Part shown: positions 1 to 64,000 of the stretch, one piece after another | Position numbering within the stretch: the stretch's first letter is position 1 | How the letters are laid out: every line of letters begins with the position of its first letter | Assembly (NCBI GenBank): GCA_017548065.1 | Contig: JAFYNQ010000027.1 | Coordinates: forward strand, 9,872-73,871 | Source of the DNA: Oscillospiraceae bacterium | GTDB taxonomy: Bacteria; Bacillota; Clostridia; Oscillospirales; Oscillospiraceae | Direction: 5' to 3' | DNA: 64,000 nt | Position numbers and translations under genes: made by a program | Notes under the pieces: model-generated | Told to the model about the DNA's origin: nothing | The model's database searches: none | Seen by the model: the letters and a program-made list of their open reading frames with translations, nothing else

Positions 1-1
1 C

Positions 2-565
2 GTAATTCTTGCATCCCAATCTCCCAGGCGACGGGAGCTTATGGGTCTTTTCCGTATCCCCTTCACCGTGCAGGTGGCAGATGTGGATGAGACCATGGAT
101 CCCAACAAAGCGCCCTATGACCAGGTGGCGCAGATCAGCCGTCGGAAGGCAGAGGCCATTGCCCGTCTGCCTCAGGATGTGGTGATCGCTGCGGACACCA
201 TTGTGGTCTGCGATGGGAAAATACTGGGTAAGCCCAGGGACGAGGCGGATGCATTTCGCATGCTGCGGCTTCTCTCCGGCAGACAGCACCAGGTAATGAC
301 CGGCATGACAGTGCTTTACGGCAATACCTGCGTCAGCTGCACCGAGGTGACGGATATCCACTTCCGCCCTCTTACAGACGGTGAGATCCTGGCATACATC
401 GCCACAAAAGAACCCATGGACAAAGCCGGTAGCTACGGCATCCAGGGCGGCGCCGCGTTGTTTGCGGAGCGGCTGGAGGGCGATTATTTCAATGTAGTGG
501 GACTTCCCGTGTGCAGATTGGGAAAAATTCTGCGGGAGGCCGGTGTTTTGGAGGATAGCGTATGA
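2..565 (+). CDS. maf: Maf family nucleoside triphosphate pyrophosphatase (5' end outside window)
   Basis: Frame is open from position 2 (VILASQSPRRRELM, Maf N-terminal motif), so the ATG at 41 is internal; IAADT, ILGKP, DKAGSYGIQG, NVVGLP motifs. Confidence 0.93.
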   Translation, partial: VILASQSPRRRELMGLFRIPFTVQVADVDETMDPNKAPYDQVAQISRRKAEAIARLPQDVVIAADTIVVCDGKILGKPRDEADAFRMLRLLSGRQHQVMTGMTVLYGNTCVSCTEVTDIHFRPLTDGEILAYIATKEPMDKAGSYGIQGGAALFAERLEGDYFNVVGLPVCRLGKILREAGVLEDSV

Positions 566-1392
566 GACATATAATTTCCACCCGTGTAAAGGTGGTTTTG
601 GTGATCGCTGCCCTGCTGGTGTTGGTGCTGGCGGTGGTCAGCAGCCTTACGGGTATCAGCATACCCGATATGTTTGTAAAAGGTGTCCTGACACCCATCC
701 GTGCCGGTGCAAGCCGGCTGACGGAGCAGGTGGAGCAGGTGTATAACTATATGTTCGGCTACGAATCCCTGGCGGCTGAAAATGCCATGCTGAAGGAAAA
801 GATCGCCCAAATGGAGGGCGACGCCCGCCGTGCAGACTCTGTTTCCCGTGAGAATGAGCGCCTCCGTGCGCTGCTGGAGCTGAAGACCGACCACGAGGAT
901 TACAAGCTGGTGGATTGTTATATTATATCCCGAAGCTCCCAGCAGTGGTCAAGTACCTTTACCATCAACAAGGGTACGGCTTCCGGCATTGAGGCCGGTA
1001 TGTGCGCCGTCACCGCAAACGGTGAGCTGGTGGGACTGGTCAGCGAGGCAGGTGCCAACTATGCGGTGGTCAAGTCGGTGCTGGACTCCTCGCTGGAAAT
1101 TTCTGCCACCATTTCCTCCTCCGGCTATAACGGTATGGTGCAGGGTGGCTACGCATCCGGTCTTGAGGGACTTTTGCGCATGAACTACCTGCCCAGCTCT
1201 GCGGTGATCCGCAACAAAGACCAGGTGGTCACCTCCGGTTCTACGGTGTACCCCCGTAACCTGATCATGGGCTATGTGGTGGATGCCGGCTTTGATGACA
1301 CCGGTGTGGCAAAGTATGCCCTTTTGGAGCCTGCCGTAAATATCGGCAGCCTGGAGCAGGTATTTATTATTACAGAATATCAGGTTGAGTGA
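562..1392 (+). CDS. mreC: Rod shape-determining protein MreC
   Basis: N-terminal TM, coiled coil (ENERLRALL), TINKG, GLVG-like and VVTSG motifs; ATGA overlap with maf. Confidence 0.92.
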   Translation: MRHIISTRVKVVLVIAALLVLVLAVVSSLTGISIPDMFVKGVLTPIRAGASRLTEQVEQVYNYMFGYESLAAENAMLKEKIAQMEGDARRADSVSRENERLRALLELKTDHEDYKLVDCYIISRSSQQWSSTFTINKGTASGIEAGMCAVTANGELVGLVSEAGANYAVVKSVLDSSLEISATISSSGYNGMVQGGYASGLEGLLRMNYLPSSAVIRNKDQVVTSGSTVYPRNLIMGYVVDAGFDDTGVAKYALLEPAVNIGSLEQVFIITEYQVE

Positions 1393-1397
1393 GGCAT

Positions 1398-1970
1398 ATG
1401 GCAAGAAAGAACGAATTTAAGCCGGATAAACCATATTCCGGTTTTTGGGAAAAGCTGCTGCTGACCCGGCTGCAGAGAAGGGCGCTGCTGAAATGGTGTC
1501 TGTATTCTCTGGTGCTGGTGGTGCTGTCGGTGCTGCAGGATGTGCTGCTGTGCCGTGTGCAGATCTTCGGGGCAACCACGGAGCTGGTACCCTGCGGTGT
1601 TTTCCTGGTGTGCCTTCTGGAGGGCGCAGACCGGGGCTGCATCTTTGTGCTGGTGGCATCTCTTCTGTATCTGTTCAGTGGCAGCGCCGCAGGCATCTAT
1701 GTGATCCTGTTTATGACAGCGGTTGCCATCGGTGCCACCTGGGTGCGCCAGCGTTACCTCCAAAGCGGCTTCGGCGCAGCTATGGTCTGCACGGCTGCTG
1801 CGATGGTCGTGTATGAGCTGGCGGTATTTATCATCGGCGCATTTTTGGGACTGACCACCCTGGGAAGAGTGGGCAGCTTCCTGCTCACAGCGCTGCTGAC
1901 CATGATCCCGGCACCTGCCATCTACCTTGTTTTGCGAGCCATCGGCGGAGGCGATATATGGAAAGAATAA
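1398..1970 (+). CDS. mreD: MreD-like rod shape membrane protein
   Basis: Multi-TM hydrophobic protein between mreC and pbp2; ATG at 1398 after GAGG. Confidence 0.7.
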   Translation: MARKNEFKPDKPYSGFWEKLLLTRLQRRALLKWCLYSLVLVVLSVLQDVLLCRVQIFGATTELVPCGVFLVCLLEGADRGCIFVLVASLLYLFSGSAAGIYVILFMTAVAIGATWVRQRYLQSGFGAAMVCTAAAMVVYELAVFIIGAFLGLTTLGRVGSFLLTALLTMIPAPAIYLVLRAIGGGDIWKE

Positions 1971-4027
1971 CCCGTGTGAGAGCCAGGATCTCTATCATTA
2001 TCTTTACGGTGATCATCCTGCTGTTCGGCTTTAAGCTTTACGATCTGCAGATCGTGGAGACCGGCGGCGGTAAGACGGATAACGTCACCACCTTTACCAC
2101 CCGCGTCCGTGTGAAGGCGGCGCGTGGTGACATACTGGATACCAACGGTAACCTGCTGGTCAGTAACCGTGCCAGTTATGACCTTGTGATCAATCATTAC
2201 GTGCTGATCACCGCTGACGGCACCAATGAGTATCTGTATAAGCTGGTAAAGCGTTGCCAGGAGGCAAATGTCTCCTATACCGAGCATTTTCCCATCTCCC
2301 TGGAGCGCCCCTTTGTGTATGAGCTGGATAAGTACAACTCCTCCTGGCAGGGCTATTTCCAGCAATACTTAAATGATGTCTGTGAGCTGGACTCGGATAT
2401 TTCCGCACCGCTTCTGGTGGAGCGTCTGCGCCAGCGCTATGATATCCCGGCAGAGTGGACAGACGATGAGGCACGCCAGGTCATCGGTCTGCGTTACGAA
2501 ATGGATCTGCGCAGCTGCATCGGCAGCCTGCCGCTGTATATTTTCCTTCCCGACGTCAGCGACGAGAACCTGTCTGCCATCATGGAGCTGAACATTCCCG
2601 GACTGATGGTGGAGGCGTCCACCGTGCGTGAATACAACACAAGATACGCTGCTCATGTGCTTGGCTTCGTGGGTGCTATGAATGCCCAGCAGTGGGAAAA
2701 ATACAAGGATAATCCTGACTATACCATGGACTCTGAGATCGGCCAGGATGGCTTTGAGGCTGCTTTTGAAGAGTATCTCCACGGTGTGGACGGCATCCGT
2801 GAGGATACGGTGACGGTCTCCGGCGAGCTGGTGTCCCAGCGATTCCTGGTTGAGCCCAAGGCAGGCAGCAACGTGGAGGTGTCCATTGATGTGAACCTCC
2901 AGGGCATTGCAGAGGACACCATGGCGGATATCTACGCAAGTCTTCGTGCCAATCCCGAGGGCGACGGCGCCGACGTGCAGGGTGGCGCTGTGGTTGCCAT
3001 TGACGTTAAGACCGGTCAGGTGCTGACCTGCGCCAGTAACCCCACCTACGATCTTTCCAATTTCTTTGAGGATTACAACGAGATCCTGGAAATGCCCTTT
3101 GACCCCCTTTACAACCGTGCCCTTTTGGGTGAATATCCCCCCGGCTCCACCTATAAGATGTCCATGGTGGTGGCAGGCATCAACAACGGCTACATCAATT
3201 CCGAGACCCTGGTCTACGATAGGGGTGTCTATGATAAGTATGGCCCGGAATTTGCCCCCAAGTGCTTGTACTACACCAACTACGGTCAGCTCCACGAGAA
3301 CGTGAACGCAGCGGTGGCGCTGCAGGTCTCCTGTAACTACTTCTTCTACGATCTGGCGGACAAGATCGCCTTGAGCGCCATGGATGACACGGCTAAATAC
3401 CTGGGACTGGGCGAAAGCTCCGGCATTGAGTTGTATGAAAACATCGGTCACCGAGCCAATGCGGAGACAAAGGAAAAGCTCCACGGCGAAGAGTGGTTCA
3501 AGGGTGACCAGATCACCGCAGCCATCGGTCAGTCGGACAACCGATTCACCCCCATGCAGCTGTGTGTGTACGCAAGTACCCTTGCCAACCGTGGCACCCG
3601 TTACAGAGCCACCTTCCTGAACCGTGTGGTTTCCGACGATTACCGCAGCCTGATTTATGACAATGAGGTGAAGGTGGCAAGCCAGTTTGACATCAATGAC
3701 GATGCCTACAAGGCTTACACCGAGGGTATGCAGCTGGTTACCCAGAAGACAGACTGGACGGGTACTGCTTACTCTACCTTTAAGAATTACCCCATCGCTG
3801 TGGCGGCAAAGACCGGCACTGCGGAAAACGGCATCAACGATGCCTCTGCCCATGGCGCATTCGTGTGCTATGCTCCTGCGGATGATCCTCAGATCGCCAT
3901 TGCCATTTACGGTGAGCGTGCCGGTCACGGCAGCTACCTGGCGCCCATTGCCAAGGCTATGCTGGATGCCTACTTTGAGGTAGGCGAGGTGGGCGATGTT
4001 GCAACCTATGAAAATCAACTCAGCTAA
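1958..4027 (+). CDS. mrdA: Class B penicillin-binding protein 2 (elongation transpeptidase)
   Basis: N-terminal TM, ARGDILD dimerisation motif; catalytic STYK (SxxK), SCN (SxN), KTG. Confidence 0.9.
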   Translation: MERITRVRARISIIIFTVIILLFGFKLYDLQIVETGGGKTDNVTTFTTRVRVKAARGDILDTNGNLLVSNRASYDLVINHYVLITADGTNEYLYKLVKRCQEANVSYTEHFPISLERPFVYELDKYNSSWQGYFQQYLNDVCELDSDISAPLLVERLRQRYDIPAEWTDDEARQVIGLRYEMDLRSCIGSLPLYIFLPDVSDENLSAIMELNIPGLMVEASTVREYNTRYAAHVLGFVGAMNAQQWEKYKDNPDYTMDSEIGQDGFEAAFEEYLHGVDGIREDTVTVSGELVSQRFLVEPKAGSNVEVSIDVNLQGIAEDTMADIYASLRANPEGDGADVQGGAVVAIDVKTGQVLTCASNPTYDLSNFFEDYNEILEMPFDPLYNRALLGEYPPGSTYKMSMVVAGINNGYINSETLVYDRGVYDKYGPEFAPKCLYYTNYGQLHENVNAAVALQVSCNYFFYDLADKIALSAMDDTAKYLGLGESSGIELYENIGHRANAETKEKLHGEEWFKGDQITAAIGQSDNRFTPMQLCVYASTLANRGTRYRATFLNRVVSDDYRSLIYDNEVKVASQFDINDDAYKAYTEGMQLVTQKTDWTGTAYSTFKNYPIAVAAKTGTAENGINDASAHGAFVCYAPADDPQIAIAIYGERAGHGSYLAPIAKAMLDAYFEVGEVGDVATYENQLS

Positions 4028-4040
4028 GAGGAGGATAACT

Positions 4041-5345
4041 ATGAAAAAGACAACCTTTATCACAGCCGGTGATGCATTCATCACCAAGCGCCTGCCGGAG
4101 GACGGCTACGAGGGCTTTGAAGAGCTGCAGGCTTGCATCAAGAGCCATGACGTGCGCTTTTTGAACCTGGAGTCCACCTTCCATGACTGCGAGGGCTACC
4201 CTGCTGCAGAAAGCGGCGGCACCTGGGCAATGTCCGATCCCCGTACTCTGGACGATGTGAAGGATCGCTACGGCTTCAACCTGTTCAACACTGCCAATAA
4301 CCACTCTGCCGACTACGGTGAGGGCGGCCTGCTGGCAACCATTCAGAACCTGAAGGACCGTGACATGGTATTCTCCGGTACCGGTGAGAATCTGGGTGAG
4401 GCTTCCAAGGCCTGCTACCTGGAGACAAAGCATGCCCGTGTTGCGCTCATCAGCTGCTGCGCCAGCACCAAGACGGCTGCCTGCGCAGGTGACCAGACCC
4501 GTAACCTTCCCGGCAGACCCGGCCTGAACCCCATGCGCTACAACGAGATCTACCACCTGGATCCCGAGCATTTTGAGATGGTGCAGAAGGTGGCTGCTGT
4601 CAGCGGCATCAACCGCACCAAGGAAAAGTCCATCCGTAACGGCTATGTTATGCCCTTCAAGGAGGGTACACAGCCCCTGGGTACCATCAGCTTCAAGCTG
4701 GATGACCACTGCTGGATCGAGAATGTTCCCAACGAGAAGGATATGCGTCGCATGGAGGAGGAGATCCGTGAGGCTCGCCGCCAGGCTGACGTGGTGCTGG
4801 TGAGCATCCATAACCACTACCTGGACGGCTACGATAACACCAAGGCTCCCAAGTTCCTGGAGATCTTCTCCAAGCGCTGCATTGATGCAGGCGCCAGCGT
4901 CATCATCGGCCACGGTCCTCACGAGCTGCAGGGCATTGAGCTGTACAACGGCGGCGTGATCTTCTACAGCATCGGCAACTTCATTTTTGAGACCGAGACT
5001 GTGGAGTTCCAGCCCTGGGACGCTTACCACAACCGCAACATGAGCATCACCGACACCAAGGTGGGCGCATACATGGATGACCGCAGCAAGAACGGTACCC
5101 AGGGTTACTGTGTCCAGTGGCCCATCTGGAACGCTGTGATGGCAGCCTGGACCATGGAAGACGGCGAGATCACCGAGGTGCAGCTGCACCCCGTGGACCT
5201 GGGCATGGAAAAGTCCCGTGGCACCAAGGGTCGTCCCGTGATGAACCACTCTGTGGAGATCCTCAACTACCTGCAGGGCATCTGCGATCCCTACGGTACC
5301 AAGATTGAGATCCGTGACGGCACCGGCTACATCAAAGTAAAATAA
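4041..5345 (+). CDS. CapA family metallophosphoesterase (poly-gamma-glutamate synthesis protein-like)
   Basis: AGD, NLE, TANNHSADYG, IGHGPH, YSIGNF motifs; ATG 4041 after GAGGAGG. Confidence 0.85.
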   Translation: MKKTTFITAGDAFITKRLPEDGYEGFEELQACIKSHDVRFLNLESTFHDCEGYPAAESGGTWAMSDPRTLDDVKDRYGFNLFNTANNHSADYGEGGLLATIQNLKDRDMVFSGTGENLGEASKACYLETKHARVALISCCASTKTAACAGDQTRNLPGRPGLNPMRYNEIYHLDPEHFEMVQKVAAVSGINRTKEKSIRNGYVMPFKEGTQPLGTISFKLDDHCWIENVPNEKDMRRMEEEIREARRQADVVLVSIHNHYLDGYDNTKAPKFLEIFSKRCIDAGASVIIGHGPHELQGIELYNGGVIFYSIGNFIFETETVEFQPWDAYHNRNMSITDTKVGAYMDDRSKNGTQGYCVQWPIWNAVMAAWTMEDGEITEVQLHPVDLGMEKSRGTKGRPVMNHSVEILNYLQGICDPYGTKIEIRDGTGYIKVK

Positions 5346-5357
5346 TTTCCCATACAC

Positions 5358-5396
5358 TGTCGTTGCGAGGCTGCGAAGCAGCCGTGGCAATCCCCC
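5358..5396. repeat. Intergenic palindromic REP-like element
   Basis: TTGC..GGCTGC-GAA-GCAGCC..GCAA nested inverted repeat; resembles the GTCATTGCGAG...GCAATC intergenic repeat type. Confidence 0.5.
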
Positions 5397-5442
5397 TCTT
5401 GACAGAAAAGGAAATTTGTAGGGGCCGATATAAACAGCTTGT

Positions 5443-5465
5443 GTAGGGAGGCATTCATACCTCCC
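5443..5465 (+). repeat. GTAG-type REP-like palindrome
   Basis: GTA-GGGAGGcat-tc-ataCCTCCC; related copy at 6865-6887. Confidence 0.55.
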
Positions 5466-5500
5466 AAAAACATATTACCTAATGAACGGAGTATAGAATT

Positions 5501-6814
5501 ATGAACGGTTATGAACTGATTGCAAAGGTTGCGGAAGAGAGTCGGGAGGAAATGGTCGCCCGTCGCCGTGACTACCATAAGTATGCAGAAAGCGGCTGGT
5601 TTGAGATGCGCACCTCTTCTCTCATTGCCCGGGAGCTGACCAATCTGGGTTACGAAGTCCTCATGGGCGAGGACGTGTGCAACCCCGAGGACCGCATGGG
5701 CGTGCCGGACGAGAAGGAACTGGAAGAGAGCTATGAAAGAGCGGTTGCCCAGGGCGCTGATCCCGAATTTGTAGTGCGTACCCGTGGCGGTAAGACCGGT
5801 GTCATCGGCATTCTTCGCTGCGGCGAAGGCCCCACTGTGGCAATGCGTTTTGATATTGATGCCTTGGGCGTTTATGAGTCCGACGAGGCTGACCACAAGC
5901 CTATGGCAGAGGGCTTTGCCTCTGTAAACTACGGCACTATGCACGCTTGCGGCCATGACGGTCACGCTACCATCGGCCTGGGTGTTGCCAAGGCACTGAT
6001 GGCGGTAAAGGATCAGCTGCACGGCACTGTCCGCCTGATCTTCCAGCCCGGCGAAGAGGGTGTCCGTGGTGCAAAGGGCATCGTGATGAAGGGTCATCTG
6101 GATAACGTGGACTACTTCCTCAGCGGTCACATTTCCAAGCACCAGGCAGACGATCCCGGTGTGTTTGTTGCCAACTCCTACGGCGCACTGGCTACCTGCA
6201 AGTATGACGCTGTTTACCACGGCTTTGCTGCCCATGCCGGCGGCAGCCCCAACAGCGGCAAGAACGCAATGCTGTCTGCTTGTACTGCTGTGCTGAACCT
6301 GCAGGCCATTCCCCGTCACGGCGGTGGTGCTACCCGTATCAACGTGGGCAGACTGATCGCCGGTTCCGGCAGAAACGTGATCTGCGACGAGGCAAAGCTG
6401 GAGCTGGAGGTGCGTGGCGCAACTGCAGAGCTCAATGACTATATGTGCCAGCATGCCGAGCGCATCCTGAAGGCAGCAGCAGCTATGCATGACTGCACTG
6501 TGGATATCAAGCTGATGGGTTCTGCCATCCCCCTGAAGAGTGATGCAGAGCTGGCAGAGCGTGTCCGTAAGGTTGCCGAGGAGAAGATGGGTCTTGTCCA
6601 TGACAAGCGTGATACCTTCAAATCCTCCGGCAGTGAGGACTGCTCCTACATGATGCAGCGTGTCCAGGAGCAGGGCGGTCAGGCCATCTTTATGCGCCTG
6701 ATGACCACCATGGCAGCCGGCGGTCACAACCGTCGCTATGACTTTGGTGAAAAGGTGCTGGTGGACGGCGTAAAGATCTATGCCGGTGCAACACTGGACC
6801 TCATGAGCGAATAA
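5501..6814 (+). CDS. M20 family amidohydrolase (AbgA-like)
   Basis: RRDYHKYAESGW, RFDIDAL, MHACGHDGH, FQPGEEG, AHAG, SEDC motifs. Confidence 0.88.
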   Translation: MNGYELIAKVAEESREEMVARRRDYHKYAESGWFEMRTSSLIARELTNLGYEVLMGEDVCNPEDRMGVPDEKELEESYERAVAQGADPEFVVRTRGGKTGVIGILRCGEGPTVAMRFDIDALGVYESDEADHKPMAEGFASVNYGTMHACGHDGHATIGLGVAKALMAVKDQLHGTVRLIFQPGEEGVRGAKGIVMKGHLDNVDYFLSGHISKHQADDPGVFVANSYGALATCKYDAVYHGFAAHAGGSPNSGKNAMLSACTAVLNLQAIPRHGGGATRINVGRLIAGSGRNVICDEAKLELEVRGATAELNDYMCQHAERILKAAAAMHDCTVDIKLMGSAIPLKSDAELAERVRKVAEEKMGLVHDKRDTFKSSGSEDCSYMMQRVQEQGGQAIFMRLMTTMAAGGHNRRYDFGEKVLVDGVKIYAGATLDLMSE

Positions 6815-6821
6815 TACAGCA

Positions 6822-6852
6822 GCCCCGGTGGTAACCCCACCGGGGCATTTTT
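6822..6852 (+). terminator. Rho-independent terminator
   Basis: GCCCCGGTGG-taacc-CCACCGGGGC then ATTTTT, just after stop. Confidence 0.8.
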
Positions 6853-6864
6853 GCATTTCATACC

Positions 6865-6887
6865 GTAGGGGAGGCAATTTGCCTCCC
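6865..6887 (+). repeat. GTAG-type REP-like palindrome
   Basis: GTAG-GGGAGGCAA-T-TTGCCTCCC perfect inverted repeat. Confidence 0.6.
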
Positions 6888-6938
6888 GGTGATTTGTCGT
6901 TATCCCCCAATTTATTTCCGTCCTTTTGTACATTTTTA

Positions 6939-6968
6939 TTGACCAAACTATGTAAGTTATGGTATATT
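6939..6968 (+). promoter_or_regulatory. Putative sigmaA promoter for paralogue 1
   Basis: TTGACC-18 nt-TATATT with TG extended -10; AGGAGG RBS before ATG 7018. Confidence 0.55.
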
Positions 6969-7017
6969 TATAATGATATTGGGACGGTTTTGTTCCGAAA
7001 TTTAGGAGGATGATTTT

Positions 7018-10000
7018 ATGAAGCAGCGTTTGTTGGCATTCCTGCTGGCATTGGCAATGATTGCCTCTATGCTGGTAATGCCGGCTTCTGCGGAAACAGC
7101 GGAAGCAGACGTCACAGCGCAGACAGAGACCTGTCCCTGCGGCTGTGGAAAGACTCTTGACGAGATCACCTGGCGTGCATGGGATTCCAATTCCGCACCC
7201 CCTACCAGTGGTCACTACTACCTGGACGGCAATTACGTGCAGGATAAGCAGAAGGAGATCATGTCAGGTGACCGTGTGGTGCTTGACCTCCGTGGCAACA
7301 CCATTACATCCGCAGACTACGGCAGACTGCTGCTGGTCTACGGTCGCTTCCACCTGCTGGATACCGTAGGCGGCGGACGCTTCATGTCCAAGGTCTCCGG
7401 CGGCGCTTTTGGCGGTGTTGTTATGGTATCCACCAACGAGACTACGGATGCCATCTTTGAACTTTGCTCCGGCACGATCACCATTGACGAGGATAACAAG
7501 GGTAGCCGCCGTGGCGGTCTGATCCATCTGTCCTCTACCGCCAGCTTCCGCATGACCGGCGGTATGCTGCTCAACGGTACTACCGTCAGCACTGCAAACC
7601 CGGACACCAAGGAACCCGGCGGCTGTGTTGCGGCAGCAAGTGCTACCAGTACCATTGAAATTCTGGGCGGTAAGATCGTGGGCGGCGAGTCTGCTGCCCA
7701 AGGCGGTAATATCTACAGTGTGGGCACTACCATCCTGAAGAACTGTGAGATCATCGGCGGTGTGGCAGCCAGCTCCGGCGGTAACATCTACCAGACTGGC
7801 GGTAGCCTGACCATGGAAAATGTCATTGTCCGTGACGGTGTTACCAACGAAGATAAGCAAAGTGGCGGTAATATTGCAGTTCTCGGCAACGCAGATATGA
7901 CCGTAAAGGACTCTGTGATTCGCAACGGCTGGACAGCTTACCACGGTGGTAATATTTACATTGGCGCGGCCGATGTTGTTTTGGAAAATACTGTGATTGA
8001 AGCCGGTGTTGCCAAGAACCGTGGCGGCAATATTTACGGCGCTACCGATGCCACCGGTCTGACCATCCGTAATTGTGAGTTCCCCGGTGACGTGGCTTAC
8101 CTGGGTGCCGGCCTTAAGCTGGAAGGCAAGGTCAAGATCGGCCTTCTGAACTACGGTCTGCGTTTGAACTTTGGCGACTATAATGCAGGTATCATGGATG
8201 CCTCCGGTCTGACTGAGGGTTCTGAGATCTATGTGATCGCAAAGACTGTGTTTACAGATGCAAGTGCCAATATGGATTACTTTAAGGGCAGCAACCGCAC
8301 AGTGCTGACCCAGACAGAAGAGGGTATTTCCGGCGCTTATGCGGCTTCCGGTGAGTTGGGCGGCTACTGCCCCCACTGCGGTGAGCGTGTGATATGGACG
8401 GCATTCTCTACCACGGGTTCTTTGGTGAAGGATTGCTACGATGATGGAGCAGACGACACCGATCCTGCCTGCACCGGCAGACATGTGGAGTCCGGTCACT
8501 ACTTCCTGGGCGCTTCCATCAGCTCCATGGCCCAGTATTATATCGGCGCTTATATCAGCGGTGTTGGCACTGTGGCAACAGAGGATGTGGTCATCGACAT
8601 GGCAGGCTACAGCATCACTGCCACCGGCCGTGCCTTCTACCTGCGTCCCCAGGATGCAGACAAGAACTCTGACTCCCTGACCATTCTGGACAGCTACGGC
8701 GGCAGTAAGATCACCGGCAGCGGCGCGGCAAATCAGAGCGGCGGCGTTCTGTACAATGAAGGCGGCAATTTGACCATTTATGGCGGCACCTATATCTACA
8801 AGCCTAACTCTACCAGAAATATCACCGGTGGCGGTGTTGTTCAGGGCGGTTCCTATTTCAATATGTACGGCGGCACTTTGGACGGCAGTGCATTTGCCTA
8901 TACCGATCAGTCCACCACGGATAAAAAATATACCTACAATGGTGGCGCTCTGCATATGGGTAACGGCAACACCAAGCATTTCACCATGACAGCCGGTCGC
9001 CTTATCGGTGGCACAGCCCAGAGAGGCGGCTGTGTATACTTCGGCTATAATAACGTTGTCAATGTCACCGGCGGTCAGTTCTCCGGCGGTATCTCTGATA
9101 TGAACAGCGGCGGCGGTGGCGGCTGTATCCGTGTTTACGGTGAGAGCAGCTATAAGAGCGCCAAGTTCAATATGTCCGGCGCATCTGTCCGTGACGGCGA
9201 GGTCACCGGCACCTCTGCCGGCGGCGGTAACTTCAGCATCGCCTACGGTACATATAACATTTCCGATTGCTATATTGAAGGCGGCAAGGTGGTTGGCTAC
9301 GGCGGTAACTTCACCTGCGGTACCTCCGGCGTGATCACTGTCACCGATTGTATCATTGAAGGCGGCTACTCCGCTGCCCAGAGTGGTAACATCCATATGT
9401 CTGCTACCTCTGTTAAGACCAACTGGATCGACTGCATGGTTCTCAACGGCTCTGCTACCAATGGTGGCAACCTGAACTCCGGCAACGGTGAGAATATCAT
9501 CAAGGGCGGTCAGTATCTGTTCGGTGTGGCAAGAACCGCCCAAGGCGGCAACATTATTGTGTCAACCGGTAACAGCGGCGCTACCAACTTTACCAAGATT
9601 CTGGCAAATGACAAGGGCGAGGCTACCTTGCTGGCCGGCGGTACTGCCAAGACCTACGGCGGTAACCTGTATACAACCGGCACACTGGATTTGCAGGCAG
9701 CCAGCTTTGTAAATGGCACTGCAGCCTCCGGCGGCAGAGATATTTACCTCACTACGGGCAGCGGCAAGAGAACCATGACCGTGGGCGCCGGTGTCACCGG
9801 TGAAATTTCCGTGGCATTTGCGGCAGCTTTGTTTGGCGAAGAAGTTTACGGTCAGGCTATTTCTTACACGGCTTGCACGGAACTGAATGCCACCATGATC
9901 CTGGAAGGCAATTATAACAACGCAATTCTCTGCGCCAAGGACGGCAAGCTCTTTGTGGGCGCAATTGCCGTTACCGACGGCAACAGCTACACCTGGTATA

Positions 10001-11655
10001 CCGACACCGCTTCCGCTGTGGCAGCATGTCCTGCGGACAAGTACGTGAAGCTGTTCATTGCCCAGGATGTGGTGCTGACAAAGGACTGCGCCGTTGACCT
10101 GTGCGGTCAGACCGTGAATATCTCCGGCGCTTACACCCTTTACGGTATGGACTCTTCCGGCGACGGCTACACCCAGCCCACCGGCAAGGCAGTGGTCTCT
10201 GCTGATACCACCGTGGAGCAGGATGTGAATGTCGGCGGCAAGCGCTACATCACCACCTCCGATGAAACCGGCTATGTGTTCCACAGATTGGAGAACCGTA
10301 TTTCCGGTGTCACCCTCCGTCCCTCTGCTGACGGTATTTACTTCAACGGCACCTTCGGCTGCGACGAGACTGTGAGCGCAGATATTGCCTCCTACGGCGT
10401 GGCAGTCAGTGTCATGGATATGCCCGGCAAGGACTTTATGACCGACGAGGATACCCTGTACACCAACTTTGATGCTTCCACCCTCCAGGGCGGCGCAATG
10501 GTGAGCGGTGTGCTGATTTCCGGCATCCTGAAGGATGAGCGTACTGCAGAAATCAACAGCGTTTACGGTAAGACCCCCGTCTATGCAACCTCTTACCTGG
10601 TCATGAAGGACGGCACTGTGGTCCTGGGTGACGGCGAGGGCAACAGCGACGATATCGCCTACAGCCTGGCAAGCGTCGTGTCCTCCATTGACAGCAAGAT
10701 TTTGGACGAGCCTCTGTCCTACCGTAAGTACACCAACACCATGCGTGCCTACTATACAAAGTGGGCAGAGACCATGGCGGATTGGGGTCTGCGCAAGATC
10801 AACACACCTGCCGATGACGGTGTCATTGACGTGCTGATGATCGGTTCCTCCTTCTGCTACTACTATGTGGAAGAGATGGTGGGTCTGGCAGCAGCTGCCG
10901 GTATCCCCATGCGTGTATGCAATGTGTACTACTCCGGTTGTCCCTTGGAGAAGCACTACAACTGGTGGATCAATGGAGAAGCCAACTATCAGTTCTTTGA
11001 TACCACACTGGAGGGCGGCAGAAAGCAGACCAACAATGTGGGTCTTGAATGGTGTCTTGCCCAGGGCGAGTGGGACGTGATCTCCCTGCAGCAGTCTACC
11101 TCTGCTACCCGTAACGATCCCAACCACCTGGAGACCACAAGACTGTACTACACCACCCTCCTGAACTACCTGATGGAGCAGTTCCCCGATGCAGATATGA
11201 TGTGGCATCAGCCTTGGTCTTACCAGATCGGCTATGACCGCAGCGGCTATCAGATGACCTCCTTTGAACAGCAGCAGGCAGATATGGAAGCCGTCCAGGC
11301 TTACTGTATGGCTATCTGCGAGGAGTTTGGCATCCAGCGTGTGAACACCGGCGAGGCATGGCAGATCGTCCGTGGCGAGTACGGCTACGATGAATTGTGT
11401 GCCCGACTGGGCAAGGGCGACAACCACGAGGGTGACTTCTACCACGATGGCGACATCGGCGGCGGCCAGTACCTGAATGCTTGCGTATGGTTTGAGATCA
11501 TCACCGGCGTCAGCCCCGTGGGCAACACCTACGCACCTACTTACAAGTATAACGGTGTGACCTACGAGCTGGACAGCGACATCACATTCGCAGAACTGCA
11601 GGAGGCCGCCCACAAGGCAGTCCAGCAGCTCCGTGAATACGAAGCCCAGCAGTAA
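7018..11655 (+). CDS. Large secreted protein (paralogue 1): Cys motif + Gly-rich beta-helix-like repeats + C-terminal SGNH (DUF4886-like) domain
   Basis: Signal peptide MKQRLLAFLLALAMIASMLVMPASA; many GGNI/GGxx repeats; C-terminal LMIGSSF...GDFYHDG (SGNH Ser and DxxH). Confidence 0.75.
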   Translation: MKQRLLAFLLALAMIASMLVMPASAETAEADVTAQTETCPCGCGKTLDEITWRAWDSNSAPPTSGHYYLDGNYVQDKQKEIMSGDRVVLDLRGNTITSADYGRLLLVYGRFHLLDTVGGGRFMSKVSGGAFGGVVMVSTNETTDAIFELCSGTITIDEDNKGSRRGGLIHLSSTASFRMTGGMLLNGTTVSTANPDTKEPGGCVAAASATSTIEILGGKIVGGESAAQGGNIYSVGTTILKNCEIIGGVAASSGGNIYQTGGSLTMENVIVRDGVTNEDKQSGGNIAVLGNADMTVKDSVIRNGWTAYHGGNIYIGAADVVLENTVIEAGVAKNRGGNIYGATDATGLTIRNCEFPGDVAYLGAGLKLEGKVKIGLLNYGLRLNFGDYNAGIMDASGLTEGSEIYVIAKTVFTDASANMDYFKGSNRTVLTQTEEGISGAYAASGELGGYCPHCGERVIWTAFSTTGSLVKDCYDDGADDTDPACTGRHVESGHYFLGASISSMAQYYIGAYISGVGTVATEDVVIDMAGYSITATGRAFYLRPQDADKNSDSLTILDSYGGSKITGSGAANQSGGVLYNEGGNLTIYGGTYIYKPNSTRNITGGGVVQGGSYFNMYGGTLDGSAFAYTDQSTTDKKYTYNGGALHMGNGNTKHFTMTAGRLIGGTAQRGGCVYFGYNNVVNVTGGQFSGGISDMNSGGGGGCIRVYGESSYKSAKFNMSGASVRDGEVTGTSAGGGNFSIAYGTYNISDCYIEGGKVVGYGGNFTCGTSGVITVTDCIIEGGYSAAQSGNIHMSATSVKTNWIDCMVLNGSATNGGNLNSGNGENIIKGGQYLFGVARTAQGGNIIVSTGNSGATNFTKILANDKGEATLLAGGTAKTYGGNLYTTGTLDLQAASFVNGTAASGGRDIYLTTGSGKRTMTVGAGVTGEISVAFAAALFGEEVYGQAISYTACTELNATMILEGNYNNAILCAKDGKLFVGAIAVTDGNSYTWYTDTASAVAACPADKYVKLFIAQDVVLTKDCAVDLCGQTVNISGAYTLYGMDSSGDGYTQPTGKAVVSADTTVEQDVNVGGKRYITTSDETGYVFHRLENRISGVTLRPSADGIYFNGTFGCDETVSADIASYGVAVSVMDMPGKDFMTDEDTLYTNFDASTLQGGAMVSGVLISGILKDERTAEINSVYGKTPVYATSYLVMKDGTVVLGDGEGNSDDIAYSLASVVSSIDSKILDEPLSYRKYTNTMRAYYTKWAETMADWGLRKINTPADDGVIDVLMIGSSFCYYYVEEMVGLAAAAGIPMRVCNVYYSGCPLEKHYNWWINGEANYQFFDTTLEGGRKQTNNVGLEWCLAQGEWDVISLQQSTSATRNDPNHLETTRLYYTTLLNYLMEQFPDADMMWHQPWSYQIGYDRSGYQMTSFEQQQADMEAVQAYCMAICEEFGIQRVNTGEAWQIVRGEYGYDELCARLGKGDNHEGDFYHDGDIGGGQYLNACVWFEIITGVSPVGNTYAPTYKYNGVTYELDSDITFAELQEAAHKAVQQLREYEAQQ

Positions 11656-11663
11656 AATATATT

Positions 11664-11696
11664 CACAGCCGCCCGAAATGGGCGGCTGTGTTTTTT
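11664..11696 (+). terminator. Rho-independent terminator
   Basis: CACAGCCGCCC-gaaat-GGGCGGCTGTG-TTTTTT. Confidence 0.88.
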
Positions 11697-11754
11697 GCGG
11701 CCACTTCCAATGGGTAACCATGTTGCTGCAAATGGAAAATCCTCACCTTTTTCA

Positions 11755-11783
11755 TTGACTTTATTTTTATCTTTTGTTAAAAT
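11755..11783 (+). promoter_or_regulatory. Putative sigmaA promoter for paralogue 2
   Basis: TTGACT-17 nt-TAAAAT with TG extension; AAGGAGG RBS before ATG 11821. Confidence 0.6.
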
Positions 11784-11820
11784 AACTACGTATGCTACTA
11801 TGCAAAAGGAGGACAAATTC

Positions 11821-14800
11821 ATGAAAAAACGTATTTTTTCGCTGTTTTTGGTTTTCTGCATCCTGGCAAGCCTGATGGTATTCCCTGCAGGCGCAGCCGT
11901 TGAGCAGGAAAACGATGTTGTGACCCGGACGGAAGAGCTCTGTCCCTGCGGCTGCGGCAAGACACTGGATGCTGTTACCTGGAAACCCTGGGATGTGAAC
12001 AGCATTGACGGTCCCACCAGCGGTCACTACTACCTGGACGGTGACTATGTTCAGAACGACCAGAAGGAAATCATGGCCGGTGACCGTGTGGTGCTTGACC
12101 TGCGTGGTCACACCATCAACTCCAAGGGCTATTCCCGTCTGCTTCTGGTTTATGGCCGCTTCCACTTGATGGACACTGTTGGCGGTGGCCGTTTTATGTC
12201 TAAAGTCTCCGGCGGTGCTTACGGCGGTGTTGTCATGGTCTCCACCAATGAGGTCAACGACTCTCTGTTTGAGCTTTGCTCCGGCACCATTACCATTGAC
12301 GATGACAACAAGGGCAGTCGCCGTGGCGGTATTATCCACGTGTCTGCCACTGCTACCTTCCGTATGACCGGCGGTATGGTGCTTAACGGCACAACGGTTA
12401 CTGCCTCCGGCACCTACAAAGAACCCGGCGGCAACATCGTTGCCTATAACGCAGAGTCCACCATTGAGATTTTGGGCGGCATGGTTGTCGGCGGCACCAG
12501 TGCTACCTATGGCGGTAATATTTACAGTCAGGGTACGACCATTCTGAAAAACTGTAAGATCATCGGCGGTGTGGCGGATACCTACGGCGGTAACATCTAC
12601 CAGTCCGGCGGCAGCCTAACTGTTGAAAACTGCGTGATCTCCGACGGCATTGCCAATACCAGTGCCAATAAGTACGGCGGCGGTAACATTGCTGCTATGT
12701 CCAGCGCAGTTGTCACCATTAAGGACAGTACCGTCCGCAACGGCTATTCCGGCTATTATGCAGGTAACCTGTACTTCGGTACTTGCTCTGCCACACTGGA
12801 GAACACCAAGGTGGAAGCCGGTGTTGCCAAGAACCGTGGTAATAATATCTACGGCACAAATACTTGTACCGGTTTGACTATCCGTAATTGTGAGCTGCCC
12901 GGTGACGTTGGTTTCTTGGGTAAGGCGCTGACACTGGAAGGCAAAGTCAAGATCGGTCTTTTGAACCACGGTCTGCGTGTGCGCTACGGCACGGATGTGG
13001 CAGCACTTTTGGATGCATCCAAGCTGACCGAGGGCTCTGAAATTTTCGTGACTACCAATACCACGTTTGCAAAGCCCGGTGCTAATATTGCATATTTCAA
13101 GGGCGCAAACCGCACCGTACTGTCTGAAACCGCAGACGGTCTTGTGGGTACGCAGGCGGCTTCCGGCGAGCTGGGCGGCTACTGCCCTCACTGTAATCAG
13201 CAGGTAGAGTGGAAACTTTTTGACCTCACAGACAGCCTGATTCAGAACTGCCTGAAGGACTCTGCAACCGACACCGACCCTGCCTGCACCGGCGCGCACA
13301 TTGAATCCGGTCACTACTATCTGGGCGCAACTAACAACAGCTTCACCCAGAAATATATCGGTATTTATCAGGATCTTCTGGATGTTAAGGACGTTGTCAT
13401 TGACTTGGCAGGCTACAGCCTGACCTCTTCTGCTCGTGCTTTCTATATCCGTGCTGAAAGCGCAACTACCTCTCCCAAGAGCCAGCTGACCATTCTGGAC
13501 TCCTACGGCGGCAGTAAGGTCACCGGTAAGGGCGCAAATAACCAGCCCGGCGGCGTTATCTATAACGAGTCCTCCGTTTTGAATATCTACGGTGGTAACC
13601 TCATTTACAGCCCTGTGGAGGGCAGAAATGTCACCGGCGGCGGTGTTATTCTCAATGGCAACCTGTTTAATATGTACGGTGGCATTCTGGACGGCAGTGC
13701 ATTTACCTACACCGATATGTCCACCACCGATAAGACCTATACCTACTACGGCGGCTGTCTGTATCAGTACAACGGCAGCAAGTATACCTTCAATATGTCT
13801 GCCGGTCGCATGGTCGGTGGTACTGCTCAAGCCGGTGGCTGCGCATATTTTGGCGGCAACAACAAGACCGATATCACCGGTGGTCAGTTCCTGAACGGTA
13901 AGACCAATGTAGGCGGCGGTGCCAATATCCGTATGTACGGCAGCGACGATTACACCAAGGCCGTACTGAATATCTCCGGCGCATCTGTCCGTGACGGCGA
14001 AGTGCTGGTCACCGGTGCCGGTGCCGGTAATCTGTCCTTGCAGTACGGCACCATCAATGTTACCGATTGCTATATTGAAGGCGGCAAGACTGCAGCCTAC
14101 GGCGGTAATATTATGACCGGCATCAAGTCAACCATTAACTTTAAGAATTGCATCATTGAAGGCGGTTACGCAGGCGGTCAGGGCGGTAACATCCATATGT
14201 CCTCCACCAACACTTACAACACTCTGGAGGATTGCTACATTCTGAACGGCTCTGCTACTTACGGTGGTAACATCAACTCCGGTAACGGTTACAACACCTT
14301 CAAGGGCTGCCAGCTCCTGTTCGGTACTGCAAGAACCAGCTACGGCGGCAACCTTTCCGCAATTTCCGGAAACGTGAACGCAACCACCAAGAACTATACC
14401 AAGTTACTTGCAGACAGTGACGGACATCAGAACATTCTGGCAGGCGGCTATGCCAAGACCTACGGCGGCAACCTGTACAACGGCGGTGTTACTGATATGC
14501 AGTCTGCCCGTCTTATCAACGGTTCTGTAGGTACCTCCGGCAAGGATCTGTTCATGGCAAAGGCCAGCAATCAGGGTAAGCTGACCATCGGCGCCGATGT
14601 CACCGGCACCTTCTATGCCCGTTTCAACAGCGGTCTGTATAGCGGCGATGTCTATGGCCAGGCTATTGACAGAACCGTTTGCGAAGAACTCAATGCCAAT
14701 ATTATCATTGATAACTACAGCAATGCGCTGCTCTGCGCCAAGGACGGCAAGCTGTATGTGGGCGCCATCGCCGTCACCGACGGTGACAGCTACCAGTGGT

Positions 14801-16425
14801 TCACCAACACAGCAGATGCTGTGGAAGCATGCACCCAGGACAAGTACGTGAAGCTGTTCATTGCCGAGGACGTGGTGCTGACCAAGGACTGCGCTGTGGA
14901 TATCTGCGGACAGACAGTGAACGTCTCCGGCGCATACACCCTCTACGGCATGGACTCCTCCGGCGACAGCTTTGAAGCGCCCGCCGGTAAGGCAGTGCTT
15001 GCAGAAGAGACCAAGCTGGCCTCCAACGCTACTGTCTGCGGCAAGCAGTACATCCCCACTGCCCAGGGCAATGAAGCCACCTTCCACAGAATGGAAAACC
15101 GCATCACCAATGTGGCGCTGCGTCCCTCTGCTGACGGCATTTACTACACCGGCGCCTTCGGCTGTGATGCGACCCTGGTGGGTGATATTGCTTCCTACGG
15201 TGTGGCAGTGAGCCTGGTAAATGCACCCGAGGCTGACTTCATGACCGATGAGGACACCCTCTACACCAACTTTGCAGGCGAAAGCCTCCAGGGCGGCGCC
15301 AATGTCACCGGCGCACTGGTCTCCGGCATTATGAAGCAGGAGAACAACGCACAGCTCAACAGCGCTTACGGTCAGATGCCCATCTTTGCTGCGTCTTACC
15401 TTGTGATGAAGGACGGCAGCGTGGTGCTCAGCGAAAGCGTGGCTCTGAGCCTGAAGGATCTCATGACCACGGTTGATAACCTGATCACCAACGATCCGCT
15501 GAACTTCCGTAAGCTGACAAACCCCATGCGTGCATTCTATGATAAGTGGGAGGAAAACGGCATGGCCGACTGGGAATTCAAGAAAATCATCACCCCCGAG
15601 GAGGATGACGTGATCGACATCCTCATGGTCGGTAACTCTTTCTGTTACTACTACGTGGAAGAGCTGGCAGCGATCGCTGCCGCTGCCGGTGTGAAGATGC
15701 GTGTCTGCAACGTGTACTACTCCGGCTGTAAGATGAGCCAGCACTACAACTGGTTCGTCAACGGCGAATCCAACTATCAGTTCTTTGATACCACCGCAGA
15801 GGGCGGCAGAAAGCAGACCAATAACGTGTCTCTGGAATGGTGCCTTGCTCAGGGCGAATGGGACTACATCAGCATTCAGAGCCTGAACCTGAATTCCAGC
15901 GATCCCCAGCAGATCCTGGCAGATAACAAGCTGTATCTGGATACCTTCTACGGCTACTTCCGTGAGCAGTTCCCCAAGGCAACTATGCTGTGGCATCAGA
16001 CCTGGTCTTATGCTGTGGGTACTGCCGGCAACGGCACTGTCACCACGCCCGAGAAGCAGGTGGCAAACCACGAGAGAAACAGAGCAGCTGCAGCGCTCAT
16101 CTGTAAGGAATATGACCTGGTCAACGTTCCCTCCGGCGATGCCTGGGCGATCATCCGCGGCGAAGGCTACGATATGCTCTGCGGCCGTATCGGCAAGGGC
16201 ACCAACCACGAGGGTGACTACTACCATGACGGTGACGTAGGCGGCGGTCAGTACCTGAACGCAGCTGTGTGGTTTGAGACCATCACCGGCATGTCCGTGA
16301 TCGGCAACACCTACCGTCCCGTTTACAAGTACAACGGCACTGAGATCCCCCTCAACAGCGCAATGACCTACGAGCGTCTCCAGGAAGCAGCCCACGAGGC
16401 AGTCCTGAACAACGTGGTTCAATAA
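11821..16425 (+). CDS. Large secreted protein (paralogue 2), same architecture as paralogue 1
   Basis: Start at 11821 (MKKRIFSLFL..., RBS AAGGAGG); colinear with 7018..11655 (CPCGCGK, PTSGHYYLDG, GGYCPHC); C-terminal LMVGNSF...GDYYHDG. Confidence 0.78.
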   Translation: MKKRIFSLFLVFCILASLMVFPAGAAVEQENDVVTRTEELCPCGCGKTLDAVTWKPWDVNSIDGPTSGHYYLDGDYVQNDQKEIMAGDRVVLDLRGHTINSKGYSRLLLVYGRFHLMDTVGGGRFMSKVSGGAYGGVVMVSTNEVNDSLFELCSGTITIDDDNKGSRRGGIIHVSATATFRMTGGMVLNGTTVTASGTYKEPGGNIVAYNAESTIEILGGMVVGGTSATYGGNIYSQGTTILKNCKIIGGVADTYGGNIYQSGGSLTVENCVISDGIANTSANKYGGGNIAAMSSAVVTIKDSTVRNGYSGYYAGNLYFGTCSATLENTKVEAGVAKNRGNNIYGTNTCTGLTIRNCELPGDVGFLGKALTLEGKVKIGLLNHGLRVRYGTDVAALLDASKLTEGSEIFVTTNTTFAKPGANIAYFKGANRTVLSETADGLVGTQAASGELGGYCPHCNQQVEWKLFDLTDSLIQNCLKDSATDTDPACTGAHIESGHYYLGATNNSFTQKYIGIYQDLLDVKDVVIDLAGYSLTSSARAFYIRAESATTSPKSQLTILDSYGGSKVTGKGANNQPGGVIYNESSVLNIYGGNLIYSPVEGRNVTGGGVILNGNLFNMYGGILDGSAFTYTDMSTTDKTYTYYGGCLYQYNGSKYTFNMSAGRMVGGTAQAGGCAYFGGNNKTDITGGQFLNGKTNVGGGANIRMYGSDDYTKAVLNISGASVRDGEVLVTGAGAGNLSLQYGTINVTDCYIEGGKTAAYGGNIMTGIKSTINFKNCIIEGGYAGGQGGNIHMSSTNTYNTLEDCYILNGSATYGGNINSGNGYNTFKGCQLLFGTARTSYGGNLSAISGNVNATTKNYTKLLADSDGHQNILAGGYAKTYGGNLYNGGVTDMQSARLINGSVGTSGKDLFMAKASNQGKLTIGADVTGTFYARFNSGLYSGDVYGQAIDRTVCEELNANIIIDNYSNALLCAKDGKLYVGAIAVTDGDSYQWFTNTADAVEACTQDKYVKLFIAEDVVLTKDCAVDICGQTVNVSGAYTLYGMDSSGDSFEAPAGKAVLAEETKLASNATVCGKQYIPTAQGNEATFHRMENRITNVALRPSADGIYYTGAFGCDATLVGDIASYGVAVSLVNAPEADFMTDEDTLYTNFAGESLQGGANVTGALVSGIMKQENNAQLNSAYGQMPIFAASYLVMKDGSVVLSESVALSLKDLMTTVDNLITNDPLNFRKLTNPMRAFYDKWEENGMADWEFKKIITPEEDDVIDILMVGNSFCYYYVEELAAIAAAAGVKMRVCNVYYSGCKMSQHYNWFVNGESNYQFFDTTAEGGRKQTNNVSLEWCLAQGEWDYISIQSLNLNSSDPQQILADNKLYLDTFYGYFREQFPKATMLWHQTWSYAVGTAGNGTVTTPEKQVANHERNRAAAALICKEYDLVNVPSGDAWAIIRGEGYDMLCGRIGKGTNHEGDYYHDGDVGGGQYLNAAVWFETITGMSVIGNTYRPVYKYNGTEIPLNSAMTYERLQEAAHEAVLNNVVQ

Positions 16426-16431
16426 AAAACC

Positions 16432-16463
16432 CCGGAGGGTGCTTCTGCACCCTCCGGTTTTTT
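16432..16463 (+). terminator. Rho-independent terminator
   Basis: CCGGAGGGTGC-ttct-GCACCCTCCGG-TTTTTT. Confidence 0.88.
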
Positions 16464-16491
16464 CTGCATTTGCAGCGGAATGCGAAAAGAG

Positions 16492-16520
16492 TTGTCAAAT
16501 AAAAAAATATCTGCTATAAT
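16492..16520 (+). promoter_or_regulatory. sigmaA promoter for SGNH lipoprotein
   Basis: TTGTCA-17 nt-TATAAT with TG extension; GGGAGG RBS before ATG 16550. Confidence 0.7.
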
Positions 16521-16549
16521 GATTCCATTAAACAAAGGGAGGATTATTT

Positions 16550-17488
16550 ATGCTGAAAAAGATCCTGGCGCTTACCTTGTCTGCACTTATGCTCCTGGGC
16601 GCATTTTCCGGCTGCGGCGCAGCGACACCTGAGGAAACTGAACCTACGATCCCGCCCAAAGTCGATGACGGTGTTATTGATATTCTTATGGTGGGCAACT
16701 CCTTCTGCTATTACTTTGTGGAAGAGCTGGTGGGTATCGCAGATGCTGCCGGTGTGAAAATGCGTGTGTGCAACTTGTATTACTCCGGCTGTAAGATGAG
16801 CCAGCACTATACATGGTATCTGGAAGAAAAAGCACCCTATGAGTATTTTGATACCACCGTGGAAAACGGCAGAGTGAAAACCGAGGGTGTGACCCTTGAG
16901 TGGTCCTTGAATCAGGGTGATTGGGACTATATCAGCATCCAGAGTCCGAACATCAACTCCAGCGTGCCGGAAGAGATTTTTGCAGAAAATAAGCTGTATT
17001 TGGATACCTTCTATGGCCTGTTCCGTGAAAAGTTCCCCCATGCAAAGATGATGTGGCATCAGACGTGGGCTTATGCTGTTGGCATTGCCGGCAACGGCAC
17101 TGTCACCACCCCTGAAAAGCAGGTGGCAAACTACGAACGAAACAGAGGCCTTGCGGCGCTGGTTTGTGAAAAGTATGAGCTGGGCAATGTTCCCACCGGT
17201 GAGGCATGGAAGATCATCCGTGACGGCGGCTACGATATGCTCTGCGCCCGTATCGGCAAGGGCGTTAACCACGAGGGCGACTACTACCACGATGGCGACA
17301 TCGGCGGCGGTCAGTACCTGAACGCAGCTGTTTGGTTTGAGACCATTACAGGTCAGTCTGTCATCGGCAACACCTACCGTCCCGTATACAAATACGGCAC
17401 AACGGAAATTCCCTTGCGCAGTGAGATCTCTTATGAGCTTCTGCAGGAGGCCGCTCACCAGGCCGTGCTGAACAACGTTGTAAAATAA
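16550..17488 (+). CDS. Lipoprotein, stand-alone SGNH (DUF4886-like) hydrolase
   Basis: Lipobox FSGC after hydrophobic signal; highly similar to C-terminus of paralogue 2; GNSF and DYYH motifs. Confidence 0.8.
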   Translation: MLKKILALTLSALMLLGAFSGCGAATPEETEPTIPPKVDDGVIDILMVGNSFCYYFVEELVGIADAAGVKMRVCNLYYSGCKMSQHYTWYLEEKAPYEYFDTTVENGRVKTEGVTLEWSLNQGDWDYISIQSPNINSSVPEEIFAENKLYLDTFYGLFREKFPHAKMMWHQTWAYAVGIAGNGTVTTPEKQVANYERNRGLAALVCEKYELGNVPTGEAWKIIRDGGYDMLCARIGKGVNHEGDYYHDGDIGGGQYLNAAVWFETITGQSVIGNTYRPVYKYGTTEIPLRSEISYELLQEAAHQAVLNNVVK

Positions 17489-17532
17489 AAAATCCCCGGA
17501 GGGTGCAGTTCAAAAGCACCCTCCGGCTTTTT
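17489..17532. terminator. Bidirectional Rho-independent terminator
   Basis: A-tract, CCGGAGGGTGC-agttcaaaa-GCACCCTCCGG, T-tract between convergent genes; same stem as 16432. Confidence 0.85.
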
Positions 17533-18247
17533 ATTCATTGTTCAGTTCCGCCAACAATCCCATATCTACCCGGTTGATGGTCAAGGGGGAGATGGAAATA
17601 TAGCCGTGCATAACGCAATCGGTGTCCAGGGACAGATCGTTTTTGTCTTCGTACACGCTTTTGCCGCAGGGCAGGTATGTACCGTCCGGCTGCTTCACAA
17701 AATCGTCGGAATAAAAATGACCGCCCTGACGGGTGAACCGAATGCCCTTGGCATCGGGGCGGATGTTCACGTTGTAAAGGACGCCTCGCTCCAGCAGCTT
17801 CTTCTCTTTGAAAAATGCCAGCACCTGATCCAGCGGCTCCATGGCACGGGGATAAAATTCTGCGCTGGTGGAGATGGCCACCGCCTTTGTGCCCAGGGAC
17901 ACCGCCTCAAAGGCAGCGCCGGCAGTGCCGGAGTACATAATGTCACCGCCCATATTAAAGCCACGGTTAATGCCGGAGATCACCAGGTCAAATTTTCCCT
18001 GCCGTCCCAAAATGCCGATGCGCACGCAGTCGGCAGGTGTGGAGTCCACCGCCGTAATGTGGATGCCCGGCTCCGGGTCATATTCTTCCACCGCAAAGCT
18101 TTTGTGCAGCTCAATGCTTTGGCTTTTGCCGCTTTGCTCGTATTTGGGAACGATCACCGTTACGTTGCCCAGCTTCTGGCACCAACGGATCAGGGGGATC
18201 AGCTGAGGTGCGTGGAGACCGTCATCGTTTGTAAGCAGTATATTCAT
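17531..18247 (-). CDS. surE: 5'/3'-nucleotidase SurE
   Basis: ILLTNDDG, EQSG, TPADCV, SGINRG, YSGT motifs. Confidence 0.92.
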   Translation of the reverse strand: MNILLTNDDGLHAPQLIPLIRWCQKLGNVTVIVPKYEQSGKSQSIELHKSFAVEEYDPEPGIHITAVDSTPADCVRIGILGRQGKFDLVISGINRGFNMGGDIMYSGTAGAAFEAVSLGTKAVAISTSAEFYPRAMEPLDQVLAFFKEKKLLERGVLYNVNIRPDAKGIRFTRQGGHFYSDDFVKQPDGTYLPCGKSVYEDKNDLSLDTDCVMHGYISISPLTINRVDMGLLAELNNE

Positions 18248-18987
18248 GGCAGTTCCTTCCTTGTTTTGTATTGTGTGGGTGTGCAGCCGAAATGCTTTGT
18301 GAAGGCTGTGCGGAAATATTTTACGTCGGAAAACCCGGATTGCTTCGCCACCTGCTCCACGGTGTAGTAGCCGGAGCGCAGCAGCTGGGTGGCATAATCA
18401 AAGCGCATGGACAGCAGCGCCTGCAGGGGAGAGGTGCCGAAATGCTGATGATAGATCCGTCGGAAATACACCTCACTGACAAAGCAGCTTTTGGCTGCTT
18501 GGGCAACGGTCAGCTTGGGGTCACGGAAGCTTTGCTTCAGCAGCGCCACACCCGGTGCGATCACCTGGGGTACACTGCTTTGGGGCGCCTCCAGGGCATC
18601 AAACAGCTCATACAGCAGCGCCATGCAGCGGTTGTGCCGCCCCTCCTCCCAAAGGGTGTATAACTTTCGGAAAAGAGGTTCAAGGGAGGCGGTATTTTCG
18701 TACAGACGGAAGTCCTCCGGGCTGTGCCCCAAAGGCTGCAGATGGACGATCACCAGTTCCTCGTCTGTATCGTGGCGGTTTTGAAATGCAGTACCGGCAG
18801 GCAGGAACAATGTGCTGCCGCTGCCGGCATGAAAGCTGCCGCCTGCGTAGGAAAACGTGCTGTTTCCCTGGATTCGGAAGCCGATTCCCACAAAATCCCG
18901 GGCAGGATTGTGGACATTCCTGGGTTTCCGATGGATATGATATACGCCCAAAAGCTTATAGGCGCAGTCGCTTGTTGTGTATTCCAT
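18244..18987 (-). CDS. AraC family transcriptional regulator
   Basis: C-terminal VAKQSGFSDVKYFRTAFTKHFGCTP HTH; divergent from catabolic operon. Confidence 0.9.
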   Translation of the reverse strand: MEYTTSDCAYKLLGVYHIHRKPRNVHNPARDFVGIGFRIQGNSTFSYAGGSFHAGSGSTLFLPAGTAFQNRHDTDEELVIVHLQPLGHSPEDFRLYENTASLEPLFRKLYTLWEEGRHNRCMALLYELFDALEAPQSSVPQVIAPGVALLKQSFRDPKLTVAQAAKSCFVSEVYFRRIYHQHFGTSPLQALLSMRFDYATQLLRSGYYTVEQVAKQSGFSDVKYFRTAFTKHFGCTPTQYKTRKELP

Positions 18988-19054
18988 AGTATCACCAAAA
19001 ATATTATACTGGTTTTAGTTTCGGAATTCAACCCTTTTGCTGTCATTTTTCTTG

Positions 19055-19083
19055 TTTACAAGGAAAGCGCCTTGTATTATGAT
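19055..19083 (+). promoter_or_regulatory. Putative promoter of catabolic operon
   Basis: TTTACA-17 nt-TATGAT in AT-rich divergent gap; AGGAG RBS before ATG 19111. Confidence 0.45.
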
Positions 19084-19110
19084 GAAGAAAAAACCTTCAG
19101 GAGATGTTTT

Positions 19111-20445
19111 ATGATTGATTTAGAAATCGCAAAGCTTTGCCAAATCAAGCGCGCCAACACGGATTGGTGGATCAATTCCCGTGCTGTGGTAGGAGAAAAC
19201 GGCAAGACCTATATCGGCTATGTAACAGACACCGGCGAAATTCATGTGAAGGAAATGGATGCCAAATGCGCCAAGGCGGTCAGCCGTGACGTATGTCTGC
19301 GGCGGCTGAACAATGACTATGCCGACGAGCATAATGCCCCCGGATTGTGCGTCCTGCGCTCCGGTCATATTATTGCCGCCTACACCGGTCACGGCCGCAG
19401 CCAAAAATATTTATATTACAGAATCACCGAAAAGCCCTATGACATTATGTCCTTTGGGCCGGAGCAGGTGCTGGAATACGAGGGCGGCACTACCTATGCG
19501 CAAATCTACGAAAATTGCGTGACAAATGAAATCTGGTTGTTCTGCCGTGTGGCAAAGGTGAACTGGCAGTTCCGCTGCTCCCGTGACGGCGGCGCTACCT
19601 GGAGTCAGCCCAAGACCTTCCTCCATTCCGAAAGTGGCGGACTGTTCTATTTTGATATCCGCAAGCAGCACCTCCAGGGCAACAACGGTCGGAACGAGCA
19701 GTTCTTCTTTGCGGTGTACGGTCACCCCCGTATTTCCCTGGATCATACCATCCGCAGCGGCATTTTTGCTTCAAACGGACAGCTGCTGAAAACCGACGGC
19801 ACACCCCTTGATATAAATTTGTACGAAAATGACGGCAGAATGATCGTCCTTTCCCAGCTGGACACGGTGTACACCGCCCCGGAAGGCACAACGGTGCGCC
19901 TTTTGGATGTTGCGCCCACGCTGCCGCTGCGTGTGGGCTTTGCCCCCTTCGTGCTGGATGATGACTTTGCCCCCGATCCTGCCAAGGCATATTATTGCTC
20001 TGCCACGTTTGTAGATGGCAAGTGGGTGGCATCCCAGCCCATCTGCACCGCAGGTGAGTTTCTGGCAAAGGGAGTCATTGACGGCTCGCAGACTTATTTG
20101 GGCGGCATGGCTTATTACTACGGTGTGGGCGAAGCCGGTCTGCGCCGCTACAGTGAAGACCCCAATCACGATCCTGCCACCTTCACCAACCGCATTTACA
20201 TTGCCCGTTTTGACGGCAAGGACAGAGTGCTGGAAAGCTATCTGTCTCAGGATCGTGGCAGAAGCTACAAACTGGAGCAGGTGCTGCGCCGCATCCCCGG
20301 TGAGAAGGATATGAAAATTTGGCGTCCCATCGTGCCGCTGTATGCCCAGGACAACATGCCGGTATACTGGCACGAAGGCCCTTACACCGCCCACAGCGGC
20401 GGCTGGCACTGTGACGTAAAAATGTATGTGGAGTATGATGATTGA
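19111..20445 (+). CDS. BNR-4/Asp-box beta-propeller protein (glycoside hydrolase/lyase-like)
   Basis: DEHNAP motif, TYAQ, Asp-boxes SRDGGATW and SQDRGRSY; start taken at 19111 after RBS. Confidence 0.7.
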   Translation: MIDLEIAKLCQIKRANTDWWINSRAVVGENGKTYIGYVTDTGEIHVKEMDAKCAKAVSRDVCLRRLNNDYADEHNAPGLCVLRSGHIIAAYTGHGRSQKYLYYRITEKPYDIMSFGPEQVLEYEGGTTYAQIYENCVTNEIWLFCRVAKVNWQFRCSRDGGATWSQPKTFLHSESGGLFYFDIRKQHLQGNNGRNEQFFFAVYGHPRISLDHTIRSGIFASNGQLLKTDGTPLDINLYENDGRMIVLSQLDTVYTAPEGTTVRLLDVAPTLPLRVGFAPFVLDDDFAPDPAKAYYCSATFVDGKWVASQPICTAGEFLAKGVIDGSQTYLGGMAYYYGVGEAGLRRYSEDPNHDPATFTNRIYIARFDGKDRVLESYLSQDRGRSYKLEQVLRRIPGEKDMKIWRPIVPLYAQDNMPVYWHEGPYTAHSGGWHCDVKMYVEYDD

Positions 20446-20446
20446 T

Positions 20447-21625
20447 ATGAAAGAAGTAACAATGGTCATTGCCGGCATCGGCGGCTACGGCAGTACGGTG
20501 TTGAAGTTCACCCTGGATAAACTGGAAGGTTGGGGCGTGAAGCTGGTGGGCGCAGTAGACCCTGCCTGGGAGAAAGCCCCTTGCTGGCCGGCGCTGGAGG
20601 CAATGGGTGTACCCCATTTTGACTCTTTGGAGGAATTTTACAAAGACCACAAAGCAGATCTTGCCATGCTCTGCACCCCCATTCAGTTCCATGAGGAGCA
20701 TGCGATTCTTGCCATGCGCAACGGCAGCGATGTGCTTTGTGAGAAGCCCATTGCGGCAACGCTTCCCCAGGCAGAGCATATGGCGCAGGTGGCACAGGAG
20801 ACCGGCAGAAACCTGCATATCGGCTTCCAGCTGTCCTATGTGCCGTCTGTGCTGGAACTGAAAAGGGACATTATGGCAGGTGTATTCGGTGCGCCGATCG
20901 CTTTTAAGACACTGACCTGCTGGCCCAGAAACAGCGATTATTATGCCCGTCCCTGGTGCGCAAGGCTGAAGAAAAACGGGCAGTATGTGCTGGACAGCAT
21001 CGCCATGAATGCCTGCGCCCATTATATGCACGTTTTATACTTCCTGCTGGGCAGCACCATGGAAACCTCTGCCCAGCCGGAATGGCTGGAGGGCATTCTG
21101 TGCCGCGCCAATGACATTGAGACCTTTGACACCGCAGCGCTGCGCATCCGTGCCGCCGGTGCGGAGCTGGACTTCATGGCAACCCACACCTGCCACGAAA
21201 AAGTTGACCCCCAAATTGTTTTGACCTTTGAAAAGGCCGTGATTAAGATTGCGGAAACAAGAGAGGAAGATGCCATCCATGCGGTATTTCATGATGGCAC
21301 GGTGAAGAATTACGGCGCTGTGCGCACAGATTTTTATAACAAGATTCCCTATTGCAGCGACGTGGTGCGTGGACTGAAAAAGCCCATCTGCACCGTGGAA
21401 ACCGCAACACCCCACCTGAAAACCATCAATGCCATTACCCAGCACATCCCGGTGGTCAATCTGCCCGGCTGTAAAAACGAGAATCAGGTGACCGTGGTGG
21501 AGGGCTTGCAGGAATGCTTGCAGGAAGCTTTTGCCGCCGGGAAAATGCCCTGGGAACTGACAGACCGCTTCGGCGCACCCACCCGTGTGGAACTGAAAAA
21601 TTATACTTGGGAGGACAAGCTGTGA
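20447..21625 (+). CDS. Gfo/Idh/MocA family NAD-dependent oxidoreductase
   Basis: GIGGYG Rossmann, VLCEKP, GFQ, NACAH; alternative start 20438. Confidence 0.88.
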   Translation: MKEVTMVIAGIGGYGSTVLKFTLDKLEGWGVKLVGAVDPAWEKAPCWPALEAMGVPHFDSLEEFYKDHKADLAMLCTPIQFHEEHAILAMRNGSDVLCEKPIAATLPQAEHMAQVAQETGRNLHIGFQLSYVPSVLELKRDIMAGVFGAPIAFKTLTCWPRNSDYYARPWCARLKKNGQYVLDSIAMNACAHYMHVLYFLLGSTMETSAQPEWLEGILCRANDIETFDTAALRIRAAGAELDFMATHTCHEKVDPQIVLTFEKAVIKIAETREEDAIHAVFHDGTVKNYGAVRTDFYNKIPYCSDVVRGLKKPICTVETATPHLKTINAITQHIPVVNLPGCKNENQVTVVEGLQECLQEAFAAGKMPWELTDRFGAPTRVELKNYTWEDKL

Positions 21626-22548
21626 AAATTGCCATTGTGGGCGGCTGCGGACATTACCGCTATGTGCTGCAGGAACTGAAAAATCACACCCTTTTGGGCA
21701 TCGCTCCCGGCATCATCGGAGAAAACCTGGACAAGCTGCAGGCAGCGCTTGCCAAAGCCGGCATAGAGGCCGAGGTGTTCTATGACTGGAAAAAGCTGGT
21801 AAAAAATGCGGACGTGGTGGTGGTCAATACAAGACCGGATAAAAATGCCATTGTCAGCACCTACTGTCTGGAGCGTGGCGCCAGGGTGTTTTCCGAGAAG
21901 CCTTTGGCTGTGACTATGGAGCAGCTGGAGATTTTGGGGAATGCTGCGGAAAAAAGCAAGGGAAATATCAGCGCCATGTTGGGCATTCGTTACAGCGGCT
22001 GGTATCTTACGGTGAAAAAGGCGCTGGGACACATTGGTGACATTCGTATGATCAATGCCCAAAAGTCCTACAAGCTGGGTGCCCGTCCCGATTTTTATAA
22101 GAACAAGGCGACCTTCGGCGGCATTATCCCCTGGGTTGCCATCCACGCACTGGACTGGATTCTGGATCTTACCGGCGCAAAGGTCACCGCCATTGGCGCC
22201 GACACCAACAACGGTCATAATAACGACCACGGCGACCTGGAAATGACGGCGCTGTGTCAGCTGCAGCTGGAGGGCGGTATTCTTGCTTCTGTCAGCGCAG
22301 ACTTTTTCCGTCCCGAGGGTGCGCCCACCCATGACGATGACAGAATCCGCATCGTGGGTACAAAGGGCATCCTGGAATATATGGACGGCAAGGTGACGCT
22401 TACAAATGCCGACGGCATCACCCAGCTTCCCCTGGAGGAGGGCGAGGACGTGTTCCGCCTTTTCCTGGAGGACAGCGGCATCACCGAGCAGGACAGCTTC
22501 TATGTTACGGAGCTTGCCCTGAACCTGAATGAAGCTGCCGAGCCTTGA
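21622..22548 (+). CDS. Gfo/Idh/MocA family oxidoreductase
   Basis: GTG start 21622 after GGAGG, overlapping previous stop; VGGCGH, FSEKP, WVAIHALD. Confidence 0.85.
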   Translation: MKIAIVGGCGHYRYVLQELKNHTLLGIAPGIIGENLDKLQAALAKAGIEAEVFYDWKKLVKNADVVVVNTRPDKNAIVSTYCLERGARVFSEKPLAVTMEQLEILGNAAEKSKGNISAMLGIRYSGWYLTVKKALGHIGDIRMINAQKSYKLGARPDFYKNKATFGGIIPWVAIHALDWILDLTGAKVTAIGADTNNGHNNDHGDLEMTALCQLQLEGGILASVSADFFRPEGAPTHDDDRIRIVGTKGILEYMDGKVTLTNADGITQLPLEEGEDVFRLFLEDSGITEQDSFYVTELALNLNEAAEP

Positions 22549-22572
22549 TTTTTTGGGAAGGAAGTGTGACAA

Positions 22573-23895
22573 ATGCTACGAAAAGTATATACCGCTACAG
22601 AGGAATTTCATGCCCAGCAAAAAGAACTGGGACTGGATATGCCGTTCTGTGAAGACACATCTGTTCTTTCCCAGCCTTTGCAGCTGAAGAACAGGATGAT
22701 TCCCAACCGCCTTGCCTGCCAGGCAATGGAGGGCTGCGACGGCACAGCGGACGGCTGCCCCGATACGCTGACCGTCCGCCGCTATGACCGCTTTGCCAGG
22801 GGCGGTGCAGGTCTTATTTGGTTTGAAGCCACAGCGGTCATGGAGGAGGGAAGAGCCAACCCCCGTCAGCTGTGGATCCATAAGGACAATGTGGATGCCT
22901 TTGCCCGTCAGGTGGACAGAATCCGGGAAACCGCCCTCCGGGAAAACGGCTATGCCCCCATGATCGTCATGCAGGCTACCCATTCCGGGCGCTACAGCAA
23001 GCCCCATGGCGCACCTGCGCCTTTGATTGCTTACAATAACCCCATTTTTGAAAAGGATGCCCCCATTGCGGAAAGCCGCATCGTCACCGATGACCACATT
23101 GACCGCATCGGAGAGGCGTTGGTGGAAGCTGCCGTGCTGGCAGAGAAAGCAGGCTTTGACGGTGTGGATATCAAGTGCTGCCATCGGTATCTGAACAGTG
23201 AGCTGCTTTCTGCCTACAACCGTCCCGGTCGCTACGGCGGCAGCTTTGAAAACCGCACAAGATTACTCCGGGAGAGCATTGCCGGCGCAAAGGAAAGCTG
23301 CGGCAGTGACTTTACGGTCACCTCCCGATTGAATGTCTATGACGGCTTCCCTTACCCCTACGGCTTCGGTGTTGCCACAGATGGCAGCCTGGATTTTGAC
23401 CCCACCGAGCCTGAAAAGCTTTTGCAGGAGTTGTCCGGCATGGGGGTGGAGCTTCTGAATATCACCATGGGCAACCCCTATTTCAATCCCCATGTGAACC
23501 GCCCCTTTGTGCTGGGCGGCTATGAAGCCCCGGAGCATCCTTTGACGGGTGTGGCACGTATGCTGCAGGGCATTGCCCGATTGAAGCAGGCAGTGCCGGA
23601 GATGAAGATCATCAGCTCCGCCATGTCCTACCTGGGCGTGGCAGCGCCCCACGTGGCGGCAGGCTTTGTGAACGGCGGCGGCTTTGACATTGCCGGCTTT
23701 GGCAGAACCATTTTTGCCTACCCGGACTTTGCGAAGGAAATTTTGAAAAACGGCAAAATGGATGCCAAAAAGCTTTGCATCTGCTGCTCCAAATGCACGG
23801 GGATCATGCGTTGCCCCGGCGGCACTCCCGGCTGTGTCATCCGGGATGCAGAGGTGTATAAGCCCATTTACGACCAACTGGTAAGAGGTGTGTAA
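22573..23895 (+). CDS. Old-yellow-enzyme-type flavin oxidoreductase with C-terminal Cys cluster
   Basis: PNRL, ARGGAGLIWFEAT, THSGR, AGFDGVDIKCCHRYL, YGGSFENR; CICCSKC...C. Confidence 0.85.
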   Translation: MLRKVYTATEEFHAQQKELGLDMPFCEDTSVLSQPLQLKNRMIPNRLACQAMEGCDGTADGCPDTLTVRRYDRFARGGAGLIWFEATAVMEEGRANPRQLWIHKDNVDAFARQVDRIRETALRENGYAPMIVMQATHSGRYSKPHGAPAPLIAYNNPIFEKDAPIAESRIVTDDHIDRIGEALVEAAVLAEKAGFDGVDIKCCHRYLNSELLSAYNRPGRYGGSFENRTRLLRESIAGAKESCGSDFTVTSRLNVYDGFPYPYGFGVATDGSLDFDPTEPEKLLQELSGMGVELLNITMGNPYFNPHVNRPFVLGGYEAPEHPLTGVARMLQGIARLKQAVPEMKIISSAMSYLGVAAPHVAAGFVNGGGFDIAGFGRTIFAYPDFAKEILKNGKMDAKKLCICCSKCTGIMRCPGGTPGCVIRDAEVYKPIYDQLVRGV

Positions 23896-23896
23896 T

Positions 23897-24619
23897 ATGA
23901 AAACAGCCATTGTGACCGGCGCTGCTTCCGGCATCGGTCTTGCCATTGCCAAAAAATTTGCGGAAAACGGCTATCAGGTCTACGGCATGAGCCGCCGTGA
24001 GACCGGGCCTTCCTTTGAAAATTTCACTTATATATCCGGCGACATCTCCAATACCGCTGACAGAGAGCGCTTGGTGGCAGCAGCAGGAAAGGTGGATGTG
24101 CTGGTAAATTCTGCCGGTGTTGCACCCAAGGTGCGTGCGGATCTTCTGGACATGACAGAGGAGAGCTACGATTACTGCATGGATATCAACACCCGTGGCG
24201 CTTTCTTTCTCACCCAGCTGGTGGCAAAGAAAATGCTGGAGAACGAAGAGATAAACGGCATTCGTGGCTATATTTGCAGCGTTTCCTCCATTTCTGCCTA
24301 CACAAGCTCTGTAAACCGTGGAGAATACTGCATTTCCAAGGCAGGTCTTTCCATGGTCACCCAATTATTTGCTGACCGCCTGGCAGAGTACGGCATTCCC
24401 GTGAATGAGGTGCGCCCGGGCATCATCGCCACGGATATGACATCCAAAGTACAGGGGAAATATGATGACCTGATCGCCGGCGGCTTGCTGCCCATTTCCC
24501 GTTGGGGTCAGCCGGAGGACATTGCCGCCGCCGTATGGACGCTGTGCAACGGCAGCCTTCCCTATATGACCGGGCAGGTCATCAACACCGACGGTGGTTT
24601 TCACCTGAGAAGACTGTAA
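23897..24619 (+). CDS. SDR family oxidoreductase
   Basis: TGAASGIG, NSAG, YCISK (YxxxK), RPGIIATDM. Confidence 0.9.
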   Translation: MKTAIVTGAASGIGLAIAKKFAENGYQVYGMSRRETGPSFENFTYISGDISNTADRERLVAAAGKVDVLVNSAGVAPKVRADLLDMTEESYDYCMDINTRGAFFLTQLVAKKMLENEEINGIRGYICSVSSISAYTSSVNRGEYCISKAGLSMVTQLFADRLAEYGIPVNEVRPGIIATDMTSKVQGKYDDLIAGGLLPISRWGQPEDIAAAVWTLCNGSLPYMTGQVINTDGGFHLRRL

Positions 24620-24633
24620 AGGACGGTCAGCCT

Positions 24634-26430
24634 ATGTTTACAAAATGGTTGCAGGAAAATCAGCTTGCAGAGATCCGCTTTGACGGCGTTTTGTTTCCTA
24701 CGGCGGCAGACAGGGAATTCTGGAGCGGTTGTACCGGCGCGGAAGAGATCGCACAGGCAGAAAAATATCTGAATTTTGACTGGCCCTTGCTGCGGGCAAG
24801 TCATTTTCTGAAATTCAGCAAAGAGGGCGACCGCCTTGCCTACGAAGGTCCCTACTTTGCCCGACGGGATGCGCTGGCATGGCTTCTGCTGGGAGAACTG
24901 GCAGAATACAAAGGCCGTTTCTTGCCGGAACTTTGCGACGGCATCTTTCTTGTCTGCGAGGAATCTTACTGGGGTCTTTCTGCCCACCTGTGGGGAAGAC
25001 AGCTGCCGCCGGTGGAGGAACCGCTGATCGACCTGTATGCCTCGGAAACGGCGGAATTTATGGCAGTGCTGCGCTACCTGATGGCAGATGCGCTGGAAAG
25101 CTACTGTCCTGCCCTTTTGCAGAGGCTGGACTATGAACTGCAGCGGCGCATTGTAACGCCCTACCTGAACCGTAAGGACCTTGTATGGATGGGCTACGAA
25201 AAACGGGTAAACAACTGGAACCCATGGATCCTGTCCAATATTCTCACCGTATTTCTCCTGCAAGTAAAGGACAGGCAAGTCCTGAATGCCGGTATTGAGA
25301 AAATGTTCACAGAACTGGATCATTATTATATCCCCATGCCCCAAGACGGCGGCTGCGACGAAGGCCCCAATTACTGGGACGTGGCAGGTGGCAGACTGTT
25401 TGTGTTCTGCGACCGGCTGTTTGTGTTTTCCGGTGGCAAAATAAACTTCTTCGGAGATGAAAAACTGCGAAAGATCCTGCAGTTTTTGGTACATTCCTAT
25501 ATTTCCGGCTGCCGCTTTGCCAACTTTGCCGATGGCAGCAGCCGCATTATGGATAATAACGACTATATTCTCTACGTAAACGGTTTGCGGATCGGTGACC
25601 CTCGCCTTTGCGCTTTGGCAGCTTCTATGAAAAAAGCGCAGGCCGCAGAAGCACCCCTGTGGACACGCCGCCTGACGGCACTGTGCGGTGAGCTTTACGG
25701 CAGGATCTACAGTAAAGAAATTGATAGCTACACCGCCGCTTTCCATGGAGAGATCACGGTATTGGAGGACACCCAGCTGGCGTTTTTCCGAAACCACCGC
25801 TGGTACTGCGCCGCAAAGGGCGGCTATAATGCAGAGAGCCATAACCATAATGACGTTGCCGGTTTTATGTTGTACTTTGACGGACAGCCGGTGCTGGTGG
25901 ACCCCGGTTGCGGTGTGTACCGAAAAGAGACATTCCAGCCGGCGCTGCGTTATAGGATATGGACGATGCAGTCCTGCTGGCACAATCTGCCCACTGTAAA
26001 CGGACAGGATCAGTGCTTTGGCAGAGAATACAGGGCAGACAGTTTTCAGATCAATGGAGAGACATTGGATATCTCCTTTGCAGATACCTACGGGGCGGAA
26101 AGCGGCTTGCAGTCTGCCTGCAGAAATATCGCCCTGACAGAAACCGGCTTGCAGGTGCGGGACAGTTTTGTTTTCTCCGGTCTGTCCAATACCCTGACGG
26201 AAAATTTTATCACGCCGCTTCTTCCTGTGGTCACGGAAAAAGGGGTGCTGTTGGGAGAAAAATTCCTGCTGACTGTACCGACATCCTGTCATATTCAGAT
26301 CGACCGGCAGGAGATCGCGCAGGATAAAAAACTGTTTGCCGACTGGAAGACAGAGGCGCTTTACCGGCTCCGTGTGGGATTTGAATGTGAAAATACATGG
26401 AAGGGAACCTTTACCCTTCAGGTGGTGTAA
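24634..26430 (+). CDS. Heparinase II/III-like protein (polysaccharide lyase fold)
   Basis: NNWNPW, DGGCDEGPNYW, NFADG, SHNHND, VDPG, QSCWHNLP motifs. Confidence 0.8.
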   Translation: MFTKWLQENQLAEIRFDGVLFPTAADREFWSGCTGAEEIAQAEKYLNFDWPLLRASHFLKFSKEGDRLAYEGPYFARRDALAWLLLGELAEYKGRFLPELCDGIFLVCEESYWGLSAHLWGRQLPPVEEPLIDLYASETAEFMAVLRYLMADALESYCPALLQRLDYELQRRIVTPYLNRKDLVWMGYEKRVNNWNPWILSNILTVFLLQVKDRQVLNAGIEKMFTELDHYYIPMPQDGGCDEGPNYWDVAGGRLFVFCDRLFVFSGGKINFFGDEKLRKILQFLVHSYISGCRFANFADGSSRIMDNNDYILYVNGLRIGDPRLCALAASMKKAQAAEAPLWTRRLTALCGELYGRIYSKEIDSYTAAFHGEITVLEDTQLAFFRNHRWYCAAKGGYNAESHNHNDVAGFMLYFDGQPVLVDPGCGVYRKETFQPALRYRIWTMQSCWHNLPTVNGQDQCFGREYRADSFQINGETLDISFADTYGAESGLQSACRNIALTETGLQVRDSFVFSGLSNTLTENFITPLLPVVTEKGVLLGEKFLLTVPTSCHIQIDRQEIAQDKKLFADWKTEALYRLRVGFECENTWKGTFTLQVV

Positions 26431-26432
26431 GT

Positions 26433-29054
26433 ATGGAATCAGGACTTGTGAGTATTTCTTTTCGGGATCGTAGACCGGAAGAAATTTTAAAGGAAATGAA
26501 AAAAGCAGGTCTTACCTGCATTGAGTGGGGCAGTGATGTCCACGCCCCCTGTGATGACGGGGAAAACCTGAAAAAACTGGCGCAAATGCAGGAAAAATAC
26601 GGTGTTCATTGCTGCGCCTACGGAACGTATTTCCGTTTGGGCGTTACCCCTGTGGAAGAATTGCCTCTTTATATTCAGGCGGCAAAGCATTTGGGAACGG
26701 ACATCCTGCGCTTGTGGTGCGGTGATAAAAACAGTGAGGATTACAGCACAGAGGAAAAAGAAGCGCTGTTTGCCCAATGCCGCGCCGCTGCTGACATGGC
26801 TGCCGCGGCCAGTGTGACTCTGTGCATGGAGTGCCATGATAAGACCTATACAAACCGGAAGACCGCAGCTTTGGAACTGATGGAAGCGGTGGCTTCGCCT
26901 GCTTTCCGGATGTACTGGCAACCGAACCGGTACCGTACAGTTGCGGAAAATCTGGACTACGCAAAAAGCATTGCCCCCTATACGAAGCATCTGCACGTAT
27001 TCAACTGGCAGGAGAAGCTGCGTTTCCCCTTGAAAGAGGCAAAAGACATCTGGCGGCAGTACATTGCCTGTTTTTCCGGTGAACATAAATTACTGCTGGA
27101 ATTCATGCCGGATAACAAACTGGATTCTCTTGCGGAGGAGGCGAAGGCGTTGCAGGACATTGTTATGTATAAAAACAGCTTTGAATGCATCGTGGTGGGA
27201 ACAGGCGCTGCCGGTTATAATGCTGCCTGCCGGTTAAAGCAACAGGGAAAGGACGTTGCCATTATTACAGAAGGCGTGCTGACCGGCACCTCCCGAAATA
27301 CCGGGTCGGACAAGCAGACCTATTACAAGCTGACTCTCTCCGGGGACACCCGGGACAGCGTGCAGCTGATGGCGGAAAATCTGTTTGCCGGCGGCAGCAC
27401 CGACGGTGACAATGCCCTTTGCGAGGCGGCGCTGTCTGTGCGTTGCTTCATGCATCTGTGTGAACTGGGCGTACCCTTCCCGGTGAACCGCTACGGAGAA
27501 TACGTGGGCTACAAAACAGACCATGACCCCTATCAAAGAGCCACCTCCGCAGGCCCGCTTACCTCAAAATTCATGACAGAAGCCCTGGAAAAAGAGGCAA
27601 AAGCCTTGTGTGTTCCGGTGCTGGATGGACTGCTGGCAGTGGAAATTTTAAAAGACGAAGACCGTGTCTGCGGACTTCTTTGCATAGAAAAGAAAAGCGG
27701 CAAGCCGGTGGCTTACCGCTGTGGCGACCTGGTGCTTTGCACCGGCGGTCCCGGTGGTATTTATGCGGATTCTGTGTACCCCCTGGGTCACACCGGCACC
27801 ACCTCCCTGGCGCTGCTTGCCGGAGCAAAGGCGCAGAATCTGACCTTGTGGCAGTTTGGCCTTGCCTCTACCAAGCCTCGCTGGAATGTGTCCGGCAGCT
27901 ACATGCAGGTGCTGCCCCGATTCGTGTCGGTGGATGACACGGGGGCAGAGCATGAATTTCTGCTGGAATATTTTGCTTCCCCGGAGGAAGCTCTTTCCAT
28001 GGTGTTTTTGAAGGGCTACCAGTGGCCCTTTGACTCTCAAAAGGTGCTGGCGGGCTCTTCTGTCATTGACCTGCTGGTGTACCGGGAGTGCGTGCTTCGG
28101 GGCAGAAAGGTCTATCTGGACTTCACCCGAAATCCCTTCGGTGGCATTGCCTATGAGAAGCTGTCCCCGGAGGCGAAAGACTACCTGGAAAAAGCCGGTG
28201 TCTGCTTCGGCACGCCCATAGAGCGGCTTGCTAAAATGAATGCCCCTGCCATTGCGTTGTATAAGAGCAAGGGTGTGGATATTGAAAAGGAATACCTGCA
28301 GATCGCGCTGTGCGCCCAGCACTGTAACGGCGGCATCAGCGTGGACAGCTGGTGGCAGACGGAGATTCCCGGTCTGTTTGTGGCCGGTGAAGCTGCCGGT
28401 ACGCACGGTATCTCCCGTCCCGGCGGCTCGGCTCTGAATGCAGGTCAGGTAGGCTCACTGCGTGCTGCTACCTATATTGCCCACCGGGGCAATAAGCTTC
28501 CGGAAGAAAATCGCTTTTTGCCTATTGCGCAGCGTGCATTAAAATGGTATGATGAGGAAGGCAGCCGTGTGCTGCAGAATCCCGACAATGTGCAAAGCTG
28601 CCTGGAGGCGGCAACAAAACGGATGAGCAGTCATGCCGGTGCGTTGCGGAAGGCAGAAGACATGGAAAACCTGCTGCAGCAGACCCAAAGGGAACTGGAA
28701 ACCCTGCCGGAGACGGTGGGAACCGGCGCTGCGGACAAGCTTTACCGCTACTATAAGCTGCGGGATATCCTGCTGACCCAGTGTGCGGTGCTGACGGCGA
28801 TGCTGCACTGGTGCAGCTCCCGGGGCATCACCTGCGGCTCTGCGCTGTATTATGCGCCGGAGGGCGAGAAATCGGAGGCGCTGGAGGAGCGCTTCCGCTT
28901 TGTGCCGGGAAAAGCGGGAGAAAGCATACAGACGGTGCAGAAAACAGAAAACGGCTTCTGCGCCCACTGGCGCTCTGTGCGACCCATCCCAAAGAACGAG
29001 GATTTCTTTGAAAATGTATGGCGCAGCTATCGGGAGAATCAGAACGTTTATTAA
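26433..29054 (+). CDS. Fusion: xylose-isomerase-like TIM barrel (sugar-phosphate isomerase/epimerase) + FAD-binding oxidoreductase (SdhA/FrdA/NadB-like)
   Basis: N-part IEWGSDVH, MECH, HLHV, LLEF; C-part from ~27165 VVGTGAAG, YKTDHD, QHCNGG, AGEAAG, RPGGSALN. Confidence 0.75.
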   Translation: MESGLVSISFRDRRPEEILKEMKKAGLTCIEWGSDVHAPCDDGENLKKLAQMQEKYGVHCCAYGTYFRLGVTPVEELPLYIQAAKHLGTDILRLWCGDKNSEDYSTEEKEALFAQCRAAADMAAAASVTLCMECHDKTYTNRKTAALELMEAVASPAFRMYWQPNRYRTVAENLDYAKSIAPYTKHLHVFNWQEKLRFPLKEAKDIWRQYIACFSGEHKLLLEFMPDNKLDSLAEEAKALQDIVMYKNSFECIVVGTGAAGYNAACRLKQQGKDVAIITEGVLTGTSRNTGSDKQTYYKLTLSGDTRDSVQLMAENLFAGGSTDGDNALCEAALSVRCFMHLCELGVPFPVNRYGEYVGYKTDHDPYQRATSAGPLTSKFMTEALEKEAKALCVPVLDGLLAVEILKDEDRVCGLLCIEKKSGKPVAYRCGDLVLCTGGPGGIYADSVYPLGHTGTTSLALLAGAKAQNLTLWQFGLASTKPRWNVSGSYMQVLPRFVSVDDTGAEHEFLLEYFASPEEALSMVFLKGYQWPFDSQKVLAGSSVIDLLVYRECVLRGRKVYLDFTRNPFGGIAYEKLSPEAKDYLEKAGVCFGTPIERLAKMNAPAIALYKSKGVDIEKEYLQIALCAQHCNGGISVDSWWQTEIPGLFVAGEAAGTHGISRPGGSALNAGQVGSLRAATYIAHRGNKLPEENRFLPIAQRALKWYDEEGSRVLQNPDNVQSCLEAATKRMSSHAGALRKAEDMENLLQQTQRELETLPETVGTGAADKLYRYYKLRDILLTQCAVLTAMLHWCSSRGITCGSALYYAPEGEKSEALEERFRFVPGKAGESIQTVQKTENGFCAHWRSVRPIPKNEDFFENVWRSYRENQNVY

Positions 29055-29066
29055 GGAGACAAGCCT

Positions 29067-29741
29067 ATGCAATACGGAAGCACCATTGGCATGAAATTTT
29101 ATGAGGACGGACGTGTCCGTCAGTTTAAAGGAAATACGGTGGTGGCGGACGTTGTGCCGGGTAGCGGCGCCTATGAGACCATGTGTGCCTTGCGGCAGAT
29201 GGTCATAGATGCCGGGCTGGAGGACTACCTGATTTTGATGCCCGAGGACAGCTATCACATCACCTACATCAGCGGCTTCAACGATCAGCAGCGCATTGAC
29301 GGCTTCTGGCCGGAGGACAGTGTGTTTCCCCGTACAGCCACCATGGAGGAGGCAGACGATTATGTGTCTGCTGCCGTTGAACGTGTGGGAATCCCCCAGC
29401 CTGCCCGTATGAAATTTGACAACGTGGGTTGGGGCGCAGGCTGCTGCATTATCCGTGTGAAGCCTGCAGATGAGCAGGAGCATAAGCGCCTCTATGAATT
29501 CCGTGATAACGCTGCCGATGAAATGGGTGTCCGCCGTGACAACCATGAAAATTACCGTTTCCATATTACCCTGGGCTATACCCGTGTTGTCCCCGAGGGG
29601 GAGGCAGCCCAGCGGAAGCAGGCGCTGAAGGAAGCCATGGAAGCGCTGATGGCAAAGCAGCCGGAATTTTTAACTACCCAGGCATATATGGCATATTTTG
29701 ACGATATGTATTATTTTTCCCCCACAAGAATTCCCAGATAA
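29067..29741 (+). CDS. 2H-phosphodiesterase-fold protein (DUF1868-like)
   Basis: KF..DG....F.GNTVV N-terminus; two HxT motifs (YHIT, FHIT). Confidence 0.75.
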   Translation: MQYGSTIGMKFYEDGRVRQFKGNTVVADVVPGSGAYETMCALRQMVIDAGLEDYLILMPEDSYHITYISGFNDQQRIDGFWPEDSVFPRTATMEEADDYVSAAVERVGIPQPARMKFDNVGWGAGCCIIRVKPADEQEHKRLYEFRDNAADEMGVRRDNHENYRFHITLGYTRVVPEGEAAQRKQALKEAMEALMAKQPEFLTTQAYMAYFDDMYYFSPTRIPR

Positions 29742-29758
29742 CAGCAGCATGAGAGGAG

Positions 29759-30895
29759 ATGGATGTTTTGTTTGAAAAAACAAAAGCACTGTGCGAAAGC
29801 TTTTTGAAAATGGGCGTGCCTTGCTTTGACCTTTTGGTGCGCAAGGATGGAGAGGTAATTTTCCGTCACATGGGCGGCTATATTGACGTGGAAAACAAGA
29901 TCCCCATTAAGGGTGACGAGCTGTATAATATCTATTCCTGCTCCAAGCCCATTACGGTGACAGCCATGATGCAGCTGTGGGAAAAGGGGCTGTTTGACCT
30001 GGATGACCCCCTTTACAAGTACCTGCCGGAATACGAGCATATGACGGTGAAAACGGAAGAGGGCATCGTGCCTGCCAAGAATCCTATTCTTGTGCGGCAG
30101 CTGTTCACCATGACAGCCGGTCTGACCTACAACCTTCGTTCTCCCCATCTTCTGCAGCTGCGTGAGGACACCCAGGGTCGTTGCCCCACCCGTGAGGTGG
30201 CACGCTACCTGGCACGGGAGCCTCTGGCTTATGAGCCTGGCACGCAGTATCTTTACAGCCTTGCTCATGATGTGCTGGCGGCTTTGGTGGAGGTACTCTC
30301 CGGCGAAAAGTTTGAGGACTACGTAAGAAAAAATATTTTTGAGCCTATGGGCATGACCCGTTCTGATTTCCTGATGGACCCTGCGGTCTATGACCGGGTT
30401 GCGACCCACTACCGCTTTGATGCAGAGAAGGGCAAGGCCGTGCTTCGGGATAAGTGGCCTGCTTACCGTATGGGCACAGAGCATGCCAGCGGCGGCGCCG
30501 GCTGCGTGTCCACCGTGGAGGACTACAGCAAGTTCCTGGAGGGTCTGCGTACCTGCAAGCTGCTGAAAAAAGAGACCATTGACGTCATTACCCGTGACTG
30601 GCACAACGAGGAGGAGAAGAAGACCTTCCCCGTTCAGGATTTCTGGTACGGACTGGGTGTGCGTATGCGTAAACCCGGCGGTGTGCTGGCAGATTTCGGC
30701 TGGGGCGGCGCTGCCGGTGCTACCGGCCATGTGGACATTGTCAACGGCATGACGCTATATTATTCCCAGCACCTGATCAGCTCTCCCAACCAAAGCATGC
30801 GTACCCGTGTCTACAGCGCCGTTATGGCAGACCTGGGCTACGATGTGCCTGTGGTGATCCCCGATAACCCCGAAAACAACAAGCTGACCTATTAA
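29759..30895 (+). CDS. Serine hydrolase, beta-lactamase/esterase family
   Basis: SCSK (SxxK), LFTMTAG, PGTQYLYS, FGWGGAAG. Confidence 0.85.
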   Translation: MDVLFEKTKALCESFLKMGVPCFDLLVRKDGEVIFRHMGGYIDVENKIPIKGDELYNIYSCSKPITVTAMMQLWEKGLFDLDDPLYKYLPEYEHMTVKTEEGIVPAKNPILVRQLFTMTAGLTYNLRSPHLLQLREDTQGRCPTREVARYLAREPLAYEPGTQYLYSLAHDVLAALVEVLSGEKFEDYVRKNIFEPMGMTRSDFLMDPAVYDRVATHYRFDAEKGKAVLRDKWPAYRMGTEHASGGAGCVSTVEDYSKFLEGLRTCKLLKKETIDVITRDWHNEEEKKTFPVQDFWYGLGVRMRKPGGVLADFGWGGAAGATGHVDIVNGMTLYYSQHLISSPNQSMRTRVYSAVMADLGYDVPVVIPDNPENNKLTY

Positions 30896-30937
30896 AAAAC
30901 TGCCTTCCGGGTATTTCCCGGAAGGCAGTTTTCTTTT
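30896..30937. terminator. Bidirectional terminator
   Basis: AAAACTGCCTTCCGGG-tattt-CCCGGAAGGCAGTTTT between convergent genes. Confidence 0.88.
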
Positions 30938-32137
30938 TTAATCTACTTCGTGGGGCAGGATGAAGCCGCCAAAGTTGCGGTGGTAGCCGCCTGCCAGGTA
31001 CTTGGCCTTCAGCCAGCGCTGAAGACGGGTGTCCTCGGGAAGTGTGGCAAGGTCGGGATTCACAGAGGACTTGAACACAAAGTTAAATACGCTCTTGCCT
31101 GCGCACTTGGTGGGGTGCAGATGGAACACAGAGGCAAAGGCCATGATGTTGGAGTTCTCACCCAAAGGCTCTGCAAGCTGAGGATTCAGGATCCAGGAAC
31201 CGCAGTGGATGGCCTTGGGGGCATAGTCGGGATAATATTTTTCCGCATGGCGGAAGGCCTCACGGACAGCCTGCCGCGTGATCTCACGGCTCAGCTTCAT
31301 GCCGGCAGGCAGGTGCAGGGCGATCATGTTGTCGCCGGGCTTCACAGCCAGCTCCCATTGGTCTTTGGGGTAGTGGGTTAGACAGTTGGCGATCAGACCC
31401 TGCTTGTCCGTAGGATAGCCGGTGTATTCTGTCTCTGTCTCCGTGAAGGTGACGTGGAAAGAACCCTCCTCGTCGGTAAGTCCTGCAGAACCCAGGATCT
31501 CACCGGAGCGGTGGATGTCCCGGTCGTGGAGCAGCACAGCCACCTCACCGCTTTCTTTGTGCTTCAGCACGTAGAAGAATCTGCCTGCGGTGCTGAGGTT
31601 CATGCGGAAGCCACAGCAGGGGAAGATAACCGCATAGAGGAACAAGGTGATCCAGTTGAAATAGGTCTTGTCAAGACCGGGTCTGCCGTGGCGGCGGACA
31701 TTTACCGCAATGTCGCCACGGAAAACAGACACCATTGCCTTTTCTGCCTCCTCCGGGGTGTAGCCACGGCGGATAAACTCCCGGATGCCCCGGTCTGCCA
31801 TGGGCAGCTCGATCATCAGCGGTAGCATATCCAGCGCCGGTGTGCCGTCCGGCTCGGGCAGGGGAATGGCGGTGGCAGCGGACTGTCCCACCGTGGGCAT
31901 ATAGCGTGCAGCCACCTGGGCATACAAATAAGCATTCTCACGGGTGCAAAGATCCTCATAGCCACGCACTACATCCGGGTAGTACTGACCGAACAGCTCT
32001 CTTTCTTCGTGGTGACGGTCGATCAACGCCCGGTCAAACAAAGGGGCAGCGCCTGCTTTGACCTCTTCGTAAACAGCATCCATTCCCTCAGGATAGGTCT
32101 CTATTCCCAGGGAAGCTGCGATTTCTGCAAATTTCAT
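30938..32137 (-). CDS. Acyltransferase-domain (DUF5596/GNAT-like) protein
   Basis: LHLPAG, CGSWILNPQL, TRLQR motifs; GGAGG RBS. Confidence 0.6.
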   Translation of the reverse strand: MKFAEIAASLGIETYPEGMDAVYEEVKAGAAPLFDRALIDRHHEERELFGQYYPDVVRGYEDLCTRENAYLYAQVAARYMPTVGQSAATAIPLPEPDGTPALDMLPLMIELPMADRGIREFIRRGYTPEEAEKAMVSVFRGDIAVNVRRHGRPGLDKTYFNWITLFLYAVIFPCCGFRMNLSTAGRFFYVLKHKESGEVAVLLHDRDIHRSGEILGSAGLTDEEGSFHVTFTETETEYTGYPTDKQGLIANCLTHYPKDQWELAVKPGDNMIALHLPAGMKLSREITRQAVREAFRHAEKYYPDYAPKAIHCGSWILNPQLAEPLGENSNIMAFASVFHLHPTKCAGKSVFNFVFKSSVNPDLATLPEDTRLQRWLKAKYLAGGYHRNFGGFILPHEVD

Positions 32138-32162
32138 AATATACCTCCAAGAAAATCCCGGT

Positions 32163-32909
32163 TTATTTACCGTAATTCTTCAAATCTCTGGGTGTGCAAT
32201 CAAAATGCTTTTTGACCACACGGGCAAAGTATTTGGGATCGTTGAAGCCGCTTTCCATGGCAGCCTGCTCAATGGGGATGCCGCCGGCAATGCGGCTACG
32301 GGCATATTCCAGCCGCAGCTCGGTGATGTACTCCACCGGGGTCTTCCGGTAGTGCTGCTTAAACAGCTGACGGAAGGTGGTGGCGCCGATGCCGGAGGCC
32401 TCGCAAATGCTTTGTACATTTAAGGCAGACCGATAATTGGCGTTGATATAAGACACCGCCTGCAAAAAATGGGGTGGCATGTTGGTTTTTGTCTGTGACT
32501 CAAAAATAGTACCGAGGATGCTGTACAGCTGACTCATAGCATGCACCTTGTAGCCCGGCTCTTTGTTCTGCCACAGAGCATGGGCGCGGAGGAAAAGCTT
32601 ATACAGCCGTCCGCTGTCCTCCAGGGGATAGACCTCAACACGCTTGTCGCTTTTTCGGGTCAGGAAATGAATGACGATCATTTCCGTATCTGTGTAGTTT
32701 GCGGTGTAGCCCAGGTCCTGGGGCAGATACAAAACATCGTTGCTGGTAATATGATACCGGTTTCCCTGGCAATCTACCTGGGCAGTGCCACGAATACGGA
32801 AGGCAAGGGCGCAATAATTTCGGGGCTCAACACAGTAGTTGCCGCCGGGCCATTGCATATGTTCAACGGCAACGATGCCCAGTATGGGATTATCGCCTTG
32901 ATACAGCAT
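32163..32909 (-). CDS. AraC family transcriptional regulator
   Basis: AMESGFNDPKYFARVVKKHFDCTP HTH. Confidence 0.9.
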   Translation of the reverse strand: MLYQGDNPILGIVAVEHMQWPGGNYCVEPRNYCALAFRIRGTAQVDCQGNRYHITSNDVLYLPQDLGYTANYTDTEMIVIHFLTRKSDKRVEVYPLEDSGRLYKLFLRAHALWQNKEPGYKVHAMSQLYSILGTIFESQTKTNMPPHFLQAVSYINANYRSALNVQSICEASGIGATTFRQLFKQHYRKTPVEYITELRLEYARSRIAGGIPIEQAAMESGFNDPKYFARVVKKHFDCTPRDLKNYGK

Positions 32910-34231
32910 TACTTTCTCATCTCCTGCAGCCAGCCCAGCAGCTTAAGCACAATATGCTCACCGGTGCCTGCCACATAGTGACACTGGGTGACCTCGTATT
33001 CGCCGTGGGGGAAGGCGGAGCTGTCCGGCAGATAGCTGTAGTAATCCAGAGAGTAGCCGCAGGTGAGGGTCATGGGGAAGGCAGAGCCGATGCGCAGACG
33101 GACACCCAGCACGTCAAACATCTCCAGGGGGAAGAAGCAGATGGCAACATCGCCAAAGCTTAAGGCAGCCAGGGGCATGTCATGGAACTCACCTTGCATT
33201 TCCGGCCATTCCACACGGCGGATGATCTGCGCCTGCTCATAGCGGTTGGCAATGCCGGCAGCGTGAAGCTTTTCCGTGCGCTCCTTGGGGTCGGCTACGT
33301 TGTAAAGCTCCCGTGCGGTATCTGCCAGATGGTCTTTGGTGTGATTCACAGCGCAGCGAAGGGTACCCACCTGCAGACGCACATCGCCGGGCTGCAGCAT
33401 AGCTTCCTTTTTCATGGCCTCCAACGCCGCATCGGCAATGGCATAGCCAAGATCCCAATAAGTCGCTTTGGCGAAGGGCTTTTCCTCCTCCAGTCGTGTG
33501 AAGCTGTTCAGGTTGCCGCAGCAGCCCTGGATGTAAAGCACCTTGGCGCCGGTGGCCTCCTCCAGACGCTCCCGAAGGGGATGGACAAAGTCGGCGCAGA
33601 TCACAGTGGGCGCCAGGGAAAGGGCATGGGCAGCATGCACCTGATAATTCACAAGAATAATATCCTCGCCGCCCTCCCGACAAATGCGCACAGTACGCAG
33701 CTCCGGGTCAGCCTTGCTCTCGTGGGCAACCAGGGGGGCCTTGGAGGGGTTGGCAGAGGCAATGCAGTACCAGGTGCCGTCGGCTCTTTGGTAGCGGCGG
33801 ACATAGGTGGTGTTCTCCAGCTCGGTGGTGCCGCCGGCAATGGCGGTGACAGCCTTTTCGTCTGCTATGGCAGCCTTTGCGGCCTCCAAAGCGGCAGGGG
33901 TGCAGATCCGCTCCCGCCAGTCCATAATGTTGTCCTTTGTAATATAGCTGGCATCGGGGGTGGAATGGTTGTGGGTGCAGGTGAGAAGCACCTGGGCTTC
34001 GGTCAAACCGGTGGCTTCTGCAATGCGAGGCTGCATTACGGCACGGAAGGAACGGGTGATCTCACGGATATCAAAGCTGACCACCAAAGCGCGGGTATCG
34101 CCGCTTTGCACAGAAAGGGCGGTAACGCAAAGGGGAGTTTCTGTTTTGGTGCTGACCAGCACGCTGTTGATCTGCACCTGACCGTCAGGGGTGATATCCC
34201 GTCGGGCATAGCCGATTTTCACATTTTCCAT
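32909..34231 (-). CDS. Neutral/alkaline ceramidase-like metal amidase
   Basis: GYARRDITP, CTHNHSTP, NYQVHA, QGCCGN, YLP...F..GEYE. Confidence 0.7.
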   Translation of the reverse strand: MENVKIGYARRDITPDGQVQINSVLVSTKTETPLCVTALSVQSGDTRALVVSFDIREITRSFRAVMQPRIAEATGLTEAQVLLTCTHNHSTPDASYITKDNIMDWRERICTPAALEAAKAAIADEKAVTAIAGGTTELENTTYVRRYQRADGTWYCIASANPSKAPLVAHESKADPELRTVRICREGGEDIILVNYQVHAAHALSLAPTVICADFVHPLRERLEEATGAKVLYIQGCCGNLNSFTRLEEEKPFAKATYWDLGYAIADAALEAMKKEAMLQPGDVRLQVGTLRCAVNHTKDHLADTARELYNVADPKERTEKLHAAGIANRYEQAQIIRRVEWPEMQGEFHDMPLAALSFGDVAICFFPLEMFDVLGVRLRIGSAFPMTLTCGYSLDYYSYLPDSSAFPHGEYEVTQCHYVAGTGEHIVLKLLGWLQEMRK

Positions 34232-34318
34232 AAGGAACCTCCCAGGGGTGATTTTTTCTCATTGTACCACACAGCCGTGGAAAATGCCAGTAAATAAAAG
34301 AAAAAAGTGCGGAAAGTC

Positions 34319-34347
34319 TTGCACTTGTATGCTTTGGGCATTATAAT
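34319..34347 (+). promoter_or_regulatory. sigmaA promoter
   Basis: TTGCAC-17 nt-TATAAT upstream of ATG 34380. Confidence 0.65.
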
Positions 34348-34379
34348 ATAAAAAAGCGTAAAAAAGAGGGAGAATCCAT

Positions 34380-35465
34380 ATGGGGCATAGAGAATCTGTA
34401 ATACAAGGCTGTCTTTTGGGTCTGGCCGTCGGTGATGCCATGGGCGCACCGGTGGACAAGATGAAATGGGATCAGATCTGTGAGACCTACGGCCCTAACG
34501 GTCTGTTGGGCTACGATACTGCCAATGACAATGCCGATATCACATCCTACACCCAGCTGGCAGCGTTTTGCTGCAACGGTCTGCTTTTGGCAACCTCCCG
34601 GGAAAAATATGACAAGCTGACCCGTTACCTTGCCATGAGTCAACGGGAGTGGGCGAAGAGCCAGCAGTTCCGTGGCGCCGGAGAAAAGACCTTCTGCTGG
34701 CTGGCGCAGCTGCCCCGTATGCGTGGTCGCCGCTGCATGGACAGTAAGCTCCTGGATGCCCTGGGACGGGATTCCCTGGGCACACCGGAAAAGCCCCTTC
34801 TGCGCAGCGAGACACCGGCGGCCCTGACCACCGCCGTGGCGGCAGCTGTTCTGTACGATCCCGAAAAAATGTCCCGTGAGACCCTGGCGCAGCTGGGCGC
34901 CTACGCTGTGGCATTCACCAACGGTGACCCCCTGGCATGGTGCAGCGGCGCCGTGCTGGCCTGCGCACTGGGAAGCTGGCTGCAGGACCCGGAAAAGAAG
35001 GTGGAGGTGTGCTTCGGGGAGGCCGCCGAGCTGGTCACAAAGGTGTACCCCGGTGAAGCTTCGGAGACGGTGCAGCAGCTTTTGCAGCTGGCAGTCACCT
35101 TTGCCAAGGACGAGACATTGACACCCCTGGCGGCGCTGTCCATGCTTGGCTGCACCACAACGGAGCAGTGCCTTGCCGGCGCTGTGTATTCCTGCGCCTA
35201 CAGTGAGGATAATTTTGATAATGCCCTGATCGCCGCCGTGAACCACTCCGGTCGAAGCTGCGCAGTGGCAGCGGTAACCGGCGCATTTATGGGCGCAAAG
35301 CTGGGCGCAGAGGCGCTTCCCGGCTTCTACCTGGAATCCCTTTCTCAGGTGCAGACCCTTTGCGAGCTGGCAAGAGACATTGCCCAGGGTGCAGCCGCCT
35401 ACGGCGCATTTGACACAGACTGGGATCAGAAATACAACCAGGGACAGCCTGTAAATACCGACTGA
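34380..35465 (+). CDS. ADP-ribosylglycohydrolase-fold protein with degenerate catalytic motifs
   Basis: GCLLGLAVGDAMG N-terminal motif; ITSYTQ where TDDT is expected; HSGRSCAVAAVTG where GDSDT is expected. Confidence 0.8.
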   Translation: MGHRESVIQGCLLGLAVGDAMGAPVDKMKWDQICETYGPNGLLGYDTANDNADITSYTQLAAFCCNGLLLATSREKYDKLTRYLAMSQREWAKSQQFRGAGEKTFCWLAQLPRMRGRRCMDSKLLDALGRDSLGTPEKPLLRSETPAALTTAVAAAVLYDPEKMSRETLAQLGAYAVAFTNGDPLAWCSGAVLACALGSWLQDPEKKVEVCFGEAAELVTKVYPGEASETVQQLLQLAVTFAKDETLTPLAALSMLGCTTTEQCLAGAVYSCAYSEDNFDNALIAAVNHSGRSCAVAAVTGAFMGAKLGAEALPGFYLESLSQVQTLCELARDIAQGAAAYGAFDTDWDQKYNQGQPVNTD

Positions 35466-35469
35466 CCAA

Positions 35470-35508
35470 CAGCGGTGCTGCAAACGGCAGCGCCGCTGCT
35501 GTTTTTTT
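35470..35508 (+). terminator. Rho-independent terminator
   Basis: CAGCGGTGCTGC-aaacg-GCAGCGCCGCTG then T-tract. Confidence 0.75.
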
Positions 35509-35583
35509 ACCGAAAAATGCTATTTTTGAACCTTTACCCCATTGGCGTTGCGTGGTAAAATAGGGGAGAAAGGGGCGATTACT

Positions 35584-37491
35584 ATGAAATTATCTGCATT
35601 GACAGCCATTCATTGGTTCGGTGATATCTGCATCTGCCTGGCGGCAAAGGATCTGGCACGGGACATAAAAGCCGTGGCAGGCATTGACCTTCCGGTGATT
35701 GCGTCCCATGAGACCGGAGAGGGCATTTTGTCTGTCGGCACAATGAAAGATGCGCCTTTCCTGGCAGAAGCAAAAGAATATTTTTCTTCGCTTCCCACCG
35801 AATGGGAAGAATATGCCGCTTGCGTGCTGGTTGACCGTGTGGTGATTTTGGGCAGCGACAAGCGTGCCGCCATGTGGGGCATTTATAAGCTTTCTGAAAA
35901 GCTGGGCATTCTTCCTTGCCACCGCTATAGCCTGACAGAGCCTGAAAAGAAAGCGGAATTGCCGGAGCAGGCCTGGACAGACCGCCCTAAGACCTACCGC
36001 TTCCGTGGCTGGTTTCTCAACGATGAAGACCTGTTGACAAAACGCATTCTTTCCGGGGGCAAACGGGATATTGATTACCGCTATTACCATGATGTCTGCG
36101 ACGTGGCATCCCTGGAGGAAGCGGTGGAGACGGCGCTGCGGCTGAATATCAACCTGATAATTCCCGGCTCTATCATTGATATTGACGAGCCTTACCAAAA
36201 GGCGCTGGTGGATTACTGCGTGAAGCGTGGTCTTTATGTGACCCAGCATCATATTGAGCCGGTGGGTGTCAGCTGGTGGGCATATAATAATTACTATAAG
36301 CGCAGAAACATGGACATACCACCCTATTCCTTCCTGCAGAACAAGCAGGCAATGGTCACAGTTTGGGAACGTTATGTAAACCTATGGGCGCAGTACGGTG
36401 AGAATGTAATCTGGCAGCTGGGACTCCGTGGCAGAGCAGATACCCCGGTGTGGAAAGCAGATACCGCCAAAATGGACGAAGAGGGCTGGGGCGGCTATAT
36501 ATCGGATGCCATCGCCACACAGTATGACCTGATTCGCCGGGCGGTGGGTGAGCATTTCTATGCCACTGCCACCATGTGGATGGAAGGCGCTGCCATGTAT
36601 GCCGACGGCAGCCTGACACTGCCCAAGGGTGTTATGCCGATCTTCTCCGATGCCGGTAATACCCAAATGATGTCTTCTGACTTTTTCAATACTCCCCGTG
36701 ACCCCAAGGTGGGCAGCGGTATCTACTACCACGTAGCCTATTGGGGCGGAGGCCCACACCTCGCCATTGGCAACAACCCGGTGAAGATGTTGTATAATTA
36801 TGATTTGGCGATTCAAAAAGGGGACACCTGCTACAGCTTTTTGAACGTGTCCAATGTCCGTGAGGTCTTGTATTGCGCCGCTGCCAACAGCCGTGTTGTG
36901 TGGGATCGGGACAGCTTTGACCTGGAAACCTTTGACCGCAGCTTTGCAAAGGATTATTTTGGAAACGAAGCGCTTTCTGTCTTCTTCCGGGAATTTTTTG
37001 CCTGCTATGTGGAAGGGGATATTCAAACAGACCTTGCCAAAAGCCGGAATTATAGTTTTGATTTTCTGCTCCAGGATGTGCCGTTTCCCTATTACCCCAT
37101 CAATGATGGCGATCTCCGCGTGATCGGACGCTCTGCCCTTCGTGGAAAGGAGTATAAAAATGGCTGGCCTCAGCGGTTTGAAGCCAGCGCAAAGAAATTT
37201 GAAGCGTTGCTGCAAAAGGTGGAAACCGCTTCCGCAGCGCCCTATTTTGAAGAGTATAAGCTGATGGTGCAGTTTATGATCTGTTTGACCCGCTGGGCGG
37301 TGGGGGTTTGTAGCTACCGGGAAACCGGGGACAAAGCATACCTGCGCCCTGCGGCAGAACACCTGCAGCGCTATTTGGAAGCAAGAAAGCGTATGGAACA
37401 GCCGCCCTTTGAAAACTGGTATCGGGGCGACGATAAAATGAACATCCCCGGCCTGTTGGCGCTTACCATGGAATACGCAGAAGGGGAGTAA
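35584..37491 (+). CDS. Glycoside hydrolase family 115-like protein
   Basis: ILGSDKRAAMWGIY, YRFRGWFLNDED, HHIEP, GLRG..D, GIYYH; start 35584 after AAGGGG. Confidence 0.72.
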   Translation: MKLSALTAIHWFGDICICLAAKDLARDIKAVAGIDLPVIASHETGEGILSVGTMKDAPFLAEAKEYFSSLPTEWEEYAACVLVDRVVILGSDKRAAMWGIYKLSEKLGILPCHRYSLTEPEKKAELPEQAWTDRPKTYRFRGWFLNDEDLLTKRILSGGKRDIDYRYYHDVCDVASLEEAVETALRLNINLIIPGSIIDIDEPYQKALVDYCVKRGLYVTQHHIEPVGVSWWAYNNYYKRRNMDIPPYSFLQNKQAMVTVWERYVNLWAQYGENVIWQLGLRGRADTPVWKADTAKMDEEGWGGYISDAIATQYDLIRRAVGEHFYATATMWMEGAAMYADGSLTLPKGVMPIFSDAGNTQMMSSDFFNTPRDPKVGSGIYYHVAYWGGGPHLAIGNNPVKMLYNYDLAIQKGDTCYSFLNVSNVREVLYCAAANSRVVWDRDSFDLETFDRSFAKDYFGNEALSVFFREFFACYVEGDIQTDLAKSRNYSFDFLLQDVPFPYYPINDGDLRVIGRSALRGKEYKNGWPQRFEASAKKFEALLQKVETASAAPYFEEYKLMVQFMICLTRWAVGVCSYRETGDKAYLRPAAEHLQRYLEARKRMEQPPFENWYRGDDKMNIPGLLALTMEYAEGE

Positions 37492-37493
37492 GC

Positions 37494-38267
37494 TTATCGC
37501 TGATTCTGTTTGAAACGGCGATATTCCGTAGGTGTTCTGCCGGTGATCTCACGGAATTTGGCAGCGAAATAAGCCTGGGAGGAGAAGCCGCATTGGGCGG
37601 CGATCTCTGAAATGGAGAGGTTGCCCTCCTCCAAAGCAATTTGCGCAGCGGTGATGCGCCGGGACAGAATTCTCTGTGCCGGCGTTTTTCCGTATCTGCG
37701 TGTATACAGCTTGTGAAAATAGGTAGGGTCCAGGTTGCTCACCTGGGCAAGCTTCTTTAAAGAAAGCTCCTCGGATAGATGCTCACGGATATAGCGATCA
37801 GCCTTCATAAGATCCTCCCGATGGACAAAGCCGCCGGTACCGGCATGGGGGTTTTCCGCCAGCAGCGATAAGACCCGGGCAGCGCAGGCGGTGATTCGCA
37901 GTCGGCCGGCAAGGGAGTCTTTGTCCTCGGTGCGCAGCATCTTTTGAATTTGGGTGATCACCTCATCCATGTTCCAGAAAGGACCGGTATCCGGCAGATT
38001 GTCAAAAAAGTCGCACAAAGCAGGATCCTGGGTGCTGATGTTCAGGTAATAGCACCGATAAGGTCCCACCAGCTGCTGCATCTGCCCCGGGCGGTACAGA
38101 CAGTAGTACCCCTTTCTGGCGCTGCGAAAGATCCCGTCGGTAACGGTGCCGCCGGGGTGATCCTCTGTATAAAATTCCAGCTCATAAAAGCGGATCGGCT
38201 GAAGCTTGCTGACCCGCCGGATCTGGCTGATACCGAAGTTAGACAGTGAAAAATGCGGAAGCTGCAT
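37494..38267 (-). CDS. AraC family transcriptional regulator
   Basis: IAAQCGFSSQAYFAAKFREITGRTP; ATG 38267 after GGGAGG. Confidence 0.88.
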   Translation of the reverse strand: MQLPHFSLSNFGISQIRRVSKLQPIRFYELEFYTEDHPGGTVTDGIFRSARKGYYCLYRPGQMQQLVGPYRCYYLNISTQDPALCDFFDNLPDTGPFWNMDEVITQIQKMLRTEDKDSLAGRLRITACAARVLSLLAENPHAGTGGFVHREDLMKADRYIREHLSEELSLKKLAQVSNLDPTYFHKLYTRRYGKTPAQRILSRRITAAQIALEEGNLSISEIAAQCGFSSQAYFAAKFREITGRTPTEYRRFKQNQR

Positions 38268-38386
38268 CGTGATCCCTCCCGGAAAAAGAGTACCACAGCT
38301 TCCCAAAGATTGCAAGAAAATTATAGTATCCCATGCATTCCTGTGAAAAAATACCAAGATATTTATAATTCATGCCAATATATCCA

Positions 38387-38415
38387 TTGCAATTGCCGTC
38401 CCGGGGACTTATAAT
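38387..38415 (+). promoter_or_regulatory. sigmaA promoter
   Basis: TTGCAA-17 nt-TATAAT; AAGGAG RBS before ATG 38443. Confidence 0.65.
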
Positions 38416-38442
38416 GAAAGAAAAAACGAAAGGAGCAATACT

Positions 38443-40659
38443 ATGCTTACTTTGGAAACCATTAAAAATGCCATCGTTCCCGTGCCCCAGCAGGTCACCG
38501 CATTGGCAGGTGAGGGTCTGTCCCTGAAGCCCACTGCCAAGTTCTGCTTCACCGCCCCCCAGGCGGAGAAAGGCCCCGTAAAGACTGCCGGTGAGAACAT
38601 GCGTGCCTTCTTGCAGAAAAACTGCGGTGAGGACTGCTTTGATCCTGCCGGTGTACCCGTGACCCTTGCTTTGGCAGAAGCACCTGCAGAGGTGAAAAAT
38701 GCCGGAGAGGCTTATAAGCTGACGGTGGATGCCAATGGTATTCAGATTGAAGGCTATGGCGAAAGCGGTCTGTTCTACGGTGTTGGCTCCTTCATGCAGC
38801 TGTGCAAGTGGGGTTCTGCCGGTGTGCAGCTGCCTGCCTTCCAGGTGCTGGACTGGCCGGACAATCCCTTCCGTGCCTATAAGGAAGAGTGCCGTTACGG
38901 CTCCAACATGATGGAAAAAGCTGACTGGTTCGCCATGATCGACGATCTGTCCTCCAAGAAGATCAACAATCTGTCCCTGGCGCTGTATGGCTGCTGGGTC
39001 ATCCAGTATGACGGCAGAGTGGCAGAGTATCTGTACCTGCCCCTGAAGAACTATCCCCAACTGAAGACCCCCATGACCGTGAAATACTACTCTCCCACCG
39101 AGGGCAAGTGGTTCAACTACGAGCAGCTGCCCCCCATTTTCCGGGATGACTTCTTCGGCGAGGTGGTGCGCTACTGTAAAGACCACGGCATGAACGTGAT
39201 CCCCGGTGTCAACTCCTTCGGTCACAACACCCTCTTCCCCCGTCTGCTGCCGGAGGTGGCTCCCAAGTCCCCCGAGGGTGTACCCCAGCCCACCGGCTTC
39301 TGCACCTCCAGTGAGGAGACCTATAAGTTCCTCTTTGAGGTCTATGATTACATCATTGACGAGTACCTGATCCCCAATGAGATGTATTCCTTCAACGTCC
39401 TGCTGGACGAGGTGTGGGATCAGTACGGCGTAAATCCCGAAAATCCCGCAGAACTGAACTCTCCCTGGTGTCAGTGCGAAAAGTGCCGTGGTAAGGAGCG
39501 CAGCGAGCTGTTTATTGAGCACACCATAAAGCTTTTGAAGCACATGAAGGAAAAGGGCATCAAGAACGTTGTGGTGGCAGGCGATATGCTTATCCGCAAG
39601 GTCTCTAAGCTGGGCGACCTGTCTGCACCCTTCCTGAAGCGTGTCCGTGAGGAAAACCTGCAGGATATCCTCTTCTTTGACTGGTGGTGGTACAGAGATG
39701 TGAAGGAGCAGCTGGACTTTGTGATTGAACCCGATGAACTGGGACTGCGCAGCTTCTTCTGCCCCTGGAACGGCTACTATATCTGGAGTCTGCTGGATCA
39801 GCCGCTGCGCAACAACCAGATCATGGCAGAGATGAACCACAATGCCAAGTGCGGCGAGGGTATCTACCAGTACGCCATGTGGGATCGCAGCTATGACCGT
39901 GTCCATGACTGCTTTGCCGACTACGGCTGGAACTTTGTGGGTGCAGGCTCTGTGGAGGATGTGACGGAGCGTTATGTAAACCGTCATTTTGCTCCCATGG
40001 CACGCAAAGTGCGCCATGCTTTTACCTTGATGGACTGGATCACCGAGCAGCGCACCGTGGTGCAGGACAAGGAAAACCCCGACAAGACCGTGCTGTCCAA
40101 CATCGGCGTGCTGGCGCATACGCTGTCCTATTACACCTATTGCTACTACCGCAATCCTGCCACCATGGGCGAGTATCCCCAGCACTTCCCCGGCAATGCC
40201 TTGAAGAAGGTGCTGCCCTGGCGTGCAGACTACAAACGTGTTCTTTACAGCTGTGGCGCAATGGCGAAGGAAGCCGTGGCCATCTTTGAGGAGGCTGCCC
40301 GCACCGCCGGCTGTAACAGCGAATTGGCACGTCGCATGGCTTACGAATGCCGTAACTACCAGGTGCTGGTGGAAGACTGGCTGGCACTGCTGGAGATCTA
40401 TGACCTGACCCAGAAGGGCGACCAAAAGGCGATCGCTCCCATTGCAAGAGAGCGCCAGGCAGCCCGTCTGTCCCTGATGACTCTCTGCGAGCAGGTGAAG
40501 GAAGAATGGGTGCGCAAGGCAGCCACCATGCGTAACCACTCTGTGTTTATGCAGTCCTTTGCAGATATTGCCGACTATGTAGAGTCTACCGAAAATCCCC
40601 AGCTGGATCTCATGAATATCACAGCCATCATGAGCAAGGAAAACTTTATGATCCGCTAA
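38443..40659 (+). CDS. GH20-like glycoside hydrolase (hexosaminidase fold)
   Basis: IVPVPQQ, EAYKLTV, GLFYG, DWP...R, IPGVNSFGH, LLDEV (DE catalytic pair). Confidence 0.72.
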   Translation: MLTLETIKNAIVPVPQQVTALAGEGLSLKPTAKFCFTAPQAEKGPVKTAGENMRAFLQKNCGEDCFDPAGVPVTLALAEAPAEVKNAGEAYKLTVDANGIQIEGYGESGLFYGVGSFMQLCKWGSAGVQLPAFQVLDWPDNPFRAYKEECRYGSNMMEKADWFAMIDDLSSKKINNLSLALYGCWVIQYDGRVAEYLYLPLKNYPQLKTPMTVKYYSPTEGKWFNYEQLPPIFRDDFFGEVVRYCKDHGMNVIPGVNSFGHNTLFPRLLPEVAPKSPEGVPQPTGFCTSSEETYKFLFEVYDYIIDEYLIPNEMYSFNVLLDEVWDQYGVNPENPAELNSPWCQCEKCRGKERSELFIEHTIKLLKHMKEKGIKNVVVAGDMLIRKVSKLGDLSAPFLKRVREENLQDILFFDWWWYRDVKEQLDFVIEPDELGLRSFFCPWNGYYIWSLLDQPLRNNQIMAEMNHNAKCGEGIYQYAMWDRSYDRVHDCFADYGWNFVGAGSVEDVTERYVNRHFAPMARKVRHAFTLMDWITEQRTVVQDKENPDKTVLSNIGVLAHTLSYYTYCYYRNPATMGEYPQHFPGNALKKVLPWRADYKRVLYSCGAMAKEAVAIFEEAARTAGCNSELARRMAYECRNYQVLVEDWLALLEIYDLTQKGDQKAIAPIARERQAARLSLMTLCEQVKEEWVRKAATMRNHSVFMQSFADIADYVESTENPQLDLMNITAIMSKENFMIR

Positions 40660-40667
40660 CCGAACGA

Positions 40668-40695
40668 CCGCCCCTGCCCGTAAGGGTAGGGGCGG
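40668..40695. other. Intergenic stem-loop (GNRA loop, no U-tract)
   Basis: CCGCCCCTGCCC-GTAA-GGGTAGGGGCGG. Confidence 0.55.
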
Positions 40696-40721
40696 GCACA
40701 TGCTGCGTAGAGGAAAAAGAA

Positions 40722-41480
40722 ATGAAAATACTTTCCGTGGGCAACAGCTTTGCAGTGGACACCATGACACTGCTGCCCCAGGTGTTAGGCGCTGCCGGGG
40801 TGGAATGCACCCTGGGCTGTCTTTACATTGCCGGCTGCTCCATTGCCCAGCATTACGAGAATTTTCTTAACGAAGAACCGGGCTATATTTACCATGCAAG
40901 CCGTGGCGACGGCTGGACACAGACCCCGGATTACAGTATTCAGCGCGCGCTGAAGGAAGCACAGTGGGACGTGGTCTCCATTCAGCACGGCAGCAACAAC
41001 GGCAGCCGCTATACAGAAGCACGCTGCTATGAAGACCTGAAGTCTTTGGTAGCCGGCATAAGACAGCTGCTGCCCACGGCAAAAATCGTCTTTAACATGG
41101 CATGGGTGCCGGAGCCGGAATGCACCCGTAAGGAGATGACATCCTTCGGCGGTGACCAGCTGGCTATGTACCGGGCGGTAACGGAAACCACCCTGACCCA
41201 GGTCTGCCCGGTGGTGGATGGGGTCGTGCCTACAGGAACGACAGTCCAGAATGCCCGTACGGTGTACCCCGGCAAGCTGACCCGTGATAATTTCCATTTA
41301 AGCCTTGACCTGGGCAGATATATGGCGGCGCTTACCTTTGGCGCCATGCTCTGCGCCTTTGACCCGGAGCAGATCTCCTGGCACCCGGAAACGGTGACGG
41401 CGGCAGAAGCAAAGCTGGCTAAGCAGTCTGCCATCGCCGCCCTGAAAACGCCATTCCAGGTCACCCCCATGACAAAATAA
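40722..41480 (+). CDS. SGNH (DUF4886-like) hydrolase, no signal peptide
   Basis: KILSVGNSF, LYIAGCS, WDVVSIQ, RDNFHL (DxxH), GRY. Confidence 0.8.
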   Translation: MKILSVGNSFAVDTMTLLPQVLGAAGVECTLGCLYIAGCSIAQHYENFLNEEPGYIYHASRGDGWTQTPDYSIQRALKEAQWDVVSIQHGSNNGSRYTEARCYEDLKSLVAGIRQLLPTAKIVFNMAWVPEPECTRKEMTSFGGDQLAMYRAVTETTLTQVCPVVDGVVPTGTTVQNARTVYPGKLTRDNFHLSLDLGRYMAALTFGAMLCAFDPEQISWHPETVTAAEAKLAKQSAIAALKTPFQVTPMTK

Positions 41481-41526
41481 AAAATCCCGACGGACGTGGA
41501 ACACCACCTCCGCCGGGATCATTTTA
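41481..41526. terminator. Bidirectional terminator (imperfect stem)
   Basis: ATCCCGACGGACGTGG-aaca-CCACCTCCGCCGGGAT with A- and T-tracts between convergent genes. Confidence 0.65.
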
Positions 41527-41529
41527 TTG

Positions 41530-41940
41530 TCAGATCTTATCCAGAACTTCCTTCAAAAACGTGGAGGAAGTGCCGTTGGTGTAGGGGAAATAGACGATCT
41601 CCACACCCAGGGGGCGGAACTTTTCTTCCATTTCATTGAAAAGGGCAGAACCCTTCCAGTCGTCGCCCACAAACATCTTGTGGAAGCCCAGCTGTTCCCA
41701 AGCCTCCAGCTTGTTGCGGTTCACCTGGGGAACGACCTTGTCCACATACCGAATGGCAGCGACAATGCGGCTGCGCTCTTCGTAGCTGATGACCGGCTTT
41801 TTCTTTTTGTATTCTGCCACCAGCTCATCGGTGCTGACACCCACAATGAGGTAGTCGCAATGCTCCTTAGCGCGCTGCAGAATGTTCAGGTGACCGATGT
41901 GGAACAGATCAAACACACCGGTGGTATAGCCAATGATCAT
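41530..41940 (-). CDS. tagD: Glycerol-3-phosphate cytidylyltransferase (TagD-like)
   Basis: TTGVFDLFHIGH (HxGH), VGVSTD, VGDDW, TSST. Confidence 0.8.
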   Translation of the reverse strand: MIIGYTTGVFDLFHIGHLNILQRAKEHCDYLIVGVSTDELVAEYKKKKPVISYEERSRIVAAIRYVDKVVPQVNRNKLEAWEQLGFHKMFVGDDWKGSALFNEMEEKFRPLGVEIVYFPYTNGTSSTFLKEVLDKI

Positions 41941-43091
41941 TTTTCTATCCTCCCGAAGCATATAGTCTCCAGACGCTGCGCCACGGTCTGGGCGGCAGTG
42001 CCGGTTTCAAAGCTGCCGATCTGCCGGCAAAATGCCTGCAAACCGTTTTTGTACCCTTCTTCGTCCCAGGTTTCCATGCAGCGGCAAAGCGCCTCCATGG
42101 TCTCTGCCTTGGGGAAGGGAAGCGTAGTCACGTCAAAATACAGTCCCCGTTCCTTCTCCTGATAGGCTGACAAATCCGGCATATACAGCACACAGGCCTT
42201 CCCGGCAATGGCCATGTCAAACATGGAGGAGGAGTAGTCTGTGATCAGCAGGTCACAGCTTTGCAGCAGCTCCTGCATATCCGGGTAGCCGGTCATATTC
42301 CGTCCACAGCCGGTGTCCACGCTGCCGGCAAGGTTGGGATGCAGCCGACAGCCGATGACCCAACCGTCCCCCAGGGACTGCGCCATCGCTTCCGGGGAGA
42401 AGCCGTAAAGGCTGGGCTTTCCGTCCTTGCGGAAGGTGGGGGCGTAAAGGGCAAGCTTTTTGCCCTTGGGGATGTTGTAGTAAGAAAACACTTTTTCCCG
42501 CACCGCCTCGGTGTCCCCGAAAAAGCCGTCGCAACGGGGCGTGCCGCACTCTAAAATTTCACCGTCATACCAGAAAGCTCTGCGGAAAATGTCGGTGCTG
42601 AAGCGGCAGCCGGAGAGCAGCAGGTCAATTTTTTGGGAATCTGCCTTGGCATAAGCCACATATTCCGGTTCCAGCAGCGGCGCATCCCCTTCAATTTTCT
42701 TCAGCCGCAGGGAGCTGTGCCAGGTTTGAATGTAATACTGCCCCTTGCGCTTTTCAAAACGGTGATAAGGGCCGGTGCGGTGATTGCAGATGATCACCTT
42801 GGCGGTTGCGATCTCCTGCAGATACTGCATGGAGAAATACCGCACAATGCGGATGCCCTCCGGCAGTCCCTCAGGGATGGGGCGTCCACGCTCCAGCACC
42901 CACACAAGGTCATACTTGCCGGGACATTCCCGGGCAAGCCGGGTGGCGATGTACTTGGGACTGCAGCCGAAGCTTTTGAAATTATCCGCCCAAAAGAGGA
43001 TCTTATTCTTCTTCAGCGGCATCCTCCGCCAAACCCCCAGCCATATATCATGCCGCAAGGCTTTTATTTTTTGTAGCAAATTATTCGCCAT
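41937..43091 (-). CDS. CDP-glycerol glycerophosphotransferase (TagB/TagF family)
   Basis: QTWH, GTPRCD, YAPTFR, LHP, LITDYSS. Confidence 0.88.
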   Translation of the reverse strand: MANNLLQKIKALRHDIWLGVWRRMPLKKNKILFWADNFKSFGCSPKYIATRLARECPGKYDLVWVLERGRPIPEGLPEGIRIVRYFSMQYLQEIATAKVIICNHRTGPYHRFEKRKGQYYIQTWHSSLRLKKIEGDAPLLEPEYVAYAKADSQKIDLLLSGCRFSTDIFRRAFWYDGEILECGTPRCDGFFGDTEAVREKVFSYYNIPKGKKLALYAPTFRKDGKPSLYGFSPEAMAQSLGDGWVIGCRLHPNLAGSVDTGCGRNMTGYPDMQELLQSCDLLITDYSSSMFDMAIAGKACVLYMPDLSAYQEKERGLYFDVTTLPFPKAETMEALCRCMETWDEEGYKNGLQAFCRQIGSFETGTAAQTVAQRLETICFGRIEK

Positions 43092-44613
43092 CCTTTTTTC
43101 GCAGCAGCAAAGAGCGCGCCACCTGCTTAAGATATTGAAATGCTTCTGTCTTGTGGAAAATCAGGGTGTACAGTCCGCAGAGGACAACACCGCAGGCAGT
43201 GCAGTGGAGGAAAATATCCACAAGACCGCCGAAAATGGTGATACGGGAGATCAGCCAGCCGATGACACCGCTGACAGCCAGCAGCGCCGCCAGCAGCAGA
43301 TACTGCAGGTAGTATTCCCAGGGATTTTCCTTGAAGCCTTTTTTGTAGACGATATAGGGGTCATACCAGGCATTGGTGGTCAGTCGGGCGATGATCGTAC
43401 CCAGCAGCACACCCTTCAGGCCGATAAAGTGACCCAGGATCACAGAAACCACCAGGTTGATCACAGCGGAGATCACGGGGCGCCATTTGCCATAGACGAA
43501 AAGCCCCATGGTCTGTCGGTAGTTATAAGGCGCAAACAGCATGCCACCCACGTAAATATTGCCGCAGATCACCAGCACAGTGGGGAAATCCAGCGTCCAT
43601 TCCACGCCCAGCCACAGTTCCACGGTGGGGGTAAGCGCCACCATAAAGCACACCGAGGCAATGGCGTAGATCCAGAAGGAGGCAAGGTTGGTCACCTGAA
43701 AAATCTTCTTTTTTTGCGACACGTCGTCACCGGCATTCAGGTTGCCGATGCTGGCGGTCAGGGAGGAGAAGATGGTGGAGATAAAGCTGCAAACAGAAAC
43801 GGTCAGCACCTGATAGTTGGAGTACAGACCCACCCAGGTCAGACCCACCATGGTGGTGATAATAATATTGTCTGTGGAATTCAGCGCCAGGTTGCCAATT
43901 TTGTAGATCAGAAGCGCCCGGACGTTTTTAAAGATACCTTTTGTTTCCTCTTTTGGCAGCTTTCTTTTGGTTGCATCCTTCAGGAAGGGGTAGAGCTTAT
44001 TGATTCGACGGTTGATCCACAGATTTTTTACCACATTGAATACTACGCCGAAGATCAGCATTGGAATATACTGACGGGTAAATAAAAGCAAAACGATGCG
44101 CAGCGCCTCGTGGATCACAGCAAACACGGTGTTGGTGGTGTTCAGGATGTGCTGCTTTTGATTTGCCTGCAGGAAGCTCTGGCGATAGGAGAAGAAATAG
44201 GCAATGCCCGTATCTGCCACAAACAGGAGGTAAATGAGATACAGATGATCCATTTGAGCGGTGGCTTCCGAAACCAGGGACGGCAGGAAGGGAATAAAGG
44301 CGGCTCCGGCAACAAAAATGAAAATACCGATGGCGGTGTAGGTCTTTTTGTACAGACCCATCAGTGCCTGGATCTTGGGAATGTCATTTTCCCGAATAGG
44401 CTTATAAAGGCTGAACACAATGGCTTGTCCAATGCCCAATTCAGCCAGAGAAAAAATGGTCAGAATGTTGGTAAAGAGACCGTTGACACTTAGAAAGGTC
44501 AAGCCCAGCAGCTTTATAAAAATGGTGCGGTACACAAATTGCAGGATCAGGGTAACTGCCTGACCAATGAGACCGGTGCCCATATTTTTAAGTGAGTTGG
44601 TGGTTCTGCTCAT
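43081..44613 (-). CDS. Wzx-type polysaccharide flippase
   Basis: Many TM segments; LAELGIG, LYKP, STDNIII, VGLYSNY. Confidence 0.85.
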   Translation of the reverse strand: MSRTTNSLKNMGTGLIGQAVTLILQFVYRTIFIKLLGLTFLSVNGLFTNILTIFSLAELGIGQAIVFSLYKPIRENDIPKIQALMGLYKKTYTAIGIFIFVAGAAFIPFLPSLVSEATAQMDHLYLIYLLFVADTGIAYFFSYRQSFLQANQKQHILNTTNTVFAVIHEALRIVLLLFTRQYIPMLIFGVVFNVVKNLWINRRINKLYPFLKDATKRKLPKEETKGIFKNVRALLIYKIGNLALNSTDNIIITTMVGLTWVGLYSNYQVLTVSVCSFISTIFSSLTASIGNLNAGDDVSQKKKIFQVTNLASFWIYAIASVCFMVALTPTVELWLGVEWTLDFPTVLVICGNIYVGGMLFAPYNYRQTMGLFVYGKWRPVISAVINLVVSVILGHFIGLKGVLLGTIIARLTTNAWYDPYIVYKKGFKENPWEYYLQYLLLAALLAVSGVIGWLISRITIFGGLVDIFLHCTACGVVLCGLYTLIFHKTEAFQYLKQVARSLLLRKKDGE

Positions 44614-44633
44614 GCATACTCCTTTTGGGCGTA

Positions 44634-45581
44634 TCAGCCCTTTCCAAACAGCTTGCGAAGGTGATAGTAAATTTCAGGGGCTGCAGCGGTGATACGGGTA
44701 CAGCGGTGCAGCAGACGGTATTGTGAGGGAAGACCGGGGATGTCCTTTTCAGACAGCGCCCGAAGCTGCTGCCGTAAAGCGTCGGCTTCTTTGGGAAAGC
44801 CGTCTTTTTTGGCGGCGCAGTACAAAATGCAGCCGTTTACAAACAACCGCTGACGGGTGATATCTGCCAGGTCGGAAAGCCCCAGATTTTCCAAAACAGC
44901 CAGCCGCTTTTCCATAATGGGAAATACGTCCAGCCGTCCCGGTTTGAAGCGGCTGTGGACGATGCTGCCGGGGCGCATACGGTAGCCATACAGTACAAGC
45001 TGGGTGTAGACCACCCGGTGGCACAAGGGCAGCAGCCGGGTCATCAGCTCCTCATCCTCGTGGAGAATGCCCTCCTGAAAACGCAGGGAGGCAAACAGTG
45101 TTCGGGAGAACAGCTTTGTGCAGGCGGAGGCGCCGATGCCGCCCAGGGCATAAAGCTGACGGAAAAATTCTGCCACATGGGTCTCTTCCCGGGTGTCTGT
45201 TACCTGGGTATCCGGTTGCCAGCTGTCATCCGGGACTTCCCGGTAGGCAAACTGCACCATGTCTGTGCCGGGGGTAGCCGCTGCCAGCAGCCGCTCCACG
45301 GCATCGGGGGCAAGGTAATCGTCACCGTCCACAAACATGACCCAATCGCCGGTGGCGGCATCCAGTCCTGCGTTACGGGCAGAGGACAGACCGCCGTTTT
45401 CCTTGTGGATCACCTGGATTCGGGCATCCGTAAAGCGGTCGCACAGCGCACCGCTGCCGTCGGTGGCGCCGTCATCCACCAGCAGGATCTGCAGCTGCGT
45501 GTAGGTCTGCGCCACCAGGCTTTGAACGCAGGCAGGCAAATATTCTTTTATGTTATAGACGGGAACGATCAAGCTTACCAT
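44634..45581 (-). CDS. Glycosyltransferase family 2
   Basis: IVPVYN, VDDG, NGGLSSARN, FVDGDD, HED. Confidence 0.9.
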   Translation of the reverse strand: MVSLIVPVYNIKEYLPACVQSLVAQTYTQLQILLVDDGATDGSGALCDRFTDARIQVIHKENGGLSSARNAGLDAATGDWVMFVDGDDYLAPDAVERLLAAATPGTDMVQFAYREVPDDSWQPDTQVTDTREETHVAEFFRQLYALGGIGASACTKLFSRTLFASLRFQEGILHEDEELMTRLLPLCHRVVYTQLVLYGYRMRPGSIVHSRFKPGRLDVFPIMEKRLAVLENLGLSDLADITRQRLFVNGCILYCAAKKDGFPKEADALRQQLRALSEKDIPGLPSQYRLLHRCTRITAAAPEIYYHLRKLFGKG

Positions 45582-45585
45582 AAGA

Positions 45586-46566
45586 TCACCGTAATAATAT
45601 TTGTTTCAGTCGGGAAAGCAGCAGCGACGGGTAGCAAAGCAGCTTCGTCTTGCGGCACAGCGCTCTTTGCTGATGGGGCGCAAGACCCACCGCATTGCTT
45701 TTTGCCAGCTGGCGCATAAGCTTTTTCAGCAGCTTTTGGTCATAAAGCTTCTTTTCTTCGTTGGCGTTTATCAGCGCCTCAAAGAAGCGGATCTCTGCCA
45801 AAGCTGTCTCATAGGTCTTGGGTTCTTTTGTTTGATAATTATAATAGGCTGCTGCCACAGCGCCCTCTGTGGGCAGTCCCAGCCGGAGCAGCTGCCGCTG
45901 CTTCAGGTTGCGGGCGGCCCGTTGCTTTCGCTCCGAGGGCTGCTGTGTCACCTGACCGGGATGAATCCGATAGCGCAGCAAAATTTCGGGATATACCGCC
46001 AGTGCAGCCTGCTGCGATACACGGCACCACAGCTCGTAATCCTCAAGACCTTCAAATTGGCTGTCATAGCCACCCAGGTCCAAGATCATTTGCCGCCGCA
46101 GCATAACGCTGGGATGGGCAATGGCGGAAGCAAACAGCAGGTCAATCTTCAGCTGCGCACAGCTTCCCGAATAGCAGAAGGGCTCACCGTCGCCTTCAAC
46201 GCTGAAAAACCGCACCTGCGTACCCAGCACAGCCACCTCCGGGTGTGCATCCAGGTAGGCAACCTGCTGCTCAAAGCGCCGGGGATGGGCGATGTCATCG
46301 GCGTCCATTCGGGCAATATAGTCACCCTGGGCGACAGCGAAGCCTTTGTTTAAGGTGGCGGCAACGCCCATATTCTTTTCGTTTTTCAAATACACGATTC
46401 GGGAATCGTTATAGCTTTTGATAATATCTTCTGTGCCGTCGGCAGAGCAATCATTGAGAATCAAAAACTCAAAATCCGTAAAGCTTTGATTCAGAATGCT
46501 TTCAATGGCAGCACCGATATAAGCCTCGGCATTGTATGCCGGCATTACTACACTGACTTTAGGCAT
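45586..46566 (-). CDS. Glycosyltransferase family 2
   Basis: VVMPAYN, ARMDADD, HPSV, EDYELW; ATG 46566 after GGAGG. Confidence 0.9.
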   Translation of the reverse strand: MPKVSVVMPAYNAEAYIGAAIESILNQSFTDFEFLILNDCSADGTEDIIKSYNDSRIVYLKNEKNMGVAATLNKGFAVAQGDYIARMDADDIAHPRRFEQQVAYLDAHPEVAVLGTQVRFFSVEGDGEPFCYSGSCAQLKIDLLFASAIAHPSVMLRRQMILDLGGYDSQFEGLEDYELWCRVSQQAALAVYPEILLRYRIHPGQVTQQPSERKQRAARNLKQRQLLRLGLPTEGAVAAAYYNYQTKEPKTYETALAEIRFFEALINANEEKKLYDQKLLKKLMRQLAKSNAVGLAPHQQRALCRKTKLLCYPSLLLSRLKQILLR

Positions 46567-46567
46567 A

Positions 46568-47173
46568 TTACCGTCCTCCGTTAAACCAGCTTGTGTAGTC
46601 AAAGGCATCAAAGTATTTTTTGCCGCTGCAGGCATTTACAAAGGCATCGCAGTTGCCTACAGTCTCCCGGTCTTCAAAGCCGGGAATATAGACGGCGGAT
46701 TTGATATTCGGGCAAGGCAGGTGCGTGAAGATCACCTTGTTTTTGTAGGGGAGGGCATCAAATGCCTCCATGACCTCCTCAGTACAGTCATCCTGGTCGG
46801 TCATCAGCACAAAGAGATTGTCCCAGTTGATGCGCTTGCATCTGCGCAGCCAGGCGCTTTCCGCTTCCTCCGGGGTGTGATAGTGCATGAAATAAAGGGT
46901 GATATCCTTCAGCTTTGCCACGGGATACTTCTCTTCTGTGGGAATAAACACCAGATCTTCTTCCAGGTATTCCCGGGGAGCTGTCAGAAATCGGATGAAA
47001 TCCGGGGCGGTGAGGAACAGATTCACAAAGGGGGAGCGAAAGGCAAGACCCAGGTCATGACAAATGCAGGCGCCGTTGCAGTTGGCGGAGAATACGGAAA
47101 AATCTTTATTTTTTAGCCGCAGCCGATTGTAAGCGTTGCGAAAATACCGCAGCGCCGTGTTTATTCGGGACAT
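46568..47173 (-). CDS. DUF1919-like polysaccharide biosynthesis protein
   Basis: SANCNG, F.SPFVNL, FMHY, W.RR..RIN.DNL motifs. Confidence 0.75.
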   Translation of the reverse strand: MSRINTALRYFRNAYNRLRLKNKDFSVFSANCNGACICHDLGLAFRSPFVNLFLTAPDFIRFLTAPREYLEEDLVFIPTEEKYPVAKLKDITLYFMHYHTPEEAESAWLRRCKRINWDNLFVLMTDQDDCTEEVMEAFDALPYKNKVIFTHLPCPNIKSAVYIPGFEDRETVGNCDAFVNACSGKKYFDAFDYTSWFNGGR

Positions 47174-47191
47174 AGCCGCCCCTCCTTTCTG

Positions 47192-48142
47192 TCAGTGCTT
47201 TATGCTGTAGAGAATGCGCAGCGGCAAGGCTGCTTTTTTGGACAGCAGTGTTTCCTGCAGTCCCTGGGGCGGAAAACGGGAGAAGGCCTCCTGCAGCCGG
47301 GGGTTAGCGGCAATGGCACGGATCTGCTGTAAACGGTCTTTGTCGGGATACGCCGGAGATGCGATCTGCCGGATGGCAGCCAGTGCGCCACCCACAAGAA
47401 ACAGCTTTGTATAGGTAGGTTCAAAAGTGCGGTTCCAATAGTGGGACACTATCTTCATGGCAAGGTCGTAAGCCTTTTGGCTCTTTTCCCAAAGGTCGGG
47501 ATGGTAGCTGAATACGGCGCTGCCCTCCCGAACCAGGCGGTAGTACATAGCCCTTTTTAAATACTGAATATTTTCTGCTTTTCCCATGGCTTGCAGATTA
47601 AACAGCCGATCCTCGGACAGCTTAATCCCCAAGGGAAACCGAATATCCTGCAAAAGCTCCGCACGGTACAGACAGCGCCACACAGCGCCTGCCATATACC
47701 GTAGCAGGTGGGGGGTGATTTCCTTGTAAGAGAGAAGACAGCTTTCCGGCAGCTGGTCAATGGTGTCCGGCTGGGTGTTGCCGTCCGGCAGGACAGTTAC
47801 CGCATCCCACATAACCATGTCACAATTGCTTGTAGCCTGAAAGGCGGATTCATAGGTGTCTTCTGAAATGGTATCATCTGCATCCACAAAGCCGATAAAA
47901 CGGCCGGTGGCGGCATCCAGACCTGCGTTTCTTGCTGCAGAAACACCGCCGTTTTCCTGATGGATCACACGGATGCGACTGTCCTGGGTGGCCAGCCGGT
48001 CACAGAGATCAGCGGTGCCGTCTGTGGAGCCGTCATTGACCAGGATAATTTCCAGTTTCCGGTAGGTTTGGTTAAGCACAGAGCGGACACACCGCTCCAG
48101 GTGCTGCTCACCGTTGTAAACAGGTATGATAATACTGATCAT
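47192..48142 (-). CDS. Glycosyltransferase family 2
   Basis: IIPVYN, VNDGS, GVSAARN, FVDADD, SED. Confidence 0.9.
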   Translation of the reverse strand: MISIIIPVYNGEQHLERCVRSVLNQTYRKLEIILVNDGSTDGTADLCDRLATQDSRIRVIHQENGGVSAARNAGLDAATGRFIGFVDADDTISEDTYESAFQATSNCDMVMWDAVTVLPDGNTQPDTIDQLPESCLLSYKEITPHLLRYMAGAVWRCLYRAELLQDIRFPLGIKLSEDRLFNLQAMGKAENIQYLKRAMYYRLVREGSAVFSYHPDLWEKSQKAYDLAMKIVSHYWNRTFEPTYTKLFLVGGALAAIRQIASPAYPDKDRLQQIRAIAANPRLQEAFSRFPPQGLQETLLSKKAALPLRILYSIKH

Positions 48143-49248
48143 AATTCTTCCCTCAAGAGGTTGATTCTGCCCAGAAGAATACCCAGTATGGCGTAGGGCA
48201 GAATATTGGGGTTTGATGCCATTAGTCCCAGCTCAACAGATTGCTGCAGGACAATGACAGTGAAGGCGACCATAAGACCGGCGGTGCAGGGGTCTTTGCG
48301 ATAGGGTATGCCGTGTGCAAGACAAATGCGGAAGAGATTTGTCCAAAGGCTGTAGCCCACCAGACCGAAGGCGGTGAGGCAGGCAAGGGCGCTGTTATGC
48401 CAGTAGCCGGCATTGATGTTGCCGGTACCGAACCAGTGGTTGTTGCCCAGGAGGCGGAAACCCTCCACCCACACCTGGTCACGTCCGTTAAAGATGGGCT
48501 TGTTGAAATTCTCCATACTCCAGGCATCCAATGCGGCCAGATCCCATGCGGAGGTCAGGATCGCAACAAAGGCTGCGACGAACAGGGGGACAAGCAGCAT
48601 TACCAGCTGCATCCGTTGCGAGGCCAGCAGTCCACGGGTAGGGAGAATGCCGAAAAACAGAAGCAGCGTAACGGCAGCAGCCAGAATGCAGGAACGGGAG
48701 TTGGTCTGCCAGAACAGAATGCCGAATATAATACCGGCGCCGATGAGAATCAGCTTGCTGCGGACGTTGCGGATGCCAAAATAGGGAACAAGAAAAATCA
48801 GGAAGCTGTTAAGACCCACCATGGCAACGGAGTTGCCGTCCCAGCCCTTTAATATATCTGTGTAGGTATAGGCGGTGAGAACGACAAGACCCATGACGGC
48901 ATAGGCAAGACCGGTCAGAAGAAGAGCGCTGCGGGTGGGACGTGTTTCTGACAGAATGAACACCAGAAGATAGGTCCATAAGTAATCAAAGGCATCGGTT
49001 TGGCTGCCGTGGGACAAGGAGGAGCCGATAAAGACAACACCCATCAGCAGCACAGTGAAAAATTCCTGGCGATTTGTTCGCAGAGGTCGCTCCCGCCGTA
49101 TCTTACGCATGGCGCAAACCACAGCGACAGCAACACAAAGTAATTTTGTGATGCCCAAAACATTATAAGTTTGGCCAAGGCCGGTACCTTTTACCAGGTT
49201 CAGCACCCAAAGTACCACCATTGCCGCTGTGTACAAAACGGTTTCCAT
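48139..49248 (-). CDS. Wzy polymerase / O-antigen-ligase-like membrane protein
   Basis: Many TM segments; TNSRS, NGRDQVW..G, WHNS motifs typical of the Wzy_C/ligase superfamily. Confidence 0.7.
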   Translation of the reverse strand: METVLYTAAMVVLWVLNLVKGTGLGQTYNVLGITKLLCVAVAVVCAMRKIRRERPLRTNRQEFFTVLLMGVVFIGSSLSHGSQTDAFDYLWTYLLVFILSETRPTRSALLLTGLAYAVMGLVVLTAYTYTDILKGWDGNSVAMVGLNSFLIFLVPYFGIRNVRSKLILIGAGIIFGILFWQTNSRSCILAAAVTLLLFFGILPTRGLLASQRMQLVMLLVPLFVAAFVAILTSAWDLAALDAWSMENFNKPIFNGRDQVWVEGFRLLGNNHWFGTGNINAGYWHNSALACLTAFGLVGYSLWTNLFRICLAHGIPYRKDPCTAGLMVAFTVIVLQQSVELGLMASNPNILPYAILGILLGRINLLREEL

Positions 49249-49269
49249 ACGATCCCTTTCCTGTGTTTG

Positions 49270-50151
49270 TTATGATCTGTGTCGCCCATAGTGCAGCGCC
49301 ATGGCAATGCCCAGGGGCAGAGCGGCAGCAAGCAGCAGCCATCGCTTTCCTTTGTAGCGTCCCAGGGGACTGGGTGACAAAAGGGAAAAGGCGATGTAAC
49401 GATAGGCAGCGTCAAAGCGTATTTTCAAAGGCAGCGGCATATCCAGACGGTCTGCATAGAACCATTTCATGGACACGCTGTTGCGAAGCATAAGCTGGCG
49501 GAAGCTGTGAGAGTAGCCGCCCTCCTGGTATTCGCAGCTGCAAAGCGCCTGGGGGAGCAGCTTGCAGCGATGGGCTTCGTCGATCCGGTCATAGAGCCAG
49601 GTCTCCGGGAAGAAACGCTGCGCCGGCGGCTCCGGGATTTTATGGGGCTGCAAAAGCTCTGTGCGATATACCAGTGTGCGATCACCGCTGCAGCGGTGGA
49701 GATTGATCAGTTCTATAAGGGTGGTTTCTGAAAGTTCCTCCGGGAAGGGGTCGCCGATTTGCTTGCCGGTTTCCATGTTTTCCTTGTAGGCTATAATGCC
49801 TGCCGGCGTATCCTGGATGGCCGCCAGCAGTGCAGACAGCGCACCGGGCATCAGCACATCGTCGGAGTCAATGCACAGAAAATAGGCATGCTTTGCCTCC
49901 CGGATGCCCACATTCATGGCGGTATGCTTGCCACCGTTTTCCTTGTAGATATAACGGATCTTCAGTTGTCCCTCGCAAGTGAAGGCATCTACCACCTGCT
50001 TTGTATCGTCGGTGGAGCCGTCATCCACGATCAGCCACTCCAGCTCCGGGCAGCTTTGGCTTTTTAAACTCTCATACAGCCGACCCAGCAGCTTTGCCCG
50101 GTTATAGGTAGGTGTGAACACGGTGATTCCGGGAAGAAATGTATTATGCAA
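49270..50151 (-). CDS. Glycosyltransferase family 2
   Basis: FTPTYNR, VDDGSTD, NGGKH, IDSDD, FPE; probable TTG start 50151 after GAGGAG. Confidence 0.88.
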   Translation of the reverse strand: MHNTFLPGITVFTPTYNRAKLLGRLYESLKSQSCPELEWLIVDDGSTDDTKQVVDAFTCEGQLKIRYIYKENGGKHTAMNVGIREAKHAYFLCIDSDDVLMPGALSALLAAIQDTPAGIIAYKENMETGKQIGDPFPEELSETTLIELINLHRCSGDRTLVYRTELLQPHKIPEPPAQRFFPETWLYDRIDEAHRCKLLPQALCSCEYQEGGYSHSFRQLMLRNSVSMKWFYADRLDMPLPLKIRFDAAYRYIAFSLLSPSPLGRYKGKRWLLLAAALPLGIAMALHYGRHRS

Positions 50152-51199
50152 AATAAATCTCCTCAATTCTTTCCGCCCAGGCGGTACAGCTATACTGCGC
50201 TTTGATCTGTGCAGAGGTGTTTTCCAGTGCCTGAGAGGGGAAGCGGTTGTCGGTCAGCAGCTGTGCCATGCGATCTGCCAGCGCTTCCGGATTTTCTGTC
50301 TCAAAAAAGCATGCGGTATCAAAGTTCTTTGCCCATTGGTTGCCGGGGATGTCGCTGACAATGGCAGGCAGCTTCTTGTAAAGCGCCTCCAGCAGCGCAT
50401 AAGAAAAGCATTCTCTGCGGCTGGTGGACAGAAAAACCTTGGCGCTGTCATAGAATGCAGATACATTTTCAGAAGGCGCAAGGCGCACTGTGCAGCATGC
50501 CATGTCCGGGTAAGTGGCATCCAGGTATTCCCAGGTTTGGGGATAGCCTACAATGGCCAGCTTGAAGCTTCGTCCTGCCTTGTGAAGCATGCGGCAGGCA
50601 TCCATAAGGATATCCAGCCCTTTTGTTTTGTAAAAACCGCCAAAGACCAGGAAGTCATATTGCTTTGTCAGCGCTTCCCGGGAGACCAACCGTGAGCAAT
50701 CAATGCAGTTGTCTACGATGTGGACATTCTTTTCGGGAAAGCCCAGGGAAACGGTGTAGTCTGCGTAGTAGCGGTTGGGGGAGATCATGATGGCCTTTTT
50801 GCCGCAAACACCGTACTGAAAGCGGTTGATCAGCTGATGGGGCAAATCAATATTTTCCTCAAAGGAATCATGCAAATGCCAAAAAAGCTTTTGCTTTCTC
50901 GTTTTGGCAAAGGCGCATAAACAATCATAAAGCTCAAAATGGGAATGGATCATGTCCGCCTGTGCCATGGCAGCCTTTACCTGCCGGAAGGTGGCATAGG
51001 AGAAACGGTTCAGACCTGCAAAAAATACCTGCCGTGTCCGGGAAAGCTGCTGGCACCAGGGGGTTTCCGCAACGGTCTCCGGAAACAGATACATGGTTTC
51101 CACGCCACGTGCGGACAAACGCTGATCCAGCGCCAGGAGAGAGGCTATGAAGTTGCCGCTGTACTGTGCGGTATAGGCGCATACTTGCAGGAGCTTCAT
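50144..51199 (-). CDS. Glycosyltransferase family 4
   Basis: HSHF, KGLD, SRRECFSYALLEA (Ex7E), SDIPG. Confidence 0.85.
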   Translation of the reverse strand: MKLLQVCAYTAQYSGNFIASLLALDQRLSARGVETMYLFPETVAETPWCQQLSRTRQVFFAGLNRFSYATFRQVKAAMAQADMIHSHFELYDCLCAFAKTRKQKLFWHLHDSFEENIDLPHQLINRFQYGVCGKKAIMISPNRYYADYTVSLGFPEKNVHIVDNCIDCSRLVSREALTKQYDFLVFGGFYKTKGLDILMDACRMLHKAGRSFKLAIVGYPQTWEYLDATYPDMACCTVRLAPSENVSAFYDSAKVFLSTSRRECFSYALLEALYKKLPAIVSDIPGNQWAKNFDTACFFETENPEALADRMAQLLTDNRFPSQALENTSAQIKAQYSCTAWAERIEEIYFA

Positions 51200-51205
51200 G
51201 GTGTG

Positions 51206-51883
51206 TTATCCTTTCTTTCTGCCGAAGAGACGGCGGAAGGGGCGCAGCAGGCGGCTGCGCAGTACGAGTCCGGGCTTGACCCAGCTTTTTGCATACCAGT
51301 GGATGCTGACGGTGTTTTCTGTGATATTCAACCGCCCGGTAAGGTCGTCATAGGGGTTCATGTAATCTATGGGCAGGATCCTTGCACCGGCAACGGTCTG
51401 CTCAGTGCCGTCGGGAATCAGTCCCAGCTGCACCAGGGCAGCGGTGTTGTAATGGGGGCAGGCGGAAATGTCCGGGGGGACAATGGTATGGTATTGCTGC
51501 AGCATGGCCTCCACAGTCTCGTGGTGGGCAGCAGCGCCGAAGCCTTGTCCTGTGTTCACACAGCTGCTGTTTTCAAAGCTGTAGAAAGCGCTTTCTTCCA
51601 AAAGCTTATCCGGGGCGCAAAGCAGCTCCACATCGGTGTCCAGATAGATGCCGCCGTGCTCTGCCACCACCGCCAGCCGGACATAGTCGCTGAGAAATGC
51701 CCATTTGCCGTTTTCGTAGCAGTAGCGGACATAGGCGTTTTTCGTGAGATCAAAATTGGTCTCATCCCAGCGTTGCAGCTGATAATCCGGACAGTATTTT
51801 TTCCAGCTGGCAATGCAGCGCTGCGCCTTTTCCGGCAATGGTTTGCCGCCGAACCAGCAGTAATGTATGGTTTTTGGGATCAT
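51206..51883 (-). CDS. Glycosyltransferase family 32 (DxD sugar-binding)
   Basis: MIPKTIHYCWFGG, SDYVR, GGIYLDTDVE, IHWY..SW. Confidence 0.88.
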   Translation of the reverse strand: MIPKTIHYCWFGGKPLPEKAQRCIASWKKYCPDYQLQRWDETNFDLTKNAYVRYCYENGKWAFLSDYVRLAVVAEHGGIYLDTDVELLCAPDKLLEESAFYSFENSSCVNTGQGFGAAAHHETVEAMLQQYHTIVPPDISACPHYNTAALVQLGLIPDGTEQTVAGARILPIDYMNPYDDLTGRLNITENTVSIHWYAKSWVKPGLVLRSRLLRPFRRLFGRKKG

Positions 51884-51888
51884 AGCCA

Positions 51889-52686
51889 TCAGCTCCCGAG
51901 ACGTTTTTTGTGCAGTAAGGTGTAAAGGGGAGTGGGAAGAAGTCCCACCAGGATGGGGCGCAGTGTATATACATAGCACCAGACCGGCAACTTCAGAATC
52001 CGCACGGCTTTTGCCTTGACCCGTGCTTCGTTGATGCGGTAGCGGAATTTTCTCCGGGCGGTGGCGTTGCGGTCATCCCGCATGCGGTAAAGGGCTTCGG
52101 ACAGATTGATGCCCCGATGGCCGGCGTGATACAGCTTGATCCACAGATCATAATCCTCTACCCGGAGGAATTTCTTGTCATCGGTGTAGCCGCCAACGGA
52201 GAGCATGGCCTGCCGCCGCACCATACAGGGGGCATGGCAGAAGGGTGTGCCGTGGAGAAAGTCCCGGGGCTGAGGCTCAGAAATTGCTGTTCCCGTGGCC
52301 CAGGTGCCGTTTTCATCAAAATATTCCATGGGAGTGCTGACAATGGCGATCTCCGGCCGGCTTTCCAGCACCTGCAGCTCCTTCTCAAAGCGCTCCGGAA
52401 TGCACAGATCGTCACCGTCCATACGGGCGATGTAAGTGCCGGTGGCATGCTCCAGGCAGCGGTTCAGTGTGTAGTTGAGACCCATGTTTTGCGGATTTTG
52501 CAGCAGCTTTATTTTGTCGGGGTGCTGCTCACAAAAACGGGTCGCCACAGCATAGGTGTCATCGGTGGAGCCGTCATCGCAGAGGATCAGCTCCCAGTCT
52601 GTGACAGTCTGCGCAAGAATGCTTTCAATGGCATCGCCCAAAGTTTCTGCGCAGTTATAAATGCCCATCAATACGGAAATCTTCAT
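51889..52686 (-). CDS. Glycosyltransferase family 2
   Basis: ISVLMGIYN, CDDGSTD, ARMDGDD, EDYDLW. Confidence 0.9.
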   Translation of the reverse strand: MKISVLMGIYNCAETLGDAIESILAQTVTDWELILCDDGSTDDTYAVATRFCEQHPDKIKLLQNPQNMGLNYTLNRCLEHATGTYIARMDGDDLCIPERFEKELQVLESRPEIAIVSTPMEYFDENGTWATGTAISEPQPRDFLHGTPFCHAPCMVRRQAMLSVGGYTDDKKFLRVEDYDLWIKLYHAGHRGINLSEALYRMRDDRNATARRKFRYRINEARVKAKAVRILKLPVWCYVYTLRPILVGLLPTPLYTLLHKKRLGS

Positions 52687-53825
52687 AACGATTCTCCCAA
52701 CAGCTGCTTTCTGTCTTCCAGAATGTGGCGGCAAAGGGTTACCTGGTCAAAGTTCTCCCGGGCAAAAGCAATGCCGGCATCGCCCAGGGATTGCCGCAGT
52801 GCGGTGTCCTCCAGAAGCCGCAGCATTGCAGCCTGCAGCGCCGTGGCATCCTTTGCAGGCACCGTAAGGCCGGTAACGTCTTTTTTCATGGCATCTGTAG
52901 GACCGGGGATGTCCGTTACGATCACCGGTACACCCATGGCCTCTGCCTCAATGACGCCGGAGCCGAAGCCCTCACGGTAGCTGGGCAGCAGATACACATC
53001 CATGGCAGCCAAAAACTGCTCCACCTTGTCGGTGTAGCCGCACCAAAGGATGCGAGGCTCACTTTTTGCCCACTGATACAGCTCAGGCTGCAGAGATTCT
53101 GTCTTTTCCTCTCTGCCCACCAGCATAAGCACGGCATTTTCCGGCAGCTGCCGGAAGGCAGTAAACAGCTCGTTAATGCCCTTGTCGCCGGTGATGCGAC
53201 CCACAAAGCCGAACACCGTTGTCTCCGGGGCAATGCCATAATGCGCCCGAAGCTGCTGCCGCCAAAGTTCTTTTTGGTTGTGGTCAAATTTTGTCAGATT
53301 TACACCGCTGGCGCTGCCGTTCCATACCACACAGCCCTTCTCGGGGCGGTACAGACCCTCCTGGGCAGCAAAACGGAGGTTGCCGTAGCTGTCCGGGGAG
53401 ACCCGGGTGGCAAGGCTGCAAACCAGCTTTTCCACTGCCTTAAAGACCTTTCTTTTAAAGCCGGAGAAGCCTACGTAGGCAATGCCCCACTGGCAATACA
53501 GCCGTACCGGCACCCCGGCCAGCGCTGCCGCCAGGGAGGCATACAGCGATGCATTGGGGGTGGAGAACTGCACCAGGTCAAATTTTTCCTTGCGGAAAAT
53601 GTTATATAGCTTCCAGACAGCCCCAAGACCGCTGAGGCTGATGCCACGCTTCATGGCGACGGGGATATAACGCACACCCTCCGGCAGCTGGGAGACCAGG
53701 GTGCCATCCTCATCGCAGATCACAGTGATCTGCCAATCCGTCATCTTCACCAACTGTTGCAGCACCGGAAAAACAAAAGCCTGCAGCGTGATGGGGACGG
53801 TGGTTACAATACAAAGCGATTTCAT
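52683..53825 (-). CDS. Glycosyltransferase family 4
   Basis: FVGRITGDKG, LPSYREGFGSGVIEA, TDIPG. Confidence 0.9.
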   Translation of the reverse strand: MKSLCIVTTVPITLQAFVFPVLQQLVKMTDWQITVICDEDGTLVSQLPEGVRYIPVAMKRGISLSGLGAVWKLYNIFRKEKFDLVQFSTPNASLYASLAAALAGVPVRLYCQWGIAYVGFSGFKRKVFKAVEKLVCSLATRVSPDSYGNLRFAAQEGLYRPEKGCVVWNGSASGVNLTKFDHNQKELWRQQLRAHYGIAPETTVFGFVGRITGDKGINELFTAFRQLPENAVLMLVGREEKTESLQPELYQWAKSEPRILWCGYTDKVEQFLAAMDVYLLPSYREGFGSGVIEAEAMGVPVIVTDIPGPTDAMKKDVTGLTVPAKDATALQAAMLRLLEDTALRQSLGDAGIAFARENFDQVTLCRHILEDRKQLLGESL

Positions 53826-54430
53826 TTGATTCTCCTTGCAGGAACGCCCACGTAAGTACCGGACTCCGTGATGGTTCTTACGACAACGGCGCCTGCGCCT
53901 ATGACGGTATTTTCACATACGGATAGATTGTTGCTGATAACAGCGCCGATACCGACCCAGGTCTTTTGGCCGATGCAAACAGTGCCGGCGACCTTTGCGC
54001 CCACAGAGACATGGGCATAGTCAGCGATTCGGCAGTCATGCTCAATGATGGCGCCGGTGTTAAGGATGCAGTGTTGTCCTGCTTCAGCGCCGGAATTGAG
54101 GATGCAACCGGCCATAACGGCGCTGCCTGCGCCCACAGTGGCATCTGCGGCGATCACAGCCTGGGGGTGGATGGCAGTATACCAACGGACACCTTTCAGA
54201 GTTTCCACAATTCGCTGACGGATATCCTGATTGCCGATGGCAACGATCATGGGGGTGTCCAAATAATTTGCATAGTCACTGACAGGGCCTAACACGGGAG
54301 CGCCGACCCATTGTGTAATGTCTGTGCGGTCATCCAAAAAACCCAAAACACGGTCACCGACACACCGCACAATATCTGCCACAACTCTTCCGTAGCCGCT
54401 TGCGCCGATAATAATGACATTTTGATTCAT
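53822..54430 (-). CDS. PglD/NeuD-family sugar acetyltransferase
   Basis: IIGASG, VAIGN, IHP, IEHDC, hexapeptide repeats, GVPAR. Confidence 0.88.
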   Translation of the reverse strand: MNQNVIIIGASGYGRVVADIVRCVGDRVLGFLDDRTDITQWVGAPVLGPVSDYANYLDTPMIVAIGNQDIRQRIVETLKGVRWYTAIHPQAVIAADATVGAGSAVMAGCILNSGAEAGQHCILNTGAIIEHDCRIADYAHVSVGAKVAGTVCIGQKTWVGIGAVISNNLSVCENTVIGAGAVVVRTITESGTYVGVPARRIK

Positions 54431-54435
54431 AATGG

Positions 54436-55050
54436 TTACTCCTGCTTGTTGCTACCACGGAAGGGTTCCATGGTAGCATGTCCCTCAGCGCTGATGCCAT
54501 CCCGCTTCAGCACGTTCTTTACCGTAAGCAACAGAATTTTAATGTCCCCTAAAAGGGTGATGTTTTTGGTATATTCCACATCCATGCGGAAACGGTCTTC
54601 CCAGGCCAGCAGGTTGCGACCGTTCACCTGGGCAAGACCGGTCAGTCCCGGGCGCACATCGTGGCGGTGGCGCTGCTGCGCATTGTAAAGGGGCAAATAC
54701 TCCACCAGCAGGGGGCGAGGGCCTACCAGGGACATCTGTCCCAAAAAGATATTGATCAGCTCCGGCAGCTCATCCAGGGAGGAGGCACGGAGGAATTTTC
54801 CGTAACCGTTCAGCCGCCGGGCATCGGGCAGCAGCTTGCCGCTGCTGTCTTTTTCCATGGTCATGGTGCGGAACTTAATAAGCCGGAAGATCTTCTCATC
54901 CTTGCCGGGGCGCAGCTGTGTGAAGAAGGGATTTCCCTTCATGGCAACAGCGCCCACCAGGATCAGGATCAGCAGCACCGGGGACAGAACCAGGAGCGCC
55001 ACTGCGGAAATGCACAGATCCAGCACCCGTTTCCAAAATTTAGCATACAT
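54436..55050 (-). CDS. Initiating phosphoglycosyltransferase (PglC/EpsL-like)
   Basis: KR..D, KFRTM, SLDELP, SLVGPRP, RPGLTGLAQ. Confidence 0.92.
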   Translation of the reverse strand: MYAKFWKRVLDLCISAVALLVLSPVLLILILVGAVAMKGNPFFTQLRPGKDEKIFRLIKFRTMTMEKDSSGKLLPDARRLNGYGKFLRASSLDELPELINIFLGQMSLVGPRPLLVEYLPLYNAQQRHRHDVRPGLTGLAQVNGRNLLAWEDRFRMDVEYTKNITLLGDIKILLLTVKNVLKRDGISAEGHATMEPFRGSNKQE

Positions 55051-55051
55051 A

Positions 55052-56170
55052 TCAGAACGCCGCCTTTACAGTGTCAATTACATAGGAAAGATCTTCCTCG
55101 GTCATCTTGATATCCGAGGGCAGACACAGACCCCGTGCAAAAATATCCTCATCCACCGGCTGTTCGGCAGCAGAGACAAAGTCACAGTGGGCAAACACCG
55201 GCTGCATATGCATGGGCTTCCAGATGGGACGGCTCTCAATGTTGGCTTCGTTCAGCTTTTGCATCAGCGTCAGGGGGTCAACGCCGCAGCCGGCATCCAA
55301 AAGAATGCAGGAGAGCCAGAAATTGGGAACAGAGTCTGCAGCGTAGGGGTTCATGGTCAGGGGTAGACCACGGAAAGCTTCCTCATAGCGGCGATAGATC
55401 CGCTCCTTGGCATCCCGATGCTCCTGCAGATGGAGCAGCTGTCCTCTGCCGATGCCGGCAACGATGTTGGACATGCGGTAGTTGTAGCCCAGCTCCTTAT
55501 GCTCATACCAGGGGGTGTTTTCCCGGGACTGGGTGGCCCAGAACAGCGCCTTATTCCGCATTTCGGGAGACTTTGCCAGCAGCATGCCGCCGCCGGAGGT
55601 GGTGATGATCTTGTTGCCGTTAAAGCTCAGCGCCGCAAGCTGCCCAAAGGTACCGCACTGACGTCCTTTGTAGGTGGAAGACAGCGCCTCTGCGGCATCC
55701 TCAATAAGGATCACGTTGTGACGGCGGCAGATCTCCAAAATCTCGTCTGTTTTGGCAGGTGTGCCGTACAGATGCACCAGCACCACGGCTTTTACATTGG
55801 GATAGCGGCGGAAGGCCTCCTCCAGCGCCTGGGGATCCATGTTCCAGGTGTCACGCTCACTGTCCACAAACACCGGGACACCGCCTTCATACACCACGGG
55901 ATTGACCGTGGCGGCAAAGGTCATGTCGGAGCAAAGGACAACGTCGCCGGGACGGATGCCTGCCAGCTTCACTGCCAGATGCAGCGCTGCCGTGCCGGAG
56001 CAGAGCGCCAGCGCATGCATATCCTGCTGCAGAAAACGGACAACACCGGCTTCCAGCTCGTCGCAGTTGAAGCCCAAAGGTGCCACCCAGTTTCTGTCAA
56101 TGGCCTCCTGGATATATTGTGCCTCCTCGCCGTGGAGGGTGGGGGTAGCCAGTAAAATTCTTTTTTCCAT
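55052..56170 (-). CDS. DegT/DnrJ PLP aminotransferase (PglE/EpsN-like)
   Basis: SGTAALHLA, EDAAEALS, SFNGNKIITTSGGG, GYNYRMSN, CLPS; alternative GTG start 56179. Confidence 0.9.
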   Translation of the reverse strand: MEKRILLATPTLHGEEAQYIQEAIDRNWVAPLGFNCDELEAGVVRFLQQDMHALALCSGTAALHLAVKLAGIRPGDVVLCSDMTFAATVNPVVYEGGVPVFVDSERDTWNMDPQALEEAFRRYPNVKAVVLVHLYGTPAKTDEILEICRRHNVILIEDAAEALSSTYKGRQCGTFGQLAALSFNGNKIITTSGGGMLLAKSPEMRNKALFWATQSRENTPWYEHKELGYNYRMSNIVAGIGRGQLLHLQEHRDAKERIYRRYEEAFRGLPLTMNPYAADSVPNFWLSCILLDAGCGVDPLTLMQKLNEANIESRPIWKPMHMQPVFAHCDFVSAAEQPVDEDIFARGLCLPSDIKMTEEDLSYVIDTVKAAF

Positions 56171-56175
56171 AAAAC

Positions 56176-57330
56176 TCACGCTTCTATTATGCCGTACAGC
56201 TTCAAAAGCGCCAGCCGCTGCTTGCCAAGCTGCAGAGTCGCTGCGCTGTCACGGTTATTTTTATAAGTAAGGATGCGGCAAAGCCATGCCCATGGCAGCA
56301 GCCAGGGGTGCTTTTTCAAATAGGGGAAACGTCCCACAAGGATGTTTTTTGGGGGGAACAGCGCAGAAAGGCTGTGACCGGACTTCCGCCCGGCAGCAGC
56401 GGACAAGGTGATGTTGCTGCTGCGCTTTCGCACGTCGGAGCTGCCGCCGTAGACACCGGCTGCCATAAGGTCAGCCAGCAGAGGTTCCGGGTCGGTGTCT
56501 CTGTAAAAGGGGGCAGGCAGACACCAGTATTTTTCGCCCAAGGCAAACAGCGCGGCGGCAAACCGATCTGCCCGAAGCTGGACAAGCGTGTTTTCAATCA
56601 CGTCCCACTGAATGCTGTCACGGTAGTGAGCGGCAAACAGAACAATGTCGCAGACCTGGCGCACACCGAAGCCGCTGTGGAGAAAATGCTTGAAGGCGTG
56701 CAGCAACAGATACAGCATATGCTCTGTGGGGTGCAGGGTGGGAAGCCCGTGGCACACTGTGGCATGGGCCGCTGCATCTTCAAAAAAGCGGTTCCAGCTG
56801 CCGTAGGTCTGGGAGTCCGGGTCAAATAAATGCCGATGCAGCTCAAGACACAGCCCGGAGGCGGAACAGCGATAGGTGCGTTCAAAGCGGTCTTCCGGGT
56901 CGGCGGTTTCGTAGCCCAGGTCTTCCAGGGCATGGCAGCAGCGGAGAAAGTCGTCGCCGCCTATAAACAGATCCTCGTCGGAGGAGGGTCTGTGATCCTC
57001 CAGGGGATAAAGCTTGCGGCAGACATAGCCTTTGACGATCAGGGGTCGCAGATTTTCTTTTTCCAGCTGCCGGTACAGCGCCTCCAGCTGCTGGGTGCGT
57101 ACTGCCTGGGTCATGACCTGCTGCCGCACCATGGGAGCGGCTTTGGTAAGGGCGTCTCCCTGGGGTAGCTTGTAGGCAGCCTCATAAAACAGGGGCAGTA
57201 CATGATGGGCAGCGGCTTTTGCTGCCAGCTGCTGCAAAAATGAAGGGGTATAGGAAGGGTCATCCTGCAAAGGCTTGCCCGTCAGGGCAGCGCCCAGAAT
57301 CTGCATAAATGCCCGGCTCTCGTCTAACAT
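56176..57330 (-). CDS. Nucleotidyltransferase family protein (NTP_transf_5-like)
   Basis: IVKG...LYP...RPSSDEDL, LELH, LHAFKH, GVRQVCD; ATG 57330 after GGGAGG. Confidence 0.82.
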   Translation of the reverse strand: MLDESRAFMQILGAALTGKPLQDDPSYTPSFLQQLAAKAAAHHVLPLFYEAAYKLPQGDALTKAAPMVRQQVMTQAVRTQQLEALYRQLEKENLRPLIVKGYVCRKLYPLEDHRPSSDEDLFIGGDDFLRCCHALEDLGYETADPEDRFERTYRCSASGLCLELHRHLFDPDSQTYGSWNRFFEDAAAHATVCHGLPTLHPTEHMLYLLLHAFKHFLHSGFGVRQVCDIVLFAAHYRDSIQWDVIENTLVQLRADRFAAALFALGEKYWCLPAPFYRDTDPEPLLADLMAAGVYGGSSDVRKRSSNITLSAAAGRKSGHSLSALFPPKNILVGRFPYLKKHPWLLPWAWLCRILTYKNNRDSAATLQLGKQRLALLKLYGIIEA

Positions 57331-57367
57331 AGGCTGCCTCCCTTCGTAACCCGGATCTGAATACATT

Positions 57368-57396
57368 ATTATATCATAAAAATCGCTTTTTGGAAA
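57368..57396 (-). promoter_or_regulatory. Putative internal sigmaA promoter before the nucleotidyltransferase/glycan genes
   Basis: Minus strand TTTCCA-17 nt-TATAAT with TG extended -10 in the pqqD-NTase gap. Confidence 0.6.
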
Positions 57397-57405
57397 TGGT
57401 TTTGC

Positions 57406-57666
57406 TTACAGAATACCCAGCTTTTCCAGCGCCTCCAGGAAGGCGGAAATGTCTCTGCGTGCGGTGGCTTCGTCCACCTCGTATTCTGCCAGGACGGCAT
57501 CCACCAGCTGCTGAATATCTTCTGCCTGGGGCAGCAGATCCCAAAGAAAGCCGCCCAGCTCGTTAAGGACAAACAGTCCGTTGGCATCGTATACCGCAGA
57601 GCCGATGGGTACCAGCACCGTATCGCCGGATATGGTGCGCTTGATCAGTTCTTTTTTGAGCTGCAT
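57406..57666 (-). CDS. PqqD family RiPP recognition element (RRE)
   Basis: 86 aa; LVP, LNELGGFLWDLL, EYEVDEATARRDISAFLEAL PqqD pattern; ATG directly after rSAM stop. Confidence 0.9.
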   Translation of the reverse strand: MQLKKELIKRTISGDTVLVPIGSAVYDANGLFVLNELGGFLWDLLPQAEDIQQLVDAVLAEYEVDEATARRDISAFLEALEKLGIL

Positions 57667-58767
57667 TTACAGTTCCTCCTTGGCGAGCCGTACTGTCTCC
57701 TCCACCTGCTGACACAGATAGTGGGGGACTTGGTCAAAAGCGCCGGTTTCGGTGACACACACTGCAGCGCAAACGGGGCACACCGGCTTTTTGGGGCAGG
57801 TGGTGCAGGCGCTGGGCAGCCGAAGGGCGGCGGTGGCATTGCGAATGGTCTCCCAGGCGGCGGCAAAGCCTGCCTCCAGGGGATAGGCGATGGGACGGGG
57901 CATCATGCCGCAGGGCAGCATCTTGCCGTCCCAGGTGAGCCAGAAGCTGGTGCTGCCGGCACGGCAGCGGACACCGGGATCGGTCTCGGTGGAACACTCC
58001 GGCGCCAACTGGGCAAGGGCGGCGGTGTTTTCCATCCGTTTTTTAAACTCCTCCGGAGTAAACCGAAGACGGTCCCAGCGGAGACTTTCTTCTGCTGAAC
58101 GACAAGGGGTGAAGCGGTTGCCTGCCCCGTAGCTGTCCTCCTGCACACGTACCGGGGGATACATATAGCTGCTGGCTTTGATATTCACATCCAGCTCCAT
58201 GGCATCCCGGAAGATCTTCTCCAGATCCTGACAGTTGTAGGGGGTGATGGACAGATTCAGACTAACCTCAATACCTGCCTTTCGTAGGTTGGCGATGTTG
58301 CTGCGTACCCGGTCATACATGGGAAGACCGCACATTTTTTCGTAAGTCTCGTTGCAGCCGCCGTATAGGGAAATGTTAAAACGGGCAGGGGGATCTGCAA
58401 GGAATTTCTCTAAAATCTCCCCTTGGAGCATAGAACCGTTGGTGTTGACAGACACCATAAGTCCCAGCTTCTTCATGCCGCTGTAGATCTCAAAAAAGTC
58501 CTTCCGAACCAAAGGCTCGCCACCGGTGAGCAGCGCCACCAGCATACCGGCATCCCGGGCATCCCGGGCAAGCTGCAGCCACTGCTGGGCGGTCAGCTCT
58601 ATGCCTGCCTGCCGCTGCTGCTCCGGGGTCATGTGGATATAGCACATGGGGCAATTGAAATTGCACCGGGGCGTCAGCTCAAAAGTACCGGCAATGGGCA
58701 GACCCAATGCGCGACCCTTTTGATGCAGGTAGGTCATAATATGCGGTTCTGGGGCGGTTCTTTTCAT
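57667..58767 (-). CDS. Radical SAM/SPASM peptide maturase
   Basis: ELTPRCNFNCPMC (CxxxCxxC), LTGGEPL, NTNG; SPASM CRAG...DGKMLPC...CTTCPKKPVCPVCAAVC...C. Confidence 0.92.
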   Translation of the reverse strand: MKRTAPEPHIMTYLHQKGRALGLPIAGTFELTPRCNFNCPMCYIHMTPEQQRQAGIELTAQQWLQLARDARDAGMLVALLTGGEPLVRKDFFEIYSGMKKLGLMVSVNTNGSMLQGEILEKFLADPPARFNISLYGGCNETYEKMCGLPMYDRVRSNIANLRKAGIEVSLNLSITPYNCQDLEKIFRDAMELDVNIKASSYMYPPVRVQEDSYGAGNRFTPCRSAEESLRWDRLRFTPEEFKKRMENTAALAQLAPECSTETDPGVRCRAGSTSFWLTWDGKMLPCGMMPRPIAYPLEAGFAAAWETIRNATAALRLPSACTTCPKKPVCPVCAAVCVTETGAFDQVPHYLCQQVEETVRLAKEEL

Positions 58768-58773
58768 AGTAGC

Positions 58774-59631
58774 CTACTTTCTGATGCACTGCCAAAGGGC
58801 AGTCACAGCGGATTCGTCGGGGGTGCAGTCCAGCTGATACACCGGCACGGCGTTCAGCAGCTGCTCCAGGGTGTGGGAAACGGCCTCCAGGTCGTGCCGA
58901 TCCCAGGTGTTGACGCTGATGCCCTCCCATACACGGGCGAAGGCAGCGGCGCCGGTAAGCCGTGTGCAACGGGTTTGAGGCGCTTGGGTGAGATAGACGA
59001 TGGCAGACAAGGGCAGCGAGCAGCTTTCGCAAATACGGGAGCTGCCGGAGAAGGGGATGCCCTCTGCCAGGGCATTTCCTTCCGTCAGGCGCAGACAAGC
59101 ACGGTCACCGTTGCAGATGCGTGCACTGCGGTGTTTCTCCCAAAGGGCGGCCTGGGTGGATTTTCCCGTGCCGGAGGGAGCAGTGAATACAACGGTGCTG
59201 CCGCCGATGTCAATGAGAGAGCAGTGCAGCACAAAGCCCTCGGCCTGTGCCAGCAGATGCTCTGCGGCGCAGGCATTTAAAAGGGTCTTGGCAGTCATGC
59301 CCGTGGGAAAACGGGTCTGCAGCAGCTCCACAAAATGGTCTTTTCCCCGGTGGAAGCAGCACATGGCGGCATTTTCCCAAAGTCCTTCCTTGGCATGCAC
59401 ATACCGCTGCTGCCCCTGTTCTGCTTTGTAAACAGCGCCGTCGGGGAGCTTTGCCAGCAGCTTTCCCTCCGGGGGAGTCAGCTGCTGCGTATACTGAAAA
59501 AGAAAGCGGTGGGGGTCTTCTGCCGATGCTACCCGGAAGGGGGCAAGCACATCGTCGGGAAAGTCCTCCCCCTTCGGTGCAGTGACCGCCAGGCTGATGC
59601 CGGCAAAGCTGTAATACTTTTCCATACTCAT
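58774..59631 (-). CDS. HPr-kinase-related P-loop protein (putative peptide kinase)
   Basis: LHCS...FTAPSGTGKST (His + Walker A), NGDR, GIPFSGSS; ATGA overlap with upstream gene. Confidence 0.78.
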   Translation of the reverse strand: MSMEKYYSFAGISLAVTAPKGEDFPDDVLAPFRVASAEDPHRFLFQYTQQLTPPEGKLLAKLPDGAVYKAEQGQQRYVHAKEGLWENAAMCCFHRGKDHFVELLQTRFPTGMTAKTLLNACAAEHLLAQAEGFVLHCSLIDIGGSTVVFTAPSGTGKSTQAALWEKHRSARICNGDRACLRLTEGNALAEGIPFSGSSRICESCSLPLSAIVYLTQAPQTRCTRLTGAAAFARVWEGISVNTWDRHDLEAVSHTLEQLLNAVPVYQLDCTPDESAVTALWQCIRK

Positions 59632-60347
59632 TCCACCGTAATGAAGAGGATCTCGGTGTTGTTCTCGTGGATATGCTGACTTATCAGCTGAGAAATGGCA
59701 TTTCTCTTCATACCGCCGGTGATCCGCAGGCGGTAGGTGATGCCGCCGTAATAAATATCATTCTGCTTGTTTTTGTAGTAGACCACGATATCTCCGTCAA
59801 TATCCTTGCCGGAAATGTTGATCACATTCATGCCGCCGTCCAGCAGCTTTACAGACAAAAGGTCTTCCTGACGGCTCAGCTGCTTTGTGTAGAAAGCTGT
59901 GTTTTCCATCAGTGCATACTGGTAAGCTTCCGTGCTGTCATAGGGCAGACGGTTTGTCTCCAGCAGGATCACTGTCTCGCCGGGCAGCAACGCAGAAAGG
60001 GTAAAGCTTGCCTGCCCATCCTTTGTGGAAAGGGAGATGTTGGCATATTCCACCCCGGTGTCGCCCCGGTTGGTCACCCGGATCATCAGCACGCCGCTGA
60101 CCACCTGGTCGCTGCCGTCCTCCAGGAAAGGGCCGGTGTAGCTGCCCACCTCGGTGAGGAAAAGACCGTAGCCCAAATTCACAGACAGAGACTGGCTGTC
60201 AGTGACCCTGGCAGGGGCAGTCTGCTCGGTGGGTTCTGTGGTGTCGGGCGCCGGTGTTTTTTCGTTTTTCGGAAGCAGAAGCAGGACTATGACCAGTGCG
60301 ATCACAGCCAAAACAGCGGCTGCAATGTAGAAAATTTTCCGTTTCAT
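59628..60347 (-). CDS. Single-pass membrane-anchored protein of unknown function
   Basis: MKRK + hydrophobic helix, Pro/Thr/Glu linker, beta-rich soluble region; GAGG RBS. Confidence 0.7.
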   Translation of the reverse strand: MKRKIFYIAAAVLAVIALVIVLLLLPKNEKTPAPDTTEPTEQTAPARVTDSQSLSVNLGYGLFLTEVGSYTGPFLEDGSDQVVSGVLMIRVTNRGDTGVEYANISLSTKDGQASFTLSALLPGETVILLETNRLPYDSTEAYQYALMENTAFYTKQLSRQEDLLSVKLLDGGMNVINISGKDIDGDIVVYYKNKQNDIYYGGITYRLRITGGMKRNAISQLISQHIHENNTEILFITVE

Positions 60348-60366
60348 AGCATTACCTCAAAGCCAA

Positions 60367-60398
60367 GAAGGCCGTGCCAAGGAAATGGTACGGCCTTC
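60367..60398 (-). other. Stem-loop directly downstream of the precursor gene
   Basis: + strand GAAGGCCGTGCCA-aggaaa-TGGTACGGCCTTC, 4 nt after precursor stop; weak U-tract on minus strand. Confidence 0.7.
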
Positions 60399-60402
60399 AA
60401 GG

Positions 60403-60663
60403 TCAGGAATTGAACAAATTATTATACTCTGTGGGCACGTGGTAGCAGAAGCCGTCCCAGGTGTCCGGTGTACCGCCGAAAGTATCGGGGGTAAAGAAGC
60501 AAGCGCTGACGGAGCTGTCAAAGATGTTGACGCCGCCGGAGGAGACCACGGCGCAGGTACCCCGTGTGGGGTTGTCCACAATGGCCTCGCAGCTGCCTGC
60601 GATGTTAGTGCTCGTGGCGAAGCTCTCAAAGAGAATGCGCGGAGCGTTATAGGGTTTTTTCAT
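60403..60663 (-). CDS. Putative RiPP precursor peptide (86 aa)
   Basis: AAGGAGG RBS; leader MKKPYNAPRI (YxxPxI); Cys25/37/55/73; C-terminal Ser; upstream of kinase, rSAM and RRE. Confidence 0.8.
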   Translation of the reverse strand: MKKPYNAPRILFESFATSTNIAGSCEAIVDNPTRGTCAVVSSGGVNIFDSSVSACFFTPDTFGGTPDTWDGFCYHVPTEYNNLFNS

Positions 60664-60677
60664 ACTCCGAGCCTCCT

Positions 60678-63600
60678 TTAAGCTTCGTTTGTATTTACCA
60701 GTAGTGTTGCCACCTGGGAGATGATCTGACTGTTCTTGGAGCCGATGATCACGCAGCGGTAACGGTAGCCGTTACGGGCGGCGGTGACGGTGACAGTCAG
60801 TGTGTCGGTATTGTAGCCTTCCATGGTGGTGTTGTGCCAGTTTTCGCCGTCACGGGAGTACTGCCACTGATACTTGATGCCTTCTGTCACGTTGGCAGCA
60901 GCGGTAAAGTATGCATTTCCGCCAACCACAGCAGTAGCATCCTGGGGCTGCTCCTCCAGGGTTAGGATGCGCAGTGTAGCAGCCTGGGTATACTCGGTGA
61001 CACCGGCAGCATTGGTGATGCGGCAGCGGTACAGGTAACCGTTACGGGCATCTGTTGCCGCAATAAGAACCGTGGGCTTTGTGCAGCCTTCCATAGCAGT
61101 ATCGATCCATTTTCCGCTACCGGGACGGCAGTACTGCCACTGATACTTCAGGCTTTCGCCCTCTGCAGCTGCGGTAAACTGCGCCTTGTCACCTGCGGCA
61201 ACCACCTGGTCCTTGGGCTGGGTTGTAATCTTCAGCTCTGTTTCCACAGCCAGCAGCGCCCAATCGGAGGTCAGCTTTGTGCCGTCTGCCAAAGTGACGA
61301 TGCAGCGGTACTTGTAGCCGTCACGTGCGCCGCCGGCGGTAACGGTCAGGGTGTCCGTCGTGCAACCGGTCAGCTCGGTGTTGTACCACTTGGTCAGCTT
61401 GCTGTACTGCCACTGATAGGTTGCGTTGGGATCCTGGGTCTCCACATGGAAGGAAACCGCAGTACCGGGGTAAGTAGTGACAGATTGGGGATGCTTTGTG
61501 ATGCAGTAGGGTTCAGGCTGTACGGTCACCAGAGGACTACCCACGGCAGTGTTTTCCTGGGGAACGCCCTTGCTCAAAGCACGAACCGTCAGGGCAGCGG
61601 CGCTTGCGCTCATGCGGAAGAGAGCGCGGCTGCTGGATTCCTCTGTGTAGGTAATCTTAATGTTGGTGACGGAGAGAACGCCGCTGCCTTCTGTGCCGGT
61701 GTTGGTGATGACGATAATGTCATCCTTCCAGCCGGTGATGTTGTAGTACATATCGGAGGCAGTGTTGAATTCTCTTGTCTTGGTGTTGTAGTAGTCGCCG
61801 GCTTCCACGCCGGTACCCTCAATGTCCTGGGCAGCGATGTTGGCCAAAGTAGCGAAAGCCTTCTTGCCGTCAGCGCTGCTGACAGCCATGTGAACAGAGG
61901 CAACATTGCTGTTCACCGTCAGACGGAATGCAACAGATTGACCGGGCGCAAGATACACTTCGTTGTTGGGGCCGTAGCTCTGATACTCGGAAATCTCTGC
62001 ATCGCCGCCCGGCTTACCATCAATGAACACAGCGCCTTCCAGCTCTGTAGCAGCGCCGTTGAAGGAATTTGCTCCCAGAATCAGGTTACGCAGTTCGTAG
62101 TATACGGGATAAGCTTCCTTATCCACAAGGTAGGCGTTCTGTGCGCTTTCGTCGATCAGGTTGCCGGTAATGCCGTCGGCGGCATCGTCTGTGCCGTACT
62201 GTGTGCCGGCAGGATCGTAAATGCGGATGGCATCCAGATACAGGTCATAGCCGTCATCGGTCGTCTGGTCAAACACGGGGGTGTAAGTGGCGATGATGGT
62301 CACGGTGTACTTGCCGTAAGGCAGACCCTTTGTCTTCATCACCGGCACCTGATACATGGCATTTGCCTGCTCCGGTGTGGGAACCCATACGTTCTCATGA
62401 ACGATGATGGTATCATTGATTTTCAGACCCTCGCCGTTTACATCGGGAAGCGTGGTAAGGGTAGCGCTTGTGGTTTCCAGGATCTCGGACAGTACCCACT
62501 GACGCTGACCCTGTTCGTTCAGTCGCAGGGTGTAAATCACATCCCGTGCTTCATAGATGTAGCCATAGTAGGTGTTGACAACACGGGCTTCCACAGTGTT
62601 GCCCTGGGCATCCTGCACCTGCACAGCCAGAAGACCGGTGGTGTTGCTGGTCATGCTGATAACATCAAAGCCGGTACCGATAAACTGGAAGGTAGCGGTG
62701 GCGTAGGAATCTGCGCCTACGTGAACCTTCTTTGCGTTGTCCAGGGAGAAGCTTGCAAAGTAGGCATAGTTGCCGTCATAGCCATAAATGTTGTTGGCAT
62801 CAGTCAGGCTGTAAGCGCCGGGACGGTCTTCGTCCTGAACATAGCCGCTGGCGTCATAGTTTTCTGTGGTGTCCTCCCAGGCAGTGCCGCTGCCGCCCAG
62901 CTGCAGGAAGGTTTCCTCATAGTAGACGGTGGTGGCAGGAATGACGGTGAGGTGGTCATAGTAATAACCGCCGTTTACGTCGCTTTCGTAGTCAACTGCA
63001 TAGGTGAACTTGTCCACACCGTTCATAGCCATGGTGGTGGGGGTGTAGCGCAGCTTGCCCTTGGCACGATCCAGCAGAATGTTGCCGAACTGACCGGGAT
63101 AGCTGTCGCCGAAACCCTCTGCCAGTGTGCTGCTGCCGGTAACAGTGTCCAGAGCCTCGGTGTAAGGACCGACGGCTGCCAGTGTGCCGGGTTCACCGAA
63201 CATGTCATTGGCCATAACATCAATGTCCACGGGCAGACCGTAGTCAATGACCACAGAGTCCGGGTTTGCCTGCACCTTCCACACAACGGCAAACCAAACA
63301 ACCGTGTGGGTGTAGTCATTGCCGAGGGAGTTGGTGTAAAGCTCGTTGGAGAAGGCGGCGGAGTCGCTCAAGTTAAACTGAGTAACGTAGGTACTCTGCA
63401 CAGGCTGGCCGCAGGTGATGGTCCAGTTACCGGTGGCATCGGAATAAATCTTGACCTGGTAGACGGCATCCTCGTCATACAGTGTGTAATACTTGGGAAG
63501 CACGTCATCCTGGATCGCCTTGACTTCCAGGGCGGGGATCTCTTCCGATGCGTTCAGATAGACTTCGCTGTAGAGAACCGGCTGGGTAACGGCGATCTTG

Positions 63601-64000
63601 TTGGCAAAAGAGCCGGTGGCGCCGGTGGTCTGGTTAACGATGATCTGTCCCTGCTCATTTACCAGGTAGAATGCATAGGAAACGTTGGCAGACTTCCAGG
63701 CAACGGTGGGAGAGGGGGGGCTCTGGACACAGTTGTCCTTGTCCAGATAGTTGGTGTAGTAGAGGCTTGCGTACTCGTTGGTGGCATAAGAGCCTGCTTC
63801 ACGTGTGCCCTCCATAGAACCGGTCAGGTACACATAGTAGCTCATAGCCAGCTCGGTACTTTGTACCGTACCCATCTTCCAGTAGAAGGTTTCAGAGGGG
63901 AGCAGTGTGCTGTCACCGCCGGTGGGGATATCCACGCCATCCAGGGAAACGGCAGTGGGATTGGTGTTGTACAGGAAAGTCAGTGCGTTGATAACGCCGC
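60678..64000 (-). CDS. Giant surface/secreted protein with C-terminal Ig-like repeats (5' end outside window)
   Basis: Frame open to window edge (GVINALTFLYNTNP...); cadherin/Big-like ANPDSVVIDYGLPVDIDVMAND; three C-terminal Ig repeats. Confidence 0.8.
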   Translation of the reverse strand, partial: GVINALTFLYNTNPTAVSLDGVDIPTGGDSTLLPSETFYWKMGTVQSTELAMSYYVYLTGSMEGTREAGSYATNEYASLYYTNYLDKDNCVQSPPSPTVAWKSANVSYAFYLVNEQGQIIVNQTTGATGSFANKIAVTQPVLYSEVYLNASEEIPALEVKAIQDDVLPKYYTLYDEDAVYQVKIYSDATGNWTITCGQPVQSTYVTQFNLSDSAAFSNELYTNSLGNDYTHTVVWFAVVWKVQANPDSVVIDYGLPVDIDVMANDMFGEPGTLAAVGPYTEALDTVTGSSTLAEGFGDSYPGQFGNILLDRAKGKLRYTPTTMAMNGVDKFTYAVDYESDVNGGYYYDHLTVIPATTVYYEETFLQLGGSGTAWEDTTENYDASGYVQDEDRPGAYSLTDANNIYGYDGNYAYFASFSLDNAKKVHVGADSYATATFQFIGTGFDVISMTSNTTGLLAVQVQDAQGNTVEARVVNTYYGYIYEARDVIYTLRLNEQGQRQWVLSEILETTSATLTTLPDVNGEGLKINDTIIVHENVWVPTPEQANAMYQVPVMKTKGLPYGKYTVTIIATYTPVFDQTTDDGYDLYLDAIRIYDPAGTQYGTDDAADGITGNLIDESAQNAYLVDKEAYPVYYELRNLILGANSFNGAATELEGAVFIDGKPGGDAEISEYQSYGPNNEVYLAPGQSVAFRLTVNSNVASVHMAVSSADGKKAFATLANIAAQDIEGTGVEAGDYYNTKTREFNTASDMYYNITGWKDDIIVITNTGTEGSGVLSVTNIKITYTEESSSRALFRMSASAAALTVRALSKGVPQENTAVGSPLVTVQPEPYCITKHPQSVTTYPGTAVSFHVETQDPNATYQWQYSKLTKWYNTELTGCTTDTLTVTAGGARDGYKYRCIVTLADGTKLTSDWALLAVETELKITTQPKDQVVAAGDKAQFTAAAEGESLKYQWQYCRPGSGKWIDTAMEGCTKPTVLIAATDARNGYLYRCRITNAAGVTEYTQAATLRILTLEEQPQDATAVVGGNAYFTAAANVTEGIKYQWQYSRDGENWHNTTMEGYNTDTLTVTVTAARNGYRYRCVIIGSKNSQIISQVATLLVNTNEA
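60690..61505 (-). repeat. Three tandem ~90-aa Ig-like repeats
   Basis: Repeated P....V......F.......YQWQY....W..T...G.....L......R(N/D)GY.YRC; boundaries approximate. Confidence 0.8.

Follow-up and report, generated by a model that had tools for sequence, protein, structure and literature searches.

The peptide gene described here is coupled, in a near-obligate and almost one-to-one manner, to a giant secreted protein that carries one particular domain region. It lay directly behind the domain-bearing gene in 10/10 true family loci and in 56 of 59 peptide-bearing radical SAM loci (gap 12-34 nt, with one of 124 nt). A peptide followed in all 67 evaluable metagenome loci anchored on the domain, and stood directly behind the domain gene in 13 of 19 further places, with three more having the peptide upstream. 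Copies of domain and peptide numbered 3/3 in genome G105, 2/2 in G005 and in G277, and 5/4 in G121, where two complete domain genes had no peptide nearby. We put at roughly 0.55 the probability that these genes yield a peptide, cross-linked and phosphorylated on Ser, which docks on the conserved domain of the giant protein.

Organisation of the locus

The first-pass annotation of the window (the whole stretch of 64,000 nt from an Oscillospiraceae bacterium) had described six co-directional, tightly packed genes as a candidate new RiPP system. All six minus-strand ORFs were found at 56176..60663, with the ATGA overlap of the membrane protein and kinase genes (59628-59631), the 6-nt gap between the kinase and radical SAM genes (58768-58773) and the TAA-ATG abutment of the radical SAM and PqqD genes (57667/57666). 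Tight packing holds at these three junctions but is not uniform, since 55 nt follow the peptide gene and 39 nt precede the nucleotidyltransferase gene. In transcription order the unit starts further upstream, with the gene for a 2467-aa secreted protein, the main partner, which that annotation had missed. The features are listed below in transcription order.

60678..64000, minus strand: 3' part of the gene (full extent G000:C1 70549-77952) for the 2467-aa secreted multidomain protein, with Sec-type signal, vWA and C-terminal Ig domains
61569..63281, minus strand: DOM region, aa 1601-2171 of the giant, predicted Ig plus two CBM-like jelly-rolls
62252..62579, minus strand: pair of variable loops on the first jelly-roll (~aa 1835-1944), a candidate surface for peptide recognition, with suggestive co-variation with the peptide core
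60403..60663, minus strand: 86-aa precursor peptide, identified by its homologue family and conserved residues
60367..60398, minus strand: stem-loop between peptide and enzyme genes, folding z -4.55
59628..60347, minus strand: membrane protein, 239 aa, N-terminal anchor and two predicted Ig-like sandwiches
58774..59631, minus strand: HPr-kinase-like protein, 285 aa, His136, P-loop Lys157, Asn-Gly-Asp176-Arg177
57667..58767, minus strand: radical SAM/SPASM enzyme, 366 aa, no fused RRE, CxxxCxxC at 35/39/42
57406..57666, minus strand: stand-alone PqqD/RRE, 86 aa, PqqD E 1.5e-18
57368..57396, minus strand: promoter-like site before the nucleotidyltransferase, 10 of 12, extended -10
56176..57330 (ORF from ATG 57366), minus strand: PF14907 nucleotidyltransferase, DxD 130/132 counted from ATG 57366
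41937..56179, minus strand: capsule/EPS genes (aminotransferase, priming transferase, acetyltransferase, glycosyltransferases, Wzy-like, flippase, TagF-like)

One contig of sequencing-run DNA covers 56671-64000 with one difference, and may itself be the source of this DNA. Position 57330 is the more likely start of the nucleotidyltransferase than 57366. The promoter-like sites in the region number four, which is not above chance (mean 4.4).

The conserved core order across loci is giant secreted protein, peptide, hairpin, membrane tandem-Ig protein, HPrK-like kinase, radical SAM/SPASM enzyme and PqqD. As a check, the first-pass annotation had suggested looking near radical SAM homologues for a co-conserved small ORF, kinase and nucleotidyltransferase. 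The first two were found, with 59 peptide-bearing radical SAM loci evaluated and the kinase present in 78 of 80 loci (PqqD in 74/80, the membrane protein in 62/80). The nucleotidyltransferase does not belong to the conserved operon and is a loose neighbour: of 62 evaluable loci, 5 have it immediately behind PqqD, and in 46 the fetched DNA does not contain it. PF14907 was nevertheless present in 17/21 domain-bearing genomes against 39/280 others, and S26 peptidases in 18/21 against 34/280, by our tallies, in which related genomes are not independent. Two domain-bearing genomes, G006 (95% complete) and G270 (87%), yielded neither S26 nor PF14907.

Behind the peptide gene a hairpin stood in 57 of 59 loci (z < -2), and behind the gene of the giant in 8 of 56, as expected if giant and peptide share a more abundant message.

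The peptide, its enzymes and a proposed pathway

The precursor has a YxxP leader (consensus here YxKPxIxFExFxLSxNIAxGC), Cys25/37/55/73, invariant Phe48 and Tyr74, and a C-terminal F-x-S. We found 77 homologues, and the four Cys and the terminal Ser were invariant in 78/78 sequences. Judged by these alignments, the precursor is a real, leader-bearing peptide family; together with the profile matches of RRE, radical SAM/SPASM enzyme and HPrK-like kinase, the homologues bear out the first-pass assignment of these genes. Among 196 peptides, the four aligned Cys were retained in 186, and 192 ended in Ser, the remaining four having Ser second to last. The peptide profile had no match in 399 other genomes of a class-wide sample, although titles of records outside that sample name other families. 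Weak matches in G205 and G116 proved spurious on inspection of the fetched DNA, and those in G018 and G203 lie inside long ORFs.

The radical SAM enzyme matched the Radical_SAM profile at E 3e-24 and the nucleotidyltransferase NTP_transf_5 at E 3e-41. The SPASM score (16.3 bits) was below the 21.5 cut-off, with the Cys pattern conserved; the nine conserved Cys of this region (258, 268, 286, 321, 324, 330, 333, 337, 352) could occupy both auxiliary clusters. Two filled auxiliary clusters also fit C-C coupling radical SAM enzymes. The best 25 of 71 NCBIfam matches included StsB, PqqE, MftC and AlbA, all below cut-off, and the best solved-structure match was SkfB (E 4e-20, catalytic core only). 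The enzyme appears to tolerate very different cores. The nearest solved relatives of the PqqD protein were lasso-type B1 proteins. In the kinase, which weakly matched ScmC (24.5 bits, cut-off 125) and HprK_rel_A (16.6, cut-off 200), His136, Lys157 and Asp176 were invariant in 76/76 sequences and NGDR was present in 59/76; Gly stands at the position of the first Asp in the His-Lys-Asp-Asp motif of lasso kinases. The membrane protein was predicted with high confidence (pLDDT 96) as two Ig-like sandwiches behind an N-terminal anchor, and is a possible assembly factor. A fold search with it gave no match at Z >= 8, and weak Atlas leads at 0.75-0.77.

The S26 peptidase and ABC exporter, also overlooked in the first pass, lie beyond the window. 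The peptidase (G000:C1 83006-83461) matched PF00717 above cut-off and TIGR02228 with 29 bits (cut-off 52), and its Ser35/His74/Asp89 are invariant. The genes for S26 peptidase, MsbA-like exporter and nucleotidyltransferase share one contig with those for the capsule; in relatives they are often split.

From these sequences we infer each chemical step of the following pathway. PqqD would very likely bind the YxxP leader. The radical SAM enzyme would, on somewhat better than even odds, connect every Cys by a thioether bond to some other residue. The kinase would probably put one or more phosphates on Ser86, with Ser18 as the alternative, and there is a good chance that the S26 peptidase would cut off the leader a little ahead of Cys25 and that the core would leave the cell through the ABC transporter. 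The nucleotidyltransferase might join the phospho-Ser to a capsule-pathway sugar, a step we propose with some reserve. Outside the cell, the peptide would, on balance, dock on the first jelly-roll at its loops, perhaps aided by the membrane tandem-Ig protein. There is precedent for several of these activities: PadeK-type kinases phosphorylate a C-terminal Ser (PMC9266682), PsmN adds hexose to the Ser phosphate and requires its DxD pair, and FzmU joins a triphosphate-like substrate to a peptide. Of the lasso-type tailoring that the first-pass annotation held to be retained, phosphorylation of the paeninodin type fits the invariant terminal Ser; the nucleotidyltransferase lies outside the conserved operon.

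The added radical SAM enzyme and the four Cys predict a cross-linked core. Most of the 196 peptides have an even number of Cys (four in 179), as disulfides formed after export would suggest, but ten have five and seven have three. Cys are lost singly, none of the peptides having two, and independent thioethers fit this better than disulfide pairs; it is indirect support for Cys-to-carbon bonds of the sacti-/ranthipeptide kind. The same system may use other chemistry still, and about one chance in four seems fair to us for a combination of an aromatic C-C cross-link (a cyclophane at the C-terminal F-x-S, or at Phe48/Tyr74), such disulfides, and kinase action on Ser18, as LppK acts near the leader junction. 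A Phe stands two residues before the last Ser in 189/196 peptides, and four carry one residue beyond that Ser; Phe48 and Tyr74 are invariant in 58/58 peptides, Ser18 is present in 50/58, and an alignment of the same size holds no invariant Asp/Glu acceptor (best offset 64%). Triceptides pair an aromatic-x-x motif with an XyeB/GrrM/FxsB-type enzyme; no triceptide maturase model was among the best 25 of 71 NCBIfam matches. The FET|xxS register of LPP peptides is absent as well.

The shared domain and its pairing with the peptide

One unnamed region of ~500 aa, predicted as an Ig domain plus two jelly-rolls, is common to the partner giants. The other domains of the giants (GH20, GDSL, vWA, SLH) vary freely, which marks this region, DOM, as the part that travels with the peptide. 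Its family comprises 2894 clusters at 50% identity; it occurred in 21 of the 301 genomes sampled from the host's family and in none of 340 genomes searched in a phylum sample. The DOM model had a pLDDT of 81, with a best fold match of Z 10.4 (rmsd 2.4, 118 aligned). A sequence search of solved structures with DOM gave nothing meaningful, and Foldseek matches had TM < 0.2 by query. A predicted complex of DOM (A3, 1-575) and the peptide core (A4, 22-86) scored 0.02 against a mark of 0.32; the controls did not fold, and the score speaks neither for nor against docking.

Close strains differ strongly in both the peptide core and the domain, each being hypervariable; the core showed 47-63% nucleotide identity in 8/9 comparisons in which the enzymes showed 94-99%. 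Across 196 close-strain pairs the core tracked two stretches of the domain, window 241-260 (partial r 0.32, max-statistic p 0.002) and window 281-300 (r 0.27, p 0.016). With the windows closest to the peptide gene it showed no such relation (r -0.12 to 0.00). The tracking was found post hoc. Window 281-300 was not significant over all pairs (p 0.31), the three largest groups gave no replication (far minus near 0.07, 0.01 and 0.01; p 0.10, 0.52 and 0.53), and whole-gene partial Mantel values were 0.127 for core-domain and 0.128 for core-PqqD. Co-variation of the core with the predicted ligand-binding loops of the first jelly-roll is thus suggestive. Strict lock-and-key pairing is rejected, given identical domains whose cores are only 44-47% alike.

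Hypervariable cores are also what a conflict system would show, and the product could be a free, diffusible RiPP of the hybrid class proposed in the first pass, a bacteriocin or strain-specific signal, with the giant gene merely lending its promoter or serving as receptor or sink. A hairpin behind the precursor gene is common in RiPP clusters, as here, and one locus (L207) has a radical SAM enzyme and a Cys-containing, Ser-ended peptide with no domain in the fetched 20 kb. We think this unlikely: the stop codon of the giant lies 14 nt before the peptide ATG, leaving no room for a promoter of the peptide's own, one particular domain precedes the peptide with the regularity given above, and the membrane protein stays ~99% identical across differing cores, which rules out an allele-specific immunity role for it.

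For both jelly-rolls the best matches are carbohydrate-binding modules (Z 7-10); glycan, not peptide, could be their ligand. The peptide would then prime or carry capsule sugar, and what the giant recognises would be the glycan on the peptide or the capsule. The stop codon of the nucleotidyltransferase overlaps the first capsule gene at this locus, LPP and paeninodin clusters are located in capsule loci, and one domain tolerates different cores. This reading, too, we hold improbable, as capsule genes are loosely linked (a Wzc-like gene in 7/80 loci) while the peptide is not, and mean core identity rises from 0.32 when one loop is <50% identical to 0.80 when it is >=90% identical.

Related systems and significance

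The closest known system is the toolkit of the linear polyphosphorylated peptides (LPP; LppA/K/B/S/D/N), whose final product and role are unknown (Popov et al., 2026; PMC13381572). It shares a signal-peptidase-like S26 protease, discrete RRE, HprK-like kinase, NTP transferase and MsbA-like exporter with our locus, as well as the YxxP leader, the capsule locus and the lack of a macrolactam cyclase. It lacks the radical SAM/SPASM enzyme, four-Cys core, invariant C-terminal F-x-S, membrane tandem-Ig protein and giant secreted partner found here; its core is linear with phosphorylation at core Ser3 as the primary change, and of its leader, YxxPxVLxHQxIxFETxxS, YxxP is kept but the full consensus is not matched. 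The main text of that paper uses 'radical', 'surface', 'S-layer' and 'Clostridia' 0 times each. Since this cyclase-free toolkit had already been described, the first-pass proposal that a radical SAM enzyme replaces a lasso cyclase is better put as its addition to an LPP-type toolkit.

The stand-alone RRE, HprK-like kinase, C-terminal Ser and PsmN-like nucleotidyltransferase with its DxD pair recur in paeninodin/pseudomycoidin clusters (PMC6993621, PMC9266682); here, however, the core is of ~60 residues with four Cys, and NGDR replaces the Asp-Asp pair of those kinases. That a lasso cyclase is missing, as first noted, agrees with our searches: no PF13471 B2 peptidase was found in the host genome (88.9% complete), and no AsnB-like ORF in 189 related loci. 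The only full-length PF00733 match, on contig C63, was rejected as a cyclase because it is unlinked and scores as a true AsnB (TIGR01536 493 bits, cut-off 267; lasso model 209.5, cut-off 525). A second match covers 44 profile positions only.

Sacti-/ranthipeptide clusters (AlbA, StsB, SkfB and kin) share radical SAM/SPASM enzyme, RRE and Cys-rich core, yet all their family models scored far below cut-off. To our knowledge, these classes do not include a kinase, a nucleotidyltransferase or a partner protein. SynChlorMet, GeoRSP and HPr-rel-A (TIGR04248-51, TIGR04302-03, TIGR04352-53) are uncharacterised cassettes with radical SAM/SPASM and PqqD, the first and last also with an HPr-kinase relative; every model was below cut-off (ScmC 24.5/125, ScmD 21.3/100, ScmE 67/400, ScmF 59.2/400 bits). 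SynChlorMet has two radical SAM genes where this locus has one, and precursor and partner also differ. Our searches found no characterised product, and no paper on this system in the literature covered, mostly outside subscription journals.

Our working analogy for docking is QhpC, a ~9-kDa Cys-rich ribosomal peptide that is cross-linked by the radical SAM enzyme QhpD, leader-cleaved, ABC-exported and assembled as the small subunit of a secreted enzyme (PMC7876137). The parallel may extend to subunit assembly, given the genomic pairing and the suggestive loop co-variation. Unlike QhpC, the peptides have no conserved Trp for a quinone cofactor (CTQ; nearest column 5/58) and no invariant acidic acceptors for Cys-to-Asp/Glu links; the RRE is separate, kinase and nucleotidyltransferase are present, and the partners have varied catalytic domains.

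A wider proposal, which we offer tentatively and hold rather doubtful, is sortase-independent surface display by a RiPP. A variable head folded by the radical SAM enzyme would be bound by the giants' domain, the kinase would make an NTP-like polyphosphate on the terminal Ser, and the nucleotidyltransferase would join it to capsule sugar, making the peptide a protein-polysaccharide link; LPP- and paeninodin-type toolkits in capsule loci would then be versions of a single pathway for peptide-glycan conjugation that differ in head and docking domain. LPxTG sorting signals were present in 0/87 tails. Many giants have SLH, dockerin-like or amphipathic tails of their own and may need no further anchor. 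Docking of the peptide on the domain, if it occurs, would make it a RiPP acting as a structural adaptor, not a weapon or signal, and possibly a new route by which gut Clostridia display enzymes and adhesins. By docking, and possibly tying the giant protein to the capsule, the peptide would assign a job to a recently described toolkit; according to Popov et al., neither LPPs nor paeninodins have a known biological role, and LppN showed them no activity (PMC13381572). The LPP branch described here offers a concrete partner, an unnamed domain family coupled almost one to one with the peptide gene, and cultured strains carry the locus.

The six-gene cassette and its precursor peptide

Reading of the open reading frames in the window placed all six on the minus strand, with the sizes and junctions described in the first-pass annotation:

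56176-60663, minus strand: complete set, comprising the precursor peptide, a membrane protein, an HPrK-like kinase, a radical SAM/SPASM enzyme, PqqD and a PF14907 nucleotidyltransferase
60403-60663, minus strand: 86-aa Cys precursor peptide

Profile scans with Pfam and NCBIfam bore out the radical SAM, PqqD and PF14907 assignments. SPASM and the kinase scored below the cut-off, but conserved residues carry both assignments. The peptide and the membrane protein matched no named family in either database, and every score for the SynChlorMet, GeoRSP and HPr-rel-A models fell below the NCBIfam cut-off. A solved-structure search related PqqD to lasso-type B1 proteins, and the radical SAM enzyme to SkfB, PqqE, anSME and others, all of them distant. 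On residue comparison, the kinase keeps the His, Lys and second Asp of the lasso-kinase motif, and the nucleotidyltransferase keeps its DxD pair (Asp130/Asp132). The membrane protein is predicted to form two Ig-like sandwiches (pLDDT 96), for which structure comparison found no close solved match. The system had been described as having no lasso cyclase, and neither this enzyme nor a B2 peptidase was found in the source genome (88.9% complete); none of 189 related loci contained an AsnB-like ORF.

The peptide has 77 homologues, and its four Cys, Tyr74, His75 and final Ser are invariant in all 78 sequences. Among 196 distinct peptides, Ser is C-terminal in 192 and penultimate in the other 4, Phe lies two residues ahead of that Ser in 189, and the four aligned Cys are kept in 186. 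Seven peptides have three Cys and none has two; since Cys is thus lost singly, we favour independent thioethers over disulfides as the probable cross-links. The alignment contains no invariant candidate for a cross-link acceptor, and a C-C cross-link route is left open by the F-x-S motif, Phe48 and Tyr74. Two loci carry unusual peptides. L207 (15015-15197) encodes a 60-aa Cys peptide with three terminal Ser, together with a radical SAM enzyme, kinase, S24 peptidase, ABC transporter, PqqD and nucleotidyltransferase, and no domain-bearing giant within the 20 kb covered; L074 has two tandem radical SAM genes and a three-Cys peptide after a 2201-aa protein that does not match the domain profile.

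Coupling to giant secreted proteins

On contig C1 of the source genome, the same-strand order is an MsbA-like ABC transporter, S24/S26 peptidase, CpsB, Ig protein, two Wzc-like proteins, a 2467-aa secreted protein, the six genes and capsule genes. Among the best 80 of 586 stretches anchored on the radical SAM gene, the kinase was present in 78, PqqD in 74, the membrane protein in 62, the peptide in 59, the nucleotidyltransferase in 18 and the S26 peptidase in 14. Many of the 21 stretches without a peptide are short contigs; several have kilobases upstream, and still no peptide was detected there. In 56 of the 59 peptide-bearing loci, a gap of 12-34 nt (124 nt in one locus) separates the peptide start from a preceding giant secreted gene with a common region of about 500 aa, here called the domain (about aa 1600-2170 of the 2467-aa protein). 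In the other three, the contig starts 55 nt upstream, 875 nt without the domain precede the peptide, or a 2201-aa protein without a match does so. When metagenome loci were anchored on the domain instead, the peptide was the next gene in all 67 that could be evaluated (13 of 80 were too short).

The domain occurs in 21 of 301 sampled genomes of the host family. At 19 further domain places, the peptide was next in 13, upstream in 3 and not nearby in 3, all of the latter in genome G121 and one at a contig end. G121 (L145-L149, L186-L195) has a rearranged complement of five domain giants, four peptides, two of which end in F-G-S plus one aromatic residue, and four radical SAM matches, one partial. 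The nucleotidyltransferase, proposed earlier as a cassette member, directly follows PqqD in just 5 of 62 evaluable loci, but is present in 17 of 21 domain-bearing genomes versus 39 of 280 others; the S26 peptidase is found in 18 of 21 versus 34 of 280, both being tallies in which kin are not independent.

The domain matched 2894 cluster representatives at E 0.001 and no Pfam or NCBIfam family. It is predicted to comprise an Ig domain and two jelly-rolls (pLDDT 81), the best structural matches of the latter being carbohydrate-binding-module-like folds (Z 10.4, rmsd 2.4, 118 aligned). The remaining architecture of the giants varies (GH20, GDSL, vWA, SLH), and LPxTG was found in none of 87 giant-protein tails. 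Many C termini (L244, L253, L258, L288 and others) are rich in Trp and Lys/Arg and probably amphipathic.

A stem-loop lies 3' of the peptide in the window (60367-60398, z -4.55). When 66 nt around each stop were folded and z < -2 was counted, hairpins followed the peptide in 57/59 loci, PqqD in 33/54, the giant gene in 8/56, the membrane gene in 4/50, the kinase in 1/58 and the radical SAM gene in 4/59. This distribution suggests that the giant protein and peptide share one message, that fewer transcripts read through into the enzyme genes, and that transcription usually ends after PqqD. In the window, a promoter-like site precedes the nucleotidyltransferase, the number of such sites being not above chance.

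Relation to linear polyphosphorylated peptides

The closest known system is that of the linear polyphosphorylated peptides (LPP; PMC13381572, in the parts consulted), which has the enzyme toolkit and capsule context in common with ours. However, its leader consensus is not matched here, and the radical SAM enzyme, Cys core and giant partner are features of the present system; the pathway therefore works like LPP, yet is not an LPP member as defined. In the parts of the LPP supplements consulted, Radical_SAM appears once, as a domain-matrix column. Our literature search found no paper on this system; further comparison literature, consulted in part, comprised PMC6993621, PMC9266682, PMC7533575, PMC7876137, PMC13622209 and PMC13692751. 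We conclude that the cassette is genuine and forms a radical-SAM branch of the LPP-type toolkit, as yet uncharacterised and defined by its coupling to a giant secreted protein. Its carriers include the cultured strain Pseudoflavonifractor capillosus ATCC 29799 (L095). It also occurs in records titled Hallerella, Coriobacteriaceae and Bacteroidaceae (L066, L067, L070, L072), distant taxa by record title, with misbinning and transfer as candidate explanations.

In genomes without the domain, the same kinase-PqqD-S26-ABC-nucleotidyltransferase set follows giants of other kinds, and two of these loci have YxxP peptides that lack Cys. Two pairs of giants beside such radical-SAM-free toolkits share C-terminal regions (L200:14845-19998 and C38 of the source genome, 29% over 200 aa, E 8e-10; L208:1041-7172 and L216:1979-5614, 32% over 331 aa, E 4e-28), which are candidate docking domains for other peptide classes. 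Together, these sets hint at a general rule in which each peptide class is matched to a docking domain. The source genome itself carries a second, radical-SAM-free LPP-like set in three segments:

C38, 2144-7695
C39, 1673-4540
C52, 17830-18987

It includes an 819-aa secreted protein, a Cys-free YxxP peptide with a terminal Tyr, a kinase and Wzc-like genes; a different contig carries PqqD, S24 and ABC, and a third has a nucleotidyltransferase with EPS genes.

Proposed pathway and variation of core and domain

PqqD is likely to bind the YxxP leader, the radical SAM enzyme to cross-link the core, and the kinase to phosphorylate Ser86. The leader would be cut off by the S26 peptidase, in the manner of LppS. 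In the published material consulted, PsmN puts a hexose on Ser phosphate and needs the DxD pair, and FzmU can take as its donor a triphosphate mimic built by a kinase; from this donor use we infer that the nucleotidyltransferase could couple polyphosphorylated Ser to sugar. The exported peptide may then dock on the domain, much as QhpC joins larger subunits (PMC7876137). A cross-linked, Ser-phosphorylated peptide that binds the domain of the giant protein is our best explanation, with a probability of about 0.55. That the peptide links the giant protein to capsule sugar for surface display seems to us rather doubtful.

Locus L264 was compared with nine close relatives by DNA identity. Enzyme genes and the stretch directly before the peptide were 94-99% identical, versus 47-63% for the peptide core in eight relatives (100% in one) and 49 to 97% for domain segments. 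Domain and core thus stand out as two hypervariable islands separated by conserved DNA. Interval 281-300 of the domain was intact in 11 of 12 close pairs with the same core (7 alleles), versus 6% of 107 different-core pairs; for intervals closer to the peptide gene, the intact share of the same 12 pairs was 50-58%. In a pooled partial test of 196 within-group pairs, the core was associated with interval 241-260 (r 0.32, p 0.002) and 281-300 (r 0.27, p 0.016), and not with 401-480. By CBM6/35 topology, we take intervals 241-260 and 281-300 to be loops of the usual ligand site. Tests within each of the three largest groups failed to reproduce the contrast between intervals (p 0.10, 0.52 and 0.53), interval 281-300 fell short of significance across the full set of pairs, the whole-gene association of core with domain was no stronger than that of core with PqqD, and identical domains were found with cores just 44-47% alike. 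For these reasons, we regard the apparent co-variation of core and domain loops as suggestive.

Two further regions of the same contig were recorded. Outside the window (C1, 78409-81387) lie two tandem Wzc-like fusion proteins, one of which terminates in a long Tyr-Gly repeat, and within it (7018-16425, plus strand) are two neighbouring large ORFs of 1545 and 1576 aa that look secreted.

What the first reader, a model, noticed from the sequence alone, without database searches (positions are those of the whole stretch)
56176..59631. C-terminal Ser + kinase + nucleotidyltransferase predicts a phospho-linked (glyco)peptide
Seen: precursor ends in Ser86; the kinase has His + GTGKST but NGDR where HPr-type kinases usually have DD; the NTase keeps KG...R..DxD. 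Established: paeninodin-type kinases phosphorylate the precursor's C-terminal Ser, and in pseudomycoidin the nucleotidyltransferase homologue is required for sugar addition to that phosphate. Inference: the same two-step chemistry on a non-lasso scaffold.
Basis: partly seen in the sequence, partly recalled or inferred. Interest (0 to 1): 0.75.

Follow-up and report, generated by a model that had tools for sequence, protein, structure and literature searches.

The report
Serine-tailed peptide cassette inside capsule locus
Genes for a small cysteine-rich peptide that almost always ends in serine sit with a kinase, a radical-SAM enzyme and a nucleotidyltransferase inside a surface-polysaccharide locus, so that serine is likely phosphorylated and the phosphate is possibly joined to a sugar, an untested variant of chemistry known from lasso and linear phosphopeptides.

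Summary
Observation confirmed; the precursor (60403-60663) lies just outside the given coordinates. Terminal Ser is strongly conserved: 77 of 77 close homologues, and 131 of 150 hits of a profile built from the first 40 residues only, against about 6% background. NGDR is not decay: invariant in 120 of 120 aligned kinases, and the retained Asp176 aligns to the HPr-kinase proton acceptor. The nucleotidyltransferase link is looser: same genome in 22 of 26 precursor-bearing genomes, same fetched stretch in only 6 of 40 loci; here it heads the polysaccharide operon. The closest characterised system, LPP (PMC13381572), already puts kinase, NTP transferase, RRE, SpI peptidase and ABC exporter on a non-lasso peptide in capsule loci, but phosphorylates core Ser3, and deleting its NTase changed nothing. 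This cassette adds a radical SAM/SPASM enzyme, four Cys and a paeninodin-type tail. Verdict: terminal phosphorylation likely (~0.7), NTase step plausible (~0.45), product unknown. New variant of a known kind; the scan noted like cassettes on other DNA (8 notes).

The parts
60403..60663 (-). Precursor peptide, 86 aa: YxxP leader, four Cys (25, 37, 55, 73), C-terminal CYH..LFNS, Ser86
   Evidence: 77 homologues, Y5 P8 F15 C25 C37 C55 C73 Y74 H75 L83 F84 S86 invariant in 78 of 78 rows; no Pfam or NCBIfam family
60406..60408 (-). Codon of the terminal Ser86, predicted phosphorylation site
   Evidence: conservation
59628..60347 (-). Membrane-anchored protein of unknown function (N-terminal hydrophobic helix, conserved domain), a regular member of the cassette
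   Evidence: no Pfam family; Atlas neighbours are unnamed Bacillota clusters; present in 24 of 40 precursor loci
58774..59631 (-). HPr-kinase/PEPCK-fold kinase (Pfam PF27840 ScmC), H136, GTGKST, NGDR
   Evidence: TIGR04249 24.5 bits, below its cut-off of 125
57667..58767 (-). Radical SAM enzyme with SPASM-like C-terminal Cys cluster (C35-x3-C39-x2-C42; C268, C286, C321, C324, C330, C333, C337, C352)
   Evidence: PF04055 E 3.2e-24, PF13186 weak E 0.012; Cys positions; in 31 of 40 precursor loci
57406..57666 (-). Stand-alone PqqD/RRE leader-binding protein
   Evidence: PF05402 E 1.5e-18; matches TbiB1, PbaB1 (9x90) and LppB (9x8z) chains at E 4e-8 to 6e-6
57368..57396 (-). Sigma-70-like promoter match with extended -10 between RRE and NTase genes (consensus match only)
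   Evidence: TTTCCA-17-TATAAT, TG, 10 of 12; 4 sites found against 4.4 expected, and a like site precedes only 3 of 25 other NTases
56176..57366 (-). NTP_transf_5 nucleotidyltransferase (likely start 57330); its stop overlaps the DegT start (GTGA)
   Evidence: model falls among Pol-beta-type nucleotidyltransferases, Z 11.4 MenT1, 11.2 ANT(2'')-Ia, 10.3 LnuA, 7.3 FKRP
60678..64000 (-). 3' part of a 2467-aa secreted surface protein (Ig/VWA-like) that precedes the precursor; runs past the window end
   Evidence: related giant ORF beside the precursor in 19 of 40 loci
41548..56179 (-). Wzy-type surface polysaccharide genes directly downstream: DegT aminotransferase, priming sugar transferase, PglD-like acetyltransferase, GT1/GT2/GT32 transferases, Wzy-like, flippase-like, TagF-like and TagD-like genes

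Best explanation
This is a ribosomal peptide pathway in which the kinase likely phosphorylates the precursor's terminal serine, the radical-SAM enzyme is predicted to cross-link the four-cysteine core, and the nucleotidyltransferase possibly joins that phosphate to a carbohydrate from the surrounding polysaccharide pathway. Shown from sequence: the gene set, the conserved leader, Cys and terminal Ser, intact catalytic motifs, the placement between the Wzc/Wzz/CpsB genes and the glycosyltransferases, and an SpI-type peptidase and ABC exporter 12-15 kb upstream on the same contig. Inferred: the RRE binds the YxxP leader and presents the peptide; kinase adds one or more phosphates to Ser86 (about 0.7); radical SAM makes thioether bridges (about 0.6); the SpI peptidase cuts the leader, probably after I-A-G; the ABC transporter exports the product; the NTase extends the phosphoserine (about 0.45), most simply by nucleotidylating it and so allowing a sugar or polyol to be linked as a phosphodiester.
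For: Terminal Ser: 77 of 77 close homologues; 38 of 40 genome loci, the other 2 end Ser-Tyr; 18 of 19 loci whose match did not reach the C-terminus; 131 of 150 hits of a leader-only profile, 128 of the 143 at least 70 aa long, 9 more with Ser second last and 1 Thr; kinase-first, 5 of 7 precursors found in 17 loci end in Ser, 1 in Ser-Tyr. No other Ser is that conserved (best 90 of 143, in the leader). Kinase: H136, K157, D176 invariant in 120 of 120 and 25 of 25 rows; D176 aligns to the second Asp of HPrK DD, Asp179, named proton acceptor/donor in PMC9399212 (passages); model pLDDT 92.9 matches HPrK and PEPCK; a 48-row clade (SH-aLRT 99, quick tree) has only GD or ND, and 37 of its 40 found precursors end in Ser, 3 in Ser-Tyr. 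Co-occurrence in 400 family genomes: 25 of 26 precursor genomes hold a close kinase, 22 of 26 an NTase (17 a close one, against 9 of 374); kinase and NTase share 55 genomes, 16 and 7 stand alone, 322 have neither. Precedent: PadeK, ThcoK, PsmK act on the terminal Ser and PsmN is needed for hexose addition (passages).
Against: Every characterised kinase of the type has two Asp; PsmK D158A/D159A is dead and BsfK D186A and D187A both matter; no GD enzyme has been assayed in the papers I saw. LppK and BsfK phosphorylate core Ser3. Outside the 48-row clade, GD-type kinases sit beside precursors that end in Lys, Ile or Ala (L092, L099, L106, L124). The NTase is in the fetched stretch of only 6 of 40 precursor loci (many cut by contig ends), 4 of 26 precursor genomes have none (79-97% complete range), deleting lppN changed nothing in B. 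subtilis, and PsmN showed no in vitro activity. Genome counts come from related organisms and overstate significance.
Confidence: 0.55

Rival explanations
1. The terminal Ser is phosphorylated, but the nucleotidyltransferase is a polysaccharide enzyme that does not touch the peptide.
For: Here the NTase follows its own promoter-like site and overlaps the DegT start; 15 of 26 close NTase homologues have clear polysaccharide genes within about 6 kb, 3 more are ambiguous, while 11 of 26 lie within about 11 kb of a kinase (my reading; 89 of the 168 picked neighbours were scanned); lppN deletion was silent.
Against: NTase genomes almost always carry the kinase (55 of 62) and kinase-free genomes rarely carry the NTase (7 of 329); kinase-RRE-NTase-ABC runs occur with no polysaccharide genes nearby (L076-L078); the locus already has a TagD-like cytidylyltransferase; PsmN changes the peptide mass.
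Confidence: 0.2
2. The kinase phosphorylates a Ser or Thr near the leader-core junction, as in LPP and Bsf peptides, and the terminal Ser is kept for another reason such as recognition.
For: Machinery and context match LPP, whose kinase hits Ser3; window residues F15-A-T17 resemble the LPP F-E-T cleavage motif and S18, T19, S24 are available; Ser at 7 and 5 places before the first Cys in 90 and 61 of 143; some outer branches carry a junction Ser and no terminal Ser (L106, L124).
Against: No junction position reaches the conservation of the terminal Ser (63% against 90-96%); LPP leader motif Px9Fx[T/A] in 0 of 77 and 0 of 43 precursors; LPP C-termini are variable, these end [LVI]-F-x-S.
Confidence: 0.12
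3. The GD protein is a non-catalytic nucleotide-binding scaffold that holds the peptide tail for the radical-SAM enzyme, and the terminal Ser is the radical enzyme's or the NTase's direct substrate.
For: First Asp lost throughout the clade; in my set 49 of 59 GD-type kinases have a radical SAM gene near, against 5 of 17 DD-type; mycofactocin-type enzymes modify a C-terminal residue.
Against: His, Walker A Lys-Ser/Thr and the proton-acceptor Asp stay invariant over 25-47% identity; N174 is invariant in 120 of 120 close homologues and could replace the lost Asp (inference); 9 GD-type kinases lack a nearby radical SAM gene.
Confidence: 0.13

Closest known systems
Linear polyphosphorylated peptides (LPP; LppA/K/B/S/D/N), Popov et al. 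2026, PMC13381572 (parts 1-3 and 5 of 12, term passages and a supplement search read)
   Same: Non-lasso RiPP with YxxP leader, discrete RRE, HprK-like kinase, NTP transferase, SpI-type peptidase and MsbA-like exporter inside capsule loci; all five gene types are on this contig.
   Different: LPP: Px9Fx[T/A] leader, variable C-terminus, phosphate on core Ser3, no radical SAM ('radical' 0 times in the main text; once as a matrix column head in the supplement). Here: YxxPx6F leader, four Cys, invariant terminal Ser, radical SAM/SPASM, membrane protein and giant surface protein.
Paeninodin / pseudomycoidin phosphorylated lasso peptides (PadeK, ThcoK, PsmK, PsmN), PMC6993621 and PMC9266682 (passages read)
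   Same: Terminal Ser, HPr-type kinase, DxD nucleotidyltransferase, stand-alone RRE, ABC exporter.
   Different: No lasso cyclase or B2 peptidase seen in the cassette; kinase has GD for DD; YxxP rather than WxxP leader; 86-aa Cys-rich precursor with radical SAM.
SynChlorMet cassette (TIGR04248-04251; Pfam PF27840 ScmC), a bioinformatic family
   Same: Kinase carries PF27840 ScmC; radical SAM/SPASM plus PqqD.
   Different: All TIGR scores are far below cut-off (24.5/125, 21.3/100, 67/400, 59.2/400); one radical SAM gene, not two. I could not read a paper defining it.
Sactipeptides / ranthipeptides (RRE-dependent radical SAM thioether RiPPs), PMC10288494 (parts 2-3 of 8 and passages read)
   Same: Cys-rich precursor, SPASM-type enzyme, discrete RRE; StsB model scores 76.7 bits.
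   Different: Far below the StsB cut-off of 625; linkage chemistry not testable here; 'kinase' and 'nucleotidyltransferase' occur 0 times in that paper.

Membership tests
LPP | Core genes SpI peptidase, RRE, HprK-like kinase, NTP transferase, MsbA-like ABC | tested here: met
   All on contig C1 within about 19 kb; the peptidase scores below family cut-offs as a whole TIGR02228 match (29.3/51.85) but passes Pfam S24
LPP | Location in a capsular polysaccharide locus | tested here: met
   Wzc, Wzz, CpsB upstream, glycosyltransferases downstream
LPP | Leader motif Px9Fx[T/A] (YxxPxVLxHQxIxFETxxS) | tested here: not met
   0 of 77 and 0 of 43 precursors; YxxPx6[FY] in 77 of 77 and 41 of 43
LPP | Conserved core Ser3 as phosphate site, variable C-terminus | tested here: not met
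   No conserved junction Ser, invariant terminal Ser; the real site needs an assay
LPP | Linear product, no ring-forming enzyme | tested here: not met
   Radical SAM/SPASM gene in the cassette and in 31 of 40 loci
Paeninodin-type lasso peptide | Lasso cyclase and B2 peptidase | tested here: not met
   None among the cassette and flanking ORFs scanned; the whole genome was not searched for them
Paeninodin-type lasso peptide | Terminal Ser on the precursor | tested here: met
Paeninodin-type kinase | His-Lys-Asp-Asp motif | tested here: not met
   His, Lys and second Asp present, first Asp is Gly in 120 of 120
Paeninodin-type kinase | HPrK/PEPCK fold | tested here: met
   Foldseek E 1e-6 to 1e-5 to HPrK and PEPCK
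Paeninodin-type kinase | Phosphorylates the precursor's terminal Ser | not testable with these tools
   needs an assay
PsmN-like NTP transferase | NTP_transf_5 family with metal-binding DxD | tested here: met
   PF14907 142 bits, D130/D132 invariant; PsmN itself was not aligned
PsmN-like NTP transferase | Needed for sugar addition to phosphoserine | not testable with these tools
   needs genetics and MS
SynChlorMet cassette | ScmC, ScmD, ScmE and ScmF above TIGR cut-offs | tested here: not met
   Pfam ScmC is matched
Sacti-/ranthipeptide | Cys-to-carbon thioether made by the radical SAM enzyme | not testable with these tools
   four invariant Cys and SPASM-type Cys are compatible

The most novel reading that the evidence does not exclude
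The kinase plus nucleotidyltransferase pair is an anchoring module: the NTase activates the peptide's terminal phosphoserine as a nucleotide diphosphate and the cross-linked peptide is then joined by a phosphodiester to the capsular polysaccharide, giving a RiPP displayed covalently on the cell surface. The hexose and dihexose seen on pseudomycoidin in E. coli would be stand-in acceptors, the silence of lppN in B. subtilis a missing acceptor, and the habit of lasso, LPP and these radical-SAM cassettes to sit in capsule loci would be explained at once.
Probability: 0.15. Interest if true: 0.85.

Novelty: new variant of a known kind. Interest (0 to 1): 0.55.

Why it matters
The function of PsmN/LppN-type nucleotidyltransferases and the reason these peptide clusters sit in capsule loci are open (PMC6993621, PMC13381572). 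This family gives a large natural test set in gut Clostridia (180 representatives at 50% identity with E up to 1e-10 from the leader-only profile) with one sharply predicted site, a kinase that has swapped a supposedly essential Asp, and a third ring chemistry on the same tailoring pair. If the NTase links the peptide to the polysaccharide, it would be a new way to anchor a RiPP on a cell surface.

Tried and rejected
Kinase-precursor complex prediction: no verdict (score 0.00); not used either way. Sequencing runs: no RNA holder listed; contigs of the possible source run cover 56671-64000 and 55592-56695 in single pieces, which is not independent. Kinase as a decayed gene: rejected. A general promoter before the NTase: not supported, 3 of 25 against 3.5% of random stretches. 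NTase as the CDP-glycerol supplier: unlikely, a TagD-like gene lies at 41548-41925 (102 bits, under the 165 cut-off). Named family for the precursor: none in Pfam or NCBIfam for the window protein or 16 divergent precursors in NCBIfam. Membrane protein: no named family. Foldseek gave no E below 0.001 for the NTase model; sequence search of PDB gave only E 0.18-0.67 HPrK hits for the kinase and nothing for the NTase. The original paeninodin paper (PMC4919450) and a PMC id I recalled for the TIGR radical-SAM survey were not held, so single-Asp mutant data for ThcoK come second hand from PMC9266682. Literature searches that found no description of a radical SAM + kinase + NTase + terminal-Ser RiPP; the library lacks most subscription papers. 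The kinase tree is the quick version; the careful search did not finish. Earlier-findings look-ups by sequence and place were empty.
Full report
What is there. On the minus strand the window holds, in order, the 3' part of a giant secreted protein (2467 aa in the contig), an 86-aa ORF (60403-60663), a 239-aa membrane-anchored ORF, the kinase-like ORF (58774-59631), a radical SAM enzyme, a PqqD/RRE protein, an NTP_transf_5 protein (56176-57366) and then about 15 kb of polysaccharide genes. Beyond the window the same contig carries Wzc, Wzz, CpsB, an S24/SpI-type peptidase and an ABC exporter. The peptide genes are thus wedged between the regulatory and the sugar-transfer halves of a Wzy-type locus. 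Relatives with a name are Oscillospiraceae, Lachnospiraceae and other Clostridia.

Is the terminal Ser real? All 77 close homologues end in Ser, 76 in LFNS, but such a search could favour the tail. Three less biased tests agree. Of 40 genome loci 38 end in Ser and 2 in Ser-Tyr; among the 19 whose match stopped short of the C-terminus 18 end in Ser. Starting from the kinase, 17 loci gave 7 credible precursors (picked by eye; the other 10 were cut off or had none): 5 end in Ser, 1 in Ser-Tyr, 1 in Ala. A profile of only the first 40 residues found 2105 representatives at E 0.001 and 180 at 1e-10; of the best 150, 131 end in Ser; of the 143 at least 70 aa long, 128 do, 9 have one residue after the Ser, 1 ends in Thr and 5 look frameshifted. 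Background is 6.1%. The tail consensus is [LVI]-F-x-S, 114 of 143 have four Cys, and the best conserved other Ser (leader) reaches 90 of 143.

Is the kinase alive? Against HPr kinase, Gly175 aligns with the first Asp and Asp176 with the second (a weak alignment, E 0.18-0.67), the residue given as proton acceptor/donor in PMC9399212 (passages). NGDR, His136 and the Walker A Lys are invariant in 120 of 120 rows; His, Lys and Asp176 in 25 of 25 rows at 25-47% identity. The model (pLDDT 92.9) matches HPrK and PEPCK and the family is Pfam ScmC. In a quick tree of 82 kinases the window protein lies in a 48-row clade (SH-aLRT 99) with only GD or ND; 37 of the 40 precursors found beside that clade end in Ser, 3 in Ser-Tyr. 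So GD is an old fixed variant, not decay. Against: the double Asp mutant of PsmK is dead, both Asp matter in BsfK, and GD kinases outside the clade sit beside peptides ending in Lys, Ile or Ala, so the motif alone does not name the site.

Does the NTase belong? Its model is a Pol-beta-type nucleotidyltransferase (Z 11.4 MenT1, 11.2 ANT(2'')-Ia, 7.3 FKRP) with invariant KG, R and DxD. In 400 family genomes, 22 of 26 with a precursor have an NTase and 17 a close one, against 40 and 9 of 374 without; kinase and NTase share 55 genomes, 16 and 7 stand alone (kin are not independent). Locally the tie is loose: kinase 34, radical SAM 31, RRE 26, membrane protein 24, giant protein 19, NTase 6 of 40 fetched precursor loci, many cut by contig ends. 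Of 26 close NTase loci, by my reading 15 have polysaccharide genes within about 6 kb, 3 are ambiguous, 8 have none, and 11 lie within about 11 kb of a kinase (89 of 168 picked neighbours were scanned). In this window the NTase follows a promoter-like site and overlaps the DegT start, so it may be transcribed with the sugar genes. That fits an enzyme at the junction of the two pathways, but also a plain polysaccharide enzyme.

What is known. PadeK, ThcoK and PsmK phosphorylate the terminal Ser of lasso precursors and PsmN is needed for one or two hexoses on that phosphate, with its true reaction left open (passages of PMC6993621, PMC9266682, PMC11912497). Popov et al. 2026 (PMC13381572; parts 1-3, 5, passages and supplement search) describe LPP: non-lasso peptides with SpI peptidase, RRE, kinase, NTP transferase and exporter in capsule loci. 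There the phosphate goes on core Ser3, C-termini vary, and deleting lppN changed nothing in B. subtilis; 'radical' does not occur in the main text. BsfK also hits Ser3 (passages of PMC10368454). The window system fails LPP membership on leader motif (0 of 77, 0 of 43), site and ring enzyme, fails lasso membership on cyclase, and falls below all SynChlorMet cut-offs. It works like a hybrid: LPP-type processing and context, paeninodin-type tail, radical-SAM scaffold. Seven literature searches showed no paper on this combination; most subscription journals are not covered. Eight earlier notes of this scan describe like cassettes in other genomes, one of them doubting the Ser step; they are unchecked AI notes and are not counted as support.

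Mechanism and odds. Most likely the RRE binds the YxxP leader, the kinase phosphorylates Ser86 (about 0.7), the radical SAM enzyme links the Cys residues (about 0.6, chemistry unknown), the SpI peptidase removes the leader (site guessed after I-A-G from the signal-peptidase rule, my knowledge) and the ABC transporter exports it. That the NTase acts on the phosphopeptide I put at about 0.45; whether it adds a nucleotide, a hexose or a link to the polysaccharide is open. The 9 variants with one residue after the Ser suggest that the side chain, not the free carboxyl, is what matters (inference). The boldest reading not excluded is covalent display of the peptide on the capsule (0.15). The complex prediction gave no verdict and no RNA run was listed, so neither is used.

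Verdict: a real, large and apparently uncharacterised RiPP family; first step well supported by conservation, second step plausible but loosely tied; new variant of a known kind; interest 0.55.

Noticed in passing
G000 contig C38:4557-5461 (+): Second cassette in the same genome: surface protein, short YxxP-leader ORF without Cys ending in Tyr, DD-type kinase (NDDK), membrane protein, Wzz, Wzc; no radical SAM. The leader profile scores it only E 0.18.
   Followed up: partly
G000 contigs C39:1673-2438, C99:2774-3619, C52:17830-18987: A second RRE with an S24 peptidase, a third kinase (NDDK) and a second NTP_transf_5 in another polysaccharide locus.
   Followed up: partly
window 60678-64000 and L001-L004, L036-L045: A 1500-2700 aa secreted protein precedes the precursor in 19 of 40 loci; two carry a GH20 domain (L037, L039), the window's one Ig/VWA-like domains. 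Its tie to the peptide is unexplained.
   Followed up: partly
window 59628-60347: Conserved membrane-anchored protein of no named family, in 24 of 40 loci; a candidate receptor or display partner.
   Followed up: partly
L058, L070, L121; P0241, P0266, P0299 and others: Precursors with one residue (Tyr, Leu, Ala, Gln, Gly) after the conserved Ser.
   Followed up: partly
L096, L097, L099: Genomes with LPP-like precursors (..FETxxS leader, kinase with DE motif) stacked beside radical-SAM cassettes with GD kinases and, in two, a third DD kinase.
   Followed up: no
L039:10555-11421, L040, L041, L046, L071: A calcineurin-like metallophosphoesterase gene lies next to the NTase in several loci (3 confirmed by Pfam), a possible phosphodiesterase or phosphatase of the pathway.
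   Followed up: no
L083:5733-8974: NTase directly after choline kinase, cytidylyltransferase and BCCT transporter genes (Lic-type).
   Followed up: no
window 41548-43091: TagF-like and TagD-like genes end the polysaccharide operon, so a CDP-polyol donor is likely available.
   Followed up: partly
window 7018-16425: Two tandem 1545- and 1576-aa proteins with C-terminal DUF4886 domains.
   Followed up: no

What the first reader, a model, noticed from the sequence alone, without database searches (positions are those of the whole stretch)
60403..60663. Precursor anatomy: lasso-style YxxP leader, four widely spaced Cys, internal TPDT repeat, CYHVP...FNS tail
Seen: MKKPYNAPRILFESF leader; Cys at 25, 37, 55, 73; tandem TPDTFGG/TPDTWDG; aromatic-rich end CYHVPTEYNNLFNS; strong RBS. 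Established: YxxPxL/I is the RRE-binding motif of lasso leaders. Inference: leader ends near ...NIA/GS; Cys could form thioethers to Asp/Asn/Thr residues, or W69/F72/Y74/H75 could be cross-linked. The Cys spacing does not match the compact SCIFF pattern.
Basis: partly seen in the sequence, partly recalled or inferred. Interest (0 to 1): 0.75.

Follow-up and report, generated by a model that had tools for sequence, protein, structure and literature searches.

The report
Modified peptide partnered to giant protein
This 86-residue gene is real and belongs to a large unnamed family of gut-bacterial peptides that are likely cross-linked, phosphorylated on their last serine and exported; it is inherited together with one domain of a giant secreted protein, which suggests the peptide is a small partner of that protein rather than a free antibiotic.

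Summary
The ORF is real (minus strand). YxxPxI, four Cys, CYH.P and terminal FxS are conserved in 225 family sequences. The TPDT repeat (2 of 225) and Trp69 are not. A profile finds 1,335 clusters at 50% identity; no Pfam or NCBIfam family matches.

The gene sits in a conserved run: giant secreted protein, peptide, hairpin, membrane protein, HPrK-like kinase, rSAM/SPASM, PqqD, PF14907 transferase, polysaccharide genes. An S26-type peptidase and an ABC exporter lie 13 kb upstream. This is the LPP (Popov 2026) enzyme set plus a radical SAM enzyme; it is neither lasso nor SCIFF.

In 301 congeneric genomes, a beta-sandwich module of the giant occurs in 67 of 72 peptide-bearing genomes and 1 of 229 others. 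Giant-plus-peptide pairs also occur without enzymes, in genomes with stand-alone enzyme cassettes.

Best reading: a QhpC-like small partner, thioether-bridged (first candidate Asp/Asn70-Cys73, 200 of 224), phospho(glyco)sylated on Ser86, exported and bound by the giant. Chemistry and binding are inferred, not shown. This scan noted similar cassettes beside giant proteins in other genomes.

The parts
60403..60663 (-). Precursor peptide gene, 86 aa
60598..60663 (-). Predicted leader, residues 1-22, ending Ile21-Ala22 (cleavage site inferred)
   Evidence: I21 93-99% and A22 94-97% conserved; Ile(-2) precedent in BsfA
60634..60651 (-). YxxPxI RRE-binding motif (Y5-P8-I10)
   Evidence: 222 of 225; LPP and lasso motif
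60451..60492 (-). TPDTFGG/TPDTWDG repeat: present but lineage-specific, not a family feature
   Evidence: 2 of 225
60433..60456 (-). [D/N]-G-x-C73-Y74-H75-x-P77 motif; candidate rSAM site
   Evidence: D/N at Cys-3 in 200 of 224 against 16% background; CY in 224 of 225
60406..60414 (-). Terminal Phe-x-Ser; predicted kinase site (Ser86)
   Evidence: 212 of 225 end in FxS
60672..60677 (-). Ribosome-binding site AGGAGG, directly after the giant gene's stop codon
60367..60398 (-). Terminator-like hairpin directly after the peptide gene
   Evidence: z -4.5; z below -2 in 59 of 66 loci against 3 of 66 in-gene controls
60678..64000 (-). 3' part of the giant secreted protein gene (2,467 aa in all, continues beyond the window; signal-peptide-like N-terminus, weak VWA, three C-terminal Ig-like repeats)
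61542..63314 (-). Peptide-associated module of the giant (residues 1590-2180): Ig-like domain, CBM-like jelly roll, third beta domain
59628..60347 (-). Membrane-anchored protein of no known family, 239 aa, conserved with the system
58774..59631 (-). HPrK/ScmC-like kinase (Walker A SGTGKST, Asp176)
57667..58767 (-). Radical SAM/SPASM enzyme, below every curated cut-off shown
57406..57666 (-). Stand-alone PqqD/RRE
56176..57366 (-). PF14907 NTP_transf_5 (PsmN/LppN-like; D130-x-D132)
49270..56179 (-). Surface-polysaccharide genes (DegT aminotransferase, priming transferase, PglD-like, glycosyltransferases) on the same strand

Best explanation
The gene encodes a peptide precursor that is likely bound by PqqD, cross-linked by the radical SAM enzyme, phosphorylated (and possibly sugared) on its last serine, trimmed and exported, and that would then work as a small partner of the giant secreted protein encoded directly before it. 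Steps: (1) SHOWN: the gene, the conserved motifs, the conserved enzyme cassette, and co-inheritance with one module of the giant. (2) INFERRED, about 0.9: PqqD binds Y5-x-x-P8-x-I10, as LppB and lasso B1 proteins do. (3) INFERRED, about 0.7: the HPrK-like kinase phosphorylates Ser86, as PadeK and PsmK do. About 0.45: the PF14907 enzyme then adds sugar to the phosphate, as PsmN does. (4) INFERRED, about 0.5: the rSAM makes Cys thioethers, first candidate Cys73-S to C-beta of Asp/Asn70 (NxxcB/ranthionine type). Acceptors for C25, C37 and C55 are not evident. (5) INFERRED, about 0.7: the S26-type peptidase cuts after Ala22 and the MsbA-like ABC transporter exports the roughly 64-aa core. (6) INFERRED, about 0.65: outside the cell it binds the giant's Ig/jelly-roll module as a subunit or ligand, like QhpC in quinohemoprotein amine dehydrogenase, perhaps helped by the 239-aa membrane protein. 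About 0.3: its phospho-sugar end tethers the complex to surface polysaccharide.
For: Family conservation. Cassette order giant-peptide-membrane protein-kinase-rSAM-PqqD, whole or cut by a contig end, in 10 of 14 GTDB loci. In 301 congeneric genomes the peptide is in 72. The module is in 67 of those and 1 of the other 229, and that one (G506) has a peptide cut by the contig end. The rSAM is in 68 of 72 against 9 of 229; PF14907 in 64 of 72 against 106 of 229; S26 in 64 of 72 against 76 of 229. Of 115 module hits, 70 have a peptide within 1.2 kb downstream and 22 more within 13 kb in other arrangements, including divergent ones. The giants differ in cargo (VWA, GDSL esterase, PA14, DUF7601) and in tails but share the module, and 4 of 46 end at it. 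Giant-plus-peptide pairs without enzymes occur in genomes with precursor-less enzyme cassettes. A hairpin closes the giant-plus-peptide unit. Precedents: LPP (PMC13381572), pseudomycoidin (PMC6993621), NxxcB (PMC13361665), QhpC (PMC7876137).
Against: No product, activity or binding was measured. About 22 of 46 giants end in an amphipathic helix and 5 in a transmembrane-plus-basic tail (by eye), so many have anchors of their own. The close-clade rSAM has an eighth conserved SPASM Cys (C258, 16 of 16) that could close the open iron which thioether-forming CrpC uses (PMC13692751). D/N-x-x-C is lost in some distant peptides. In LPP and Bsf the phosphate goes on core Ser3, not the terminal Ser, and LppN was inactive heterologously. 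Peptide distance tracks module distance (rho 0.69) hardly better than rSAM distance (0.64), so linkage alone can explain the co-variation. Four of 20 module loci examined (L092, L095, L098, L100) showed no peptide nearby despite ample downstream sequence, and three more (L093, L094, L096) none in short or unresolved flanks. Kin genomes are not independent, and the module profile was built from proteins upstream of peptides.
Confidence: 0.55

Rival explanations
1. The peptide is a freely diffusing modified peptide (signal, metal chelator or antimicrobial). The giant is its receptor, or only a co-regulated neighbour.
For: The core is hypervariable between fixed Cys, copies are dispersed, and the distribution is patchy (72 of 301 in the genus; 0 of 398 other genomes of the class sample), as for conflict or signalling systems.
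Against: Pairing with the module is nearly one to one and survives rearrangement and loss of the enzymes. No immunity-like or regulator gene is conserved in the cassette. The hairpin follows the peptide gene, not the giant.
Confidence: 0.2
2. Same pathway, different rSAM chemistry: a carbon-carbon link at Tyr74 or a triceptide-like Phe84-Ser86 cyclophane, with the four Cys left as two disulfides or metal ligands.
For: Tyr74 (224 of 225) and Phe84-x-Ser86 (212 of 225) are as conserved as the Cys. Aromatic-x-x motifs are cyclophane sites (PMC12912966 passages). The close clade has eight SPASM Cys. Cys spacing is wide and variable.
Against: D/N at Cys73-3 in 89% fits an NxxC-type thioether. No cyclophane-synthase family is among the 25 best NCBIfam rows shown (of 71). 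The eighth Cys is absent in several distant enzymes whose peptides still carry Cys.
Confidence: 0.3
3. It is an ordinary LPP-like phosphopeptide, phosphorylated near the start of the core, that decorates the capsule. The rSAM and the giant are a separate add-on.
For: All LPP core genes are present on this contig and flank polysaccharide genes. S26 and PF14907 genes are common without the Cys peptide.
Against: The Ser3 position is Cys25 here and residue 24 is Ser in 5% or fewer. The rSAM and the module track this peptide, whereas S26 and PF14907 are merely nested above it.
Confidence: 0.1
4. It is an unmodified small folded or metal-binding protein and not an enzyme substrate.
For: Four invariant Cys plus His.
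Against: It has an RRE leader and a linked PqqD, rSAM and kinase. AlphaFold2 with 150 sequences gives no fold (pLDDT 61, pTM 0.24). It has no signal peptide.
Confidence: 0.05

Closest known systems
Linear polyphosphorylated peptides (LPP; LppA/K/B/S/D/N, Popov et al. 2026, PMC13381572)
   Same: YxxPx[V/I] leader, stand-alone RRE, HPrK-like kinase, archaeal-type signal peptidase (Ser-to-His spacing 39 in both: S29/H68 and S35/H74), PF14907-type transferase, MsbA-like exporter, capsule-locus setting, no lasso cyclase.
   Different: Has an rSAM/SPASM enzyme, four invariant Cys and a conserved C-terminus (LPP tails are variable). Cys stands where LPP has the phosphorylated Ser3. The leader end is F-x-L-S-T-x-I-A, not IxFET. 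It is paired with a giant protein and a membrane protein. 'radical', 'rSAM' and 'SPASM' occur 0 times in that paper's main text.
Phosphorylated and phosphoglycosylated lasso peptides (paeninodin PadeK, pseudomycoidin PsmK/PsmN, Bradymonas Bsf)
   Same: Leader motif, terminal Ser plus HPrK-like kinase, transferase DxD (D130/D132 against PsmN D134/D136), Ile at -2 as in BsfA.
   Different: No B2 peptidase found in the genome, no macrolactam cyclase in the locus, no conserved ring Asp/Glu at core positions 7-9, and a core of about 64 aa.
QhpC/QhpD (gamma subunit of quinohemoprotein amine dehydrogenase, PMC7876137)
   Same: Works-like analogy: a roughly 9 kDa four-Cys peptide with a leader, cross-linked by an rSAM, cut by a serine protease, exported by an ABC transporter, then joined to separately secreted large subunits.
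   Different: No sequence relationship was shown. There is no conserved Trp for a quinone cofactor and no heme subunit or flavoprotein. It has a kinase and transferase, and the RRE is separate.
Ranthipeptides, SCIFF and NxxC RaS-RiPPs
   Same: Cys-containing precursor with rSAM/SPASM; an [N/D]-x-x-C motif at the last Cys.
   Different: Four widely spaced Cys (gaps 10-13, 14-26, 10-32), not six in 45. The rSAM is below every curated cut-off shown. It has a lasso-type leader, kinase and transferase.
SynChlorMet cassette (TIGR04248-04251)
   Same: ScmC-like kinase, PqqD and rSAM/SPASM in one cassette.
   Different: All scores are far below cut-off (24.5/125, 21.3/100, 67/400); one rSAM per cassette.

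Membership tests
LPP | Discrete RRE plus YxxP leader | tested here: met
   PqqD PF05402 E 1.5e-18; motif in 222 of 225
LPP | SpI-like (S26) peptidase, HPrK-like kinase, NTP transferase and MsbA-like exporter linked | tested here: met
   the peptidase and exporter are 13 kb upstream, beyond a hairpin and a predicted promoter
LPP | Leader consensus YxxPxVLxHQxIxFETxxS with core Ser3 as phospho-acceptor | tested here: not met
   Consensus is YxKPxIxFExFxLSTxIAxxC; position 3 is Cys
LPP | Linear polyphosphorylated product | not testable with these tools
   Needs mass spectrometry; the linked rSAM suggests it is not linear
Lasso peptide | B2 transglutaminase-like peptidase | tested here: not met
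   PF13471 not found in G000, 89% complete
Lasso peptide | Macrolactam cyclase linked to the precursor | tested here: not met
   PF00733 hits only on other contigs (C63, C120), none in the cassette
SCIFF/thermocellin ranthipeptide | Six Cys in about 45 residues and an ScfB-type maturase | tested here: not met
   Four Cys in 213 of 225; no NCBIfam match for the peptide. The definition is recalled.
Sacti/ranthipeptide (broad) | rSAM-made Cys thioether | not testable with these tools
   Only motif evidence
Sacti/ranthipeptide (broad) | Seven-Cys SPASM with an open AuxI iron | tested here: inconclusive
   Seven Cys invariant in 40 of 40; an eighth in 16 of 16 close and at least 13 of 24 distant enzymes
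Triceptide | Aromatic-x-x motif cross-linked by a 3-CyFE | tested here: inconclusive
   FxS and YHx are conserved; no such family among the 25 of 71 rows shown
SynChlorMet | ScmC, D, E and F above cut-off, two rSAMs | tested here: not met
QhpC-type subunit | Stable complex with the large secreted protein | not tested

The most novel reading that the evidence does not exclude
A RiPP-based surface-display system. Each giant secreted protein is co-transcribed with its own peptide tag, which a shared rSAM/kinase/transferase/S26 machine cross-links, phospho-glycosylates and exports. The tag docks in a dedicated beta-sandwich module and ties the giant to the cell's polysaccharide through a serine-phosphate-sugar bond, doing the job of a sortase or of cohesin-dockerin with a ribosomal peptide.
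Probability: 0.3. Interest if true: 0.9.

Novelty: new variant of a known kind. Interest (0 to 1): 0.63.

Why it matters
The role of LPPs and of phosphorylated lasso peptides beside capsule loci is stated to be unknown (PMC13381572, Discussion). This family offers a concrete candidate partner (a defined module of about 590 aa), a candidate rSAM site and a terminal phospho-acceptor, so the question can be tested directly. It would also add an uncharacterised rSAM clade, and a second case after QhpC of RiPP-style maturation making a subunit of a secreted protein, in a common genus of animal-gut Clostridia.

Tried and rejected
TPDT repeat as a functional motif: rejected (2 of 225). W69 and F72 cross-links: rejected as family features. 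Lasso and SCIFF membership: rejected. A fixed acidic acceptor for every Cys: found only at C73 (-3) and weakly at C25 (+1, D/E 82%) and C55 (+6, 52%).

AlphaFold2 on the peptide gave no confident fold, so it was not searched. For the module, there was no PDB sequence match. Foldseek gave only low-TM jelly-roll matches. VIA gave CBM-like folds at Z 11-13 for model residues 128-369, and Ig 'split domain' matches to FrhA and MpAFP for residues 12-129, which I read as the Ig part and not their peptide-binding domain. The third domain was barely tested. Atlas searches returned unnamed clusters only.

Expression: two bovine-gut RNA runs of one study hold 5% of the words. They give a few 151-nt contigs on the giant and one on the peptide gene with 9 differences. 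This is too thin and may be DNA, so it is not evidence. Peptide-module co-variation does not separate from linkage. P0227 (457 aa; module fragment joined to a peptide) is a single record, possibly a chimera, and was not used.

Ten literature searches found no description of this family. Most subscription papers and bioRxiv supplements are not covered.

Full report
OBSERVATION. The ORF is on the minus strand, 60663 to 60403, and gives the 86 residues quoted. Its RBS (AGGAGG, 8-nt spacer) directly follows the stop codon of a 2,467-aa gene. Substitutions against two homologous genes fall mostly on third codon positions. No Pfam or NCBIfam model matches the peptide. A word-indexed search gave 77 homologues. 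A profile of them gave 1,335 representatives at 50% identity with E up to 0.001, of which 150 were listed.

WHAT IS CONSERVED. I analysed 225 sequences of at most 115 aa and left out the 457-aa P0227. YxxPx[IVLMF] is in 222, four core Cys in 213, Cys-Tyr in 224 and terminal FxS in 212; D or N lies three residues before the last Cys in 200 of 224, against 16% background. F12, E13, F15, I21, A22, F48 and P77 are 90% or more conserved. Cys spacing varies: 10-13, 14-26 and 10-32. The TPDT repeat is in 2 of 225, and W69 and F72 vary, so they are not family features. AlphaFold2 gave no fold.

LEADER END. Three registers are possible. Aligning Tyr with LppA Y(-16) puts the cut after N20; aligning I21 with LppA F(-3) puts it after G23; Ile at -2 as in BsfA puts it after A22. 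I favour A22. The I/V-A pair is fixed while the spacer to the first Cys varies, and a distant subgroup has Thr-Ala there, the canonical lasso Thr(-2). This is inference.

CONTEXT. Downstream on the same strand lie a hairpin (z -4.5), a 239-aa membrane-anchored protein of no known family (690 homologues), an HPrK/ScmC-like kinase, an rSAM/SPASM enzyme, a stand-alone PqqD, a PF14907 transferase and polysaccharide genes. Beyond the window, upstream of the giant, lie two Wzz/tyrosine-kinase genes, CpsB, an S24/S26 peptidase and an MsbA-like exporter. A promoter-like site and a 16-pair hairpin separate these from the giant (consensus matches only). The kinase keeps Lys157, Thr159 and Asp176 in 50 of 50 homologues. 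The rSAM keeps seven SPASM Cys in 40 of 40, plus an eighth (C258) in 16 of 16 close and at least 13 of 24 distant ones. No lasso B2 was found in the genome, and asparagine-synthetase hits are on other contigs (genome 89% complete).

DISTRIBUTION. The cassette order recurs in 10 of 14 GTDB loci whose titles name Oscillospiraceae/Faecousia, Lachnospiraceae, Erysipelotrichaceae and other Clostridia; the other four are peptide genes without adjacent enzymes. No match was found in 398 other genomes drawn from the class, with two not scored. In 301 genomes of the genus, the peptide is in 72 and up to 7 matches occur per genome. The rSAM is in 68 of those 72 and 9 of the other 229; PF14907 in 64 and 106; the S26 peptidase in 64 and 76. 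So the peptide/rSAM unit is nested on a more common LPP-like chassis. These are incomplete assemblies and kin, so no test statistic is given.

COUPLING TO THE GIANT PROTEIN. In 51 of 72 distinct precursor hits the gene directly upstream is a homologue of the giant, mostly 10-20 nt away; many of the rest are cut by contig ends. The shared part is residues about 1600-2170. A profile of its core found 115 matches in 68 of the 301 genomes (two split duplicates dropped): 67 peptide-bearing genomes and one other. Seventy matches have a peptide within 1.2 kb downstream and 22 more have one within 13 kb, in other orders or divergent. I examined 20 of the remaining 23. In 10 the giant runs off the contig, 3 have a divergent or truncated peptide directly downstream, and 7 show none. 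Of those 7, three have short or unresolved flanks and four have the membrane protein nearby. The giants carry different cargo and tails, and 4 of 46 end at the module. Several genomes hold giant-plus-peptide pairs with no adjacent enzymes, together with kinase-rSAM-PqqD cassettes with no precursor found. A hairpin follows the peptide gene in 59 of 66 loci against 3 of 66 controls. The module is predicted (pLDDT 75, pTM 0.73) as an Ig-like domain, a CBM-like jelly roll (best Z 13.3, rmsd 2.3, 113 aligned) and a third beta domain; it has no invariant Cys. Caveats: the profile was trained on proteins upstream of peptides, and co-variation does not separate from linkage.

MECHANISM. Most likely PqqD presents the precursor, the kinase phosphorylates Ser86, and the transferase may add sugar to the phosphate. 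PsmK and PsmN do this on pseudomycoidin, and the transferase here has D130/D132 against D134/D136 there. The rSAM likely makes thioethers, first candidate Asp/Asn70-Cys73, as NxxcB links Cys to an upstream Asn C-beta. The S26 peptidase (S35/H74, the same spacing as LppS S29/H68) would cut the leader and the ABC transporter would export the core. The core would then join the Sec-exported giant, as QhpC joins its large subunits. Against this: many giants have their own tail anchors; the eighth SPASM Cys may close the site used in thioether formation; Tyr74 and FxS allow carbon-carbon links instead; LPP and Bsf are phosphorylated on core Ser3; and no binding test was obtained.

LITERATURE SEEN. 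PMC13381572: parts 1, 2, 3 and 5 of 12, passages, and a term search of six supplements. Radical_SAM is one column of 834 in its domain matrix, and two clostridial S26-plus-RRE rows shown have no precursor determined. PMC6993621, PMC10368454, PMC13361665, PMC7876137 and PMC12912966: passages only. PMC13692751: abstract, outline and passages. PMC10288494: passages, and its one held supplement has none of three family motifs. PMC12710340: term search, no hits. Ten searches found no description of this family. The SCIFF and SynChlorMet definitions are recalled. Earlier notes of this scan gave the LPP lead and describe similar rSAM-LPP cassettes beside giant proteins in other genomes. They are unchecked AI notes and not independent support; no look-alike of this peptide was indexed.

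VERDICT. A real, large, unnamed precursor family in an rSAM-bearing variant of the LPP and phospho-lasso logic. It fails LPP, lasso, SCIFF and SynChlorMet membership. Its distinctive feature is the near one-to-one pairing with a defined module of giant secreted proteins. New variant of a known kind; interest 0.63.

Noticed in passing
L078:1703-4540 (G000:C39): A second PqqD, S26 peptidase and ABC exporter set, with a small acidic single-pass membrane protein between them; no YxxP precursor found by my patterns.
   Followed up: partly
L079:1782-2462 and L080:1275-2120: Two further ScmC/HPrK-like kinases in this genome, one next to wzz genes; a second PF14907 gene lies on contig C52 among polysaccharide genes.
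   Followed up: partly
L007:12837-12977; L109:326-460: Short (44-46 aa) Cys-free acidic peptides with a leader like MKxxYENAEMxxVxFxxEDVIxTS, each after a large gene; possibly a second, LPP-like precursor class in this genus.
   Followed up: no
L110:1286-1690; L115:7922-8362: Longer (130-146 aa) WxxP-leader, Cys-containing, Ser-ending precursors with a distant rSAM that lacks the eighth SPASM Cys.
   Followed up: no
L003:1189-1353 and L063:5464-5714: Broken or split copies of the peptide gene behind giant-protein genes.
   Followed up: no
window 60678-61500; G000 contigs C1, C7, C29, C34, C113: The giant's three C-terminal Ig-like repeats recur at the ends of several other large secreted proteins of this genome, which lack the module and the peptide; a possible genome-specific sorting or anchoring tail.
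   Followed up: partly
L001-L056, giant C-termini: About half of the giants end in an amphipathic helix rich in Phe and Trp, a possible membrane-anchoring signal.
   Followed up: no
P0227: A 457-aa record joining part of the giant module in frame to a complete peptide; a real fusion or a chimera.
   Followed up: no
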